From positions 1 to 35,723 of the forward strand of contig JASFPE010000003.1 of NCBI GenBank assembly GCA_050116155.1: DNA of 35,723 bases, written 5' to 3'. How positions within the stretch are numbered: position 1 is the first letter of the stretch; every line of letters starts with the position of its first letter. The notes under the pieces are model-generated. The model searched no databases. It was not told where the DNA came from and saw nothing but the letters and a program-made list of their open reading frames with translations. This document shows, in pieces, positions 1 to 35,723 of the stretch. The stretch comes from Desulfobacterales bacterium. Its GTDB lineage: Bacteria; Desulfobacterota; Desulfobacteria; Desulfobacterales; JAHEIW01. Position numbers and translations under genes: made by a program.

Positions 1-248
1 CTTTAAGGATGATTTGCGCCGCCTGTTCGGGCACCACCATCCTGGGCGGCAATGCCGCCATCCAGAGCTTCGGCCAGCGCCTGTCCGCCGTTGCCGTTGA
101 TGTCCGCTGCCACCCGTTTGGCACCATCGACATTGACGTCTGCAACGATGATAAGCGTTGCGGCACCGGCGAGTTCCTTACACAGCGCCCGGCCGATGCC
201 GGAGGCCCCGCCGGTAATAATCGCAACTTTTTTGCTCGAATCATTCAT
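1..248 (-). pseudogene. SDR-family oxidoreductase, apparently internally deleted and frameshifted; runs off the window edge
   Basis: N-terminus has the SDR Rossmann motif (VAIITGGASGIG...VADVN...EALD). The frame stops at 81 aa with no NNAG or YxxxK. A shifted frame at 61..2 reads MAALPPRMVVPEQAAQIILK, which resembles an SDR C-terminal helix. Confidence 0.65.
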
Positions 249-316
249 GTCACAAAATATCCTCTTGACTTATTCCCAAAATCGATCATCTGACTGGTCC
301 GTCTGCGGAATAATAT

Positions 317-1198
317 CTATACCCGTTCTTTGAATTCTTTGCCCAACAGACCTTCCGGGCGAACCAGCAGAACCAGGATGATCACCAGAAAGGCGAAGGT
401 GTTTTTGAAGGCGATGGAAACATAACCGCCTGCCAGGCTTTCGGCAATTCCGAGAATCAGGCCGCCCACGATAGCCCCTGGCAGGCTGTTCAGTCCCCCC
501 AGAATCGCAGCGGCAAAGCCCTTCAGAAACGGCTCCAGCATGAAGAAAGGATCAAGCAGCAGGGCGGGGGCCAGAAAAAGGCCGGCCAAAACGCCCAAAA
601 GCGCGGCCAGTCCCCAGCTCAGCGCAAGGATTTGGCGGGTGGGGATACCCATGGTTTGCGCTGCCGGAAGATTTTCGGAAGTGGCTCGCATGGCGAGACC
701 GATGCGGGTTTTTTGCACCAGCAGATAAAAAAGCAGGCACGTCAGCAAACCGATGCCAATGGTGCCCAGACTCAAATGGCTGATGACCACCCCACCAATC
801 TGAAAGGTTTTGAAATCTGAGAGGGGAAAAGGGAAGGATTGGGTTTCGGTGCCGCCAAAGTAGGCCACGAGGCCTTGAAGGATCAGCCCGAGTCCCAGGG
901 TCAGGATGATCTGTCCCAGCTGGGTGGCTTCACGGCGCTGGGCGGGGATCAACACACAGAAATAGAAGATCATTGCCAGGACCGCACCGAAGAGCAGGGC
1001 TAAGATAAAGGCAAACATAAAGTGAAGCTTCAACCCAAGCAGAGTAAAAGCAACAAAGGTCCCGGCAGTGGTGATATCGCCGTGAGCAAAATGCAGGATG
1101 CGTGAGGAGCGATAAATCAGTGCCAGGCCCAATGCAACCAGGGCATAGGTTGCGCCGGTCGCTAGGCCTGAAATAACATACTGCCAGAAGTTTGCCAT
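317..1198 (-). CDS. livH: Branched-chain amino acid-type ABC transporter permease (LivH-like)
   Basis: 293 aa hydrophobic; YALVALGLALIY...HFAHG, KTRIGLAMRA, GFAAAILGG, RPEGLLG motifs. Confidence 0.9.
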   Translation of the reverse strand: MANFWQYVISGLATGATYALVALGLALIYRSSRILHFAHGDITTAGTFVAFTLLGLKLHFMFAFILALLFGAVLAMIFYFCVLIPAQRREATQLGQIILTLGLGLILQGLVAYFGGTETQSFPFPLSDFKTFQIGGVVISHLSLGTIGIGLLTCLLFYLLVQKTRIGLAMRATSENLPAAQTMGIPTRQILALSWGLAALLGVLAGLFLAPALLLDPFFMLEPFLKGFAAAILGGLNSLPGAIVGGLILGIAESLAGGYVSIAFKNTFAFLVIILVLLVRPEGLLGKEFKERV

Positions 1199-1232
1199 AT
1201 TTTATTACCTCGATATTCGAATAATTAAAGTG

Positions 1233-2213
1233 TTATCTCAAGGGCCAGTTTCGAAAATAGAGTCTCATCTTAAACCATCGGCCGTAAAGCCCATAAGGCT
1301 CAAAGATCAACACCAGCAGAATAGTGACCCCGAAGACCACGGGAACCATTTCCTTGAATTCACTGAAGAATTGAGGTACCAGAATCACAAACGCAGCCCC
1401 CATGATGGAACCTTCCACCGAGGCCAATCCCCCGATGATCACAGCCACGAAAAGGGTGATGGATTCCATAAAGGTAAACATGTTGGGCTCCAGATACCCC
1501 AGTAAAAGGCCGTAAAGTCCGCCCTGAATCCCGGTGTAAAATGAACTGACCGCAAAGGCCAGCAGCTTGTAGCGGGTCAGATTCACCCCGATAACCTCGG
1601 CCGCGATATCATTATCACGAATGGCGATGAAGGCGCGCCCCACAAAAGAAGAAATGATATTGTAGGTGGTCAGCGTAAACAACAGGGCAATCAAGAAATA
1701 GAAATAATAATTGAAATTGATACGCGACAATCCAAAGATGGGATCGAGCTTTTGGATGATAAGCCCCATGCGGCCGCCGGACAGCATCTCAGAGTTCAGG
1801 AATACCTGATATACGGCAATGCCGAAGCCCAGGGTGGCAATGGCCAAATACGGTCCCTTCAATCGCAAAGAAGGAAAACCCACCACAATGCCGAACAATC
1901 CTGCCGCCAGACCGGCACTCAAAAGGCTTATTGGCCAGGGGATGCCGAAACGACTGAGATGCCCGAAGGTGAAGGCGCCGATGGCCAGAAAACCCGCCTG
2001 CCCGAAGGAGATCTGACCGGTGTATCCGATGAGCAGGTTCTGTCCTTGAACCCCGATCGAGTAAATGAAAATAACGGTCGCCGTATAGATGATGTATTCC
2101 GGTGCGAACCAGGGCAAGAGCAGGAGAAAGACGACAAGGGCACCCACCCATACGCGGGTCCAGGGTTTGCGAATGAGTTGCAGTTCTTGTTTATAATTTT
2201 CAATCAGATCCAT
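1233..2213 (-). CDS. livM: Branched-chain amino acid-type ABC transporter permease (LivM-like)
   Basis: NLLIGYTGQISFGQAGF, LRLKGPYLAIATL, GRAFIAIRDN, PYGLYG motifs. Confidence 0.9.
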   Translation of the reverse strand: MDLIENYKQELQLIRKPWTRVWVGALVVFLLLLPWFAPEYIIYTATVIFIYSIGVQGQNLLIGYTGQISFGQAGFLAIGAFTFGHLSRFGIPWPISLLSAGLAAGLFGIVVGFPSLRLKGPYLAIATLGFGIAVYQVFLNSEMLSGGRMGLIIQKLDPIFGLSRINFNYYFYFLIALLFTLTTYNIISSFVGRAFIAIRDNDIAAEVIGVNLTRYKLLAFAVSSFYTGIQGGLYGLLLGYLEPNMFTFMESITLFVAVIIGGLASVEGSIMGAAFVILVPQFFSEFKEMVPVVFGVTILLVLIFEPYGLYGRWFKMRLYFRNWPLR

Positions 2214-2218
2214 AAGGG

Positions 2219-4024
2219 CTACCTGTTGTACATCTTATCGATCACGTCTGCGTAGCGTTCTTCCAGAAACCGGCGCTTGACCTTTTTTGTGGGCGTGACG
2301 TCCCCATCCTCCTCATAGAAGCGTCTCGGGAGCAATTTAAATTTTTTGATGGTCTCCACCTGAGAAAGCGTCTGATTGACCTTTAAGACTTCATTGTCAA
2401 TAAGCTTTTGTATCTGTTCGTTCTGGGTGAGATCCGCAAATGTGGTGAATGGTATCCGCTGGTCCTGGGCATATTTGGTAACGTTGTCTTCGTCGATCAG
2501 AATCAAGGCAGTGAGAAATTTGCGCCCATCTCCGATGACCACCGCATCCTGGATGTAGGTGCTGAATTTTAATTTGTTTTCGATATAGGCAGGGGTGATG
2601 TTTTTGCCGCCGGCCGTGATAAGAATATCTTTTTTGCGATCCAGGATTTTTAGATGGCCATTCTCCATTTCACCCACATCTCCGGTGTGCAGCCAGCCGT
2701 CTTTGATGGTCTGGGCCGTAAGCTCGGGATCCTTGAAATAGCCCTTAAAAACATTGGCTCCCTTGGCGAGGATTTCGCCGTCTTCGGCGATTTTGACCTC
2801 CACGCCGGGCAGCGGTTCGCCAACGAATCCCCAACGGGGCCTGTTGATGCGCTGGACGGCAATCACCCCGGTGGATTCCGTTTGCCCATATCCTTCTCTT
2901 AAGGGCAGGCCCAGGGCGTTGTAGTATTGAAACAACTCTGGAGAGGCCGGCGCCGCGGCGCACACCGCATAACGGATGCGTTCGAATCCTAGCTGTCGCT
3001 TCAAATGATAGAGCACCAGCCAATACAGCGGCCAGTAAAGGACGCCCCACTGTATTCGTTGTCGGCTGCCTTTAGGGGTGCTTACATAGCGCAGGCCCAC
3101 GCCAATGGCCAGCTTGTAGAGGACCTTTTTTAGCAGCGTGGAGTCGGACATACGGATGGTGATCATCGAAACAAATTTTTCCCATATGCGCGGGACGCTG
3201 CAAAAGACGGTCGGGGAGATTTCCCGCAGGTTCTGGGGCAGGGTATCAATGCTCTCCACAAAATTCACGGTGCCTCCGGCCCAAACCGCCTGGAAAAGGG
3301 AGACCAGATTTTCATAGATATGGGCCAGCGGCAGATAGGAAAGCAGCTCATCGTTTTCATAAAACGGGGTGGCCTCAATAAAGGAATTCGTAAGCTTCAA
3401 AATATTGCTGTGGGAAAGCATGGCTCCTTTGGGCGGTCCAGTGGTGCCGGAGGTATAAATGATCATGGCCGTGTCATCGGGATCAATGGCTTTCATGCTG
3501 GCGCTAATAGATTCGGGGTGATCATGCAGGTAGGCGCGACCGCTGGAAAGAAACTCGTCGAAAAATATAATTTTCTCATGGGAAAACCCCCAGAGTCCCT
3601 TGGGATCCCAAACCACCACCTGAGCCACCTTGAGGTCGTCGATGATCTGGAGAACTTTGTCAACCTGCTCCTCATTTTCCAGGAAGAGCACCCGGGCCTC
3701 CGAATGACCGACCACGTAGGCAACCTGTTCCGGAGCCGAAGTGGGATAGACACCACAGGTGCACCCTCCGGCGGCCATGGCCGCTAAATGACAGATCAAC
3801 CATTCGGGACGATTATCCCCGAGTATTGCCACGCGGTCCCCTGGATCTAAACCCAGGGATAGCAAACCGGATGCCACCTCACGGACACTCTGGCCGTACT
3901 GTGTCCATGATATCCGGTTCCAGATGCCGTAATCCTTGTGTCGGAGGGCGACCCGGCCTTTAAAGCGCTGCACCTGTTGGAAAAAGAGCTCCGGAAAGTG
4001 AGTCGCCTGGTTTTGCATTACCAT
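2219..4024 (-). CDS. Long-chain acyl-CoA synthetase / AMP-binding protein (start may be 4018)
   Basis: IYTSGTTGPPKG, YLPLAH, EGYGQTE, GWLHTGD, DRKKD...GGKNI adenylate-forming motifs. Confidence 0.9.
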   Translation of the reverse strand: MVMQNQATHFPELFFQQVQRFKGRVALRHKDYGIWNRISWTQYGQSVREVASGLLSLGLDPGDRVAILGDNRPEWLICHLAAMAAGGCTCGVYPTSAPEQVAYVVGHSEARVLFLENEEQVDKVLQIIDDLKVAQVVVWDPKGLWGFSHEKIIFFDEFLSSGRAYLHDHPESISASMKAIDPDDTAMIIYTSGTTGPPKGAMLSHSNILKLTNSFIEATPFYENDELLSYLPLAHIYENLVSLFQAVWAGGTVNFVESIDTLPQNLREISPTVFCSVPRIWEKFVSMITIRMSDSTLLKKVLYKLAIGVGLRYVSTPKGSRQRIQWGVLYWPLYWLVLYHLKRQLGFERIRYAVCAAAPASPELFQYYNALGLPLREGYGQTESTGVIAVQRINRPRWGFVGEPLPGVEVKIAEDGEILAKGANVFKGYFKDPELTAQTIKDGWLHTGDVGEMENGHLKILDRKKDILITAGGKNITPAYIENKLKFSTYIQDAVVIGDGRKFLTALILIDEDNVTKYAQDQRIPFTTFADLTQNEQIQKLIDNEVLKVNQTLSQVETIKKFKLLPRRFYEEDGDVTPTKKVKRRFLEERYADVIDKMYNR

Positions 4025-4794
4025 GTTCTCCTTTTCTTATATAATCGCCATCCTTTTGGCGATACGGTATCGCTGCCGACACCCAGGTACAGTTCCTGCA
4101 CATCTTTGTTTTCCTGAAGTTCGCCTGCGGTGCCCTCCAGAACGATGCGCCCGGATTCGATGATGTAGCCAAAATTAGCGATGCGCAGGGCCATTTTCGC
4201 ATTTTGTTCTACCAGGAGAATGGTCGTGCCCGCCTGGCTTATTTGGGAAAGGGCCTCGTAAACTTCGCGTCCCACGCGGGGGGCCAGCCCGAGGGAAGGC
4301 TCGTCCAGCATCAAAAGTTTTGGCCGCCGCAGCATGGCACGCGCCATGGCCAACATTTGCTGCTCTCCCCCAGAGAGGGTTTCGGCCTGCTGGTTTGCGC
4401 GGTCCTTGAGAATGGGAAAAAGCTGGTGGATGAATTCATAGTCATCCGTGATGCCGGAATCCGTTCGGCCCCAGCATCCCAGATCCAAATTTTCTTTGAC
4501 GGTCAGTTCTCTGAACAGCCCGCGATCCTCCGGGACATAGACAATTCCCAGGCGTGAGACCCGCTCCGGAGCCAAACGCTGGATGCGTTTGCCCATGAAT
4601 TCGATGGATCCCTTTTTGGGTTGATCTTTCAGCAGGCCGGCAATGGTTTTCAACAAGGTGGTCTTGCCCGCACCATTGGGCCCCAGGACCGCAAAGATCT
4701 CCCCTGCTTTCACGTCCAGAGAAAGACCGTGCAGGGCATAGATCCGGTCATAATAAAGGGTCTCGATGTTCGCGATCTTAAGTAACGTTTCCAT
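4018..4794 (-). CDS. livF: ABC transporter ATP-binding protein (LivF-like)
   Basis: Walker A GPNGAGKT, signature LSGGEQQM, Walker B LMLDEPSLGLAP, LLVEQN. Confidence 0.9.
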   Translation of the reverse strand: METLLKIANIETLYYDRIYALHGLSLDVKAGEIFAVLGPNGAGKTTLLKTIAGLLKDQPKKGSIEFMGKRIQRLAPERVSRLGIVYVPEDRGLFRELTVKENLDLGCWGRTDSGITDDYEFIHQLFPILKDRANQQAETLSGGEQQMLAMARAMLRRPKLLMLDEPSLGLAPRVGREVYEALSQISQAGTTILLVEQNAKMALRIANFGYIIESGRIVLEGTAGELQENKDVQELYLGVGSDTVSPKGWRLYKKRRTW

Positions 4795-4800
4795 CTTTTT

Positions 4801-4860
4801 AATTTCGGAATCTTTAATTTTTTAATTTTTTTCCGCATTCCGAATTCCTCATTCCGCATT
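4801..4860. repeat. 7-bp tandem repeat (TTCCGCA-like x4) with a short inverted arm
   Basis: ttccgca-ttccgaa-ttcctca-ttccgca from 4831; partial inverted copy aatttcggaat at 4801-4811. Confidence 0.6.
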
Positions 4861-4866
4861 GTCCTT

Positions 4867-5619
4867 TCAATCTTCTCCCAGGTAGGCTTTGATCACCTCG
4901 GGCGTTCGTTGGACCTCTTCCGGGCTTCCCTCGGCAATCTTTTTGCCGTAGTCCAAGGCGATCATGCGGTCCGCCAGTCTGGAAGCGATTCTGAGGTCAT
5001 GTTCCACCAGAAGGATGGCCGTCTCGTAGCGGCCCCGGATTTCGTTAATCCGGTAAGCCGTTTCTTCCTTTTCCTCTGAGGTTAGTCCGGAAATTGGCTC
5101 GTCCAGGAGGAGCAAGTGAGGTTCCATGGCCAGGGCGCGGCCGATCTCTACCCGCTTTTGAACGCCATACGGGCAATCGGATACCCGTGCCTGTCTGTAG
5201 GCCTGAAGGTCCAGAAAATCGATGATTTCTTCGACCACCTTGCGATGGCGGATTTCTTCGCCCCGAAGACGAAGGACGGCGTGGAGAGGGTTTTTACGAA
5301 ACCGGATGTGTCTACCCAGAAGCAGGTTGTCCAGAGCCGTCATATGCATGAAGAGGCGTAGATTCTGAAACGTACGTGCCACGCCTCTACGGGCGATCGA
5401 ATCCGGCGCCAGGCCGAGGAGATTGTTTTCCCGGAAGCGGATGCGACCCTGGTCAGGACGGTACACACCGGTGATGCAATTGAACATGGTGGTCTTGCCC
5501 GATCCATTGGGACCGATCACCGAGAGGATCTCTCCATCTTCCACCTTGAGGTCCACCCCGGCCAGGGCCTGAATGCCGCCGAAGCTGATACGCAGACCGT
5601 CAACTTCTAGTAAGGGCAC
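4867..5619 (-). CDS. livG: ABC transporter ATP-binding protein (LivG-like)
   Basis: GPNGSGKT, GVARTFQ, PYGVQKRVEIGRAL, LLLDEP, VEHD, C-terminal VIKAYLG; GTG start. Confidence 0.9.
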   Translation of the reverse strand: MPLLEVDGLRISFGGIQALAGVDLKVEDGEILSVIGPNGSGKTTMFNCITGVYRPDQGRIRFRENNLLGLAPDSIARRGVARTFQNLRLFMHMTALDNLLLGRHIRFRKNPLHAVLRLRGEEIRHRKVVEEIIDFLDLQAYRQARVSDCPYGVQKRVEIGRALAMEPHLLLLDEPISGLTSEEKEETAYRINEIRGRYETAILLVEHDLRIASRLADRMIALDYGKKIAEGSPEEVQRTPEVIKAYLGED

Positions 5620-5622
5620 GAT

Positions 5623-6819
5623 TTAAAACCTCGGTTTGTACATGACGAAATCAGTCTGGGGTATATGCTTTCCGCCCTGCGCACGGTATAACCGAGAGCC
5701 ATTGGCTCCATGACGGCGATTGGGTCCGAAGGTCACCTTGGCACCGCCTGCCTCAGACTGCCAGTTCTTGATGGATTCCATCCCTCGGATCATGGTTTCG
5801 GCGGTGAGATTCCGTCCGGCGCGCTTGAGGCCTTCGACCAGGTACATTGAGCTGACAGCTCCAAACAGACCCAGATATTCCTTGCCGGCGATTTTGGGAT
5901 TGTATTTTTTGAGGATATCGGCAATCCGGTCGGCCTCTGGATCTACCCCGGGCATCCCGCCCAGGTTCGGTCCGGCCGGATAAACCCCTTCCCAGACCTC
6001 TCCGGCGATCTTATACATAATCGGATCGCCCAGCGGAAAGGAGGTCAACACCTTGGGACGATACCCAACCTTTGCCATTTCTTTGAGTACAAGGGGACCA
6101 TGGACCGGGCTGGTGTACAGCAGAATGGTATCTGCCCCGGATTCCTTGAGCTTGAGGGCATGGGCACTGAGGGCCCTCTCGGTGACGCCATAGGGCACCG
6201 CTGCGACCGTCTCGGCACCGGACACCTTCCCGACGCCGTTGGCCATTCCCAACCAGCCGAGCTTCCCATAATCATCATTCTGATAGAAGATGGCAAATTT
6301 CCGGCTGCCCAGGTTCTTATAGGCCCACTTTGTCAGGAACTCACCCTCGTCCTGGTAATCCGGATACGAAACGAAAATATAGCGGAGCTTATCCTTGGGG
6401 TAATCCTCGAACATGCGGGTATTTCCATAGGCATTTATCAGAGGCATCTTGTTTTCAGGGAAAAAATCCCGGCAGGCATGGACCACCGCGGTTCCCAGAA
6501 GGGCGGTTACCGCGAAGACTTCATTCTTCATTTCTTGAAGATTGGCCAAGGACCGGGCAGGATTGTATCCGTCATCCTTGAGGATCACTTTGATCTTGCG
6601 GCCGTGGATGCCGCCTTGATCATTGATATAATCAAGCCATGCTTTGCCACCCAGCCCGGTAACCCCCCAGATGGCTGCTGGGCCGGAGAGAGGAGTATTC
6701 CAGCCGATCGTAACTTCAGTATCGGTAACGCCCCGAACCTTTTGTTGTGCCGCAACAACCGAAGGGATCGTCAAAATGAACGCAAGCAAAATTACAAGCC
6801 AAAATGATGAATTCTTCAT
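5623..6819 (-). CDS. ABC transporter periplasmic substrate-binding protein (Leu-binding/PBP1 family)
   Basis: Signal peptide; GVTDTEVTIG, PLSGPAA, GGIHGRKI...DDGYNP, YQNDDYG motifs; AGGAGG RBS. Confidence 0.88.
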   Translation of the reverse strand: MKNSSFWLVILLAFILTIPSVVAAQQKVRGVTDTEVTIGWNTPLSGPAAIWGVTGLGGKAWLDYINDQGGIHGRKIKVILKDDGYNPARSLANLQEMKNEVFAVTALLGTAVVHACRDFFPENKMPLINAYGNTRMFEDYPKDKLRYIFVSYPDYQDEGEFLTKWAYKNLGSRKFAIFYQNDDYGKLGWLGMANGVGKVSGAETVAAVPYGVTERALSAHALKLKESGADTILLYTSPVHGPLVLKEMAKVGYRPKVLTSFPLGDPIMYKIAGEVWEGVYPAGPNLGGMPGVDPEADRIADILKKYNPKIAGKEYLGLFGAVSSMYLVEGLKRAGRNLTAETMIRGMESIKNWQSEAGGAKVTFGPNRRHGANGSRLYRAQGGKHIPQTDFVMYKPRF

Positions 6820-7106
6820 ACCAACCTCCTTTTGTGTGTTCAGAACGCGATGTTTGCGAACGGATTACGAGTTTCTTGTCAATTGTGTATCTAATTTCGT
6901 TCCACTCCAAATAGGTAAGGGTTTCAAATGATCGAAAAAGATGAACGCTTAGATATCGGAGCCCCGATTTATTGTCAACCTAGATCTTTGAAATCAGACC
7001 CGACTTAGCTTATGCGACCTTTTTTCAGGTTGCGGTTTCGGAAACGGTATGCAAGGCATTTATGTGTTTATCCAAGCCTTTTGTCGCTGCAGTGATACAT
7101 TTTATT

Positions 7107-7136
7107 TTGACATATTAGCCCTTCATGGCATATAGT
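7107..7136 (+). promoter_or_regulatory. Putative sigma70 promoter for the TPR gene
   Basis: TTGACA (7107-7112), 18-nt spacer, TATAGT (7131-7136). Confidence 0.55.
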
Positions 7137-7173
7137 ATAATAAAATTCTATACTTATGGTGGAGGACAATTCC

Positions 7174-7689
7174 ATGATACCCAAAAGAACCTGCCTGAAT
7201 TTAATTTGTGGCCTTCTGGTTCTAACCTTTTTAATCGGACCCGGCCAGCTGTCATGGGCGCAGGAAAAGTTAGCATCCAAAAAGGATTCGGCGCTCAGTA
7301 AAACGACAAAAAAGACGACCAAAGCCATCAAAAAAGATGCGGACTATTGGTTCAGGAAGGGTGCCCTGGTGGCCACCTATGGAAACGACAAGGCTGCCAT
7401 CCGGTTTTTTGGTAAAGCCATTGCCCTGAATCCGAATCACAGTCGTGCCTATTTCGAACAGGGGGTATCCTATGGCCAGCTAGGCGATTATCAGCAGGCG
7501 ATTTCCTTAATCAACCGGGCGCTCAAGTTAGATGCGCAAAACGGGATCTATTATTACGGCAGAGGACGTGTTTATCTTTTGTCGGGGGATGATGCCAAAG
7601 CCATGGAAGATTTCAAGCATGCCGCTGAATTGGGTGATGAAGATGCCTTGAATTATTTAGATTATATCGGACAGAGTCAAGCACATTAG
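7174..7689 (+). CDS. Secreted tetratricopeptide repeat protein (ORF track start 7156)
   Basis: Signal peptide ending SWA-Q; about three TPR units (KAIALNP...AYFEQG, RALKLD...YYYGRG); GGAGGA upstream of ATG 7174. Confidence 0.8.
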   Translation: MIPKRTCLNLICGLLVLTFLIGPGQLSWAQEKLASKKDSALSKTTKKTTKAIKKDADYWFRKGALVATYGNDKAAIRFFGKAIALNPNHSRAYFEQGVSYGQLGDYQQAISLINRALKLDAQNGIYYYGRGRVYLLSGDDAKAMEDFKHAAELGDEDALNYLDYIGQSQAH

Positions 7690-8074
7690 GCCATAATCCT
7701 GTATCCCCGTCTTTAAAATATCGGATGGTTGTCATCGTTAACCCGATCAATGAAAACCCTTCTAAGCTCGCTGCATAAGGGGGTTGCTCCACAACTATGT
7801 GCGGCGCAAGTTTTTCCCTTCTTATTTTCAGGCTCAATACCCATCGGAAATCCATTAAAATAGTCCTTTATACATCAAAAAATCATCCCCTGGACGATAG
7901 TCATCCCACAAAAATTGCTTTAAAAGGTCTAAAATACTATCGATGCCCCTGGCGCTCGGAATGGGTTTATGGGTGTCAACCACCACAGAACAATCAAGTG
8001 CCGGTGACAGGATACTCGCACCTCACGTGTTTCAAACAAGATCATCAATCATATAAAAAAGGAGAACTAGAATT

Positions 8075-8953
8075 ATGATTCTCATCGGTGAAGACTTAAA
8101 TGTTATGTCCGGGGAGATCTCGCGCGTCATAAAGGAACAGGAGCCGGGGCCGATCCAGGAATGTGTCACGGAACAGACGAAAAATGGCATGGATTACCTG
8201 GACGTGAATGTGGGGCCTGTAAAAAAGGATCCGGAAGGAACCATGGAATGGCTCATCAATACGGTCCAGGCAGTTACCGAGCTGCCATTGTGTTTGGACA
8301 CCACCAATCCGGTGGCCATGGAAGCCGGCCTTAAGTTTTGCCAGAAAAAGGCTCTCATCAATTCGGCATCCGGCGCCACCGAAAGTATCGAAACCATGTT
8401 GCCGCTGGCCGCCAAATATTCGGCCGATGTGGTCCTTTCCGTCATAAACGATGCCGGCTTGCCCTCGGATGCAGACGAACGGGCAGCCAGTATCATGGAG
8501 TCGGCGGCCGTTGCTAATGAATTGGGAATTCCCAATGAGAATATCTGGGTGGATCCGGTGCTGCTGCCCATCGGTGTGGATCAACGCCAGGTAACGGCAT
8601 ATCTTGAATTCATACAGATGCTGCAGGATTTAATGCCGGGAGCTAAATCCACATGTGGATTGTCAAATTTATCCTATGGTGCCCCCAAGGAGCTCAAAAG
8701 CTTGCTTAATCGTACTTTCCTGGTGATGATCGGCAGATATGGCCAGCATTCTGCCATTGTCAGTGGCTTCGACCATGAGCTTATTCGTCTCATCCGGGGA
8801 GAGGAGCCGGAGATGGTTGAGCTCATTTATCGCGCCATGGATGAAGACGATATGGATACCTCCGCACTTCCGCAAAAGGAGCTCGAGTACGTCAAAACGG
8901 CACAAGTTCTCATGGGGAAGTCACTGTATTCACATTCCTGGTTAGAAGTCTAA
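8075..8953 (+). CDS. acsE: Methyltetrahydrofolate:corrinoid Fe-S protein methyltransferase (pterin-binding family)
   Basis: MILIGEDLN, LDVNVG, LCLDTTN, INS, WVDP, GLSNLSYG pterin-binding barrel motifs; adjacent to acsD/acsC; AGGAG RBS. Confidence 0.85.
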   Translation: MILIGEDLNVMSGEISRVIKEQEPGPIQECVTEQTKNGMDYLDVNVGPVKKDPEGTMEWLINTVQAVTELPLCLDTTNPVAMEAGLKFCQKKALINSASGATESIETMLPLAAKYSADVVLSVINDAGLPSDADERAASIMESAAVANELGIPNENIWVDPVLLPIGVDQRQVTAYLEFIQMLQDLMPGAKSTCGLSNLSYGAPKELKSLLNRTFLVMIGRYGQHSAIVSGFDHELIRLIRGEEPEMVELIYRAMDEDDMDTSALPQKELEYVKTAQVLMGKSLYSHSWLEV

Positions 8954-8968
8954 AAGGAGGCAGATATT

Positions 8969-9868
8969 ATGAAATATGAGCCACCGTTGGAGAAAATCTC
9001 TGTAAACATTAGAGAAACCGTGTTGGGACACGGGGAAAAAACCTTCAAAATAGGGGGAGAAAACACGCTGCCTTTCCATTCTTTTGAAGGCACGCTTCCG
9101 AATCTACCGGGACTTGCCCTGGAAATTCTGGATACAGAACCGCAGAATTGGGCCCCGTCGATTTTGGAACCGTACGAAGATGTCGTTTCCGACCCGGTCA
9201 GCTGGGCCAAGAAATGTGTGGAGGTATTCGGGGCCGAGATGCTCTGCCTGCGGCTTGTGAGCACCGATCCCATGGGCCAGGACGGATCACCGCAGGCAGC
9301 GGCCGAGATGACTAAAAAAGTGGCAGATGCCGTGGATGTCCCGCTGATTGTATGGGGGACGGATATGGAAGAAAAGGACGCTCAGGTCCTAACGGAAGTT
9401 GCCCGGGTGTGTGCCGGGAAAAATTTACTTCTAAGCCCTGTGGTCAAGGGGAATTACGAAAAGATTGCCCAGGCTGCACTGGAGCACGGGCACGCCATCG
9501 TAGCGCAGGCATCGATGGATGCCAATTTAACCAAAGAATTAAATATCGTCCTTTGCAAATTTTTTCCGCCAGAAAAGATCGTTGTTGATCCGACCGCTTC
9601 GGCTCTGGGTTATGGACTCGAATATACATTCTCGATCATTGAAGAAATCAAGCAATTCGGACTTACCGATAAGGACAAAATGATGCAGATGCCCATCATA
9701 TGCGATTTCGGAGGGGATTGCTGGAGAACCAAAGAGGCCAAAGAAAATCGTGAACAAGGCATTCTCTGGGAGGCCACAACCGGGATTTCGTTTCTTCTGG
9801 CCGGAGCCAATCTCCTGATCCTCAGGCACCCGGAGGCACTCAAGCTGATAAAAGAGATGGTTGTTTAA
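8969..9868 (+). CDS. acsD: Corrinoid iron-sulfur protein small subunit (AcsD/CdhD)
   Basis: IGGENTLPFHSFEG, DPVSWAKKC, VDPTASALGYGLEY, DKMMQMP, WRTKEA, LRHPE motifs. Confidence 0.92.
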   Translation: MKYEPPLEKISVNIRETVLGHGEKTFKIGGENTLPFHSFEGTLPNLPGLALEILDTEPQNWAPSILEPYEDVVSDPVSWAKKCVEVFGAEMLCLRLVSTDPMGQDGSPQAAAEMTKKVADAVDVPLIVWGTDMEEKDAQVLTEVARVCAGKNLLLSPVVKGNYEKIAQAALEHGHAIVAQASMDANLTKELNIVLCKFFPPEKIVVDPTASALGYGLEYTFSIIEEIKQFGLTDKDKMMQMPIICDFGGDCWRTKEAKENREQGILWEATTGISFLLAGANLLILRHPEALKLIKEMVV

Positions 9869-9942
9869 CTGCCCCATTGTCATTGGGGCAAAGCCCCGAA
9901 CGTTATATTTTGCTTATTTTATGAAGAAACAGGAGGTTTGTT

Positions 9943-11292
9943 ATGGCGCTCAAAGGAGCGGAAATAATGAAAATGTTGCCCAAAACCAACTGCAAAGAAT
10001 GCGGTTATGCAACCTGCTTTGCGTTTGCCATGAAGCTGGCTACCGGGGGCGCTAAACTCGACGACTGCCCTTATCTCGATCCGGAAGTTAAGACACAATT
10101 GGAGGCCGCAATGGCTCCGCCCATAAAGCTTGTGACCATCGGAACCGGCGAAAATGCGCTGTCCATTGGTGAAGAAGAAGTCATGTTTCGGCATGAAAAG
10201 ACCTTCTTTCACGAACCCGGCATCGCCATCCTGATTTCGGATCAAGCAGACGAATCGGAAATCGAAGATAAGTTAAAGCGCGTTAAGGCTTTTGATTTTG
10301 AGAGAATCGGGCAAAAGCTCAGGATCAATCTGCTGGCGCTTTGTTTTGAATCCGGCGATAAGGATAAATTCGAGGCCTTGGTCAAAAAGGCTTATGATAC
10401 CACGGAGTTTGCGCTGATCCTCATCTCGGAGGATACGGATGTCTTGTTTTCCGCCGCCGCCCTGTGTGCGGACAGAAAACCACTGGTGTATCCCATAACC
10501 AATGAGAATATGAGTGCCGCTGTCCCGAAACTCAAGGAACTCGGTGTTCCGGCAGGCGTCAGGGGGGAAAGCATCGAGGCGGTCGTATCCGTGACGTCGG
10601 ATCTAAAAGCCGCAGGAATCGAAGACATGGTTTTGGATCCCGGCTCAAAAAATATGGTGGAAGGCATTCAAAACCAAACCCTCATCAGAAGGGCTGGTTT
10701 GAAAAAGGGTTTCAGGCCCCTGGGTTATCCGACGATTGCCTTTCCCTGTTTCATGTACCCGGATAAATATAAGGAGACGGTGGCCGCCGCCGCCCTGATG
10801 ACCAAATATGCCGGCATCGTGGTGTTGTCTCAAGCCGATGAGCATTTTCTTATGCCGCTGCTGGTACACCGGTTTAATATTTATAGTGATCCCAGAAGGC
10901 CGATGACCGTCGAAGAAAAGGCATACGAGATCGGCAACCCGGATGAGAAATCTCCAATCCTGATCTCCACCAATTATGCCCTGGATTATTTTATCGTGTC
11001 TGCCGCCATTGAGGAGGCCGATATGCCGGCCTATTTATGCATCAAAGACACCGAAGGGCTGGGAGTCATGGCGGCCTGGACCTCCGGCAAGTTCAACGGG
11101 GAGGCGATTGCGGAATTTTTCGAGAAACACGGCATGCAAGACAAAGTTAAACATAGAAAGCTGATCATTCCGGGTGTGGCCAAAAAGCTGGTGGCAGAAT
11201 TGGAGGAGGAGCTTCCCGGTTGGGAAATCATCCTGGGTCCCCTGGAGGGAAGCGATATCCCAAAATTTTTATCTGAGGAGTGGACGGCATAA
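9943..11292 (+). CDS. acsC: Corrinoid iron-sulfur protein large subunit (AcsC/CdhE)
   Basis: N-terminal 4Fe-4S motif LPKTNCKECGYATCFAFA...CPY; FRHEKTF, PLGYP, NIYSDP, HRKLIIPG, LPGWEIILGP. Confidence 0.93.
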   Translation: MALKGAEIMKMLPKTNCKECGYATCFAFAMKLATGGAKLDDCPYLDPEVKTQLEAAMAPPIKLVTIGTGENALSIGEEEVMFRHEKTFFHEPGIAILISDQADESEIEDKLKRVKAFDFERIGQKLRINLLALCFESGDKDKFEALVKKAYDTTEFALILISEDTDVLFSAAALCADRKPLVYPITNENMSAAVPKLKELGVPAGVRGESIEAVVSVTSDLKAAGIEDMVLDPGSKNMVEGIQNQTLIRRAGLKKGFRPLGYPTIAFPCFMYPDKYKETVAAAALMTKYAGIVVLSQADEHFLMPLLVHRFNIYSDPRRPMTVEEKAYEIGNPDEKSPILISTNYALDYFIVSAAIEEADMPAYLCIKDTEGLGVMAAWTSGKFNGEAIAEFFEKHGMQDKVKHRKLIIPGVAKKLVAELEEELPGWEIILGPLEGSDIPKFLSEEWTA

Positions 11293-11819
11293 TGGAAGCG
11301 TTATCTGCGTCCGAAGAACAAGAAATTAGAGCAGGACTCGCTGAAATACTGGCACAGTGTGAGGCAGACCGAAGCCAGCTGATCCCCATTTTACAGAAGG
11401 TACAGGAGAGTTTCGGATATCTTCCCAAGCTGGCCATCAGCGATATCGGATCTCATTTGGGGATGACCGATGTTCAGATTTATGGTGTGGCCTCGTTCTA
11501 TAATCATTTTCGGTACATCCCTCTGGGAAAACATCCCGTTCAGATGTGTATGGGAACGGCATGCCACATGGTCGGCGGCGGGCTGGTTCTGGAAGCCCTG
11601 GAAAGGGCACTGGAAGTTGAAGTGGGCGGAATAACCGCAGACAAAGAGTTCAGTTTGGATAGGGTTGCCTGCATCGGCTGCTGCGGATTGGCTCCGGTGA
11701 TGGTGATTGGTGACAAGATTTTTCCGAAAATGACCTCTACGAAAGTGGACGAAGTGCTGGTCAACCTTAAGATGGAGGAAGAAGAAACTGCCAAGCAAGA
11801 AGCAGAAGAAGAAAATTAG
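11292..11819 (+). CDS. NuoE/HydC/HoxE-like [2Fe-2S] subunit
   Basis: LIPILQKVQ..FGYLP, VASFY, CMGTAC...CIGCC; ATG overlaps the acsC stop (TAATG). Confidence 0.9.
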   Translation: MEALSASEEQEIRAGLAEILAQCEADRSQLIPILQKVQESFGYLPKLAISDIGSHLGMTDVQIYGVASFYNHFRYIPLGKHPVQMCMGTACHMVGGGLVLEALERALEVEVGGITADKEFSLDRVACIGCCGLAPVMVIGDKIFPKMTSTKVDEVLVNLKMEEEETAKQEAEEEN

Positions 11820-11847
11820 GAATTGAGGCATTTATCAATAAGAGAAC

Positions 11848-13779
11848 ATGATGACATTTGATGAAATCAAGCAAAACGCCGTCGCGGAATGGGTGTCATT
11901 AGAACAGGACGGAATCCCGGTGATTCGGATTGGTGCCGCTACCAGTGACCGGGCTGCCGGCGCGTTGGAAGTGATTGCGGAATTCGAAAAAGAGCTTGCC
12001 AGGTTAAAGGTGGAGGCCAGGATTGTGCCGACGGGTTCTGTGGGATATGGCAACTACGAACCTCTCGTGATCATCAGCAAACCCGATTATCCCCGCATCT
12101 GCTATAACAACGTTACGCCGGATGTGGTTCCGCGTCTGGTTGAAGGGTATCTCCAGGAGGATGATCCCTGCATGGAACTGGCGCTGGGGACACTTGAAGG
12201 CGGCGACGACATTGATACTCCGCCCCATATCCCTGAATTGCCCCGCAGTGAGCATGAACAGAGGTTGCTTCTTAGAAATTCCGGATTTATCAATCCAGAG
12301 AATATCAATCACTACATTGCCCTGGGCGGTTACAGCGCTCTGACCAAGGCCCTGGAAATGAACCCGGAGGATATCATCGCGGAAATCAAGCAATCCGGAT
12401 TGCGGGGCAGAGGTGGGGCCGGATTTCCCACCGGCAGAAAACTGGAAGCCTGCCTGATGTCTGCCGATACGCCCAAGTATGTCATCTGCAACGCGGATGA
12501 AGGCGACCCCGGCGCGTTCATGGACCGGGTTGTCCTCGAGAGTGACCCCCATGCCGTTTTAGAGGGCATGATCATCTGTGCTTTTGTGCTGCAATCTTCT
12601 CAAGGGTATATTTATACGCGTATGGAGTATCCTTTGGCCGTGGAACGGCTCCAAACCGCAATTGAACAAGCCAAGCAATTCGGATTGTTGGGCGAAAATA
12701 TCCTGGGAACAGGCTTCAGTTTCGACATCGAGGTGTTTCAAGGTGCCGGGGCTTTTATTTGCGGGGAATCCAGCGCCCTGATGTATTCCCTCGAGGGAAA
12801 AAGAGGCTTCCCGCGGGTCAGACCCCCCCAGTCCATCGCATCCGGGTTTCGGCAAAAGCCCACCCAGCTCAACAACGTCAAATCCTTCGCCTATATCCCC
12901 GTGATCATCGAACGGGGAAGTGAATTCTTTGCTGACATCGGCACCGACGGCAGCAAGGGCACGGCCGTCTTTGCTCTGGCGGGCAAGGTGGAAAACGTCG
13001 GGTTGGTGGAAGTGCCCATGGGAACAACTCTGCGGACGGTCGTCGATGATATCGGCGGAGGCGTAACCGGCGGCAAAACGTTTAAAGGCGTGCAGACCGG
13101 CGGGCCTTCGGGAGGATGTTTGCCGGAATTATTTTTGGATACCCCCATCGACTTTGATTCCCTTCTGGAAGCAGGGGCAATGATGGGATCCGGCGGCATG
13201 ATCATCATGGACGAAGATAACTGCATGGTGGACGCCGCCCGTTTTTTCCTGGACTTCACCGTGCAGGAATCCTGTGGCAAGTGTGTCCTGTGCCGCCTGG
13301 GAACAACCCAGATGCTCAGCATTTTGAACGATATTGTCAGTGGCAAGGGCAATTCCGAGGATATCGAACAGCTCATCGGTTTGGGTGAAGATATCATCGC
13401 CGGATCCTTGTGCGGCCTGGGAAAATCGGCCCCAAACCCGGTGCTGACCACCATTCGATATTTTAAAGACGAGTACGAAGCCCATATTCAGGAAAAACGC
13501 TGTCCGGCACTGGTGTGCAGTGACCTGATTGCCTATTACATCATTCCGGAAAAATGTTACCGCGGGTGCGAGCACTGTATCGTCGTTTGTCCCACCGAAG
13601 CCATTGTCGAGCACCCCAAACGCTATAAGGTAGTTGATCAAGAAAAATGCGTCAAATGTGGAAATTGTTTGGAAGTCTGTCCTCCCGAATATGACGCGGT
13701 GGTCAAAATTTCACCCATCAGTGAGGTACCCCCCAGTGAGATGCCATCCGCTGAGGCGCCGCCCGACGAGGATGAATAA
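11848..13779 (+). CDS. NuoF/HydB/HoxF-like FMN- and NAD(H)-binding subunit with C-terminal 2x[4Fe-4S]
   Basis: SGLRGRGGAGFPTG, CNADEGDPGAFMDR, GAGAFICGE, GGPSGGC, ESCGKCVLCR..SLCGLG, HIQEKRCPALVC, two ferredoxin motifs. Confidence 0.92.
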   Translation: MMTFDEIKQNAVAEWVSLEQDGIPVIRIGAATSDRAAGALEVIAEFEKELARLKVEARIVPTGSVGYGNYEPLVIISKPDYPRICYNNVTPDVVPRLVEGYLQEDDPCMELALGTLEGGDDIDTPPHIPELPRSEHEQRLLLRNSGFINPENINHYIALGGYSALTKALEMNPEDIIAEIKQSGLRGRGGAGFPTGRKLEACLMSADTPKYVICNADEGDPGAFMDRVVLESDPHAVLEGMIICAFVLQSSQGYIYTRMEYPLAVERLQTAIEQAKQFGLLGENILGTGFSFDIEVFQGAGAFICGESSALMYSLEGKRGFPRVRPPQSIASGFRQKPTQLNNVKSFAYIPVIIERGSEFFADIGTDGSKGTAVFALAGKVENVGLVEVPMGTTLRTVVDDIGGGVTGGKTFKGVQTGGPSGGCLPELFLDTPIDFDSLLEAGAMMGSGGMIIMDEDNCMVDAARFFLDFTVQESCGKCVLCRLGTTQMLSILNDIVSGKGNSEDIEQLIGLGEDIIAGSLCGLGKSAPNPVLTTIRYFKDEYEAHIQEKRCPALVCSDLIAYYIIPEKCYRGCEHCIVVCPTEAIVEHPKRYKVVDQEKCVKCGNCLEVCPPEYDAVVKISPISEVPPSEMPSAEAPPDEDE

Positions 13780-13781
13780 GC

Positions 13782-14462
13782 ATGCAACAAGTTGAATTAA
13801 CCATCGATGAAAAACCCGTCAAGGCCGACGCCGGGACCAAGATTTTAGATGCCGCATTGGCGGCCGACATATACATTCCCAACCTATGTTATATACCCGA
13901 GGCCGAACTCCCCTATGGGGGGTGCCGCCTGTGTTATGTCCATGTCGAAGGCCGCGGCCTGGTGACCGCGTGTACGTTGCCGGTACAAAACGGCATGAAG
14001 GTGCAGACCCAGACTCCGGAAGTCATGCGGGTCCGGCGGACTGCCTATAAGTTGCTTATCGCTTACCATAACCTTGATTGTCGGGCCTGCTGGAAGAACA
14101 AAAAATGCGATCTGCAAAAACTTGCGGCCAAAGTCAAAGTCAAGCTCAAGCGGCCCGAAGACTTCAGAGGATTGCCCACGGAGTTTCTGCCGCTGGACAC
14201 TACCAATCCCTATATCACCTACGATCCCATTCAGTGCCTTATTTGCGGCAAATGTGTCTGGGTGTGCAGTCGGCTGCATGGAGAGCCGCTGCTGGATTTT
14301 GCCTATCGGGGAAATAAGACCAGACTGACGCTGTCTCCAGACGCCTCATTGGTAGAGGAAAAATGTCCTTCCTGTGGTCAGTGTGCAGCCGTATGCCCGA
14401 CTGCTGCGTTACGGCCCCAGGAGCCCTTAGCACAAGAGGAGCGCTCCGGAGAGGTTAGATAG
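13782..14462 (+). CDS. NuoG N-terminal / HoxU-like Fe-S subunit with no catalytic domain
   Basis: IPNLC..GGCRLC..TAC [2Fe-2S]; HNLDCRAC.....C His(Cys)3; CLICGKCVWVC and CPSCGQCAAVCP; only 226 aa. Confidence 0.88.
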   Translation: MQQVELTIDEKPVKADAGTKILDAALAADIYIPNLCYIPEAELPYGGCRLCYVHVEGRGLVTACTLPVQNGMKVQTQTPEVMRVRRTAYKLLIAYHNLDCRACWKNKKCDLQKLAAKVKVKLKRPEDFRGLPTEFLPLDTTNPYITYDPIQCLICGKCVWVCSRLHGEPLLDFAYRGNKTRLTLSPDASLVEEKCPSCGQCAAVCPTAALRPQEPLAQEERSGEVR

Positions 14463-14473
14463 TAAAACATTTA

Positions 14474-14590
14474 TGCCACTAAGACACAAAGACACAAAGT
14501 TGAATATTAACCAAAATGTTCCGCGTTTCGCTTGGCGTCTTGGTGCCTTTGTGGCAAATTATTCTCCGCCTCCGGCGGATCCGGATTAGG
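14474..14590. repeat. Palindromic 8-bp-period element (CACAAAGA-like arms) plus small GC hairpin
   Basis: tgccactaagacacaaagacacaaag ... cttggcgtcttggtgcctttgtggca; then tccgcctccggcgga at 14565-14579. Confidence 0.7.
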
Positions 14591-14632
14591 TCGTAAGAAT
14601 ATCAAATAACAACACACTAAAGGGAGTAAACA

Positions 14633-15679
14633 ATGACTGAATTGACACCAAAACAGAGGGTAATGAAACTTTTCAATAAAGAGCCGATCGATGTCATGCC
14701 CGTTTTTAGCGGTCAGGGTATGGTCCTCATCCAGGCGATCCAGGAGATGGGCATTCGATTCCCGCAGGTCCATACGTCGGCCGAATATATGGCCGGTTCG
14801 GCGATCAAAACAGCTGAAATGTTCGACTTTGACGCCTTGATCATCCCCTATGACATGTGCACCATTCCCGAAGCGATGGGAAGGGGCATCAGTCTGTATG
14901 AAGAATCGGATGATATCCTTTTTCCGACCGTTCCATATAAGTGGAATTCCCTGGATGATGTGGAATTCCCCGACGATATCCTCGAAAGGGGTCGGATGCC
15001 CTTGGTAGACGAGGCCATTAAAATTGGCAAGGCTTACGAGAACGAAAAGTATGCCGTCGGTGGATGGCTACTGGGGCCTTTCACCATGGCCGGCCAGGTT
15101 TATGAACTGGACCTGTTGCTGAAGGGACTTAGAAAAGACAAAGATAGAATCGAGGCCTTTTTATCGGATATGACCGATTTGGTAATTAAGATCGGTCAAC
15201 ACTATGAGCAAATCGGCGTGGACTACATCAGTATCCGGGAGATGGGTTCGGGATCGGACCTTATTTCGCCGCGCATGTGGAAAACGCTCATCCAGCCAAA
15301 CCTCACAAGGGTTTTTGACTCCTTGAAAATACCAACGATCAATCATATCTGCGGATCTACCGACCTGATTATTGAGATGATGCACGAATGCGGGGCCGAT
15401 GCCATCAGTGTGGATCACAAGAATACGGTTACTGAAACGCGAAAGAAGCTCGGAGACGATGTCCTGCTGTTCGGATATTTTAATCCCTATGACGCCCTGG
15501 TTACCGGCGATGTTGCCGACGTGGAGCCGGAGATCAAAAAGAACATCGACGACGGCGTGGATGCAGTATGGCCGGGATGTGATCTGTGGCCGGATGTTAA
15601 AAGAGAGAATGTCGAGGCCTATGTCCGCACCGTAAGGGAATACGGCAAAAAAGCTTCACCGGCCGTAGGAAGACTCTAA
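14633..15679 (+). CDS. MtaA/CmuA (UroD-fold) cobalamin-dependent methyltransferase
   Basis: TPKQRV..., IIPYD...EAMG, RGRMPLVDEAI, GPFTMAG, Zn-type HICG and PGC motifs; directly upstream of a corrinoid protein. Confidence 0.85.
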   Translation: MTELTPKQRVMKLFNKEPIDVMPVFSGQGMVLIQAIQEMGIRFPQVHTSAEYMAGSAIKTAEMFDFDALIIPYDMCTIPEAMGRGISLYEESDDILFPTVPYKWNSLDDVEFPDDILERGRMPLVDEAIKIGKAYENEKYAVGGWLLGPFTMAGQVYELDLLLKGLRKDKDRIEAFLSDMTDLVIKIGQHYEQIGVDYISIREMGSGSDLISPRMWKTLIQPNLTRVFDSLKIPTINHICGSTDLIIEMMHECGADAISVDHKNTVTETRKKLGDDVLLFGYFNPYDALVTGDVADVEPEIKKNIDDGVDAVWPGCDLWPDVKRENVEAYVRTVREYGKKASPAVGRL

Positions 15680-15751
15680 GCCAGGTTTTCGAAATTTCTA
15701 TTACAAACCGGAACAAGGGGTATTTAGCGGCTTAAATCCTGGTTTGTGACA

Positions 15752-15853
15752 TGGAATAATGGAATGGTGGAATAATGGAATATTGGTTTTAAAAGGAATG
15801 AATCCGTTTAAATAGAACCCAACATTCCAGCATTCCATGACTCCAACATTCCA
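15752..15853. repeat. Palindromic 8-bp-period element (TGGAATAA-like / ATTCCA arms)
   Basis: tggaataa-tggaatgg-tggaataa-tggaatat-tgg ... ccaacattccagcattccatgactccaacattcca. Confidence 0.75.
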
Positions 15854-15923
15854 ATTACATGAAACACCTCAGATACTATGTTTTACAACTTTAAGAGATG
15901 TACCAAATCATAAGGAGGGTACT

Positions 15924-16595
15924 ATGGACGATGCAAGAAAAAAAGAAATTCTTGAAAAATTGGCCGAAGCCGTTGTGGAATACGATGAAGACATGGCCAA
16001 AGAGTGGTCACAGGTCGCGCTGGACGAGAACATGGATGCATTTGAGGCCATCATGAACGGTCTGGCGGCGGGTATGGAAACCGTTGGTGACCTCTATGAC
16101 CAACAGGAATATTTTGTTCCCGAGATGCTGATGTGTGCCGACGCCCTGTATGCCGGACTGGATATTCTCAGGCCTCACATCAAAGCGGACGAACGAAAGA
16201 GAATGGGACAGGTGGTTATCGGCACGGTGCAGGGGGATGTGCATGACATTGGTAAAAATATAATTAAACTCATGTTTGATGTGGGCGGTTTTGAAGTTCA
16301 TGATCTGGGGCGCGATGTTCCCCTGGAGAAATTTGTGGAAGAACAGATGAAAACCGATTCGGAAATTGTGGCCATGTCGGCCATGATGACCACCACCATG
16401 ACGGGCATGAAAAAGGTCATCGAGATGATCAAGGAAAAGAATCCAGATGTGGCCATCATGCTGGGCGGGGCCCCGGTGACGCAAGACGTGGCAGACCTGT
16501 TTGGCGCAGACGGTTACGCGGAATCGGCCGGCAATGCCGTTCAGGAAGCCATTAAGATGATCAGCCAGTTGAGAAAACTGCAGGAAAAGGGTTAA
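15924..16595 (+). CDS. Methyltransferase cognate corrinoid protein (MtaC/MttC-like)
   Basis: Cap domain (EYFVPEML), GTVQGDVHDIGKN (DxHxxG), DLGRDVP, SAMMTTT, GGAP, GADGYA; AAGGAGG before ATG 15924. Confidence 0.92.
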   Translation: MDDARKKEILEKLAEAVVEYDEDMAKEWSQVALDENMDAFEAIMNGLAAGMETVGDLYDQQEYFVPEMLMCADALYAGLDILRPHIKADERKRMGQVVIGTVQGDVHDIGKNIIKLMFDVGGFEVHDLGRDVPLEKFVEEQMKTDSEIVAMSAMMTTTMTGMKKVIEMIKEKNPDVAIMLGGAPVTQDVADLFGADGYAESAGNAVQEAIKMISQLRKLQEKG

Positions 16596-16634
16596 CACAG
16601 ACTGAAAGAAGGAGAGATGCAAATGGAGGATAAA

Positions 16635-18683
16635 ATGGCCAAGGTAATCTTTCAACCTTCCGGTCGAAGAGGAGAGGTGCCGAAAGAAATCAGCGTTATC
16701 GAGGCCTCACGCCTATTGGGTGCAGACATCGAAGCGTTGTGCGGGGAAAAGAAAGTCTGTGGCAAGTGCAAGGTCCGGATCGAAGAGGGGTTTTTCGAAA
16801 AATACGGTATCGACTCCAAGCTATCGCATGTTAGTCCCTGGCAGGATGAGGAGGAAAAGTTCATCCATGCTGAAGAAAGATCGACGGGATACCGGCTGGG
16901 ATGCGTTGCCAAAATCCTCGGAGATCTCCTGGTCTTCGTGCCGGAAGAATCTCGGGCCGGCAAACAGGTGGTCAGCAAGGCCGCGCGCGATATACACATT
17001 GATCACGATCCGGCGGTCAAATTGTACTACGTCGAAGTCGAAAAGCCGTCATTTGAGGAACCCACCGGGGATTTTGAACGGATCTGTGCTGAACTGGAAA
17101 AGCAATATGACCTCAAAGATCTCAGCGTAGATATACAGACACTGCGGCAGCTGCCAGGGGCCTTGCGTAAAGGGGATTGGAAGGTCACGGTTAGCATATG
17201 GATGGATAAAGAAATCATTCGCGTTCGGCCGGGGAATATTGAAGCCAATTATGGTATGGCCATAGATGTTGGAACCACAACGGTGGCCGCTTATTTTTGC
17301 AACCTCTCCACCATGGAAGTCATCGACACGGTCTCCATGATGAACCCCCAGTGCAAATATGGCGAAGATGTCATGAGTCGCATCACCTATCACATGATGA
17401 ACGAGGGCGGCCTTGAAAAGATGAGCAATGACATCATCGAAGCCCTCAACACCCTGATCGACCAGGCGATTGCCGCCACCTACCCACCCAAGAAAAAGGT
17501 CAAAAAGAAAAAGGGTGAAGAAGGCCCCGATGAATGGATCGAAGTGCCGGAGGAGGGCAAGACCTATCTTCGTCTCGAAAAGGAAGATATCGAAGATATT
17601 ACGATTGGCTGCAACACCGCCATGCATCATATTTTACTTCAGCTCGACCCGGAACATGTGGGCCTGGCCCCATTTCCGCCGGTAATCCACCACAGCCTGG
17701 ATATCAAAGCCCGTGATTTGAGGATCCATATCAACCCTTCATCGAATGTGTTTGTGTTGCCGAACGAGGCCGGTTTTGTGGGAGCGGACAATGTCGGTGT
17801 CTTGATTGCCGAGGAACCTTACAACAAAGATGACATCCAGCTGATTATCGATATCGGAACCAATGGCGAGCTGGTTCTGGGTAACAAGGATAAGCTGATC
17901 TCATCGTCCTGTGCCACCGGTCCGGCATTGGAGGGTGCCCAACTGGCCTTCGGGATGCGGGCTGCCCCCGGGGCAATGGAGCGTATCAAGATCGATCCCG
18001 AAACCCATGAGGTGGATTACAAAGTTATCGGCAGAGATGCATGGCGCAAATATTCCGAGCCCAAGGATATGAAAGCCAAAGGAATCTGCGGATCCGGAAT
18101 TCTGGATTTGCTGGCCGAGCTTTACAAGGCCGGCATCGTCACCAAAAGTGGCGCCTTCAACAAAAAGGATCCGAAGTCCGACCGCTTCCGTAAAAACCCG
18201 GATACCGGCCAGTATGAATTTGTGCTGGCCTGGGCCGAAGAGACCAGTATCGATAAAGATATAGTGGTCACCCAGAAGGATGTGCGGCAGATCCAACTTG
18301 CCAAGGGAGCGCTTTATGCCGGCTGTAAACTGATGGTGCAACGCATGGGTGTTGAGAAATTGGACAAAGTCAAAATTGCCGGAGCTTTTGGAACCCACGT
18401 CGACCGCGAAAAGGCCCTGATCATGGGGTTGTTTCCGGATTGTGAGGTCGAAAAAATCGTTTCGGTCGGCAATGCCGCCGGAGATGGCTGCCGGGCGGCT
18501 CTTTTGAATCGCGAAAAACGCGTGGAGGCCAACTGGGTATCCCGTAATGTAGAATATATTGAACTAACTGTTGAGCCGAATTTTCAGCAGGAGTTTATGG
18601 GAGCCATGCAGTTGCCGCATATGACCGATACCTTTCCCCATCTGGAAGGACTCGTACCGGAAGAAATCTTAAATCAGAAATAA
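16635..18683 (+). CDS. ATP-dependent reductive activator of corrinoid proteins (RACo/AcsV-like, ASKHA domain); start may be 16617
   Basis: N-terminal [2Fe-2S] CGEKKVCGKC...RLGC; IDVGTTT, YGEDVMSRI, GFVGAD, DIGTNGE, ATGPALEG, GICGSG, IAGAFG, GNAAG. Confidence 0.92.
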   Translation: MAKVIFQPSGRRGEVPKEISVIEASRLLGADIEALCGEKKVCGKCKVRIEEGFFEKYGIDSKLSHVSPWQDEEEKFIHAEERSTGYRLGCVAKILGDLLVFVPEESRAGKQVVSKAARDIHIDHDPAVKLYYVEVEKPSFEEPTGDFERICAELEKQYDLKDLSVDIQTLRQLPGALRKGDWKVTVSIWMDKEIIRVRPGNIEANYGMAIDVGTTTVAAYFCNLSTMEVIDTVSMMNPQCKYGEDVMSRITYHMMNEGGLEKMSNDIIEALNTLIDQAIAATYPPKKKVKKKKGEEGPDEWIEVPEEGKTYLRLEKEDIEDITIGCNTAMHHILLQLDPEHVGLAPFPPVIHHSLDIKARDLRIHINPSSNVFVLPNEAGFVGADNVGVLIAEEPYNKDDIQLIIDIGTNGELVLGNKDKLISSSCATGPALEGAQLAFGMRAAPGAMERIKIDPETHEVDYKVIGRDAWRKYSEPKDMKAKGICGSGILDLLAELYKAGIVTKSGAFNKKDPKSDRFRKNPDTGQYEFVLAWAEETSIDKDIVVTQKDVRQIQLAKGALYAGCKLMVQRMGVEKLDKVKIAGAFGTHVDREKALIMGLFPDCEVEKIVSVGNAAGDGCRAALLNREKRVEANWVSRNVEYIELTVEPNFQQEFMGAMQLPHMTDTFPHLEGLVPEEILNQK

Positions 18684-18684
18684 A

Positions 18685-18811
18685 CGTGGTTCGGGTTGCG
18701 TGTTGCGCGTTGCGTGGTGCGGGTTACGCGTTACTTGTTGCGAGGTACGGGTTGCGGCTCATAGCGGTAGATTTTTTTGCCGTAAACGCGCACCGCGTAA
18801 CACGTAACACG
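18685..18811. repeat. Palindromic 7-bp-period element (CGNGTTG-like, ~10 units left, ~4 right) between convergent genes
   Basis: cgtggtt-cgggttg-cgtgttg-cgcgttg-cgtggtg-cgggtta... and cgtaaac-gcgcacc-gcgtaac-acgtaac-acg. Confidence 0.75.
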
Positions 18812-18818
18812 AGTATTT

Positions 18819-19382
18819 TTAGTATTCGATGCCCTTCCTGGCTCTGGCGCCCTGATAGTAGGGATGCTTGACCTGCACAAATTCTGTCACATAGTCAGCC
18901 TGATCCATAATTATGTCGGGCGCATTGATGCCGGTCATCACCAGCTCGACACTGTGTTTGCATTTTTCGATGAGCTCGAGAAGCTGTTCTCTTTTTAAAA
19001 CATCGAAAATGATGGTATCCAATATTTCGTCACATATGAGCAGGTGAGTTCCTCTTTCAACGGCCTCAAATGCAAAACTTAATCCTTTGGCCGCATGTTC
19101 GTAATGTGCCGGCTTTGGGCCACTGGTCATTATAAACGGATGTTTGCCAGGGCACCAATACTGGATGTTAGGGATCTTCTTAAAGATGGCCACTTCCGCC
19201 GAAGTTCCGGATTTCATGAATTGAACAATATCCACCTGAAGGCCATCGCCTGCTGCTCTCATCGCCAGTCCTATTGCCCGCGTGGTTTTACCGACACCCT
19301 GTCCATAATAGATGTGAATGAAACCAAGGCCTTTTTCCTTAATGTATCCGGTACGTTTCTGTGGATAAAATATGGTTTCCAC
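18819..19382 (-). CDS. cobO: Cob(I)alamin adenosyltransferase (CobO/BtuR family)
   Basis: GFIHIYYGQGVGKTTRAIG, VQFMK, LICDEI, ELVMTG, ADYVTE, KHPY..G..ARKGIEY; likely GTG start at 19382 after a purine-rich stretch (start uncertain). Confidence 0.88.
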   Translation of the reverse strand: METIFYPQKRTGYIKEKGLGFIHIYYGQGVGKTTRAIGLAMRAAGDGLQVDIVQFMKSGTSAEVAIFKKIPNIQYWCPGKHPFIMTSGPKPAHYEHAAKGLSFAFEAVERGTHLLICDEILDTIIFDVLKREQLLELIEKCKHSVELVMTGINAPDIIMDQADYVTEFVQVKHPYYQGARARKGIEY

Positions 19383-19441
19383 CCCCTTCTCAATTGCCAG
19401 ATGATAAAATATTTCTGTTATAAATGTAGAACCGGTTTTTC

Positions 19442-19614
19442 CGTTGCAGCGATTGGTTGTTTTCAAATCCCGTCGCGGCGGGATTACAACCGCAACGATT
19501 AAAGCACTGACGTGCTTTTGCCTTTTCGGCCTATGGCCGAAAAGGCAAGGCACCCGCTATGCGGGTGGTCGTTGACTCAGCGATCTTTTAAATTAAGATC
19601 ATCTTTGCGTCAAC
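19442..19614. other. Five abutting stem-loops upstream of cobO (candidate structured RNA or mobile-element remnant)
   Basis: Includes perfect 14-bp stem ttgccttttcggcc-tat-ggccgaaaaggcaa and cacccgc-tat-gcgggtg. Confidence 0.55.
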
Positions 19615-19739
19615 TGTTTTTATTTGTGGATTTAGAATTTTGCTGTATATTCGGGTCCTTTCATGATATCGTTAGTATTTATTAAATTTGTAATTCGATC
19701 ACGGCAGGGTATCAAATTTCTATATTTAAGGAATGGATC

Positions 19740-20321
19740 ATGAAACGCTTATGGTATGTTGGTATATGCTTGCTGATTCTGAGTCAGACCGCCATCGCAG
19801 ATGATAATTGTCCCGCCGAAGACTTTTTAAAAGGCAGACTCGAGGCCGTATTTGCGGTTTTACAGAATGAAGAACTCGCGCAACAGGCAAAGAGCGAAGA
19901 GATTGTCGAAATCGTTAGCCCCATGTTTGATTTTGCGCTGATGGCCAAGTTGACTCTGGGGAAAAAATACTGGCCCGGTCTCACCGAAGAAAACAAAGAG
20001 AAATTCACAGACCTTTTTATAAAAAAGCTGAGGGCATCATACCTCAGCAAACTCACGCTTTATTCAGATGAAAAGATCATCTATGAACCCCCGGTCCAGG
20101 ACAAGAATAAAGTCCGCATTTCAACTTATCTGATCTCCAAAGATAAGAAAATTTCCATGTTATACAAATTCTATAATTCAATGAATAGCTGGAAGATTTA
20201 TGATGTAGAGATCCAGGGTGTCAGCATTATTCGAAGTTACCGCTCTCAATTTTACGAGATCTTACAGAATGGAACGATTGATGAACTCTTATTGAAACTC
20301 GAAGAATCGGTAGATAAATAA
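19740..20321 (+). CDS. MlaC/Ttg2D-family lipid-binding periplasmic protein
   Basis: Signal peptide; FDFALMAKLTLGK.YW, WKIYDVEIQGVSIIRSYRSQF. Confidence 0.88.
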   Translation: MKRLWYVGICLLILSQTAIADDNCPAEDFLKGRLEAVFAVLQNEELAQQAKSEEIVEIVSPMFDFALMAKLTLGKKYWPGLTEENKEKFTDLFIKKLRASYLSKLTLYSDEKIIYEPPVQDKNKVRISTYLISKDKKISMLYKFYNSMNSWKIYDVEIQGVSIIRSYRSQFYEILQNGTIDELLLKLEESVDK

Positions 20322-20350
20322 AATTCCCTCCACCGACCCAGACGATCATT

Positions 20351-22873
20351 ATGCCAAAACATCACTTTTTATTAATACGGTTTTACGACAAGGTCGTTCT
20401 TGAGCGGCCAGGACTTGTCATTCTGTGTTTGCTGGTGGTATTTGCTATTCTTGGCTACCAGGCAACGAATTTTAAACTGGATGCATCAGCGGAAACGTTG
20501 CTCATCGAAACCGACCTAGACTTAAAATACGCGCGACTAATAGAAGCCCGCTATGGGGGATATGATTATCTATTGATGACCTATACCCCGAAAGACGATT
20601 TGTTCTCTGATAAGACATTGACGACACTGAGCCGGTTGCGGGAGGAATTAACGCAACTGGAGAGGGTTTCGGAAGTAATTTCAATTTTGGATGCCCCTTT
20701 GCTTGAAAGCCCACCGGTGCCGGTTAAACAACTGGCCACCAATATTCAGACACTCGAATCACCCACAGTCGATCGAAAACTGGCGCGTATAGAGTTTAAA
20801 AACAGTCCTATTTACCAAAACCTGCTGGTTAGCCCGGATCTTAAGACGACGGCCCTCCAAATCAAATTTCGGACCGATGCGGTCTATCAGGATTTATTGG
20901 CCCGTTACAACGATTTGAAAGAAAAACAAGCCACCGAGCCACTTACCGCGGAAGAGAATTCTGAATTTAACAAAACCAATGAAGCATTACAAAAGCACCG
21001 TGACAAGCGCAAAAAGATGCGGCATCAGGATATTGCGGCTATCCGTGGCATTATGCAGAGCTACCGCCCGGATGCCGAACTTTTCCTGGGCGGTATCAGC
21101 ATGATCGCAGACGATCTGATCAGCTTTATTAAAAATGACCTGAAGATATTCGGCCTCGGGGTGTTCTTTCTTCTGATTGTCACCTTGAGCATTATTTTTA
21201 AGAGGAAGCGCTGGGTCTTTTTGCCCCTGTTTTGCTGCATCTTTTCTGCAGTTTCCATGATGGGTCTTCTGGGAATGTTTGGCTGGCAGGTCACGGTGGT
21301 ATCTTCCAACTTCATATCCTTGCAGCTAATCATCACCATGGCCATCGCGATTCATTTGATTGTGCGCTTCAGAGAACTGCTGCACAAGAATCCTGAAGCC
21401 GAGCAGCGCGAGCTTATTCTCGACACGGTTCGTTTGAAAATAACTCCTTGCCTGTTTGCCACTTTGACGACCATAGCCGGCTTCGGCTCGCTGCTGCTTT
21501 GCGACATCTTGCCTGTCCGAACCTTTGGTTGGATGATGAGTGCCGGGATTGTGGTTTCGATGATCGTCACATTTCTGATATTACCTGCCGGTTTGATGCT
21601 GATGAGGAAAGAGGCTCCGCAAGCCAGACGATACACACGCTTCTCATTGACACCGTTGTTAGCCAGATTCACGGAAGCCCACGGCCGCTTCATTCTGGTA
21701 ATAAGCTGCTTTGCGTTTATTATCAGTGCCCTGGGAATATCCAGACTGGCCGTTGAGAACAGCTTCATTGATTATTTTAAAGATACGACGGAGATCTATC
21801 AAGGCATGCGGGTCATTGATCAAAAGTTGGGCGGAACGAGTCCGTTGGATGTCATTGTCGAAATGGATCGGTCCGAAGCATCAGCGCCTGCGGTGGCACC
21901 CGAAGCCGATGTGCAAGCGAACGGTGAATTTGACGAGTTTGACGAATTCGATGAAACCCAAGATGATAAAAAATACTGGTTTACGGCTCAAAGGATGGCA
22001 GGGGTCATGAAAATCCATGATTATCTTGACAGCCTGCCTGAAACCGGGAAAGTCCTGTCTCTGGGAACCATGCTGAAGGTGGCTGAAAAGCTAAACAACG
22101 GGAAACCGTTAGATAATTTTCAACTGGCCTTGCTGTACAATGAATTGCCCGATAAATTTAGAAGCATCGTGTTGAAACCCTATATATCTTTAGAGCATCA
22201 TCAAGCGCGTTTCACCATGCGTGTCAAGGATTCCGAAAAATCATTAAAGCGCGACCTTTTACTGAAAAGGGTTCGACATGATCTGATTCATAAACTGGGA
22301 TTAAAACCGGAGCAAGTCCATCTAACCGGCTTGCTGGTACTGTATAACAATATGCTGCAGAGTCTTTTCAAATCCCAGATTTTAACCCTGGGCGTAGTCG
22401 TCCTGGCGCTGATGGGCATGTTTTTGATTCTCTTTAAATCTATCAAAATAGCGGTGATTGCGATTGTGCCCAATTTACTTGCGATTAGCGTGGTCCTCGG
22501 TGTGATGGGCTGGTTGAATATTCCCCTTGACATGATGACCATCACCATCGCGGCCATCAGCATTGGAATCGCGGTCGACAATACGATTCACTATATCTAT
22601 AGATACAAAAGAGAGTTCAGAGTCGACCTCAATTATATGAAGACGGTTCATCGCTGCCATGGAAGTATCGGCCATGCCCTGTATTATACATCCCTGACGA
22701 TCATCATCGGTTTCTCAATTCTGGTTCTGTCTAATTTTATACCCAGTATCTATTTCGGCCTCCTAACAGGCCTCGCCATGTTCATTGCCTTAACCGGCGC
22801 CCTGACGCTGCTGCCATGCCTGTTAGTTGTTTTTAAACCGTTTGGGCCTGGTGCGGCTGGAAATCGTAATTAG
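20351..22873 (+). CDS. MMPL/RND-family transporter
   Basis: Two repeats of TM1, large periplasmic domain and TM cluster; TTIAGFGSL, IGIAVDNTIH, GFSILVLSNF. Confidence 0.88.
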   Translation: MPKHHFLLIRFYDKVVLERPGLVILCLLVVFAILGYQATNFKLDASAETLLIETDLDLKYARLIEARYGGYDYLLMTYTPKDDLFSDKTLTTLSRLREELTQLERVSEVISILDAPLLESPPVPVKQLATNIQTLESPTVDRKLARIEFKNSPIYQNLLVSPDLKTTALQIKFRTDAVYQDLLARYNDLKEKQATEPLTAEENSEFNKTNEALQKHRDKRKKMRHQDIAAIRGIMQSYRPDAELFLGGISMIADDLISFIKNDLKIFGLGVFFLLIVTLSIIFKRKRWVFLPLFCCIFSAVSMMGLLGMFGWQVTVVSSNFISLQLIITMAIAIHLIVRFRELLHKNPEAEQRELILDTVRLKITPCLFATLTTIAGFGSLLLCDILPVRTFGWMMSAGIVVSMIVTFLILPAGLMLMRKEAPQARRYTRFSLTPLLARFTEAHGRFILVISCFAFIISALGISRLAVENSFIDYFKDTTEIYQGMRVIDQKLGGTSPLDVIVEMDRSEASAPAVAPEADVQANGEFDEFDEFDETQDDKKYWFTAQRMAGVMKIHDYLDSLPETGKVLSLGTMLKVAEKLNNGKPLDNFQLALLYNELPDKFRSIVLKPYISLEHHQARFTMRVKDSEKSLKRDLLLKRVRHDLIHKLGLKPEQVHLTGLLVLYNNMLQSLFKSQILTLGVVVLALMGMFLILFKSIKIAVIAIVPNLLAISVVLGVMGWLNIPLDMMTITIAAISIGIAVDNTIHYIYRYKREFRVDLNYMKTVHRCHGSIGHALYYTSLTIIIGFSILVLSNFIPSIYFGLLTGLAMFIALTGALTLLPCLLVVFKPFGPGAAGNRN

Positions 22874-23044
22874 TTCCTAAAAAGTTGTTTTAATGCATTT
22901 TGTGGCTGGAAAATTATATGGGGATATTTTTGCTATTTTGCAATATTCAATCGGCAATTGCGGCTTGTCCGAGTTAGGTTTTATGCGGAAAAGGCTTTAT
23001 TTCCGAATTAACAATTTCACTTTATTGCATGAAAGGAGGGAGCT

Positions 23045-23830
23045 ATGGGGCAACTGGATGACAAAACCGCCATTATCACAGGGGCCTTCGGAGGAATAGG
23101 ACTTGAAATTGCAAAGCGGTTTCATCGCGAAGGCGCAAAGGTTGTTATTTGTGATCGCAAGGCCGAAAAACTAACCCGGGCATCTGACCAGATATCTGAA
23201 AGCGGCGAGAGAATCCAGGCCGTCGAAGCAGACGTGACCCTGGAAGAGGACATTCAGAAGGTGGTTTCACGGGCCGTAGAATATTTTGGAGGCATCCACA
23301 TATTGGTCAATAATGCCGGTGTGCTTAAATTTGCAAGGTTAGAGGACACTGAATCCACGGCCTGGAGGACACTTATGCGAACCAATGCATTTGCACCCTG
23401 GCGGTTTATGGTTGCGGTGCTTCCCGAACTGCGCAAAGCCGGTGGGGGTTCGATTATTAACATTTCTTCCATAAACGGAATCAAGGCCTTTCCCGGTGCC
23501 GGGCTTTACTGTGCATCCAAGGCCGCCCAGCAAATGTTATCCCAGGTAATGGCCATGGAAGTTGCCGAAGACAACATCCGTGTGAATTCAATCTTGCCGG
23601 GACTGGTGGAAGATACGCAGTTTCTTTATAATGAAATTGGCCAAGAGCATCTGCCGGAATTTTTTAACACATTGCGCCCGCTTCACCCGCTGGGAAGAAA
23701 CACCAAACCTAAAGATATCGCCGATGCGGCTTTGTTTTTGGCCTCAGACCAAAGTGAATTCATCTCCGGGATCTTATTGAATGTCGACGGGGGGCGTCAT
23801 TTGGCCACCAACCGGCCTCCGGCAGCCTAG
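23045..23830 (+). CDS. SDR-family NAD(P)-dependent oxidoreductase
   Basis: TGAFGGIG, NNAG, NISS, YCASK, IRVNSILPG, VDGG; AGGAGG RBS. Confidence 0.92.
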   Translation: MGQLDDKTAIITGAFGGIGLEIAKRFHREGAKVVICDRKAEKLTRASDQISESGERIQAVEADVTLEEDIQKVVSRAVEYFGGIHILVNNAGVLKFARLEDTESTAWRTLMRTNAFAPWRFMVAVLPELRKAGGGSIINISSINGIKAFPGAGLYCASKAAQQMLSQVMAMEVAEDNIRVNSILPGLVEDTQFLYNEIGQEHLPEFFNTLRPLHPLGRNTKPKDIADAALFLASDQSEFISGILLNVDGGRHLATNRPPAA

Positions 23831-23855
23831 TATCCTCTGAAAACAGGAGACAGGT

Positions 23856-24953
23856 ATGAAAATATCTGAAATTCAGACAGACCATTTCCGCGTTCCATTG
23901 ACGACAGTTCTATCGGATTCCACCCACGGAGAAATGTCGCACTTTGAGCTGGTAACGGTGCGGGTGCGATCCGAAACCGGACAAGAAGGCCTTGGCTATA
24001 CCTACACGACCGGTGTAGGCGGTGCAGCGATACATGCGATGATCACAAAAGACTTAACGTCGCTGTTATTGCAGGCAGATGCCCGTGGCATCGAATCTAT
24101 TTGGGATCAAATGTGGTGGAGACTCCATTGGGTTGGCCGTGGCGGGGTGGCAGCTTTTGCCATGGCCGCGGTTGATATTGCGCTTTGGGACCTGAAAGCA
24201 AAGCACACGGGTGAGCCGTTGTGGCGACTGTTAGGTGGCAGCAACAACCGCGTAGAGGCTTATGCCGGGGGTGTAGATCTTCAGCTCAGTTTGGATGAGC
24301 TATGTGAGCAAACCAAGGAATTTATCGAAGGTGGCTTTCAGGCGATTAAGATGAAGGTGGGACGAGAGCGCCTGGTAGAAGATGTCGAGCGGGTTGCTAA
24401 GATTCGCGAGCTGATCGGACCTGATATACCATTGATGGTCGATGCCAACATGATATGGAGCGTGGATCATGCGATTCGAGCCGCAAAGGCTTTGGCTGAT
24501 TATAATATCTTCTGGCTGGAGGAGCCAACGATTCCCGATGACATCCAGGGACATGCCAAGATTGCTCTTGAAGGCGGCATTCCCGTTGCTGCGGGTGAAA
24601 ATTTACACACCATCTATGAGTTTCAGGCGATGATCTCCCGGGGCGGCATATCTTTTCCGGAACCGGATGTTGCCACGGTTGGTGGTGTGACGCCATGGTT
24701 GAAAATTGCCCATCTGGCCAAGGTTCACAATCTGCCGGTGACAACCCACGGCGTGCATGATTTACAGGTTCACCTGCTGGCGGCGGTCTCTAATGCATCC
24801 TATCTTGAGGTTCACGGCTTTGGCCTGGAACGCTTTACCCGATACCCATTTCAATTGGATGATGGAGACGCGATAGCCCCGGACCGACTCGGCCATGGGG
24901 TGGAGCTGGAATGGGATGCTCTGGAATCTTGCCGCCAAAAGCATCAATTGTGA
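23856..24953 (+). CDS. Mandelate racemase/muconate lactonizing enzyme family protein (acid-sugar dehydratase-like)
   Basis: AVDIALWDLKAK, KMK, MVDAN, WLEEP, AGEN, PD...GG, terminal TH motif. Confidence 0.9.
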   Translation: MKISEIQTDHFRVPLTTVLSDSTHGEMSHFELVTVRVRSETGQEGLGYTYTTGVGGAAIHAMITKDLTSLLLQADARGIESIWDQMWWRLHWVGRGGVAAFAMAAVDIALWDLKAKHTGEPLWRLLGGSNNRVEAYAGGVDLQLSLDELCEQTKEFIEGGFQAIKMKVGRERLVEDVERVAKIRELIGPDIPLMVDANMIWSVDHAIRAAKALADYNIFWLEEPTIPDDIQGHAKIALEGGIPVAAGENLHTIYEFQAMISRGGISFPEPDVATVGGVTPWLKIAHLAKVHNLPVTTHGVHDLQVHLLAAVSNASYLEVHGFGLERFTRYPFQLDDGDAIAPDRLGHGVELEWDALESCRQKHQL

Positions 24954-24991
24954 CCGTTGATGTTTTTTCGCTAAACTGCGAAAATGATTTA

Positions 24992-25246
24992 ATTCACCGC
25001 AGAGACGCAGAGATCGCAGAGAGAAATATCATTTAGTTTTTCGTTGAGAGGACGAAAAACTAAAAACCTCAGTCCCGAAAACAAGGATTTACCACCTCGT
25101 ACAATTATGTTAAACACTTTGGCCCATAACTCCATGAACAGACATCTTAATTTGTGATTTGCTGCCATTGGCAGATTGTTTGGTCTGATTTCCCCTCTCA
25201 GGAAATCAGGCCAAGAAAAAATTATCTCTGCGTCTCTGCGGTGAAT
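24992..25246. mobile_element. MITE-like element with perfect 23-bp terminal inverted repeats (255 bp)
   Basis: attcaccgcagagacgcagagat ... atctctgcgtctctgcggtgaat; internal hairpins; related copy at 27379. Confidence 0.65.
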
Positions 25247-25270
25247 AATCAAACTTGATCAGGATAAATT

Positions 25271-26506
25271 ATGCAATATTTGGTTGAAGATGATCCGGAG
25301 GTTGCCCGGATCATTCAAAATGAAGAATCGAGAATCGAAAACACCCTGGATTTGATTGCCGCCGAAAATCATGCCCCCCGATCCATTCTGGAAGCTCAGG
25401 GCTCGGTCTTTAGCCTAAAGGCAGCCGAAGGCTATCCGGGAAATCGGTTTCACGCGGGCTGCCGGCATGCCGATGAGCTGGAGCGATTAGCAGTTGAACG
25501 GGCCAAGCGTCTGTTTGAAGCTGAACATGCCAATGTTCAATCGCACAGCGGGGTATCCGCCAATCTGGCGGTATATTTTTCGGTGCTTGGTGTTGGTGAT
25601 CGAATACTATCAATGAAGCTTTCACACGGCGGCCATCTCTCCCATGGAGATCCTTCTTCCATTACGAGCAAATGTTTTGAATTCCAACATTACGGTGTTA
25701 ACCCGGAATCGGAGCGCATCGACTATGACGAAGTTCGGGATATAGCAGAGAGTTTCAAGCCGAACTTGATTGTTGCCGGTGCGAGCGCTTACTCCCGATT
25801 GATCGATTATAAAAGAATGGCCGGGATTGCCGAAAGCGTATCCGCATATTTTTTAGTAGACATGGCCCACATTGCCGGTTTGGTGGCCGCGGGGGTAATC
25901 CCCAGTCCTGTACCCCACGCTGATTTTGTAACCTTTACCACCTATAAGACACTTAGAGGGGGCAGGGGGGGCGTCATTTTGTGTAAACGGGAACTTGCTA
26001 AAAAAATTGACCGGACAATATTTCCCGGTGGGCAGGGGACTACGGCATTCAATATTATGGCGGCCAAAGCGGTTTGTTTTAAATTGGCTATGCAAAAAGA
26101 TTTCAATAACTTGCAGGAAAAGACCTTGTTAAATGCTGTCTGCTTTGCCGCTGAGTTTGAGAAGAAAGGATATCGAATTGTTTCAGGTGGCACCGACAAT
26201 CATCTGATACTGCTGGATTTAAGATCCAAGGGTTTAACCGGAGATATGGCTGAAAAATCTCTGGAGTCAGTTGGAATCATTGTCAACCGCAACATGATTC
26301 CATATGATCCTGAGAAACCTGATGTGACCAGTGGCATCAGAATTGGTAGCGCGGCCATTACCTCCCGGGGGATGGGAGAGGCAGAGGTGGCTCTGATTGT
26401 CAAGATCATGGATGCTGCAATGGTTAACAAAGAAGATTCCCAAATTCTGAACCAGGCGGCCAAAGACGTTCAGGATTTGTGCCACAAGTTTCCGATCTAT
26501 AGATAA
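25271..26506 (+). CDS. glyA: Serine hydroxymethyltransferase-family PLP enzyme with divergent active site
   Basis: LIAAEN, EGYPG, ANVQSHSG, GGHLSHG, DMAHIAGL, TTYKTLRG, GGTDNHL, SGIRIG. Confidence 0.8.
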   Translation: MQYLVEDDPEVARIIQNEESRIENTLDLIAAENHAPRSILEAQGSVFSLKAAEGYPGNRFHAGCRHADELERLAVERAKRLFEAEHANVQSHSGVSANLAVYFSVLGVGDRILSMKLSHGGHLSHGDPSSITSKCFEFQHYGVNPESERIDYDEVRDIAESFKPNLIVAGASAYSRLIDYKRMAGIAESVSAYFLVDMAHIAGLVAAGVIPSPVPHADFVTFTTYKTLRGGRGGVILCKRELAKKIDRTIFPGGQGTTAFNIMAAKAVCFKLAMQKDFNNLQEKTLLNAVCFAAEFEKKGYRIVSGGTDNHLILLDLRSKGLTGDMAEKSLESVGIIVNRNMIPYDPEKPDVTSGIRIGSAAITSRGMGEAEVALIVKIMDAAMVNKEDSQILNQAAKDVQDLCHKFPIYR

Positions 26507-26596
26507 GTTTTAGTTTAATTGGTTTTATTCGTTTGATTTGTTACATTTGTTATTTTAAATATTTACCTTTTAACCAATAAAACCAATCGAACGAAT
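26507..26596. repeat. Degenerate palindromic 9-bp-period element (ATTNGTT / AACNAAT arms)
   Basis: taattggtt-ttattcgtt-tgatttgtt-acatttgtt ... taaccaata-aaaccaatc-gaacgaat. Confidence 0.55.
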
Positions 26597-26668
26597 GATT
26601 AAGACGATGTTTGTTTCGCAATGCCACAGGGCGTAATTAAATAATGCAATTTTTTGCATGGAGGAAAT

Positions 26669-27376
26669 ATGGATAACAAAGAAATCAACACAATTTTCAA
26701 TGAACTCTCGACGCCTTTGATTGCCGATGCCTGTTTAAGTTTAGGGGTTATGATTCATGTTGCTCGAATTGGTATCCTCCCTCTGGTAAAGGGCTGGAAA
26801 ATTGCCGGTCGGGTACTGCCAGCCAGACATTACGGCAGTGTGGATATTTTCCTGGAAGCCATGCAAAATGCAGAAGCGGGAGATATTCTTACTGTCGACA
26901 ATGATGGCAGAGATCATGAAGGCTGCATTGGAGATTTGATTGTCCTGGAGGCCAAGTCCGTTGGATTAGAAGGAATTGTGGTGTGGGGATATCATCGGGA
27001 TACCCCCGAGCTTATTGATATTGGCTTTCCTGTTTTTAGCTATGGATCGTGTCCGAAAGGACCGAGACGCGCCTATCCGCGCGCATCGAAGGCACTGACA
27101 ATGGCAGAATTCGGAGATTTTAAAGTCGGGAGAGATGATGTTGTTTTCGCAGACGATGACGGGGTTGTGTTTGTACCATTGCCGCATGTTGAGGATGTCA
27201 TGGCTCGCGCTCGAGACATCTGGCAAACCGAACGACATCAAGCAGATAAGATCAAAGCGGGACAAACCCTTTCGCAGCAGTTGCAGTTTGAAAAATATCT
27301 AGCAATACGCACGACAGATCCGACATATACCTTTCGCAAGCACTTGCAGAAGATAGGCGGTGCCATCGAAGTTTAA
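26669..27376 (+). CDS. RraA / HMG aldolase-family protein
   Basis: [46 protein letters not shown]; GGAGG before ATG 26669. Confidence 0.85.
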
Positions 27377-27378
27377 TC

Positions 27379-27479
27379 TCACCGCAGAGGCGCAGAGTTC
27401 GCAGAGATAATTTTTTTCCACCCTCTCGGTGGAAAACGAAAAGATTCCTGTCTCTGCGCCCTCTGCGTCTCTGCGGTGA
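27379..27479. mobile_element. Short (101 bp) member of the same CACCGCAGAG inverted-repeat family
   Basis: tcaccgcagaggcgcagagttcgcagaga ... tctctgcgccctctgcgtctctgcggtga. Confidence 0.65.
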
Positions 27480-27499
27480 AAAAATAGAAGGAATTCATT

Positions 27500-28156
27500 A
27501 TGACCAAATTCATTGACCTCAGTCATGTGATCGAAGATGGGATGATTACCTATGCGGGGCTTCCGGGACCCATAATCAAAGATCATTTGAGTCGAGAAGA
27601 CTCCAGGGGCCAATATTCCGACGGCACCACTTTCCAGATCGGCCACATCGAAATGGTGGGCAACACCGGCACCTATATCGATGCGCCGTTTCATCGATAT
27701 GCAGAGGGTGCTGATCTATCGGAATTTAAGTTATCCGCCATCGCAGATTTGGATGGCCTGGTTATTCGAACGGATCCGGACACCCGTTCTATCGATCAAG
27801 ATCTTTTCAAAAGCCACGATTTGAACGGGAAGGCCGTTTTGGTTCACACCGGATGGGATAAACACTGGCGGACCGAACAGTATTTCGAAAACCACCCGTT
27901 TTTAACCCGGGACGCAGCCGATTATCTAACGTCTTCAGGCGCCGCCCTGGTTGGCATTGATTCGCTCAACATTGATGACACCGCAGATGGCAGCCGACCG
28001 GCGCATACTATATTGCTTGGTGCCAATATCCCCATTGTGGAGCATATGCGTAATCTGGGTGCGCTGCCGCCGAGCGGATTTAAATTTTTTGCCGTACCGG
28101 CCCCGGTGAAGGGAATGGGGTCGTTTCCGGTGCGGGCCTTTGCGATTGTTGATTAG
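27500..28156 (+). CDS. Cyclase-family (kynurenine formamidase-like) hydrolase
   Basis: IDLSH, NTGTYIDAPFH, VLVHTGW, VGIDS, H..LL, IVEH..NL, PVRAFA. Confidence 0.85.
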   Translation: MTKFIDLSHVIEDGMITYAGLPGPIIKDHLSREDSRGQYSDGTTFQIGHIEMVGNTGTYIDAPFHRYAEGADLSEFKLSAIADLDGLVIRTDPDTRSIDQDLFKSHDLNGKAVLVHTGWDKHWRTEQYFENHPFLTRDAADYLTSSGAALVGIDSLNIDDTADGSRPAHTILLGANIPIVEHMRNLGALPPSGFKFFAVPAPVKGMGSFPVRAFAIVD

Positions 28157-28395
28157 TTAACCACGGACCCACACGGCAGTCTCAATAATTCTTCTTTAGG
28201 TTTCAGGTGTCAGGTTTCAGGTGTCAGCAAGCATTAATTGATGGATTTAGGAATTGAGGAATTCAAATGTTCATAAATTAGATCGACAGAATACCTTCAA
28301 TCCCTAAATTCCTAAATTCGCAATTCCTAAATTATTTTTTCTGACACCTGAACACTGACACCTGAAACCTTGTGTATATGTGTCTATGTGACTAA
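28157..28395. repeat. Nested palindromic microsatellite-like elements
   Basis: 7-bp-period arms 28198-28227 / 28341-28370 (28/30 complementary) enclose 8-bp-period GGAATTGA/ATTCCTAA-like arms; degenerate CACAC/GTGT outer layer. Confidence 0.75.
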
Positions 28396-28427
28396 TAAAA
28401 ATACGCCTATGTGTCTTTGTGTGAGAC

Positions 28428-29039
28428 ATGGAAATATCACCCATATTTGAAAAGACCTACCAGGATTATCTCACCCAAATTGGCGGCCTGGATCTAAACG
28501 CGCTCCAGGATAAACTTGGCATCCAGGTTTCCCAGGGCAAGGCAATCATTCCCTTCTTCGGCAAACCATATACGGTCTCCCGCGATGGCATCGATGGCCC
28601 GGATGGCAAAAAACCCCATCTTTCCCTCAGCGTCATCCTATGTAAATATCTTCTCATGTGCCCGGAATATGAACCCGGGGAAGATGACTGGGTTTCTTTT
28701 AAAGACTTTAAAGACGCAGCGCCATTAACCCATGCATTTGCCACCACCGTCACGAATCCGATTTGCAGAATGTTTTCCGGTCGGCCTTCGACGCTTGAAA
28801 AGGCCAGTAAAAAAATCGGCGGTTATACACCTGTAGAAGCATTTTCTTATGACGTGAGCATCAAATTCGATGTGCTCCCCAAAGTTCCGTTGATGCTATT
28901 GTTTAATGATAAAGATGAGGAGTTTCCCGCGCAATGCTCGGTTCTTTTTGAGAGAAGGACCGAAAATTACCTTGATATGGAATGCGTGGCCATGGTGGGA
29001 ATGCTGCTTTATAACTATTTGTCTGACCTTTCTCGATAA
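28428..29039 (+). CDS. DUF3786-like protein
   Basis: PFFG..Y.V, ILCKYL, WVSFKDF, VLPKVP..L.F.D.DEEFPA.CSVLF, YLDME pattern. Confidence 0.75.
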   Translation: MEISPIFEKTYQDYLTQIGGLDLNALQDKLGIQVSQGKAIIPFFGKPYTVSRDGIDGPDGKKPHLSLSVILCKYLLMCPEYEPGEDDWVSFKDFKDAAPLTHAFATTVTNPICRMFSGRPSTLEKASKKIGGYTPVEAFSYDVSIKFDVLPKVPLMLLFNDKDEEFPAQCSVLFERRTENYLDMECVAMVGMLLYNYLSDLSR

Positions 29040-29189
29040 TCCTTGTTTTCCCCTTGCAGAATTCATGAAATTGGTCCAAAATTATCCGGCTGGCCTGTAA
29101 CAATGTTAAAGATCCTATAATTTTAGTTTTTTGAAGACGAGGATGCGCGTTTTTCTGCCGGCTAAACATTAAGAAGATGGAATCCAAAG

Positions 29190-29600
29190 ATGGACAATAA
29201 GAAAATTCTAGTGGTGGATGATGAACGGGATATGCGAATTTTCGTTTCAGCGGTGGTTGAAACTCTTGGTTTTGAGCCGATTGCGGCCGAAAATGGGGTC
29301 GAAGCCTTAGATAAGGCCGGCTCGAATCCCCCGGCACTGGTCATTCTCGATGTCATGATGCCAAAAATTGAGGACGGCATTCAAACCTATCAGAAATTTA
29401 AATCCGATCAAAAGCTTTGCGATATTCCGATCATCATGCTATCTGCCATCGCGAAAAAAACCTTTTTTCATTCCATCCGAATGTTATTAAGCCTCGGGAA
29501 GGGTTCTCAGCTACCAGAACCGGAGGCGTATATGGAAAAACCGCCGGATGCTGAGGAACTCAACCGGCTGATCACCGAGCTGTTACTGTCTGAATCATAA
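29190..29600 (+). CDS. Single-domain response regulator receiver
   Basis: ILVVDDE, ILDVMMP, IPIIMLSA, YMEKP. Confidence 0.88.
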   Translation: MDNKKILVVDDERDMRIFVSAVVETLGFEPIAAENGVEALDKAGSNPPALVILDVMMPKIEDGIQTYQKFKSDQKLCDIPIIMLSAIAKKTFFHSIRMLLSLGKGSQLPEPEAYMEKPPDAEELNRLITELLLSES

Positions 29601-29629
29601 TATTTACGAATGTCTCATGGGGTGCGACA

Positions 29630-31906
29630 ATGCCCGGATTTATAAACAAGATTCGCAGAAGTCTGGTTTTGAAACTCATAATCCTGGTGGGCCTTATATT
29701 GCTGCTCAGCATATCCGTATGGGCCTATTTTCATATCGATTACCAGCAGAAAAAAGTGATGGAAGGCATCATCCATGAGTCCGATGGGTTATCCCATACC
29801 ATCAAGCTCGGTACGCATTATGCCATGATGCATAACTTAAGGGATGATCTTACCCGGATCATAAAAAATATCGCTAAAGAAAAAAAGCTTGAAAACATAC
29901 GTATCTACAACAAGAGCGGCGAGATAAAATTTTCAAACAAGGATGTGGAATTGGATCAGATGACCAATATAAAAGCCGAGGCATGCTATGTATGCCACCG
30001 TTCGGATCCGCCTCTGTCTGAGTTGAGTCTGTCGGATAGAACGCGTGTTTTTAGCTCCCCCCAGGGATACCGGCTGCTGGGCATCATCAGTCCAATTTAC
30101 AGTGAGCCGGGCTGTTCATCAGATGCCTGTCACGCCCATCCGGCGGATAAGAAGGTTTTAGGCGCCCTCGACCTGGTGATATCTTTGGAAAAAACCGATA
30201 AAGAACTCGGCGTTTTTAAAAAGTGGCTGGTGGCTTTTGCGGTTTTTGTCTTTGTGATCACTTCGGCGGCAATCATTTTTTTTGTTTTGCGATTTGTTAA
30301 ACGGCCCATTAATAAAATGATCGATGGAACCCAGCTGATTGCCAACGGTGAGTATCTGAACCACATTGATGTGGACCAGGTTGACGAAATGGGCCAGCTG
30401 TCGGTTGCGATTGATAGAATGGGCAAAAAAATCAGCGAGAAACAGTCTGAACTGAACAGACAGCGCGATGAGTATCAAACGCTTTTCGAGCGGGTTCCAT
30501 GTATTATCACCGTACAGGATCGCAACTACAAGCTGATCCGATACAATCGGGAATTTAGTGATAGATTCAATCCCAAACCCGGAGATTACTGTTATGCCGC
30601 CTATAAAGGGCGTAAAGAAAAATGTGTGATCTGCCCGGTTGAAAGAACCTTTGAAGACGGCCTGGTGCATTATAGCGAGGAAAGCGGATTCAGCAAAGAC
30701 GGCGCGCTCACCCATTGGATTGTTCGCACCTCACCGATTAAAAACGGAAAGGGTGAAATTGTTGCTGCCATGGAGATGAATCTCGATGTGACGCAGCGAA
30801 AATTGTTGGAGGAAGAACTCAAAAAATCCGAGAGAAAATACCACGCGATATTTGATAACATACCGAATCCTGTCTTTGTTTTGGATATGGAAACTTTAGA
30901 GATTCTCGACTGCAATGACAGCGTTGGCGTCGTTTATGGATATGAAAAGGATGACATCATTCAAAAATCCTTTATGCAGCTCTTCAGGAAAAAAGATAAA
31001 GATCACTATGCAGATATTATAAAAACATCGACCGTGATCGACCGGGTCCGGCACCTGAATAAAAATGGCGACACCCTTTTTGTCAACATCCGAATTTCGC
31101 CATCTGAATATCCCGGAAGGAAGGTGCTGCTGGTGACGACCAGCGATATTACCCAGCGTCTTGAAACCGAGCAGCAATTGATCCAGGCCAGTAAAATGAC
31201 GACTCTGGGTGAGATGGCCACCGGTGTGGCCCATGAGCTCAATCAGCCCCTTTCTGTAATCAAAACGGCCAGTCGCTTTTTCATGAAAAAGATCGATAAG
31301 AAAGAAAAGATCGAAGATGAAATCCTGCATACCATGGCCACGGAGATTGATTCTTACGTCGATCGGGCCACCAAGATTATTAACCATATGCGACAGTTCG
31401 GCCGGCAATCGGATATGGCTCCGGAAAAGGTCCAGGTCAACGACACCATCAAAAGAGCCCTTGAAATTCTGGGTCAGCAATTGAAGGTCAGAGGCATTGA
31501 GGTGCGGCAGGATCTTGAGCCGGATCTGCCGCTGGTACTGGCGGATCCAGACCGATTAGAACAGGTGTTCATTAATCTCCTGATCAATGCCCGGGATGCC
31601 ATCGATCAAGAATGGCAATCGCAACCGCATCAAAAAGGAGAAAAGGTAATTTCGCTGAAAACCAGTTCCGATGGAAAAGAAATTACTGCCGTGGTCAGCG
31701 ATACCGGCCCCGGGATTTCCAAAGCGATTTTGGATCGGATATTCGAGCCGTTTTTTACCACGAAAAAAGTCGGCCAGGGCACCGGCCTGGGGCTTTCCAT
31801 AAGCTACGGCATTGTCAAGGATTGCAAAGGCAGCATCCGGGCGGTTTCCGGCAAAAAGGGGGGCGCCCGCTTTATTGTTAAACTTCCAATCGCCAGTGAG
31901 AACTGA
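29630..31906 (+). CDS. Membrane sensor histidine kinase: periplasmic heme-c motifs, HAMP, two PAS, HisKA, HATPase
   Basis: Two TM segments; CYVCH and CSSDACH; DEMGQL HAMP; HELNQP; NARDA, DTGPG, FEPFFTTK, GTGLGL. Confidence 0.92.
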   Translation: MPGFINKIRRSLVLKLIILVGLILLLSISVWAYFHIDYQQKKVMEGIIHESDGLSHTIKLGTHYAMMHNLRDDLTRIIKNIAKEKKLENIRIYNKSGEIKFSNKDVELDQMTNIKAEACYVCHRSDPPLSELSLSDRTRVFSSPQGYRLLGIISPIYSEPGCSSDACHAHPADKKVLGALDLVISLEKTDKELGVFKKWLVAFAVFVFVITSAAIIFFVLRFVKRPINKMIDGTQLIANGEYLNHIDVDQVDEMGQLSVAIDRMGKKISEKQSELNRQRDEYQTLFERVPCIITVQDRNYKLIRYNREFSDRFNPKPGDYCYAAYKGRKEKCVICPVERTFEDGLVHYSEESGFSKDGALTHWIVRTSPIKNGKGEIVAAMEMNLDVTQRKLLEEELKKSERKYHAIFDNIPNPVFVLDMETLEILDCNDSVGVVYGYEKDDIIQKSFMQLFRKKDKDHYADIIKTSTVIDRVRHLNKNGDTLFVNIRISPSEYPGRKVLLVTTSDITQRLETEQQLIQASKMTTLGEMATGVAHELNQPLSVIKTASRFFMKKIDKKEKIEDEILHTMATEIDSYVDRATKIINHMRQFGRQSDMAPEKVQVNDTIKRALEILGQQLKVRGIEVRQDLEPDLPLVLADPDRLEQVFINLLINARDAIDQEWQSQPHQKGEKVISLKTSSDGKEITAVVSDTGPGISKAILDRIFEPFFTTKKVGQGTGLGLSISYGIVKDCKGSIRAVSGKKGGARFIVKLPIASEN

Positions 31907-33048
31907 TGGAAAAATCAATCCTATTGGTCGATGATGAAAAAGGTATCCGCAAGGTACTCGGCATTGCGCTATCTGATCTGGGTTACGAGGTGTTCACTGC
32001 CGAAAATGGTGTGGAAGCGTTACGCATTTTTGATGATGTAAAGCCACCAATTGTACTGGCCGATATAAAAATGCCCGAAATGGATGGCATCGAGCTTTTA
32101 CGCCGCTTAAAACAGGAGAGCCCGGATACAGAAGTTATTATGATTACCGGTCACGGCGACATGGATCTGGCGATCAAAAGCGTTAAATATGAAGCCACTG
32201 ACTTTGTCACTAAACCCATCAATGATGAGGTTCTGGAAATCGCCTTAAACCGGGCGCAGGAACGAATTGCCATGCGCAGCAAGCTCAATGAATATACCCA
32301 AAACCTTGAACAGCTCGTTCAGGAAAAGACAAAAAAGCTGGTGGAGGCCGAACGAATGGCGGCGGTGGGGCAGACGGTGACCGGCTTGTCTCACGCCATA
32401 AAAAATATTACCGGCGGCCTGAAAGGCGGCGCATTTGTCCTGGAAAAAGGCATCGAGCTCGGTGAGCAGAAATTTTTGATGCAGGGCTGGGAAATGATAA
32501 AGGGAAATGTGGACAAGATAACCAACCTGTCTTTGGATCTTCTCAATTATGCCAAAGATAGCGATTTAGATTTTCAGGCCTGTGATCCCAACAAACCGGC
32601 TCAAGATGTTATCGATCTCATGCGCCCCCGGGCCCAGAAGCTTGGAATCAATCTGAGCAGTGATTTATCAGACCAGCTTGACACTTGCCCTATCGATTCG
32701 GATCTCATTAATCGCTGCCTGTTGAATCTGGTGACCAATGCCATCGATGCCTGTATCCATGATGCGACCGGCAGGAAAAAGAAAAAAGTAATGGTTCGCA
32801 CCCAAAAAAAACGTGGGTGGGGCGTTGAATACCAGGTACAGGATAATGGCTGCGGGATGACCCCGGATGTAAAAAAGAATATTTTCCAGCGTTTTTTTTC
32901 GACCAAAGGATCTGAGGGTACCGGTATTGGCTTGATGATTACCAAGAAAATCGTCGATGAGCACAATGGTGTGATCACGGTCGAATCAGAAGAGGGTGCG
33001 GGTTCCAGATTTATTATCAGAATACCCAAGAAGCAACCAGGCATTTAG
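31906..33048 (+). CDS. Hybrid receiver-histidine kinase
   Basis: LLVDDE, ADIKMP, ITGHGD, TKP; SHAIKN H-box; NAIDA, DNGCG, FFSTK, GTGIGL; TGATG overlap with the upstream gene. Confidence 0.9.
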   Translation: MEKSILLVDDEKGIRKVLGIALSDLGYEVFTAENGVEALRIFDDVKPPIVLADIKMPEMDGIELLRRLKQESPDTEVIMITGHGDMDLAIKSVKYEATDFVTKPINDEVLEIALNRAQERIAMRSKLNEYTQNLEQLVQEKTKKLVEAERMAAVGQTVTGLSHAIKNITGGLKGGAFVLEKGIELGEQKFLMQGWEMIKGNVDKITNLSLDLLNYAKDSDLDFQACDPNKPAQDVIDLMRPRAQKLGINLSSDLSDQLDTCPIDSDLINRCLLNLVTNAIDACIHDATGRKKKKVMVRTQKKRGWGVEYQVQDNGCGMTPDVKKNIFQRFFSTKGSEGTGIGLMITKKIVDEHNGVITVESEEGAGSRFIIRIPKKQPGI

Positions 33049-33154
33049 TAGAGAAATCATGTGGGATTTAAAAATAACATCTTGGAAAAGAAGAATTTAA
33101 GATAAACTCAAGTTTTGTTAGCAACATAAAAGATGCAAAAGCAGAATCCCTATT

Positions 33155-34876
33155 ATGGATGATATCCTCGTAAAATATCGCCAGCTCGGCGACATTTTTG
33201 ACACCTTTTCCCTGGGCGTGATGGTCGTGGGGCCGGATCGCAAAATTCTTTCTTTTAATCACTCGGCCGAGATCATTACAGGCTACAATGAGTCAGATCT
33301 TCGTGGCAAATTCTGCCACGACATCCTGCTTGAAAAATTGTGCGGCGGGAGTTGCCAGTATTTAGACGCCATTGAAAGCGATACGCTATCCGGCAATGCG
33401 GATTTGGAGGTAATCGATCGTAATGCCACCCATAACATCACCCGCATCGTGTCGCCCATTTACGGTGCGGATAAAACACCAGCGGGATGCATCGAGGTTT
33501 TCCAGGACCATTCGGTATTCAAGGAGTTGCTTGAGCGCGTCCGGCATGACGATCGCCGCTTGAAGATCATTCTGGATAACCTTGACATCGGTGTCCTTAC
33601 CGTCGACCGTGGCGGGCACATCACATTTTTTAACAACCGGGCTGAAGCCATGTCTGGTTTTAACAGGGGGGAGGTCCTGGGAAAACCCTGTACCATGATA
33701 TTTGGCGAGGCGTCCAGTCATGACATGTTGCTTTTTAGCGAAACCATTGCCGATGGACGGGCGCGTGCGAGCACGGAGGGGGAGATAAAGACCCGCGAAG
33801 GTCAGGCTGTGCCGATGCGTGCCAATTACATGGCACTCAAAAATGAGGATGGGCGCATTGTCGGCGGTCTGGCAACCATTTCTGATCTATCCTTGAAATA
33901 TCAATTTAACAGCGAAATCAAGGGTCGTTATACCTTTTATGATATGGTGGGCAAAGACCCGGCTATTCAGAAAATTTTCGACATCGTCCCCGTCGTGGCT
34001 TCAAGCGATGCGACCATCCTTATCGAAGGCCCCACGGGAACCGGAAAAGATGTTCTGGCCAAAGTCATTCACAATGCCAGCATGCGTTCGAAAAAGCCAC
34101 TGGTTAAGGTGAACTGCGCGGCGCTGCCCGACAATCTTCTGGAGTCCGAAATGTTTGGTTATGTAAAGGGTGCCTTTACCGGAGCGGATAAAGACAAGCC
34201 AGGACGATTTCAGGAAGCAGACGGAGGAACCATTTTTCTGGATGAAATCGGTGATTTGCCGTTATCGCTGCAGGCGAAACTTCTGAGGGTACTGGAAGAC
34301 AAGGAATTTTATCCTTTGGGTGGCCGAAAAACAACCAAAGTGGATGTGCGTATCATTTCAGCCACCAACCAGAATCTTGACCGTTTGGTTGGGGAAAGGC
34401 GTTTTCGGGAAGATCTTTTCTATCGGCTGAATGTGATGCGATTGGACCTGCCACCCCTAAAGGACAGAAAGGGGGATATTCCGCTTTTAATTTCTCATAT
34501 TTTAAAGCGCCTGTCTGCCACCCGGGATACGATGGTTGAAAAATTTTCGAACGATGCCATGGAAGTACTCTTAAACTACAATTATCCCGGAAACGTCAGA
34601 GAATTAGAAAACATTATAGAGCATGCCCTGATTGTCTGTCAGGGTAAAATCATCGAACGAAACCATTTGCCCCTATCCCTCCAGAGCGGCCTGGTCCCGC
34701 CACCTGTGGCTGAAGACAAGCATCCATTAGACCAGAACATCGATTTCAGCGAAAAAGCCATCATTTTAAATATGTTGAGAAAATATAACTGGAATAAAGG
34801 TAAAACTGCATCCGCTCTTAATATCAACCGCACAACCCTGTGGCGCAAGATGAAAAAATATAGTATTTCGGTGTAA
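33155..34876 (+). CDS. Sigma54-dependent transcriptional activator (2xPAS, AAA+, Fis HTH)
   Basis: GPTGTGKD, ESEMFGYVKGAFTGA, FLDEIG, FREDLFYRL, YPGNVRELEN, NRTTLWRK. Confidence 0.95.
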   Translation: MDDILVKYRQLGDIFDTFSLGVMVVGPDRKILSFNHSAEIITGYNESDLRGKFCHDILLEKLCGGSCQYLDAIESDTLSGNADLEVIDRNATHNITRIVSPIYGADKTPAGCIEVFQDHSVFKELLERVRHDDRRLKIILDNLDIGVLTVDRGGHITFFNNRAEAMSGFNRGEVLGKPCTMIFGEASSHDMLLFSETIADGRARASTEGEIKTREGQAVPMRANYMALKNEDGRIVGGLATISDLSLKYQFNSEIKGRYTFYDMVGKDPAIQKIFDIVPVVASSDATILIEGPTGTGKDVLAKVIHNASMRSKKPLVKVNCAALPDNLLESEMFGYVKGAFTGADKDKPGRFQEADGGTIFLDEIGDLPLSLQAKLLRVLEDKEFYPLGGRKTTKVDVRIISATNQNLDRLVGERRFREDLFYRLNVMRLDLPPLKDRKGDIPLLISHILKRLSATRDTMVEKFSNDAMEVLLNYNYPGNVRELENIIEHALIVCQGKIIERNHLPLSLQSGLVPPPVAEDKHPLDQNIDFSEKAIILNMLRKYNWNKGKTASALNINRTTLWRKMKKYSISV

Positions 34877-35154
34877 TTTCAGAATATTGTGCATATTCCT
34901 CCCTCCAATACTTAGAAATTAATTGAAATTATGCCCCAATATGGACCACTTATTTTTTATAAATCCGAAATTTTATCAGCATACCACCGCCGCGACATGC
35001 AACAAAATGCATCATATGTTTCTTTTTATTGCAAACCCATATTTCCAACTTTTACAAGAATGCGAATATTTTCGTAATAAATTAAAATTATAGCTTAAAT
35101 TAATAAAATTTATACGTGTGCTCTAACCTCAATATTTTTCTCGGGCCTTGCAAA

Positions 35155-35172
35155 TGTTGCAGAATTGCATCA
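35155..35172. promoter_or_regulatory. Candidate enhancer-binding-protein site TGTTGCA-N4-TGCATCA
   Basis: Palindrome with one mismatch about 100 bp upstream of the sigma54 promoter; related half-sites at 34998-35014. Confidence 0.55.
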
Positions 35173-35269
35173 TTTATTTTCTCATCAGATTTTCCCTCTC
35201 TGCAGCACATTTTATTTAACCTATTTAAATTATTATAAAAGTTTTGAATTTGGCAAAGAAATTTTTTTT

Positions 35270-35285
35270 TGGCACGTTTAATGCT
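35270..35285 (+). promoter_or_regulatory. Sigma54 (-24/-12) promoter
   Basis: TGGCACG-TTTA-ATGCT with GG-N10-GC spacing; downstream of a bEBP gene and upstream of ORF 35381. Confidence 0.8.
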
Positions 35286-35380
35286 CAATACGATGCTGGT
35301 GATCAGGCAACACCGACAACATGGTAATAACATTCGTCATTATTACGTGTTTCGAATCTATTCATAAACAAGAAGCTGTT

Positions 35381-35723
35381 ATGGACACTATTACCTTAAA
35401 AAAGGATGGTTCAATCCACCAAAACGGCAAAACGGTATCATCCGCCGCGCTGAATTTGCTCAGCTCTCAGATAACGCTTGAAGAAGGATATAGTTTGAGG
35501 AGCTTTTTCGAGATGCTCGGCAAATATTCGCAATTTGCCGAACTCAGTGCTTTTTTCCCTATGTATACCGAGCAGTACCATAGCTGTCCGAAAAATGGAT
35601 GCGATGCGGGATTCATCGATTACCTGGAGTTCGGCAAAACCATAGAGATGATCGGAGCTCCAGACAGGCGCTTGGAAATATACAACTCCCTAACTGGACT
35701 GCAGGCAGGCGAGGCGACCGAGA
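35381..35723 (+). CDS. Hypothetical protein, partial (runs off the window; absent from the ORF track)
   Basis: Open frame from ATG 35381: MDTITLKKDGSIHQNGK...LEEGYSLRSFFEML...YLEFGKTIEMIG..., no stop before the window end. Confidence 0.7.
   Translation, partial: MDTITLKKDGSIHQNGKTVSSAALNLLSSQITLEEGYSLRSFFEMLGKYSQFAELSAFFPMYTEQYHSCPKNGCDAGFIDYLEFGKTIEMIGAPDRRLEIYNSLTGLQAGEATE

What the first reader, a model, noticed from the sequence alone, without database searches (positions are those of the whole stretch)
8075..18683. Orphan CFeSP + catalytic-less HydABC-like module + methyltransferase/corrinoid/RACo: candidate undescribed methyl-transfer and redox operon
Seen: nine co-directional genes acsE-acsD-acsC-nuoE-nuoF-nuoG(N)-MT(UroD fold)-corrinoid-RACo. 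acsC is coupled to the nuoE-like gene by a TAATG overlap. A cobO converges on the end, and no acsA/acsB, cooC, metF or folD is in the window. Established: AcsCDE normally sit with CODH/ACS; MT + corrinoid + activator form methyl-substrate systems; HydABC-type cores link NAD(H) and ferredoxin. Inference: a dedicated system that takes a methyl group from an unknown substrate, routes it via two different corrinoid carriers to tetrahydrofolate or to ACS encoded elsewhere, and carries its own low-potential electron supply for Co(I) regeneration. I do not recognise this combination as a described operon.
Basis: partly seen in the sequence, partly recalled or inferred. Interest (0 to 1): 0.85.

Follow-up and report, generated by a model that had tools for sequence, protein, structure and literature searches.

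The report
Second corrinoid protein wired to flavoprotein
A sulfate-reducer-type bacterium carries a conserved nine-gene cluster in which a spare copy of the cobalt-based methyl carrier of the acetyl-CoA pathway is tightly coupled to an NADH/ferredoxin flavoprotein and to a methyl-transfer system, a combination I found in no paper.

Summary
All nine genes, the TAATG overlap and the converging cobO are at the stated coordinates. The acsEDC genes are a paralogous second set, 42-48% identical to a canonical RACo-acsD-CODH-ACS-acsC-acsE cluster on another contig.

Synteny is conserved. Ten of the 12 related loci with enough downstream DNA carry all nine genes in order. The acsC stop and nuoE start overlap in 16 of 16 loci.

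The cluster is built from two modules.
- **MT-CP-RACo triad:** it also occurs alone in relatives, where an MtrH-family methyltransferase precedes it in 5 of 7 loci examined.
- **acsE2-acsD2-acsC2-nuoEFG':** here these six genes occupy the MtrH position.

The UroD-type MT keeps a His-Cys-Cys zinc site in 17 of 17 orthologs, which a preprint links to sulfur or selenium substrates. NuoEF is a Bfu-type core that has lost one FeS site in 14 of 14 cluster copies. RNA-library contigs from wetlands cover the cluster.

Best reading (0.45): a methyl-substrate:tetrahydrofolate system whose pterin-side step uses AcsE2 plus a dedicated CFeSP, kept reduced by a Bfu-type module. No description was found in seven literature searches. 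Verdict: new variant of a known kind, interest 0.65.

The parts
7156..7689 (+). TPR-repeat protein gene upstream. An ORF lies at the same place in the two loci of the same genus (L055, L068); I did not align them. May be the first gene of the unit; role unknown.
   Evidence: Pfam TPR families. ORFs at the same position in L055 and L068. Best sigma-70-like match of the region at 7107-7136. RNA-library contigs start to cover at about 7234.
8075..8953 (+). acsE2: methyl-tetrahydrofolate:corrinoid protein methyltransferase paralog (pterin-binding TIM barrel).
   Evidence: PF00809, E 3e-19; NF005719 at 234 bits, below its cut-off of 259. Best solved relatives are the MeTr entries 1f6y/2e7f, E 1e-54. 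45% identical to the canonical AcsE on C16.
8969..9868 (+). acsD2: small subunit of a second corrinoid iron-sulfur protein (CFeSP).
   Evidence: PF03599, E 1e-46; NF003376 at 363 bits, above its cut-off of 280. 42% identical to the 523-aa canonical AcsD on C16.
9943..11292 (+). acsC2: large subunit of the second CFeSP, with the N-terminal [4Fe-4S] domain and the corrinoid-binding domain.
   Evidence: PF03599, E 3e-87, plus PF04060; NF003195 at 566 bits, cut-off 306. Cys17, Cys20, Cys25 and Cys42 are invariant in 17 sequences. 48% identical to the canonical AcsC.
11292..11819 (+). nuoE-like / BfuC: [2Fe-2S] thioredoxin-like subunit. Its ATG shares one base with the acsC2 stop codon.
   Evidence: PF01257, E 3e-45. 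Cys86, 91, 127 and 131 present. TAATG read directly. Stop/start overlap in 16 of 16 loci.
11848..13779 (+). nuoF-like / BfuB: the FMN- and NAD(H)-binding subunit. It has the B1 [4Fe-4S] site, the His/Cys B2-site motif and a C-terminal 2x[4Fe-4S] ferredoxin domain. The Cys ligands of the N-terminal B5 [2Fe-2S] site are absent.
   Evidence: Pfam. Best solved relatives are the B subunits of electron-bifurcating enzymes, E about 1e-199 over residues 26-612. B5 ligands absent in 14 of 14 cluster-linked copies and kept in 5 of 5 paralogs of the same genome.
13782..14462 (+). nuoG' / BfuA-like: only the N-terminal FeS domain ([2Fe-2S], His-ligated [4Fe-4S], 2x[4Fe-4S]). No catalytic domain.
   Evidence: Pfam Fer2_4, NADH-G_4Fe-4S_3 and Fer4. 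All 15 Cys and the His are invariant in 13 orthologs, which all end at 212-232 aa. Best solved relatives are the N-termini of FdsA and HydA.
14633..15679 (+). MT: MtaA-like corrinoid methyltransferase of the UroD superfamily with a His-Cys-Cys zinc site.
   Evidence: PF01208, E 1e-59; TIGR01463 at 210 bits, below its cut-off of 235. Best solved relative is M. mazei MtaA, 4ay7, E 3e-42, with H-x-C and the third Cys aligned. Motif kept in 17 of 17 orthologs.
15680..15923 (+). MT-CP spacer with GGAAT repeats facing ATTCC repeats. It folds into a long hairpin.
   Evidence: Sequence. MFE -62.7 kcal/mol, z -2.84, 3 of 200 shuffles fold as well. RNA contigs of four runs have loose ends at 15749-15780.
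15924..16595 (+). CP: MtaC/MtbC/MtgC-type corrinoid protein (cap domain plus Rossmann B12 domain with a D-x-H-x-x-G motif). The listed ORF begins at 15837.
   Evidence: PF02607 plus PF02310; TIGR02370 at 206 bits, below its cut-off of 215. 'DVHDIG' seen in the sequence. RBS and ATG at 15924.
16617..18683 (+). RACo2: ATP-dependent reductive activator of corrinoid proteins ([2Fe-2S] domain plus ASKHA ATPase). It travels with the CP.
   Evidence: PF14574, E 2e-95, plus PF17651, PF17650 and Fer2. 33% identical to the canonical RACo beside acsD on C16. 70-90% identical in the ten nine-gene loci; in the triad-only loci 73-83%, apart from L046, where it matches in two pieces at 49% and 56%.
18819..19553 (-). 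cobO: ATP:corrinoid adenosyltransferase, converging on the cluster. The 5' part of the listed ORF overlaps a repeated element.
   Evidence: PF02572, residues 77-244. Residues 3-37 match five other contigs at 88-97% or, over longer stretches, about 55%. CobO or cobalt-transport genes flank the cluster in L058, L063, L066, L069 and L070.

Best explanation
The nine genes form one methylotrophy cluster built from two modules.

Module B (MT, CP, RACo2) is an ordinary corrinoid methyltransferase set.
- The UroD-type MT moves a methyl group between a sulfur-type substrate and the MtaC-like corrinoid protein. The direction is not settled.
- RACo2 re-reduces that protein with ATP.

In relatives this triad is completed by an MtrH-family enzyme that passes the methyl group to the pterin carrier. 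In this lineage that one gene is replaced by module A. Module A holds AcsE2 as the pterin-side methyltransferase, a dedicated second CFeSP (AcsC2/AcsD2), and a three-subunit Bfu-type flavo-iron-sulfur module (NuoE, NuoF and a truncated NuoG).

I propose the following.
- AcsE2 links the methyl pool on the corrinoid protein with methyl-tetrahydrofolate and with CFeSP2.
- CFeSP2 can hand methyl groups to the single ACS encoded elsewhere, or receive them from it.
- The Bfu-type module docks on the [4Fe-4S] domain of AcsC2. It uses NAD(H) and ferredoxin, not ATP, to bring cobalt back to Co(I), helped by immediate methylation from methyl-tetrahydrofolate.

Shown: the gene identities, the paralogy, the conserved order and overlap, the MtrH replacement, the cofactor-ligand patterns, and presence in RNA libraries.

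Inferred: the substrate class, who hands the methyl group to whom, that the six proteins form a complex, and the direction and purpose of electron flow.
For: 1. Families and ligands of all nine proteins.
2. A canonical acs cluster lies elsewhere, so this set is extra. One ACS gene was found in 9 of 10 other genomes that carry the module, and in the window's own genome.
3. All nine genes are in order in 10 of 12 loci with enough downstream DNA. AcsC2 identity there is 69-88%, and the record titles range from Desulfobacterales to Syntrophobacteraceae.
4. The acsC2 stop and nuoE start overlap in 16 of 16 loci, by 1 nt in 13, 4 nt in 2 and 13 nt in one by my start choice. Such overlaps are typical of subunits made together.
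5. The triad MT-CP-RACo stands without module A in at least 9 loci of relatives. An MtrH-family gene sits directly before it in 5 of 7 loci whose upstream DNA I examined. This includes the sister genus, where MT, CP and RACo are 74%, 81% and 83% identical to the window's.
6. No MtrH-family gene was found in the window's genome or in two single-contig genomes of the same genus.
7. The same PAS-HisKA_3 kinase and/or LuxR-type regulator lies upstream of both arrangements.
8. Substrate-specific genes vary upstream of the conserved core. MtaB lies there in L060 and L069, and a second UroD methyltransferase in L066 (Pfam) and, by tblastn, in L059, L067 and L071.
9. The cluster-linked NuoF is a distinct subfamily: B5 ligands are lost in 14 of 14 copies and kept in 5 of 5 paralogs of the same genome. 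It keeps FMN/B1, the B2 motif and B3/B4, and NuoE keeps C1. FMN, B1 and C1 form the minimal bifurcation site, and C1, B3 and B4 the low-potential path to ferredoxin, as described in PMC12018979 (passages read).
10. Bfu enzymes whose A subunit lacks a catalytic domain and takes electrons from extra subunits are an accepted type (PMC9304861, passages read).
11. Contigs from four wetland RNA libraries cover 17-28 of 30 bins. They bridge the acsE2/acsD2, acsC2/nuoE, nuoE/nuoF and CP/RACo junctions, and one covers the whole nuoG'-MT spacer.
Against: - No direct evidence shows that the Bfu-type module touches CFeSP2.
- Module A survives without an intact triad in two genomes (L056, L068). So it has a use of its own and need not serve the triad.
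- The cluster already has an ATP-dependent activator. A canonical RACo also lies beside the canonical CFeSP, so a second way of reducing cobalt is not obviously needed.
- Electrons leaving a Bfu A-subunit chain are described as mid-potential, about -400 mV (PMC9304861). By my recollection the Co(II)/Co(I) couple of CFeSP is near -500 mV. The step would need coupling to methylation.
- AcsE2 resembles CFeSP-specific MeTr (E 1e-54) more than the D. hafniense pterin-binding methyltransferase solved as 4o0q (E 5e-30; that this is the O-demethylase MT2 is my recollection). That it accepts methyl from an MtaC-type protein is an assumption.
- Genomes of the same genus have one or two further pterin-binding proteins of about 269-284 aa that could do that job.
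- Transfer from a thioether to tetrahydrofolate is strongly uphill by analogy with the Mtr reaction (recalled, about +30 kJ/mol). So the direction of methyl flow through a His-Cys-Cys MT is uncertain.
- RNA-library contigs may contain DNA and do not prove one transcript.
Confidence: 0.45

Rival explanations
1. Two unrelated units lie side by side. Module A is a spare AcsE/CFeSP pair for the Wood-Ljungdahl pathway with its own redox partner. It would be used under some growth condition for acetyl-CoA synthesis or cleavage. The MT-CP-RACo triad is a separate methyltransferase system that gets its pterin-side enzyme elsewhere.
For: - Both modules occur alone. The triad stands alone in at least 9 loci. 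Module A stands without an intact triad in L056 and L068.
- Spacers of 170 and 244 bp separate nuoG' from MT and MT from CP.
- Genomes of the same genus hold other small pterin-binding proteins.
- MT identity does not track AcsC2 identity across loci. L069 shows 69% for AcsC2 and 65% for MT; L063 shows 76% and 57%. This suggests module shuffling.
Against: - The fusion of the two modules in the same order is kept in 10 of 12 informative loci over 69-88% AcsC2 identity.
- Module A sits exactly where MtrH sits in relatives, behind the same type of kinase and regulator.
- An RNA-library contig covers the whole nuoG'-MT spacer.
- No convincing intrinsic terminator lies between the modules.
Confidence: 0.2
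2. Module A is a redox-coupled methyltransferase in which electrons are used in every turnover, not only for repair. It would be a soluble counterpart of the membrane Mtr complex. NAD(H)/ferredoxin con- or bifurcation would be coupled to the cobalt cycle, either to pull methyl groups from thioethers onto tetrahydrofolate or to conserve energy in the reverse direction.
For: - Tight translational coupling of the corrinoid protein to the flavoprotein in 16 of 16 loci suggests equal amounts of both, rather than a rare repair enzyme.
- A His-Cys-Cys MT points to sulfur or selenium substrates. Their methyl transfer to a pterin is uphill (recalled thermodynamics of Mtr and MetH).
- The simple MtrH enzyme is replaced by six genes.
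- NuoF keeps the ferredoxin-side clusters of bifurcating enzymes.
Against: - I know of no chemical mechanism by which redox energy could drive an SN2-type methyl transfer that starts and ends at Co(I).
- AcsC2 keeps the ordinary CFeSP sequence around the corrinoid, W-T-S-G-K, invariant or nearly so and shared with the canonical copy. That fits the usual Co(I)/methyl-Co(III) cycle.
- Relatives with almost the same MT manage with plain MtrH.
Confidence: 0.12
3. The system runs from methyl-tetrahydrofolate to a thiol (or selenol or metalloid) acceptor. This would be a split, methionine-synthase-like or detoxifying methylation system. AcsE2 or MtrH loads the corrinoid, and the His-Cys-Cys MT methylates the acceptor.
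For: - This is the thermodynamically easy direction (recalled).
- MT is most like MtaA, which methylates a thiol.
- AcsE2 and CP both hit methionine synthase models, TIGR02082 at E 4e-31 and 2e-39.
- No MetH-like pterin-binding hit beyond FolP-like, AcsE and AcsE2 was found in this 87%-complete genome.
Against: - MtaB, which loads corrinoid proteins from methanol, lies upstream in L060 and L069 with no other corrinoid protein detected in the locus. That fits methyl input, not output.
- Sensor-kinase control and the flanking cobalamin and cobalt genes look like an inducible catabolic unit.
- The distribution is very patchy: 1 of 150 other genomes sampled from the order. That argues against a housekeeping role.
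- No ComA-type coenzyme M synthesis gene was found.
Confidence: 0.12
4. The NuoEFG' genes serve another partner encoded elsewhere, for example an Hdr- or MetF-type enzyme as their paralogs do. They only happen to follow acsC2.
For: The same genome has at least four other NuoEF sets.
- C327: a NuoEFG' trio with no recognisable redox partner among the neighbouring ORFs I scanned.
- C56: a trio with MvhD.
- C33: NuoEF with a NuoG-HdrA fusion.
- C120: a set with MetV, MetF and Hdr-like genes.
Against: - The overlap with acsC2 is conserved in 16 of 16 loci.
- The cluster-linked NuoF is a separate subfamily with its own conserved loss of the B5 ligands.
- No other redox enzyme is conserved next to the cluster.
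Confidence: 0.08

Closest known systems
AcsE (MeTr) with CFeSP (AcsC/AcsD) of the Wood-Ljungdahl pathway, as solved from Moorella thermoacetica and Carboxydothermus hydrogenoformans (1f6y, 2e7f, 2yci)
   Same: The same three protein families, the same [4Fe-4S] and corrinoid domains, and the same gene adjacency of acsE, acsD and acsC.
   Different: - It is a second copy, 42-48% identical to the canonical set of the same genome.
- It is not next to CODH/ACS.
- AcsD2 is 299 aa against 523 aa.
- It is followed by nuoEFG' in place of a RACo.
Bfu family of electron-bifurcating enzymes (HydABC, NfnABC/Stn, NiFe-HydABCSL). The closest type is the one in which a truncated BfuA receives electrons from extra subunits (PMC9304861, PMC12018979)
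   Same: - BfuB-like subunit with FMN/NADH domain, B1, the B2 motif and the C-terminal B3/B4 clusters.
- BfuC-like subunit with C1.
- BfuA-like subunit without a catalytic domain.
- E about 1e-199 to the solved B subunits.
   Different: - The neighbouring candidate partner is a corrinoid protein. This does not appear among the third substrates listed in PMC9304861; the words 'corrinoid' and 'methyltransferase' each occur 0 times in its main text.
- The Cys ligands of the B5 site are gone altogether. In T. sibiricus Nfn the site is kept and holds zinc.
- NuoG' keeps two C-terminal [4Fe-4S] motifs. I did not map them onto the A1-A5 numbering.
Bacterial four-part corrinoid methyltransferase systems (substrate methyltransferase, corrinoid protein, pterin methyltransferase, activating enzyme). 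One example is the MtrH-MT-CP-RACo clusters of the window's relatives. Others are the Mto and O-demethylase systems (PMC8359953, passages read)
   Same: MT, CP and RACo2 are orthologous to those of the MtrH-type clusters, at 44-74%, 61-81% and 49-83% identity. The same kind of sensor kinase and regulator lies upstream.
   Different: Six genes replace the pterin-side enzyme. The MT has a His-Cys-Cys site rather than the carboxylate-containing site reported for O-demethylases (PMC10418091, Results read).
Methanogen MtaABC and MtsAB (methanol- and methylsulfide:coenzyme M methyltransferases)
   Same: - MT is closest to MtaA among solved structures, E 3e-42, with the zinc ligands aligned.
- CP is an MtaC/MtbC-type protein.
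- MtaB lies upstream in two related loci.
   Different: - This is a bacterium with no ComA hit and no MtaB in its own 87%-complete genome.
- The acceptor is unknown.
- MT and CP score below the NCBIfam cut-offs for the named equivalogs.
Type 1 mlp gene clusters (Kountz and Balskus, PMC10418091)
   Same: MtaA-like UroD methyltransferase with a His-Cys-Cys site, a corrinoid protein and a bacterial-type reductive activase together. A sulfur or selenium substrate is suspected.
   Different: Those clusters are defined by at least an Mlp2 and an Mlp3 and lack a tetrahydrofolate methyltransferase. Here there is one UroD gene, and AcsE2 is present.
RACo, the ATP-dependent activator of CFeSP
   Same: Both would be dedicated reductive activators encoded beside a corrinoid protein. 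RACo2 is present in the cluster, and a canonical RACo lies beside the canonical acsD.
   Different: The proposed reduction of CFeSP2 would be driven by NAD(H) and ferredoxin through a flavoprotein and not by ATP. RACo2 travels with the MtaC-type protein, not with CFeSP2.
HgcAB (mercury methylation: corrinoid protein derived from CFeSP plus a ferredoxin)
   Same: A CFeSP-type corrinoid domain paired with a dedicated iron-sulfur electron donor. AcsC2 residues 318-447 hit the HgcA model at 67 bits, cut-off 275.
   Different: AcsC2 has Thr where I recall HgcA having its cobalt-binding Cys: W-T-S-G-K, conserved. It is a full CFeSP with the small subunit, and the donor is a three-subunit flavoprotein.

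Membership tests
Corrinoid iron-sulfur protein (AcsC/AcsD) | Large subunit with an N-terminal four-Cys [4Fe-4S] domain and a CdhD-type corrinoid-binding domain | tested here: met
   PF04060 plus PF03599. NF003195 at 566 bits, above the cut-off of 306. Cys17, 20, 25 and 42 are invariant in 17 sequences.
Corrinoid iron-sulfur protein (AcsC/AcsD) | Small subunit of the CdhD family encoded alongside | tested here: met
   AcsD2: PF03599, E 1e-46; NF003376 at 363 bits, above the cut-off of 280.
Corrinoid iron-sulfur protein (AcsC/AcsD) | Delivers methyl groups to acetyl-CoA synthase | not testable with these tools
   Only co-occurrence is available. One ACS gene is present in the window's genome and in 9 of 10 other carriers.
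AcsE / MeTr | Pterin-binding TIM barrel closely related to the solved MeTr | tested here: met
   PF00809, E 3e-19. 1f6y E 1e-54 over residues 1-241. The score is below the NCBIfam cut-offs: 234 against 259, and 182 against 370.
Bfu family (BfuABC) | BfuB with FMN/NADH domain, B1 [4Fe-4S] and a C-terminal 2x[4Fe-4S] ferredoxin domain | tested here: met
   PF01512, PF10589 and Fer4 families. Cys476, 479, 482 and 522, plus two Cx2-3Cx2Cx3CP motifs. Aligned to the solved B subunits over residues 26-612.
Bfu family (BfuABC) | BfuC with the C1 [2Fe-2S] cluster | tested here: met
   PF01257, E 3e-45. Cys86, 91, 127 and 131 present.
Bfu family (BfuABC) | Five metal sites in BfuB, including the N-terminal B5 [2Fe-2S] site | tested here: not met
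   All Cys of the B5 site are replaced in the window protein and in 13 of 13 orthologs. They are kept in 5 of 5 paralogs of the same genome and in the five solved proteins aligned. PMC12018979 reports an active bifurcating enzyme with zinc at B5, so that paper does not hold the site to be essential.
Bfu family (BfuABC) | Coupled reaction of NAD(H), ferredoxin and a third substrate | not testable with these tools
   Needs enzyme assays.
MtaA-type (soluble coenzyme M methyltransferase-like) branch of the UroD superfamily | His-Cys-Cys zinc site | tested here: met
   H-I-C-G and P-G-C-D align with the MtaA motifs. Kept in 17 of 17 orthologs. The rule is taken from PMC10418091.
MtaA-type (soluble coenzyme M methyltransferase-like) branch of the UroD superfamily | Score above the curated cut-off of a named equivalog (MtaA, MtbA) | tested here: not met
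   NF040654 at 212 bits against a cut-off of 400. NF041608 at 133 against 600. TIGR01463 at 210 against 235.
MtaC/MtbC/MtgC-type corrinoid proteins | B12-binding cap and Rossmann domains with a D-x-H-x-x-G motif | tested here: met
   PF02607 plus PF02310. 'DVHDIG' present. Below all the named equivalog cut-offs.
RACo | [2Fe-2S] domain, linker, middle domain and ASKHA C-terminal domain | tested here: met
   All four Pfam families hit. Cys42, 48, 51 and 96 present. AcsV model at 454 bits, below its cut-off of 800.
Type 1 mlp gene cluster | At least an Mlp2 and an Mlp3 gene in the cluster | tested here: not met
   One UroD-family gene lies in the window's cluster. I did not place it in the Mlp tree.
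Canonical acs (CODH/ACS) operon | acsA/cdhA and acsB/cdhC beside acsCDE | tested here: not met
   Neither family is in the window. Both are on contig C16.
HgcAB | Cobalt-binding Cys in the cap helix, and a membrane-anchored HgcA with a small ferredoxin HgcB | tested here: not met
   Thr380 stands at the aligned place within W-T-S-G-K. The HgcA motif itself is recalled, not taken from a call. HgcA model at 67 bits against a cut-off of 275.

The most novel reading that the evidence does not exclude
The six upstream genes encode a single complex, a 'CFeSP-Bfu'. It would be a new class of Bfu enzyme whose third redox partner is the cobalt centre of a corrinoid protein. NAD(H) and ferredoxin would be coupled through the FMN/B1/C1 core to Co(II)/Co(I), giving ATP-independent corrinoid activation. 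Possibly electrons are used in every turnover. The complex would then be a soluble, redox-driven counterpart of the membrane Mtr methyltransferase, and would explain how sulfate reducers take methyl groups from thioethers such as dimethylsulfide or methanethiol.
Probability: 0.25. Interest if true: 0.85.

Novelty: new variant of a known kind. Interest (0 to 1): 0.65.

Why it matters
Every part belongs to a known family. The wiring is not described in any paper my searches reached.

If the flavoprotein really reduces the corrinoid protein, three things follow.
- A corrinoid would join the list of third substrates of Bfu enzymes.
- It would give a second, ATP-free answer to how cells keep cobalt at Co(I).
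- It would explain why a single MtrH gene was exchanged for six genes.

The His-Cys-Cys methyltransferase and the wetland RNA-library signal also make the cluster a concrete candidate for anaerobic methyl-sulfur turnover by sulfate reducers. I know of no assigned genes for that process; this is recollection, and the one search that touched it listed no such paper. The conserved loss of the B5 site gives a sequence marker for finding further members.

Tried and rejected
- **Complex prediction:** AcsC2 (17-row alignment) with NuoG' (13-row alignment) gave no verdict, score 0.00 in two runs, and the controls were not run. It says nothing either way.
- **Rfam:** no match at gathering thresholds over the whole window. 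I found no riboswitch in the spacers.
- **Promoter and terminator scan:** 18 promoter-like sites against 16.2 +/- 3.8 expected. 22 terminator-like sites against 13.7 +/- 4.0 expected. None is convincing between the genes, so it cannot define transcription units.
- **RNA-library depth:** depth and uncovered bins cannot rank genes or show silence. I use only coverage and bridging contigs.
- **The 93-aa ORF at 7797-8078:** no family hit. It is matched only in the closest relative's locus (L068), at 58-61% and in two pieces. Dropped as a gene.
- **Coenzyme M as methyl carrier:** no ComA hit in the 87%-complete genome. The bacterial route to coenzyme M was not searched.
- **Methanol as this organism's substrate:** no MtaB hit in its own genome.
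- **AcsE2 as the only pterin methyltransferase for the genome's many MttB/CP systems:** weakened. Single-contig genomes of the same genus have one or two further pterin-binding proteins of about 269-284 aa.
- **HgcAB-like carbanion chemistry:** set aside because AcsC2 keeps the ordinary CFeSP residue pattern. The HgcA motif is recalled.
- **Literature:** seven searches and one for the genus name gave no paper describing a CFeSP next to NuoEF/Bfu genes. Supplementary tables of PMC9304861, which list the Bfu clades and their gene neighbourhoods, could not be seen and may hold such loci.

Full report
**What is there.** The window is contig C3 of a 5.6-Mb, 663-contig genome estimated 87% complete. 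Its closest named relative among public records is a 'Candidatus Desulfatibia sp.' genome of the Desulfobacterales, with AcsC2 93% identical.

Nine co-directional ORFs fill 8075-18683, and a cobO-type gene converges on them. Pfam and NCBIfam give the following.
- A pterin-binding MeTr-like protein (AcsE2).
- The small and large subunits of a corrinoid iron-sulfur protein (AcsD2, AcsC2).
- A NuoE-like [2Fe-2S] protein.
- A 643-aa NuoF-like flavoprotein with a C-terminal two-cluster ferredoxin domain.
- A 226-aa protein that is only the N-terminal cluster domain of NuoG/HydA/HoxU.
- An MtaA-like UroD-family methyltransferase (MT).
- An MtaC/MtbC/MtgC-type corrinoid protein (CP).
- A RACo-type activase (RACo2).

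The TAATG junction of acsC2 and nuoE is in the sequence. None of the 31 window ORFs scanned is CODH, ACS, MTHFR or FolD. There are small corrections to the CP start (ATG 15924) and to the cobO start (domain from residue 77).

**It is a second set.** The CdhD family has six hits in the genome. Contig C16 carries RACo, a 523-aa AcsD, CODH, ACS, AcsC, AcsE and a DUF3786 gene in a row. The window's AcsE2, AcsD2, AcsC2 and RACo2 are 45, 42, 48 and 33% identical to these. The genome has one ACS gene and three CODH-like genes. It shows an extra copy, not a split pathway.

**Synteny.** A scan of one genome per prokaryotic species with AcsC2 gave 30 loci.
- Eighteen have AcsC2 at 69-93% identity. The other twelve have 35-45% and are ordinary acs-type loci of Clostridia, Chloroflexota and Methanomicrobiales.
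- In the close group, nuoE follows acsC2 in all 16 loci that reach that far.
- nuoG' is present in all 13 that reach it.
- MT, CP and RACo follow in 10 of the 12 with enough DNA.
- Two are exceptions. One is a genome of the same genus in which MT is cut at residue 305 and CP and RACo are absent (L056). The other is the Desulfatibia record, where a sodium:solute symporter gene follows nuoG' (L068).
- None of the twelve distant loci has nuoE after acsC.
- The acsC2 stop and the nuoE start overlap in 16 of 16 loci: TAATG or TGATG in 13, ATGA in 2, and a 13-nt overlap by my choice of start in one.

The module is rare. In an even sample of 150 other genomes of the order, one has a close AcsC2.

**Two modules.** Searching 60 relatives with MT found matches in 21 of them at E 1e-30 or better. 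In the loci I fetched, MT, CP and RACo lie together without any of the six upstream genes in at least nine.

In five of the seven such loci whose upstream DNA I examined, an MtrH-family gene (PF02007, E 1e-47 to 1e-52) lies directly before the triad. These are L042, L046, L047, L049 and L050.
- Two of them, L049 and L050, are from the sister genus. There MT is 73-74% identical to the window's (both loci), and in L050 CP is 81% and RACo 83%.
- One locus has a radical-SAM/B12-like gene there instead (L044).
- One shows nothing recognisable (L043).

A DUF2284 gene follows RACo in four of these loci (L042, L044, L046, L047). A PAS-HisKA_3 kinase and/or a LuxR-type regulator lies upstream in L042, L044 and L047. 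The same kind of kinase lies upstream of acsE2 in L060, L066, L067 and L069, and the same kind of regulator in L060 and L066.

The window's genome and two single-contig genomes of its genus have no MtrH-family hit. So the six genes acsE2-acsD2-acsC2-nuoE-nuoF-nuoG' stand where relatives have one MtrH gene. That gene is the pterin-side methyltransferase of an otherwise classical four-part system.

**Variable substrate genes.** Upstream of the conserved core, L060 and L069 carry MtaB (PF12176, E 1e-164 and 1e-204) and a RamA-like activase. tblastn detected no other corrinoid protein in those loci. L066 carries a second UroD methyltransferase by Pfam, and L059, L067 and L071 carry one by tblastn at 23-25% identity. 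The window's own genome has no MtaB hit. The core thus looks like a shared back end for different methyl donors.

**The methyltransferase.** MT is closest to M. mazei MtaA among solved structures (E 3e-42). The alignment keeps His-x-Cys and the third Cys of the zinc site. All 17 orthologs I aligned keep them, nine from nine-gene clusters and eight from triad-only loci.

Kountz and Balskus (PMC10418091, Results read) state that His-Cys-Cys marks sulfur or selenium methyltransferases of this superfamily, and that O-demethylases replace one or both Cys. MT scores below the cut-offs of all named equivalogs. I therefore call it MtaA-like and not MtaA.

Whether it takes methyl groups from thioethers or puts them on thiols is open. 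By my recollection of the Mtr and MetH reactions, transfer from thioether to pterin is uphill by about 30 kJ/mol.

**The flavoprotein module.** The best solved relatives of NuoF are all B subunits of electron-bifurcating Bfu enzymes: 8oh5, 9bov, A. woodii HydB, NfnB and NiFe-HydB. E is about 1e-199 over residues 26-612, including the C-terminal ferredoxin domain.

Schut et al. (PMC9304861, passages read) define the family by a BfuBC core that reacts with NAD(H) and ferredoxin. They describe types in which a BfuA without a catalytic domain receives electrons from additional subunits. Their list of third substrates has no corrinoid.

Xiao et al. (PMC12018979, passages read) reduce the bifurcation site to FMN, B1 and C1, with C1, B3 and B4 as the path to ferredoxin. 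They show that the N-terminal B5 site can hold zinc in an active enzyme.

The window's proteins keep the following.
- B1.
- The His/Cys motif that aligns with the B2 site.
- B3 and B4.
- C1.
- All 15 Cys and the His of the NuoG' clusters.

The Cys of B5 are gone in the window's NuoF and in 13 of 13 orthologs. All five NuoF paralogs of the same genome keep them. The cluster-linked NuoF is therefore a lineage of its own.

Truncated NuoG' partners are not unique to it. C327 has another NuoEFG' trio and C56 has one with MvhD. C33 and C120 have NuoEF joined to HdrA-, GltD-, MetV- and MetF-type genes.

**Expression.** Seventeen wetland RNA-library runs hold part of the stretch, the best holding 52% of the sampled words. 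Contigs of four runs from four studies, at 95-100% identity, cover 27, 28, 17 and 19 of 30 bins of 6800-19800.
- Single contigs bridge acsE2/acsD2 (8326-9110), acsC2/nuoE (10996-11387), nuoE/nuoF (11744-12067) and CP/RACo (16404-16883).
- One contig (14439-14660) covers the whole nuoG'-MT spacer, with 24 and 28 letters in the flanking genes.

These are assembled contigs from RNA libraries. They can contain DNA and do not prove a single transcript.

**How it most likely works.** I read the cluster as a methyl-substrate:tetrahydrofolate system. MT, CP and RACo2 work as in the MtrH-type relatives. AcsE2 has taken over the pterin side and brings its own corrinoid partner, CFeSP2. CFeSP2 links the methyl pool to the single ACS, which is present in the window's genome and in 9 of 10 other carriers. 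The Bfu-type module would feed electrons from NAD(H) and ferredoxin into the [4Fe-4S] domain of AcsC2 to restore Co(I).

Points in favour:
- The conserved overlap.
- The replacement of MtrH.
- The special NuoF lineage.
- The absence of a RACo that travels with CFeSP2.

Points against:
- Module A persists without the triad in two genomes.
- The potential gap between Bfu mid-potential electrons and Co(II)/Co(I).
- The untested assumption that AcsE2 serves an MtaC-type protein.
- The lack of any interaction evidence.

I give this reading 0.45. The rivals are adjacency without a functional link (0.2), a turnover-coupled redox methyltransferase (0.12), thiol methylation as the physiological direction (0.12), and a flavoprotein that serves another partner (0.08).

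**Novelty.** Seven searches on combinations of CFeSP, acsCDE, NuoEF, Bfu, MtaA/MtaB, methanethiol and sulfate reducers found no description of this arrangement. The papers I read on related systems do not mention it.
- Sousa et al. (PMC5770442) report an mtaA-mtaB-mtaC operon with B12 synthesis genes.
- Fischer et al. (PMC8048578) review methanol methyltransferases.
- Welte et al. (PMC8359953) describe the Mto system.

These were read as passages only. Supplementary tables were closed; those of PMC9304861 may list such neighbourhoods. I class the finding as a new variant of known kinds, with interest 0.65.

Noticed in passing
window 19440-19600 (5' end of the listed cobO ORF): Residues 3-37 of the listed CobO ORF match three other contigs of the genome at 88-97% over 30-34 residues (C10, C76, C420). 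They match two more at about 55% over 52-55 residues (C260, C37). RNA-library contigs have loose ends at 19453-19580. This looks like a short dispersed repeat, not part of cobO.
   Followed up: no
window 15750-15860: GGAAT repeats face ATTCC repeats in the MT-CP spacer. The spacer folds into a long hairpin (z -2.84). Contigs of four RNA libraries break there. No Rfam family matches.
   Followed up: partly
own genome, many contigs (e.g. C309, C52, C143, C93, C195): 35 hits to the MttB methyltransferase superfamily, five with one in-frame TAG and three with one in-frame TAA. Also 13 MtaC-type corrinoid proteins and 21 UroD-family hits. This is a very large methyl-transfer repertoire, and the in-frame TAG raises the question of pyrrolysine.
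   Followed up: no
own genome C102:637-1005: A 368-aa frame matches only the corrinoid-binding end of AcsC (32% to AcsC2 residues 320-443). It may be an HgcA-like protein.
   Followed up: no
L060:6879-7529 (-): A 216-aa protein made of the CFeSP [4Fe-4S] domain and only the C-terminal part of the CdhD domain. It lies on the opposite strand just upstream of acsE2 in a related locus.
   Followed up: no
window 28428-29039 and C16:7747-8376: DUF3786 genes lie both in the window, about 10 kb downstream of the cluster, and at the end of the canonical acs cluster. They are 27% identical to each other.
   Followed up: no
L055, L063, L066 between nuoE and nuoF: These loci have 300-730 extra bases between nuoE and nuoF. 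In L066 the extra stretch holds a 105-aa ORF. The window has a 28-bp gap there.
   Followed up: no
L078, L079, L082, L083 (Methanomicrobiales records): AcsD-AcsC-RACo lie together in records of hydrogenotrophic-type methanogens. I did not look for ACS there.
   Followed up: no
own genome C120 and C308: On C120, NuoE, a NuoF fused to a GltD-like domain, MetV, MetF and Hdr-like genes lie in a row. On C308, a weaker MTHFR-like gene lies beside a NuoG'-like match. The organism seems to attach NuoEF modules to several enzymes of one-carbon metabolism.
   Followed up: partly
own genome C232:2601-4628: A CODH gene 80% identical to the one in the canonical acs cluster. It may be a recent duplicate, or DNA of a second strain in the bin.
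   Followed up: no

Follow-up and report, generated by a model that had tools for sequence, protein, structure and literature searches.

The window, a contig of 35.7 kb that was analyzed over its whole length of 35,723 nt, encodes a Bfu-type trio at positions 11292-14462, in the middle of a nine-gene operon with the order AcsE-AcsD-AcsC-BfuC-BfuB-BfuA-MtaA-like-corrinoid protein-RACo (Table 1). Judged by its domains and motifs, the trio joins an NADH/ferredoxin flavoprotein core of the Bfu family (BfuB and BfuC) to a short BfuA, an Fe-S wire that resembles HoxU. The predicted redox partner is most likely not a hydrogenase or a formate dehydrogenase (FDH) but the co-encoded, paralogous corrinoid Fe-S protein (CFeSP; AcsC/AcsD). 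We tentatively favor the idea, with somewhat less than even confidence, that the module serves CFeSP, and perhaps RACo, as a dedicated redox unit that reduces Co(II) to Co(I); this function, like physical contact between the proteins, the direction of electron flow, the use of ferredoxin and bifurcation or confurcation, is what we infer from sequence. An initial annotation of this DNA had described the trio as a HydABC/HoxEFU-like module without a catalytic subunit and had named CFeSP, RACo or methylene-THF reductase as possible partners. Its account of a HydABC-type B/C core with an A subunit devoid of a catalytic domain was borne out by Pfam matches, motifs and PDB matches.

Table 1. Genes of the nine-gene operon and its conserved neighbor in the window
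Predicted product	Position	Strand	Domains and matches
AcsE-type methyl-THF:corrinoid/Fe-S protein methyltransferase (paralogue, 292 aa)	8075..8953	+	PF00809
CFeSP small subunit, AcsD/CdhD-like (299 aa)	8969..9868	+	PF03599 E 1.4e-46; NF003376 (ACDS delta) 362.7 bits, cut-off 280
CFeSP large subunit, AcsC/CdhE-like (449 aa), N-terminal [4Fe-4S] domain	9943..11292	+	PF03599 E 3e-87; PF04060 E 2.7e-15
BfuC/HydC-like thioredoxin-like [2Fe-2S] subunit (179 aa)	11292..11819	+	PF01257 E 2.6e-45
BfuB/HydB-like flavoprotein (643 aa)	11848..13779	+	FMN/NADH site, B1 [4Fe-4S], Cys/His B2, C-terminal 2x[4Fe-4S]
Short BfuA (226 aa)	13782..14462	+	[2Fe-2S], His-ligated [4Fe-4S], 2x[4Fe-4S]; without catalytic domain
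URO-D family MtaA/CmuA-like methyltransferase (348 aa)	14633..15679	+	PF01208 E 1.3e-59; best PDB match MtaA 4ay7 E 3.1e-42
MtaC-type corrinoid protein (252 aa)	15837..16595	+	PF02310, PF02607; TIGR02370 206 bits
RACo-type ATP-dependent reductive activator of corrinoid proteins (688 aa)	16617..18683	+	PF14574, PF17651, PF17650, PF00111
CobA/CobO/BtuR-type ATP:corrinoid adenosyltransferase, conserved operon neighbor	18819..19553	-	PF02572 E 8.9e-47

BfuB matched the FMN domain PF01512 (E 7.8e-43) and the NuoF 4Fe-4S domain PF10589 (E 8.8e-31), and C-terminal Fer4 dicluster matches followed at residues 564-613. Indeed, the translation contains the FMN/NADH motifs GLRGRGGAGFPTG and CNADEGDPGAF, the Cys/His site HxxxxxCPxxxC as HIQEKRCPALVC and the two [4Fe-4S] motifs CYRGCEHCIVVCP and CVKCGNCLEVCP, all as initially annotated. 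In the BfuB alignment, the B1 [4Fe-4S] columns C476/C479/C482/C522 were conserved, all eight Cys columns of B3/B4 (570-611) were present, and the Cys columns 552 and 557 of the B2 site (putative Zn or [2Fe-2S]), located after the NuoF core and before the ferredoxin domain, were conserved in 57 of 57 rows. The best PDB matches came from bifurcating Stn/Nfn, FeFe- and NiFe-Bfu enzymes: the seven best full-length chains were B subunits of bifurcating enzymes that aligned over residues ~23-614 (55-613 for 8a6t_B), with E values of about 1e-198 over residues ~26-612 for 8oh5_B, 7q4v_B, 9n5u_B and 7t2r_B, whereas the matches of Nqo1/NuoF and FdsB chains ended at about 543-553. A feature absent from the initial annotation is that the N-terminal domain no longer has the Cys residues that would bind the B5 [2Fe-2S] (or Zn). 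At columns 33/64/68, the window sequence has S/S/G and the related loci L002-L006 have S/S/(C or S); the remaining 51 rows have C/C/C (43 rows) or G or A/C/C (8 rows). According to Li et al. 2025 (PMC11829005), the smallest unit that bifurcates consists of B1-FMN-C1; B5, which can be Zn, lies outside it, and its loss is therefore not disqualifying here.

The translation of BfuC holds the motifs CMGTAC and CIGCC of a thioredoxin-like [2Fe-2S] (C1) protein. Its ATG at 11292 shares a letter with the AcsC stop codon TAA (TAATG); an alternative GTG lies at 11280, but the ATG is probably the true start, in agreement with the start coordinate annotated before. BfuA matched PF13510 (2Fe-2S; E 2.8e-21), PF10588 (His-ligated 4Fe-4S; E 2e-10) and Fer4, and neither an H-cluster domain (PF02906) nor a molybdopterin domain (PF00384) was found in it with Pfam. 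As had been noted, the protein stops after its four Fe-S sites, 21 residues past the last CP motif. In alignment A1, C36/C48/C51/C64, H96/C100/C103/C109, C152-C162 and C195-C205 were invariant, and 621 of 822 candidates belonged, at E<=1e-10, to a family of about 210-240 aa; by this measure, the short BfuA is a member of a conserved family and not a truncation.

The likeness to HoxEFU, the diaphorase of bidirectional [NiFe] hydrogenases, stood for one subunit only. The three genes have the E-F-U order, and BfuA is HoxU-sized and matches HoxU (5xf9_B, E 1.2e-28; NF005745, 148 bits). BfuB, however, has the Cys/His site and an extra C-terminal 2x[4Fe-4S] ferredoxin domain that non-bifurcating NuoF/FdsB-type chains do not match, both NCBIfam scores are below the cut-offs (HoxU, 148 versus 333; HoxE, 120 versus 224), and the window contains no HoxYH/NiFe hydrogenase genes. 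The trio differs from the HydABC of [FeFe] hydrogenases in that its A subunit lacks the H-cluster domain. With the BfuABC family (Schut et al. 2022, PMC9304861), it shares the FMN/NADH module, B1, the Cys/His B2 and the C-terminal B3/B4 of BfuB, the [2Fe-2S] of BfuC and the 2Fe-2S and 4Fe-4S sites of BfuA; it departs from that family in having a BfuA without a catalytic domain, no hydrogenase, FDH, POR, WOR, Nfn or CooS subunit in cis, an embedding in a CFeSP/methyltransferase operon and no ligands for the B5 [2Fe-2S]. The main text of PMC9304861 and one of its supplements (8,449 characters) contain the words "corrinoid" and "methyltransferase" 0 times. In Type 2/3 Bfu enzymes (NiFe-HydABCSL, 7t2r; Por-, Wor-, Bam- and Codh-Bfu), as here, BfuA is an Fe-S wire only and the partners are encoded separately, and the His-ligated cluster of Type 3 Bfu is also present in the window BfuA if its motifs are correctly mapped to A1-A4. 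The candidate partner in the window would be a corrinoid Fe-S protein and not a metabolite oxidoreductase.

What, then, could the partner be? A Pfam scan of the 33 window open reading frames revealed no hydrogenase or FDH, in line with the initial annotation, no CODH (PF03063) and no other oxidoreductase that could feed BfuA in cis; besides the Bfu trio, the only redox proteins encoded in the operon are CFeSP and RACo. The CFeSP subunits carry PF04060 and PF03599 (large) and PF03599 (small) and score above the NCBIfam cut-offs (for AcsC, NF003195 with 565.7 bits over 306), and C17, C20, C25 and C42 of AcsC were invariant in alignment A2; corrinoid binding is predicted. The best PDB matches of AcsE were the MeTr of Moorella and Carboxydothermus (1f6y, E 9.9e-55; 2yci), whereas the O-demethylase MT II 4o0q matched with an E value of only 5.3e-30. 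Window AcsE, AcsD and AcsC are 45, 42 and 48% identical to a canonical set on contig C16 of the same genome, in a cluster with the order RACo-AcsD-CODH-ACS-AcsC-AcsE and without Bfu genes. Going by these identities, the window set is a paralogue, and the canonical CODH/ACS cluster is kept elsewhere in the genome.

L002, L004 and L006 have all nine genes in this order, and L003, L005 and L007, which are cut by contig ends, show the parts reached; the six loci come from Desulfobacteraceae-like MAGs. The Dehalococcoidia loci L012, L044 and L061 are arranged as (FTHFS or other)-BfuA-AcsE-AcsD-CdhA-CdhB-CdhC-AcsC-BfuC-BfuB, and the only redox-active genes common to both contexts are AcsC and AcsD. 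In 5 of the 7 loci read, across two phyla, the stop codon of AcsC overlaps or directly adjoins the start codon of BfuC (TAATG/TGATG in the window, L004 and L006; GTGA in L012 and L061). In a quick tree of 57 BfuB sequences with SH-aLRT support, all 36 B subunits paired with an A of ~200-250 aa formed one clade (100), and the B subunits of the three Dehalococcoidia loci were sister to the window clade (97). In the AcsC tree, seven Bfu-linked AcsC, including that of the window, were split from six canonical AcsC at 100. Thus, as far as these trees go, BfuB and AcsC are congruent on one Bfu-linked lineage. CFeSP as the annotated partner has thereby gained comparative support from the conserved AcsC-BfuC junction, the congruent trees and the retention of Bfu genes in loci without cdhABC, and its partnership is still a prediction. 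RACo is possible as a partner: it lies in the operon and also adjoins a second short-A Bfu in L081, but it was found in only one of the three Dehalococcoidia genomes with a linked cluster, for which completeness is not given.

If CFeSP is the partner, the B/C core would oxidize NADH, probably along with reduced ferredoxin, and the four BfuA clusters would pass electrons on to the [4Fe-4S] at the AcsC N-terminus and perhaps also to the RACo [2Fe-2S]. Inactive Co(II) corrinoid would thus be returned to Co(I), which would sustain the AcsE/CFeSP and MtaA-like/corrinoid-protein methyl-transfer chain. The dedicated corrinoid-reactivation reductases RACo/AE and RamA likewise serve to bring Co(II) to Co(I), and RACo is co-encoded here; Bfu is an unrelated protein family that would be put to this use. 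MetH is reactivated by methionine synthase reductase or flavodoxin. For the corrinoid activator, PMC6739815 gives the physiological donor only as "e.g., ferredoxin or flavodoxin," places the [2Fe-2S] of AE at -330 mV and the Co(II)/Co(I) couple of CoFeSP at -450 mV, and states that reactivation occurs once per some hundreds of turnovers. Such rare reactivation seems to leave little work for a three-subunit enzyme, which counts against a CFeSP reductase. Moreover, known Bfu enzymes use as their third substrate a metabolite that exchanges two electrons at about -400 mV. In this role, a Co(II)/Co(I) couple that is bound to a protein, transfers one electron and lies near -450 to -530 mV would be unusual, and this, too, counts against CFeSP, as does the CODH that is also encoded in cis in Dehalococcoidia and could be the true partner there. 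A more far-reaching version, to which we assign a low probability, unites BfuABC with the paralogous CFeSP in a single enzyme: the protein-bound Co(II)/Co(I) couple, via the AcsC [4Fe-4S], would be the Bfu third substrate, NADH plus reduced ferredoxin would regenerate Co(I) by confurcation without ATP, and Chloroflexota and Desulfobacterota would have inherited this enzyme along with the "hybrid" acsEDC lineage.

The strongest competitor, which we nevertheless consider unlikely, holds that the Bfu module stands by itself and that its third partner comes from a gene outside this locus or is a diffusible carrier; co-regulation with C1/methyl metabolism would then serve only to keep the NADH and ferredoxin pools in balance, and the module would not contact corrinoid proteins specifically. 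Indeed, most short-A Bfu trios elsewhere have unrelated neighbors (L019, L023, L029, L058, L064 and L070), so that in this family gene order by itself says little about the partner. The genome of the window has six BfuB-like genes and, on contig C327, a short-A trio amid unrelated genes. The BfuA tree (38 rows) also departs from the AcsC/BfuB pattern: the window A did not join the Acs-linked A of Dehalococcoidia, so that co-inheritance of A with AcsC and BfuB was not supported, and its clade sat on a long stem (0.8), weakly (86) beside an orphan C327/L081/L064 clade, in a tree with only 10 of 35 branches starred. Against a free-standing module speak the AcsC-BfuC overlap conserved in two phyla, the congruent BfuB and AcsC lineages and a distribution of the operon that, from sequence matches in 40 relatives, is patchy and unit-like: at least 90% identity was found only in 2 genomes of the same genus, and the other 38 had at most 55% or no match.

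Slightly less probable still is that the module is the NAD/ferredoxin-coupling unit of CODH/ACS, with CO/CO2 as the third substrate; it would act in trans with the CODH/ACS on C16, and the CFeSP genes would be hitchhikers from an ancestral hybrid cluster. The Bfu genes of L012, L044 and L061 do flank CdhA-CdhB-CdhC plus AcsE/D/C, these genomes have only that single AcsC/AcsD set, and Schut et al. 2022 (PMC9304861) proposed Codh-Bfu on a like argument of "sandwiched genes." However, the window, L002, L004 and L006 lack cdhABC between AcsD and AcsC, yet Bfu is kept and coupled to AcsC, and the C16 cluster has no Bfu genes. The published Codh-Bfu, as described in PMC9304861, is CooS-type and falls in the Firmicutes BfuB clade 49; its CODH genes within the Bfu cluster have no counterpart in the window, and the CODH in the sister Dehalococcoidia clusters is Cdh-type. 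A "hybrid" CODH/ACS operon, acsED-cdhABC-acsC, is described by Merino et al. 2020 (PMC7325909, citing Adam et al. 2018), where a figure legend names "nuo" among the neighbors and discussion of "nuo" was not found in the part of the article consulted. Window AcsE-AcsD-AcsC belong to the lineage of the Bfu-bearing Dehalococcoidia clusters of this acsE-acsD-cdhABC-acsC type but differ from the hybrid operon in lacking cdhABC and in the addition of the MtaA-like methyltransferase, the MtaC-like corrinoid protein and RACo.

Exchange of electrons with methylene-THF reductase (MetFV), as donor or acceptor, is very improbable. The C1 context, a MetF three genes upstream of a short-A Bfu in L037 and BfuA after FolD-FTHFS in several Dehalococcoidia loci would fit it, but MetF and MetV are encoded on contig C120 next to a NuoE-like gene, a NuoF::GltD fusion (1044 aa) and a CCG/HdrB-like gene, and this earlier suggestion is weakened because MetFV has its own NuoF-GltD partner there. 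In addition, the methylene/methyl-THF couple, at about -200 mV, is not the expected mid-potential third substrate of a Bfu core. Pairing with a distal hydrogenase or FDH catalytic subunit is just as hard to credit: the genome does have 22 molybdopterin-domain matches, a [NiFeSe] hydrogenase large subunit (C176; the sole PF00374 match) and a single H-cluster protein (PF02906; C284, 437 aa), and a molybdopterin-protein fragment lies upstream of AcsE in L002, but the FdhA-like proteins on C274 and C308 bear their own BfuA-like N-terminal Fe-S region and so need no separate A, the C284 gene is flanked by HATPase_c genes and has no Bfu gene close by, and the L002 neighbor was not seen in L004, L006 or the window.

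Our literature search of open-access papers and preprints found no paper describing a HydABC/Bfu-like module within an operon for CFeSP or corrinoid methyltransferases. A Bfu-type module whose translation is coupled to that of a CFeSP gene, and which is inherited together with this gene in two phyla, is a concrete, testable candidate donor for corrinoid re-reduction, a question that concerns CFeSP, O-demethylase-type corrinoid proteins and RACo/AE in anaerobic methyl-transfer systems. If CFeSP is the partner, Bfu partners would widen from metabolite oxidoreductases to a cofactor-carrying protein, and a function would be at hand for part of the numerous "orphan" short-A Bfu trios that Dehalococcoidia, Desulfobacterota and Bacillota carry; if Co(II)/Co(I) is the third substrate, there would be a new class of Bfu enzymes and a physiological electron source for corrinoid reactivation. 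If the module merely balances the NADH and ferredoxin pools, it would be an ordinary extra member of a large family.

A search for longer proteins with BfuC (315-2000 residues, a range that covers the ~620 aa of an AcsC::BfuC fusion) gave 53 matches, none with PF03599. The corresponding search with AcsC could not list such a fusion because ~620 aa is outside its range of 787-2245 residues; its nine matches, without a BfuC domain, were seven AcsC::pterin-methyltransferases, one AcsC::RACo and one other. Upstream of the operon lie orf93 (7797-8078) and a TPR gene (7156-7689); tblastn at E<=1e-3 matched neither of them to the orthologous loci, and they were left out of the operon. Scans of the operon for sigma-54 and for sigma-70/terminator signals gave results no better than shuffles. 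All nine operon genes were covered by contigs from RNA libraries (four wetland metatranscriptomes), whose depth cannot rank genes or prove a single transcript and which may contain carried-over DNA. Such contigs span the AcsE/AcsD, AcsC/BfuC and BfuC/BfuB junctions; another crosses the stretch between BfuA and the MtaA-like gene (14439-14660), with 24 and 28 letters within the genes, below our 31-letter rule for bridging. On the other side of the operon, a PF02572-family adenosyltransferase also lies 3' of RACo in L002, L003 and L006.

The DNA between positions 11292 and 14462 contains three ORFs in the same direction, which encode the HydABC-type subunits BfuC, BfuB and BfuA (see the table). 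The initial annotation had described FMN and NAD motifs, a Cys/His site and two [4Fe-4S] clusters in the B subunit, an A subunit that stops after its Fe-S domains and no hydrogenase or FDH gene nearby. Indeed, the BfuB translation carries GLRGRGGAGFPTG, CNADEGDPGAF, HIQEKRCPALVC and two four-Cys motifs ending in CP, and Pfam assigned residues 564 to 613 to a C-terminal dicluster ferredoxin domain. BfuA had no H-cluster or molybdopterin domain by Pfam, and none of the 33 ORFs that the Pfam scan covered in the 35.7-kb window was a hydrogenase or FDH.

Features of the operon and the adjoining adenosyltransferase gene
Feature	Position	Strand	Remarks
AcsE-type methyltransferase	8075-8953	+	
CFeSP small subunit	8969-9868	+	
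CFeSP large subunit	9943-11292	+	
BfuC	11280 (GTG) or 11292 (ATG) to 11819	+	thioredoxin-like [2Fe-2S] protein, PF01257 (E 2.6e-45)
BfuB	11848-13779	+	643 aa; PF01512 NuoF FMN domain (E 7.8e-43); PF10589 NuoF [4Fe-4S] (E 8.8e-31)
BfuA	13782-14462	+	226 aa; PF13510 [2Fe-2S]; PF10588 His-ligated [4Fe-4S]; 2x[4Fe-4S], then end
MtaA/CmuA-like URO-D methyltransferase	14633-15679	+	
MtaC-type corrinoid protein	15837-16595	+	
RACo	16617-18683	+	
CobO-type (CobA/CobO/BtuR) ATP:corrinoid adenosyltransferase	18819-19553	-	after RACo

The best full-length PDB matches of BfuB were B subunits of bifurcating enzymes, i.e., Sporomusa Stn/Nfn (8oh5_B), 9bov_B, Acetobacterium HydB (7q4v_B), NfnB (9n5u_B), NiFe-HydB (7t2r_B), the Thermotoga enzyme (7p5h_B) and 8a6t_B, with E values from 2.8e-199 to 3.9e-164 over residues ~23 to 614 (55 to 613 for 8a6t_B), whereas the nonbifurcating FdsB and Nqo1/NuoF chains covered BfuB only to ~543 to 553. 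Judged by these alignments, the window B is HydB/BfuB-like and not HoxF/NuoF-like. BfuA matched HoxU over its whole length (5xf9_B, 242 aa, E 1.2e-28), whereas in FdsA, HydA and NiFe-HydA it matched the Fe-S region at the N terminus. Thus, of the earlier label "HydABC/HoxEFU-like," the HydB-type B and the HoxU-like A stand, but the B subunit is not HoxF-like. The predicted proteins fit the Bfu family in every domain and ligand feature tested, except at B5, a [2Fe-2S] site of BfuB that the initial annotation did not mention. The three N-terminal Cys columns of B5 read S/S/G in the window and S/S/(C or S) in its five BfuB orthologues; in the remaining 51 BfuB rows they are C/C/C (43 rows) or G or A/C/C (8 rows). 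According to Li et al. 2025, the minimal bifurcating unit is B1-FMN-C1 and Zn occupies B5 in one enzyme (PMC11829005), and therefore, the loss of these ligands is no argument against a working core.

A search for BfuA relatives restricted to 124 to 396 aa gave 822 candidates, 621 of which resembled BfuA at E<=1e-10. Among the matches listed, full-length relatives have ~208 to 244 aa; their sources are Desulfobacterales-type (64 to 88% identity) and Dehalococcoidia/Chloroflexota (~50%), and all Cys/His ligands of the short A are invariant in an alignment of 18 sequences. By this comparison, the short A represents a family rather than a truncated protein. In a quick maximum likelihood tree of 57 BfuB sequences, taken from loci picked by similarity to A and from the paralogues of the same genome, the 36 BfuB paired with an A of ~200 to 250 aa form a single clade (SH-aLRT 100), separate from the B subunits paired with FDH-like or HdrA-like A of ~900 to 1350 aa.

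The stop codon of AcsC is overlapped by the ATG of BfuC (TAATG). All nine genes from AcsE to RACo are covered by RNA-library contigs from four wetland metatranscriptomes, and such contigs bridge AcsE/AcsD (8326-9110), AcsC/BfuC (10996-11387) and BfuC/BfuB (11744-12067); contigs of this kind cannot establish a single transcript, and some DNA may have been carried over. One further contig (14439-14660) spans the entire BfuA/MtaA-like intergenic region with only 24 and 28 letters in the two genes, below the 31-letter rule for a bridge. In a locus scan with one genome per species, 567 stretches encoded an A relative; among the best 80 of these, six loci from Desulfobacteraceae-type MAGs share the order of the window, with all nine genes in L002, L004 and L006 and contig ends cutting L003, L005 and L007. 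Among 40 relatives, only two genomes of the same genus had an orthologue (90 to 92% identity), and other matches were <=55%. The operon is an accessory unit of patchy spread.

A 93-aa ORF (7797-8078), whose stop overlaps the AcsE start, may not be a gene, since it has no Pfam match and no counterpart in orthologous loci. Only L002 (L002:8-3795) carries, upstream of AcsE, a FAD_binding_4 (GlcD-like) gene and a CCG-domain gene together with part of a molybdopterin oxidoreductase; in L004 and L006 this place is taken by a PAS histidine kinase, joined in L006 by a LuxR-type regulator. Downstream of RACo, a CobA/CobO/BtuR gene is present both in the window and in three of the five orthologous loci reaching that far (L002:14808-15842 and 16101-16628; L003:8613-9218; L006:15068-16045), a further Co(I)-dependent function beside Bfu genes; L004 has the cobalt transporter CbiM instead.

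AcsE, AcsD and AcsC of the window are only 45, 42 and 48% identical to those of the canonical CODH/ACS cluster on contig C16 (RACo-AcsD-CODH-ACS-AcsC-AcsE) and come nearer to their Dehalococcoidia counterparts in five loci (L012, L032, L043, L044 and L061; 51 to 57%). In L012, L044 and L061 the order is BfuA-AcsE-AcsD-CdhA-CdhB-CdhC-AcsC-BfuC-BfuB, which is the "hybrid" acsED-cdhABC-acsC operon already described in PMC7325909, here flanked by Bfu genes; that paper also has such clusters from Actinobacteria and NPL-UPA2 genomes. The AcsC stop overlaps the GTG start of BfuC (GTGA) in L012 and L061. The genomes of L012, L044 and L061 each have a single AcsC/AcsD set, and both Desulfobacteraceae genomes checked have two. 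An AcsC tree of 13 rows split seven Bfu-linked sequences from six canonical ones (three Desulfobacteraceae, three Bacillota) with support of 100, and the BfuB tree placed the three Acs-linked sequences from Dehalococcoidia as the sister group of the six from the operon (support 97). The agreement of the two trees argues that AcsC and BfuB travelled together and that, where cdhABC was lost, the Bfu genes stayed with AcsE, AcsD and AcsC.

Our tentative reading is that the module serves the Bfu-linked CFeSP as its redox unit, re-reducing Co(II) to Co(I) via the [4Fe-4S] cluster of AcsC and/or via RACo. Electrons would enter from NADH, probably together with reduced ferredoxin at the C-terminal domain of BfuB; BfuA would pass them to AcsC and/or RACo, and Co(II) would be brought back to the Co(I) state. 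Redox potentials given in PMC6739815 are compatible with this: -330 mV for the [2Fe-2S] cluster of the RACo-type activator (AE), -450 mV for Co(II)/Co(I) of CoFeSP and a shift of the corrinoid protein from -530 to -250 mV with AE and ATP.

Several observations count against this reading. With 38 rows, the BfuA tree has poor resolution and does not group the operon A with its Acs-linked counterpart from Dehalococcoidia; the operon BfuA has a long stem, and its weakly supported neighbour is an "orphan" clade containing a second short-A trio of the same genome. RACo was found in just one of the three Dehalococcoidia genomes with a linked cluster, whose completeness is not given. A BfuC-based search of longer proteins (315 to 2000 residues) gave no AcsC::BfuC fusion; the AcsC-based search spanned 787 to 2245 residues, a range outside which a fusion of ~620 aa falls. 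Finally, many short-A trios elsewhere sit among unrelated genes. There are two main rival readings: a free-standing module that balances pools, which is rather improbable, and coupling to CODH/ACS in trans, which is slightly less likely still.

Methylene-THF reductase, which the initial annotation had offered as a possible missing partner, is very unlikely, since MetF and MetV on contig C120 directly adjoin a NuoE-like gene, a NuoF::GltD fusion and a CCG-domain gene; the fusion indicates that the reductase has its own flavoprotein. The order there (C120:3814-11260) is NuoE-like, NuoF::GltD (1044 aa), MetV, MetF, a 192-aa ORF and a CCG/HdrB-like gene, possibly an unusually composed methylene-THF reductase complex linked to NAD(P)H. 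Two FdhA-like genes of the genome (C274 and C308) each have their own BfuA-like N terminus, the sole H-cluster-domain protein (C284, 437 aa) has HATPase_c genes on both sides, the sole NiFeSe hydrogenase match is on C176, and other BfuB paralogues (C56 and C33) are paired with HdrA/MvhD-type partners.

Bfu partners named by Schut et al. 2022 (PMC9304861), who distinguish 57 BfuB clades, are hydrogenase, FDH, Nfn, F420, Por, Wor, Bam, Codh, Mbh, Nuo and Rub, with 17 clades without known function; neither "corrinoid" nor "methyltransferase" appears in its main text or one supplement. Compared with that list, the enzyme family is the same and already known, whereas the CFeSP/methyltransferase context and the proposed partner are new.

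Two genes for cNMP-binding domains lie ahead of the second short-A trio (C327:1290-4439; A of 211 aa, 40% identical), whose relative in L081 is divergent to a RACo gene. DUF3786 genes occur downstream in the window (28428-29039) and beside the canonical acs cluster (C16:7747-8376). Public data contain natural fusions of AcsC (P0124-P0131): seven proteins (790 to 823 aa) join it to a pterin-binding methyltransferase, and P0131 (1074 aa) joins it to RACo. In proteins P0153 and P0155 of Oligoflexia MAGs, a BfuC/NuoE-like domain shares one chain with a glycine-cleavage H-protein domain (PF01597). A 368-aa open frame (C102:643-1002) matches the CdhD family only at its C-terminal corrinoid-binding part (profile positions 267 to 386) and may encode an HgcA-like mercury-methylation protein. 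Twelve further MtaC-like corrinoid-protein matches (28 to 50% identity) on 12 further contigs point to a broadly methylotrophic sulfate reducer as the host.
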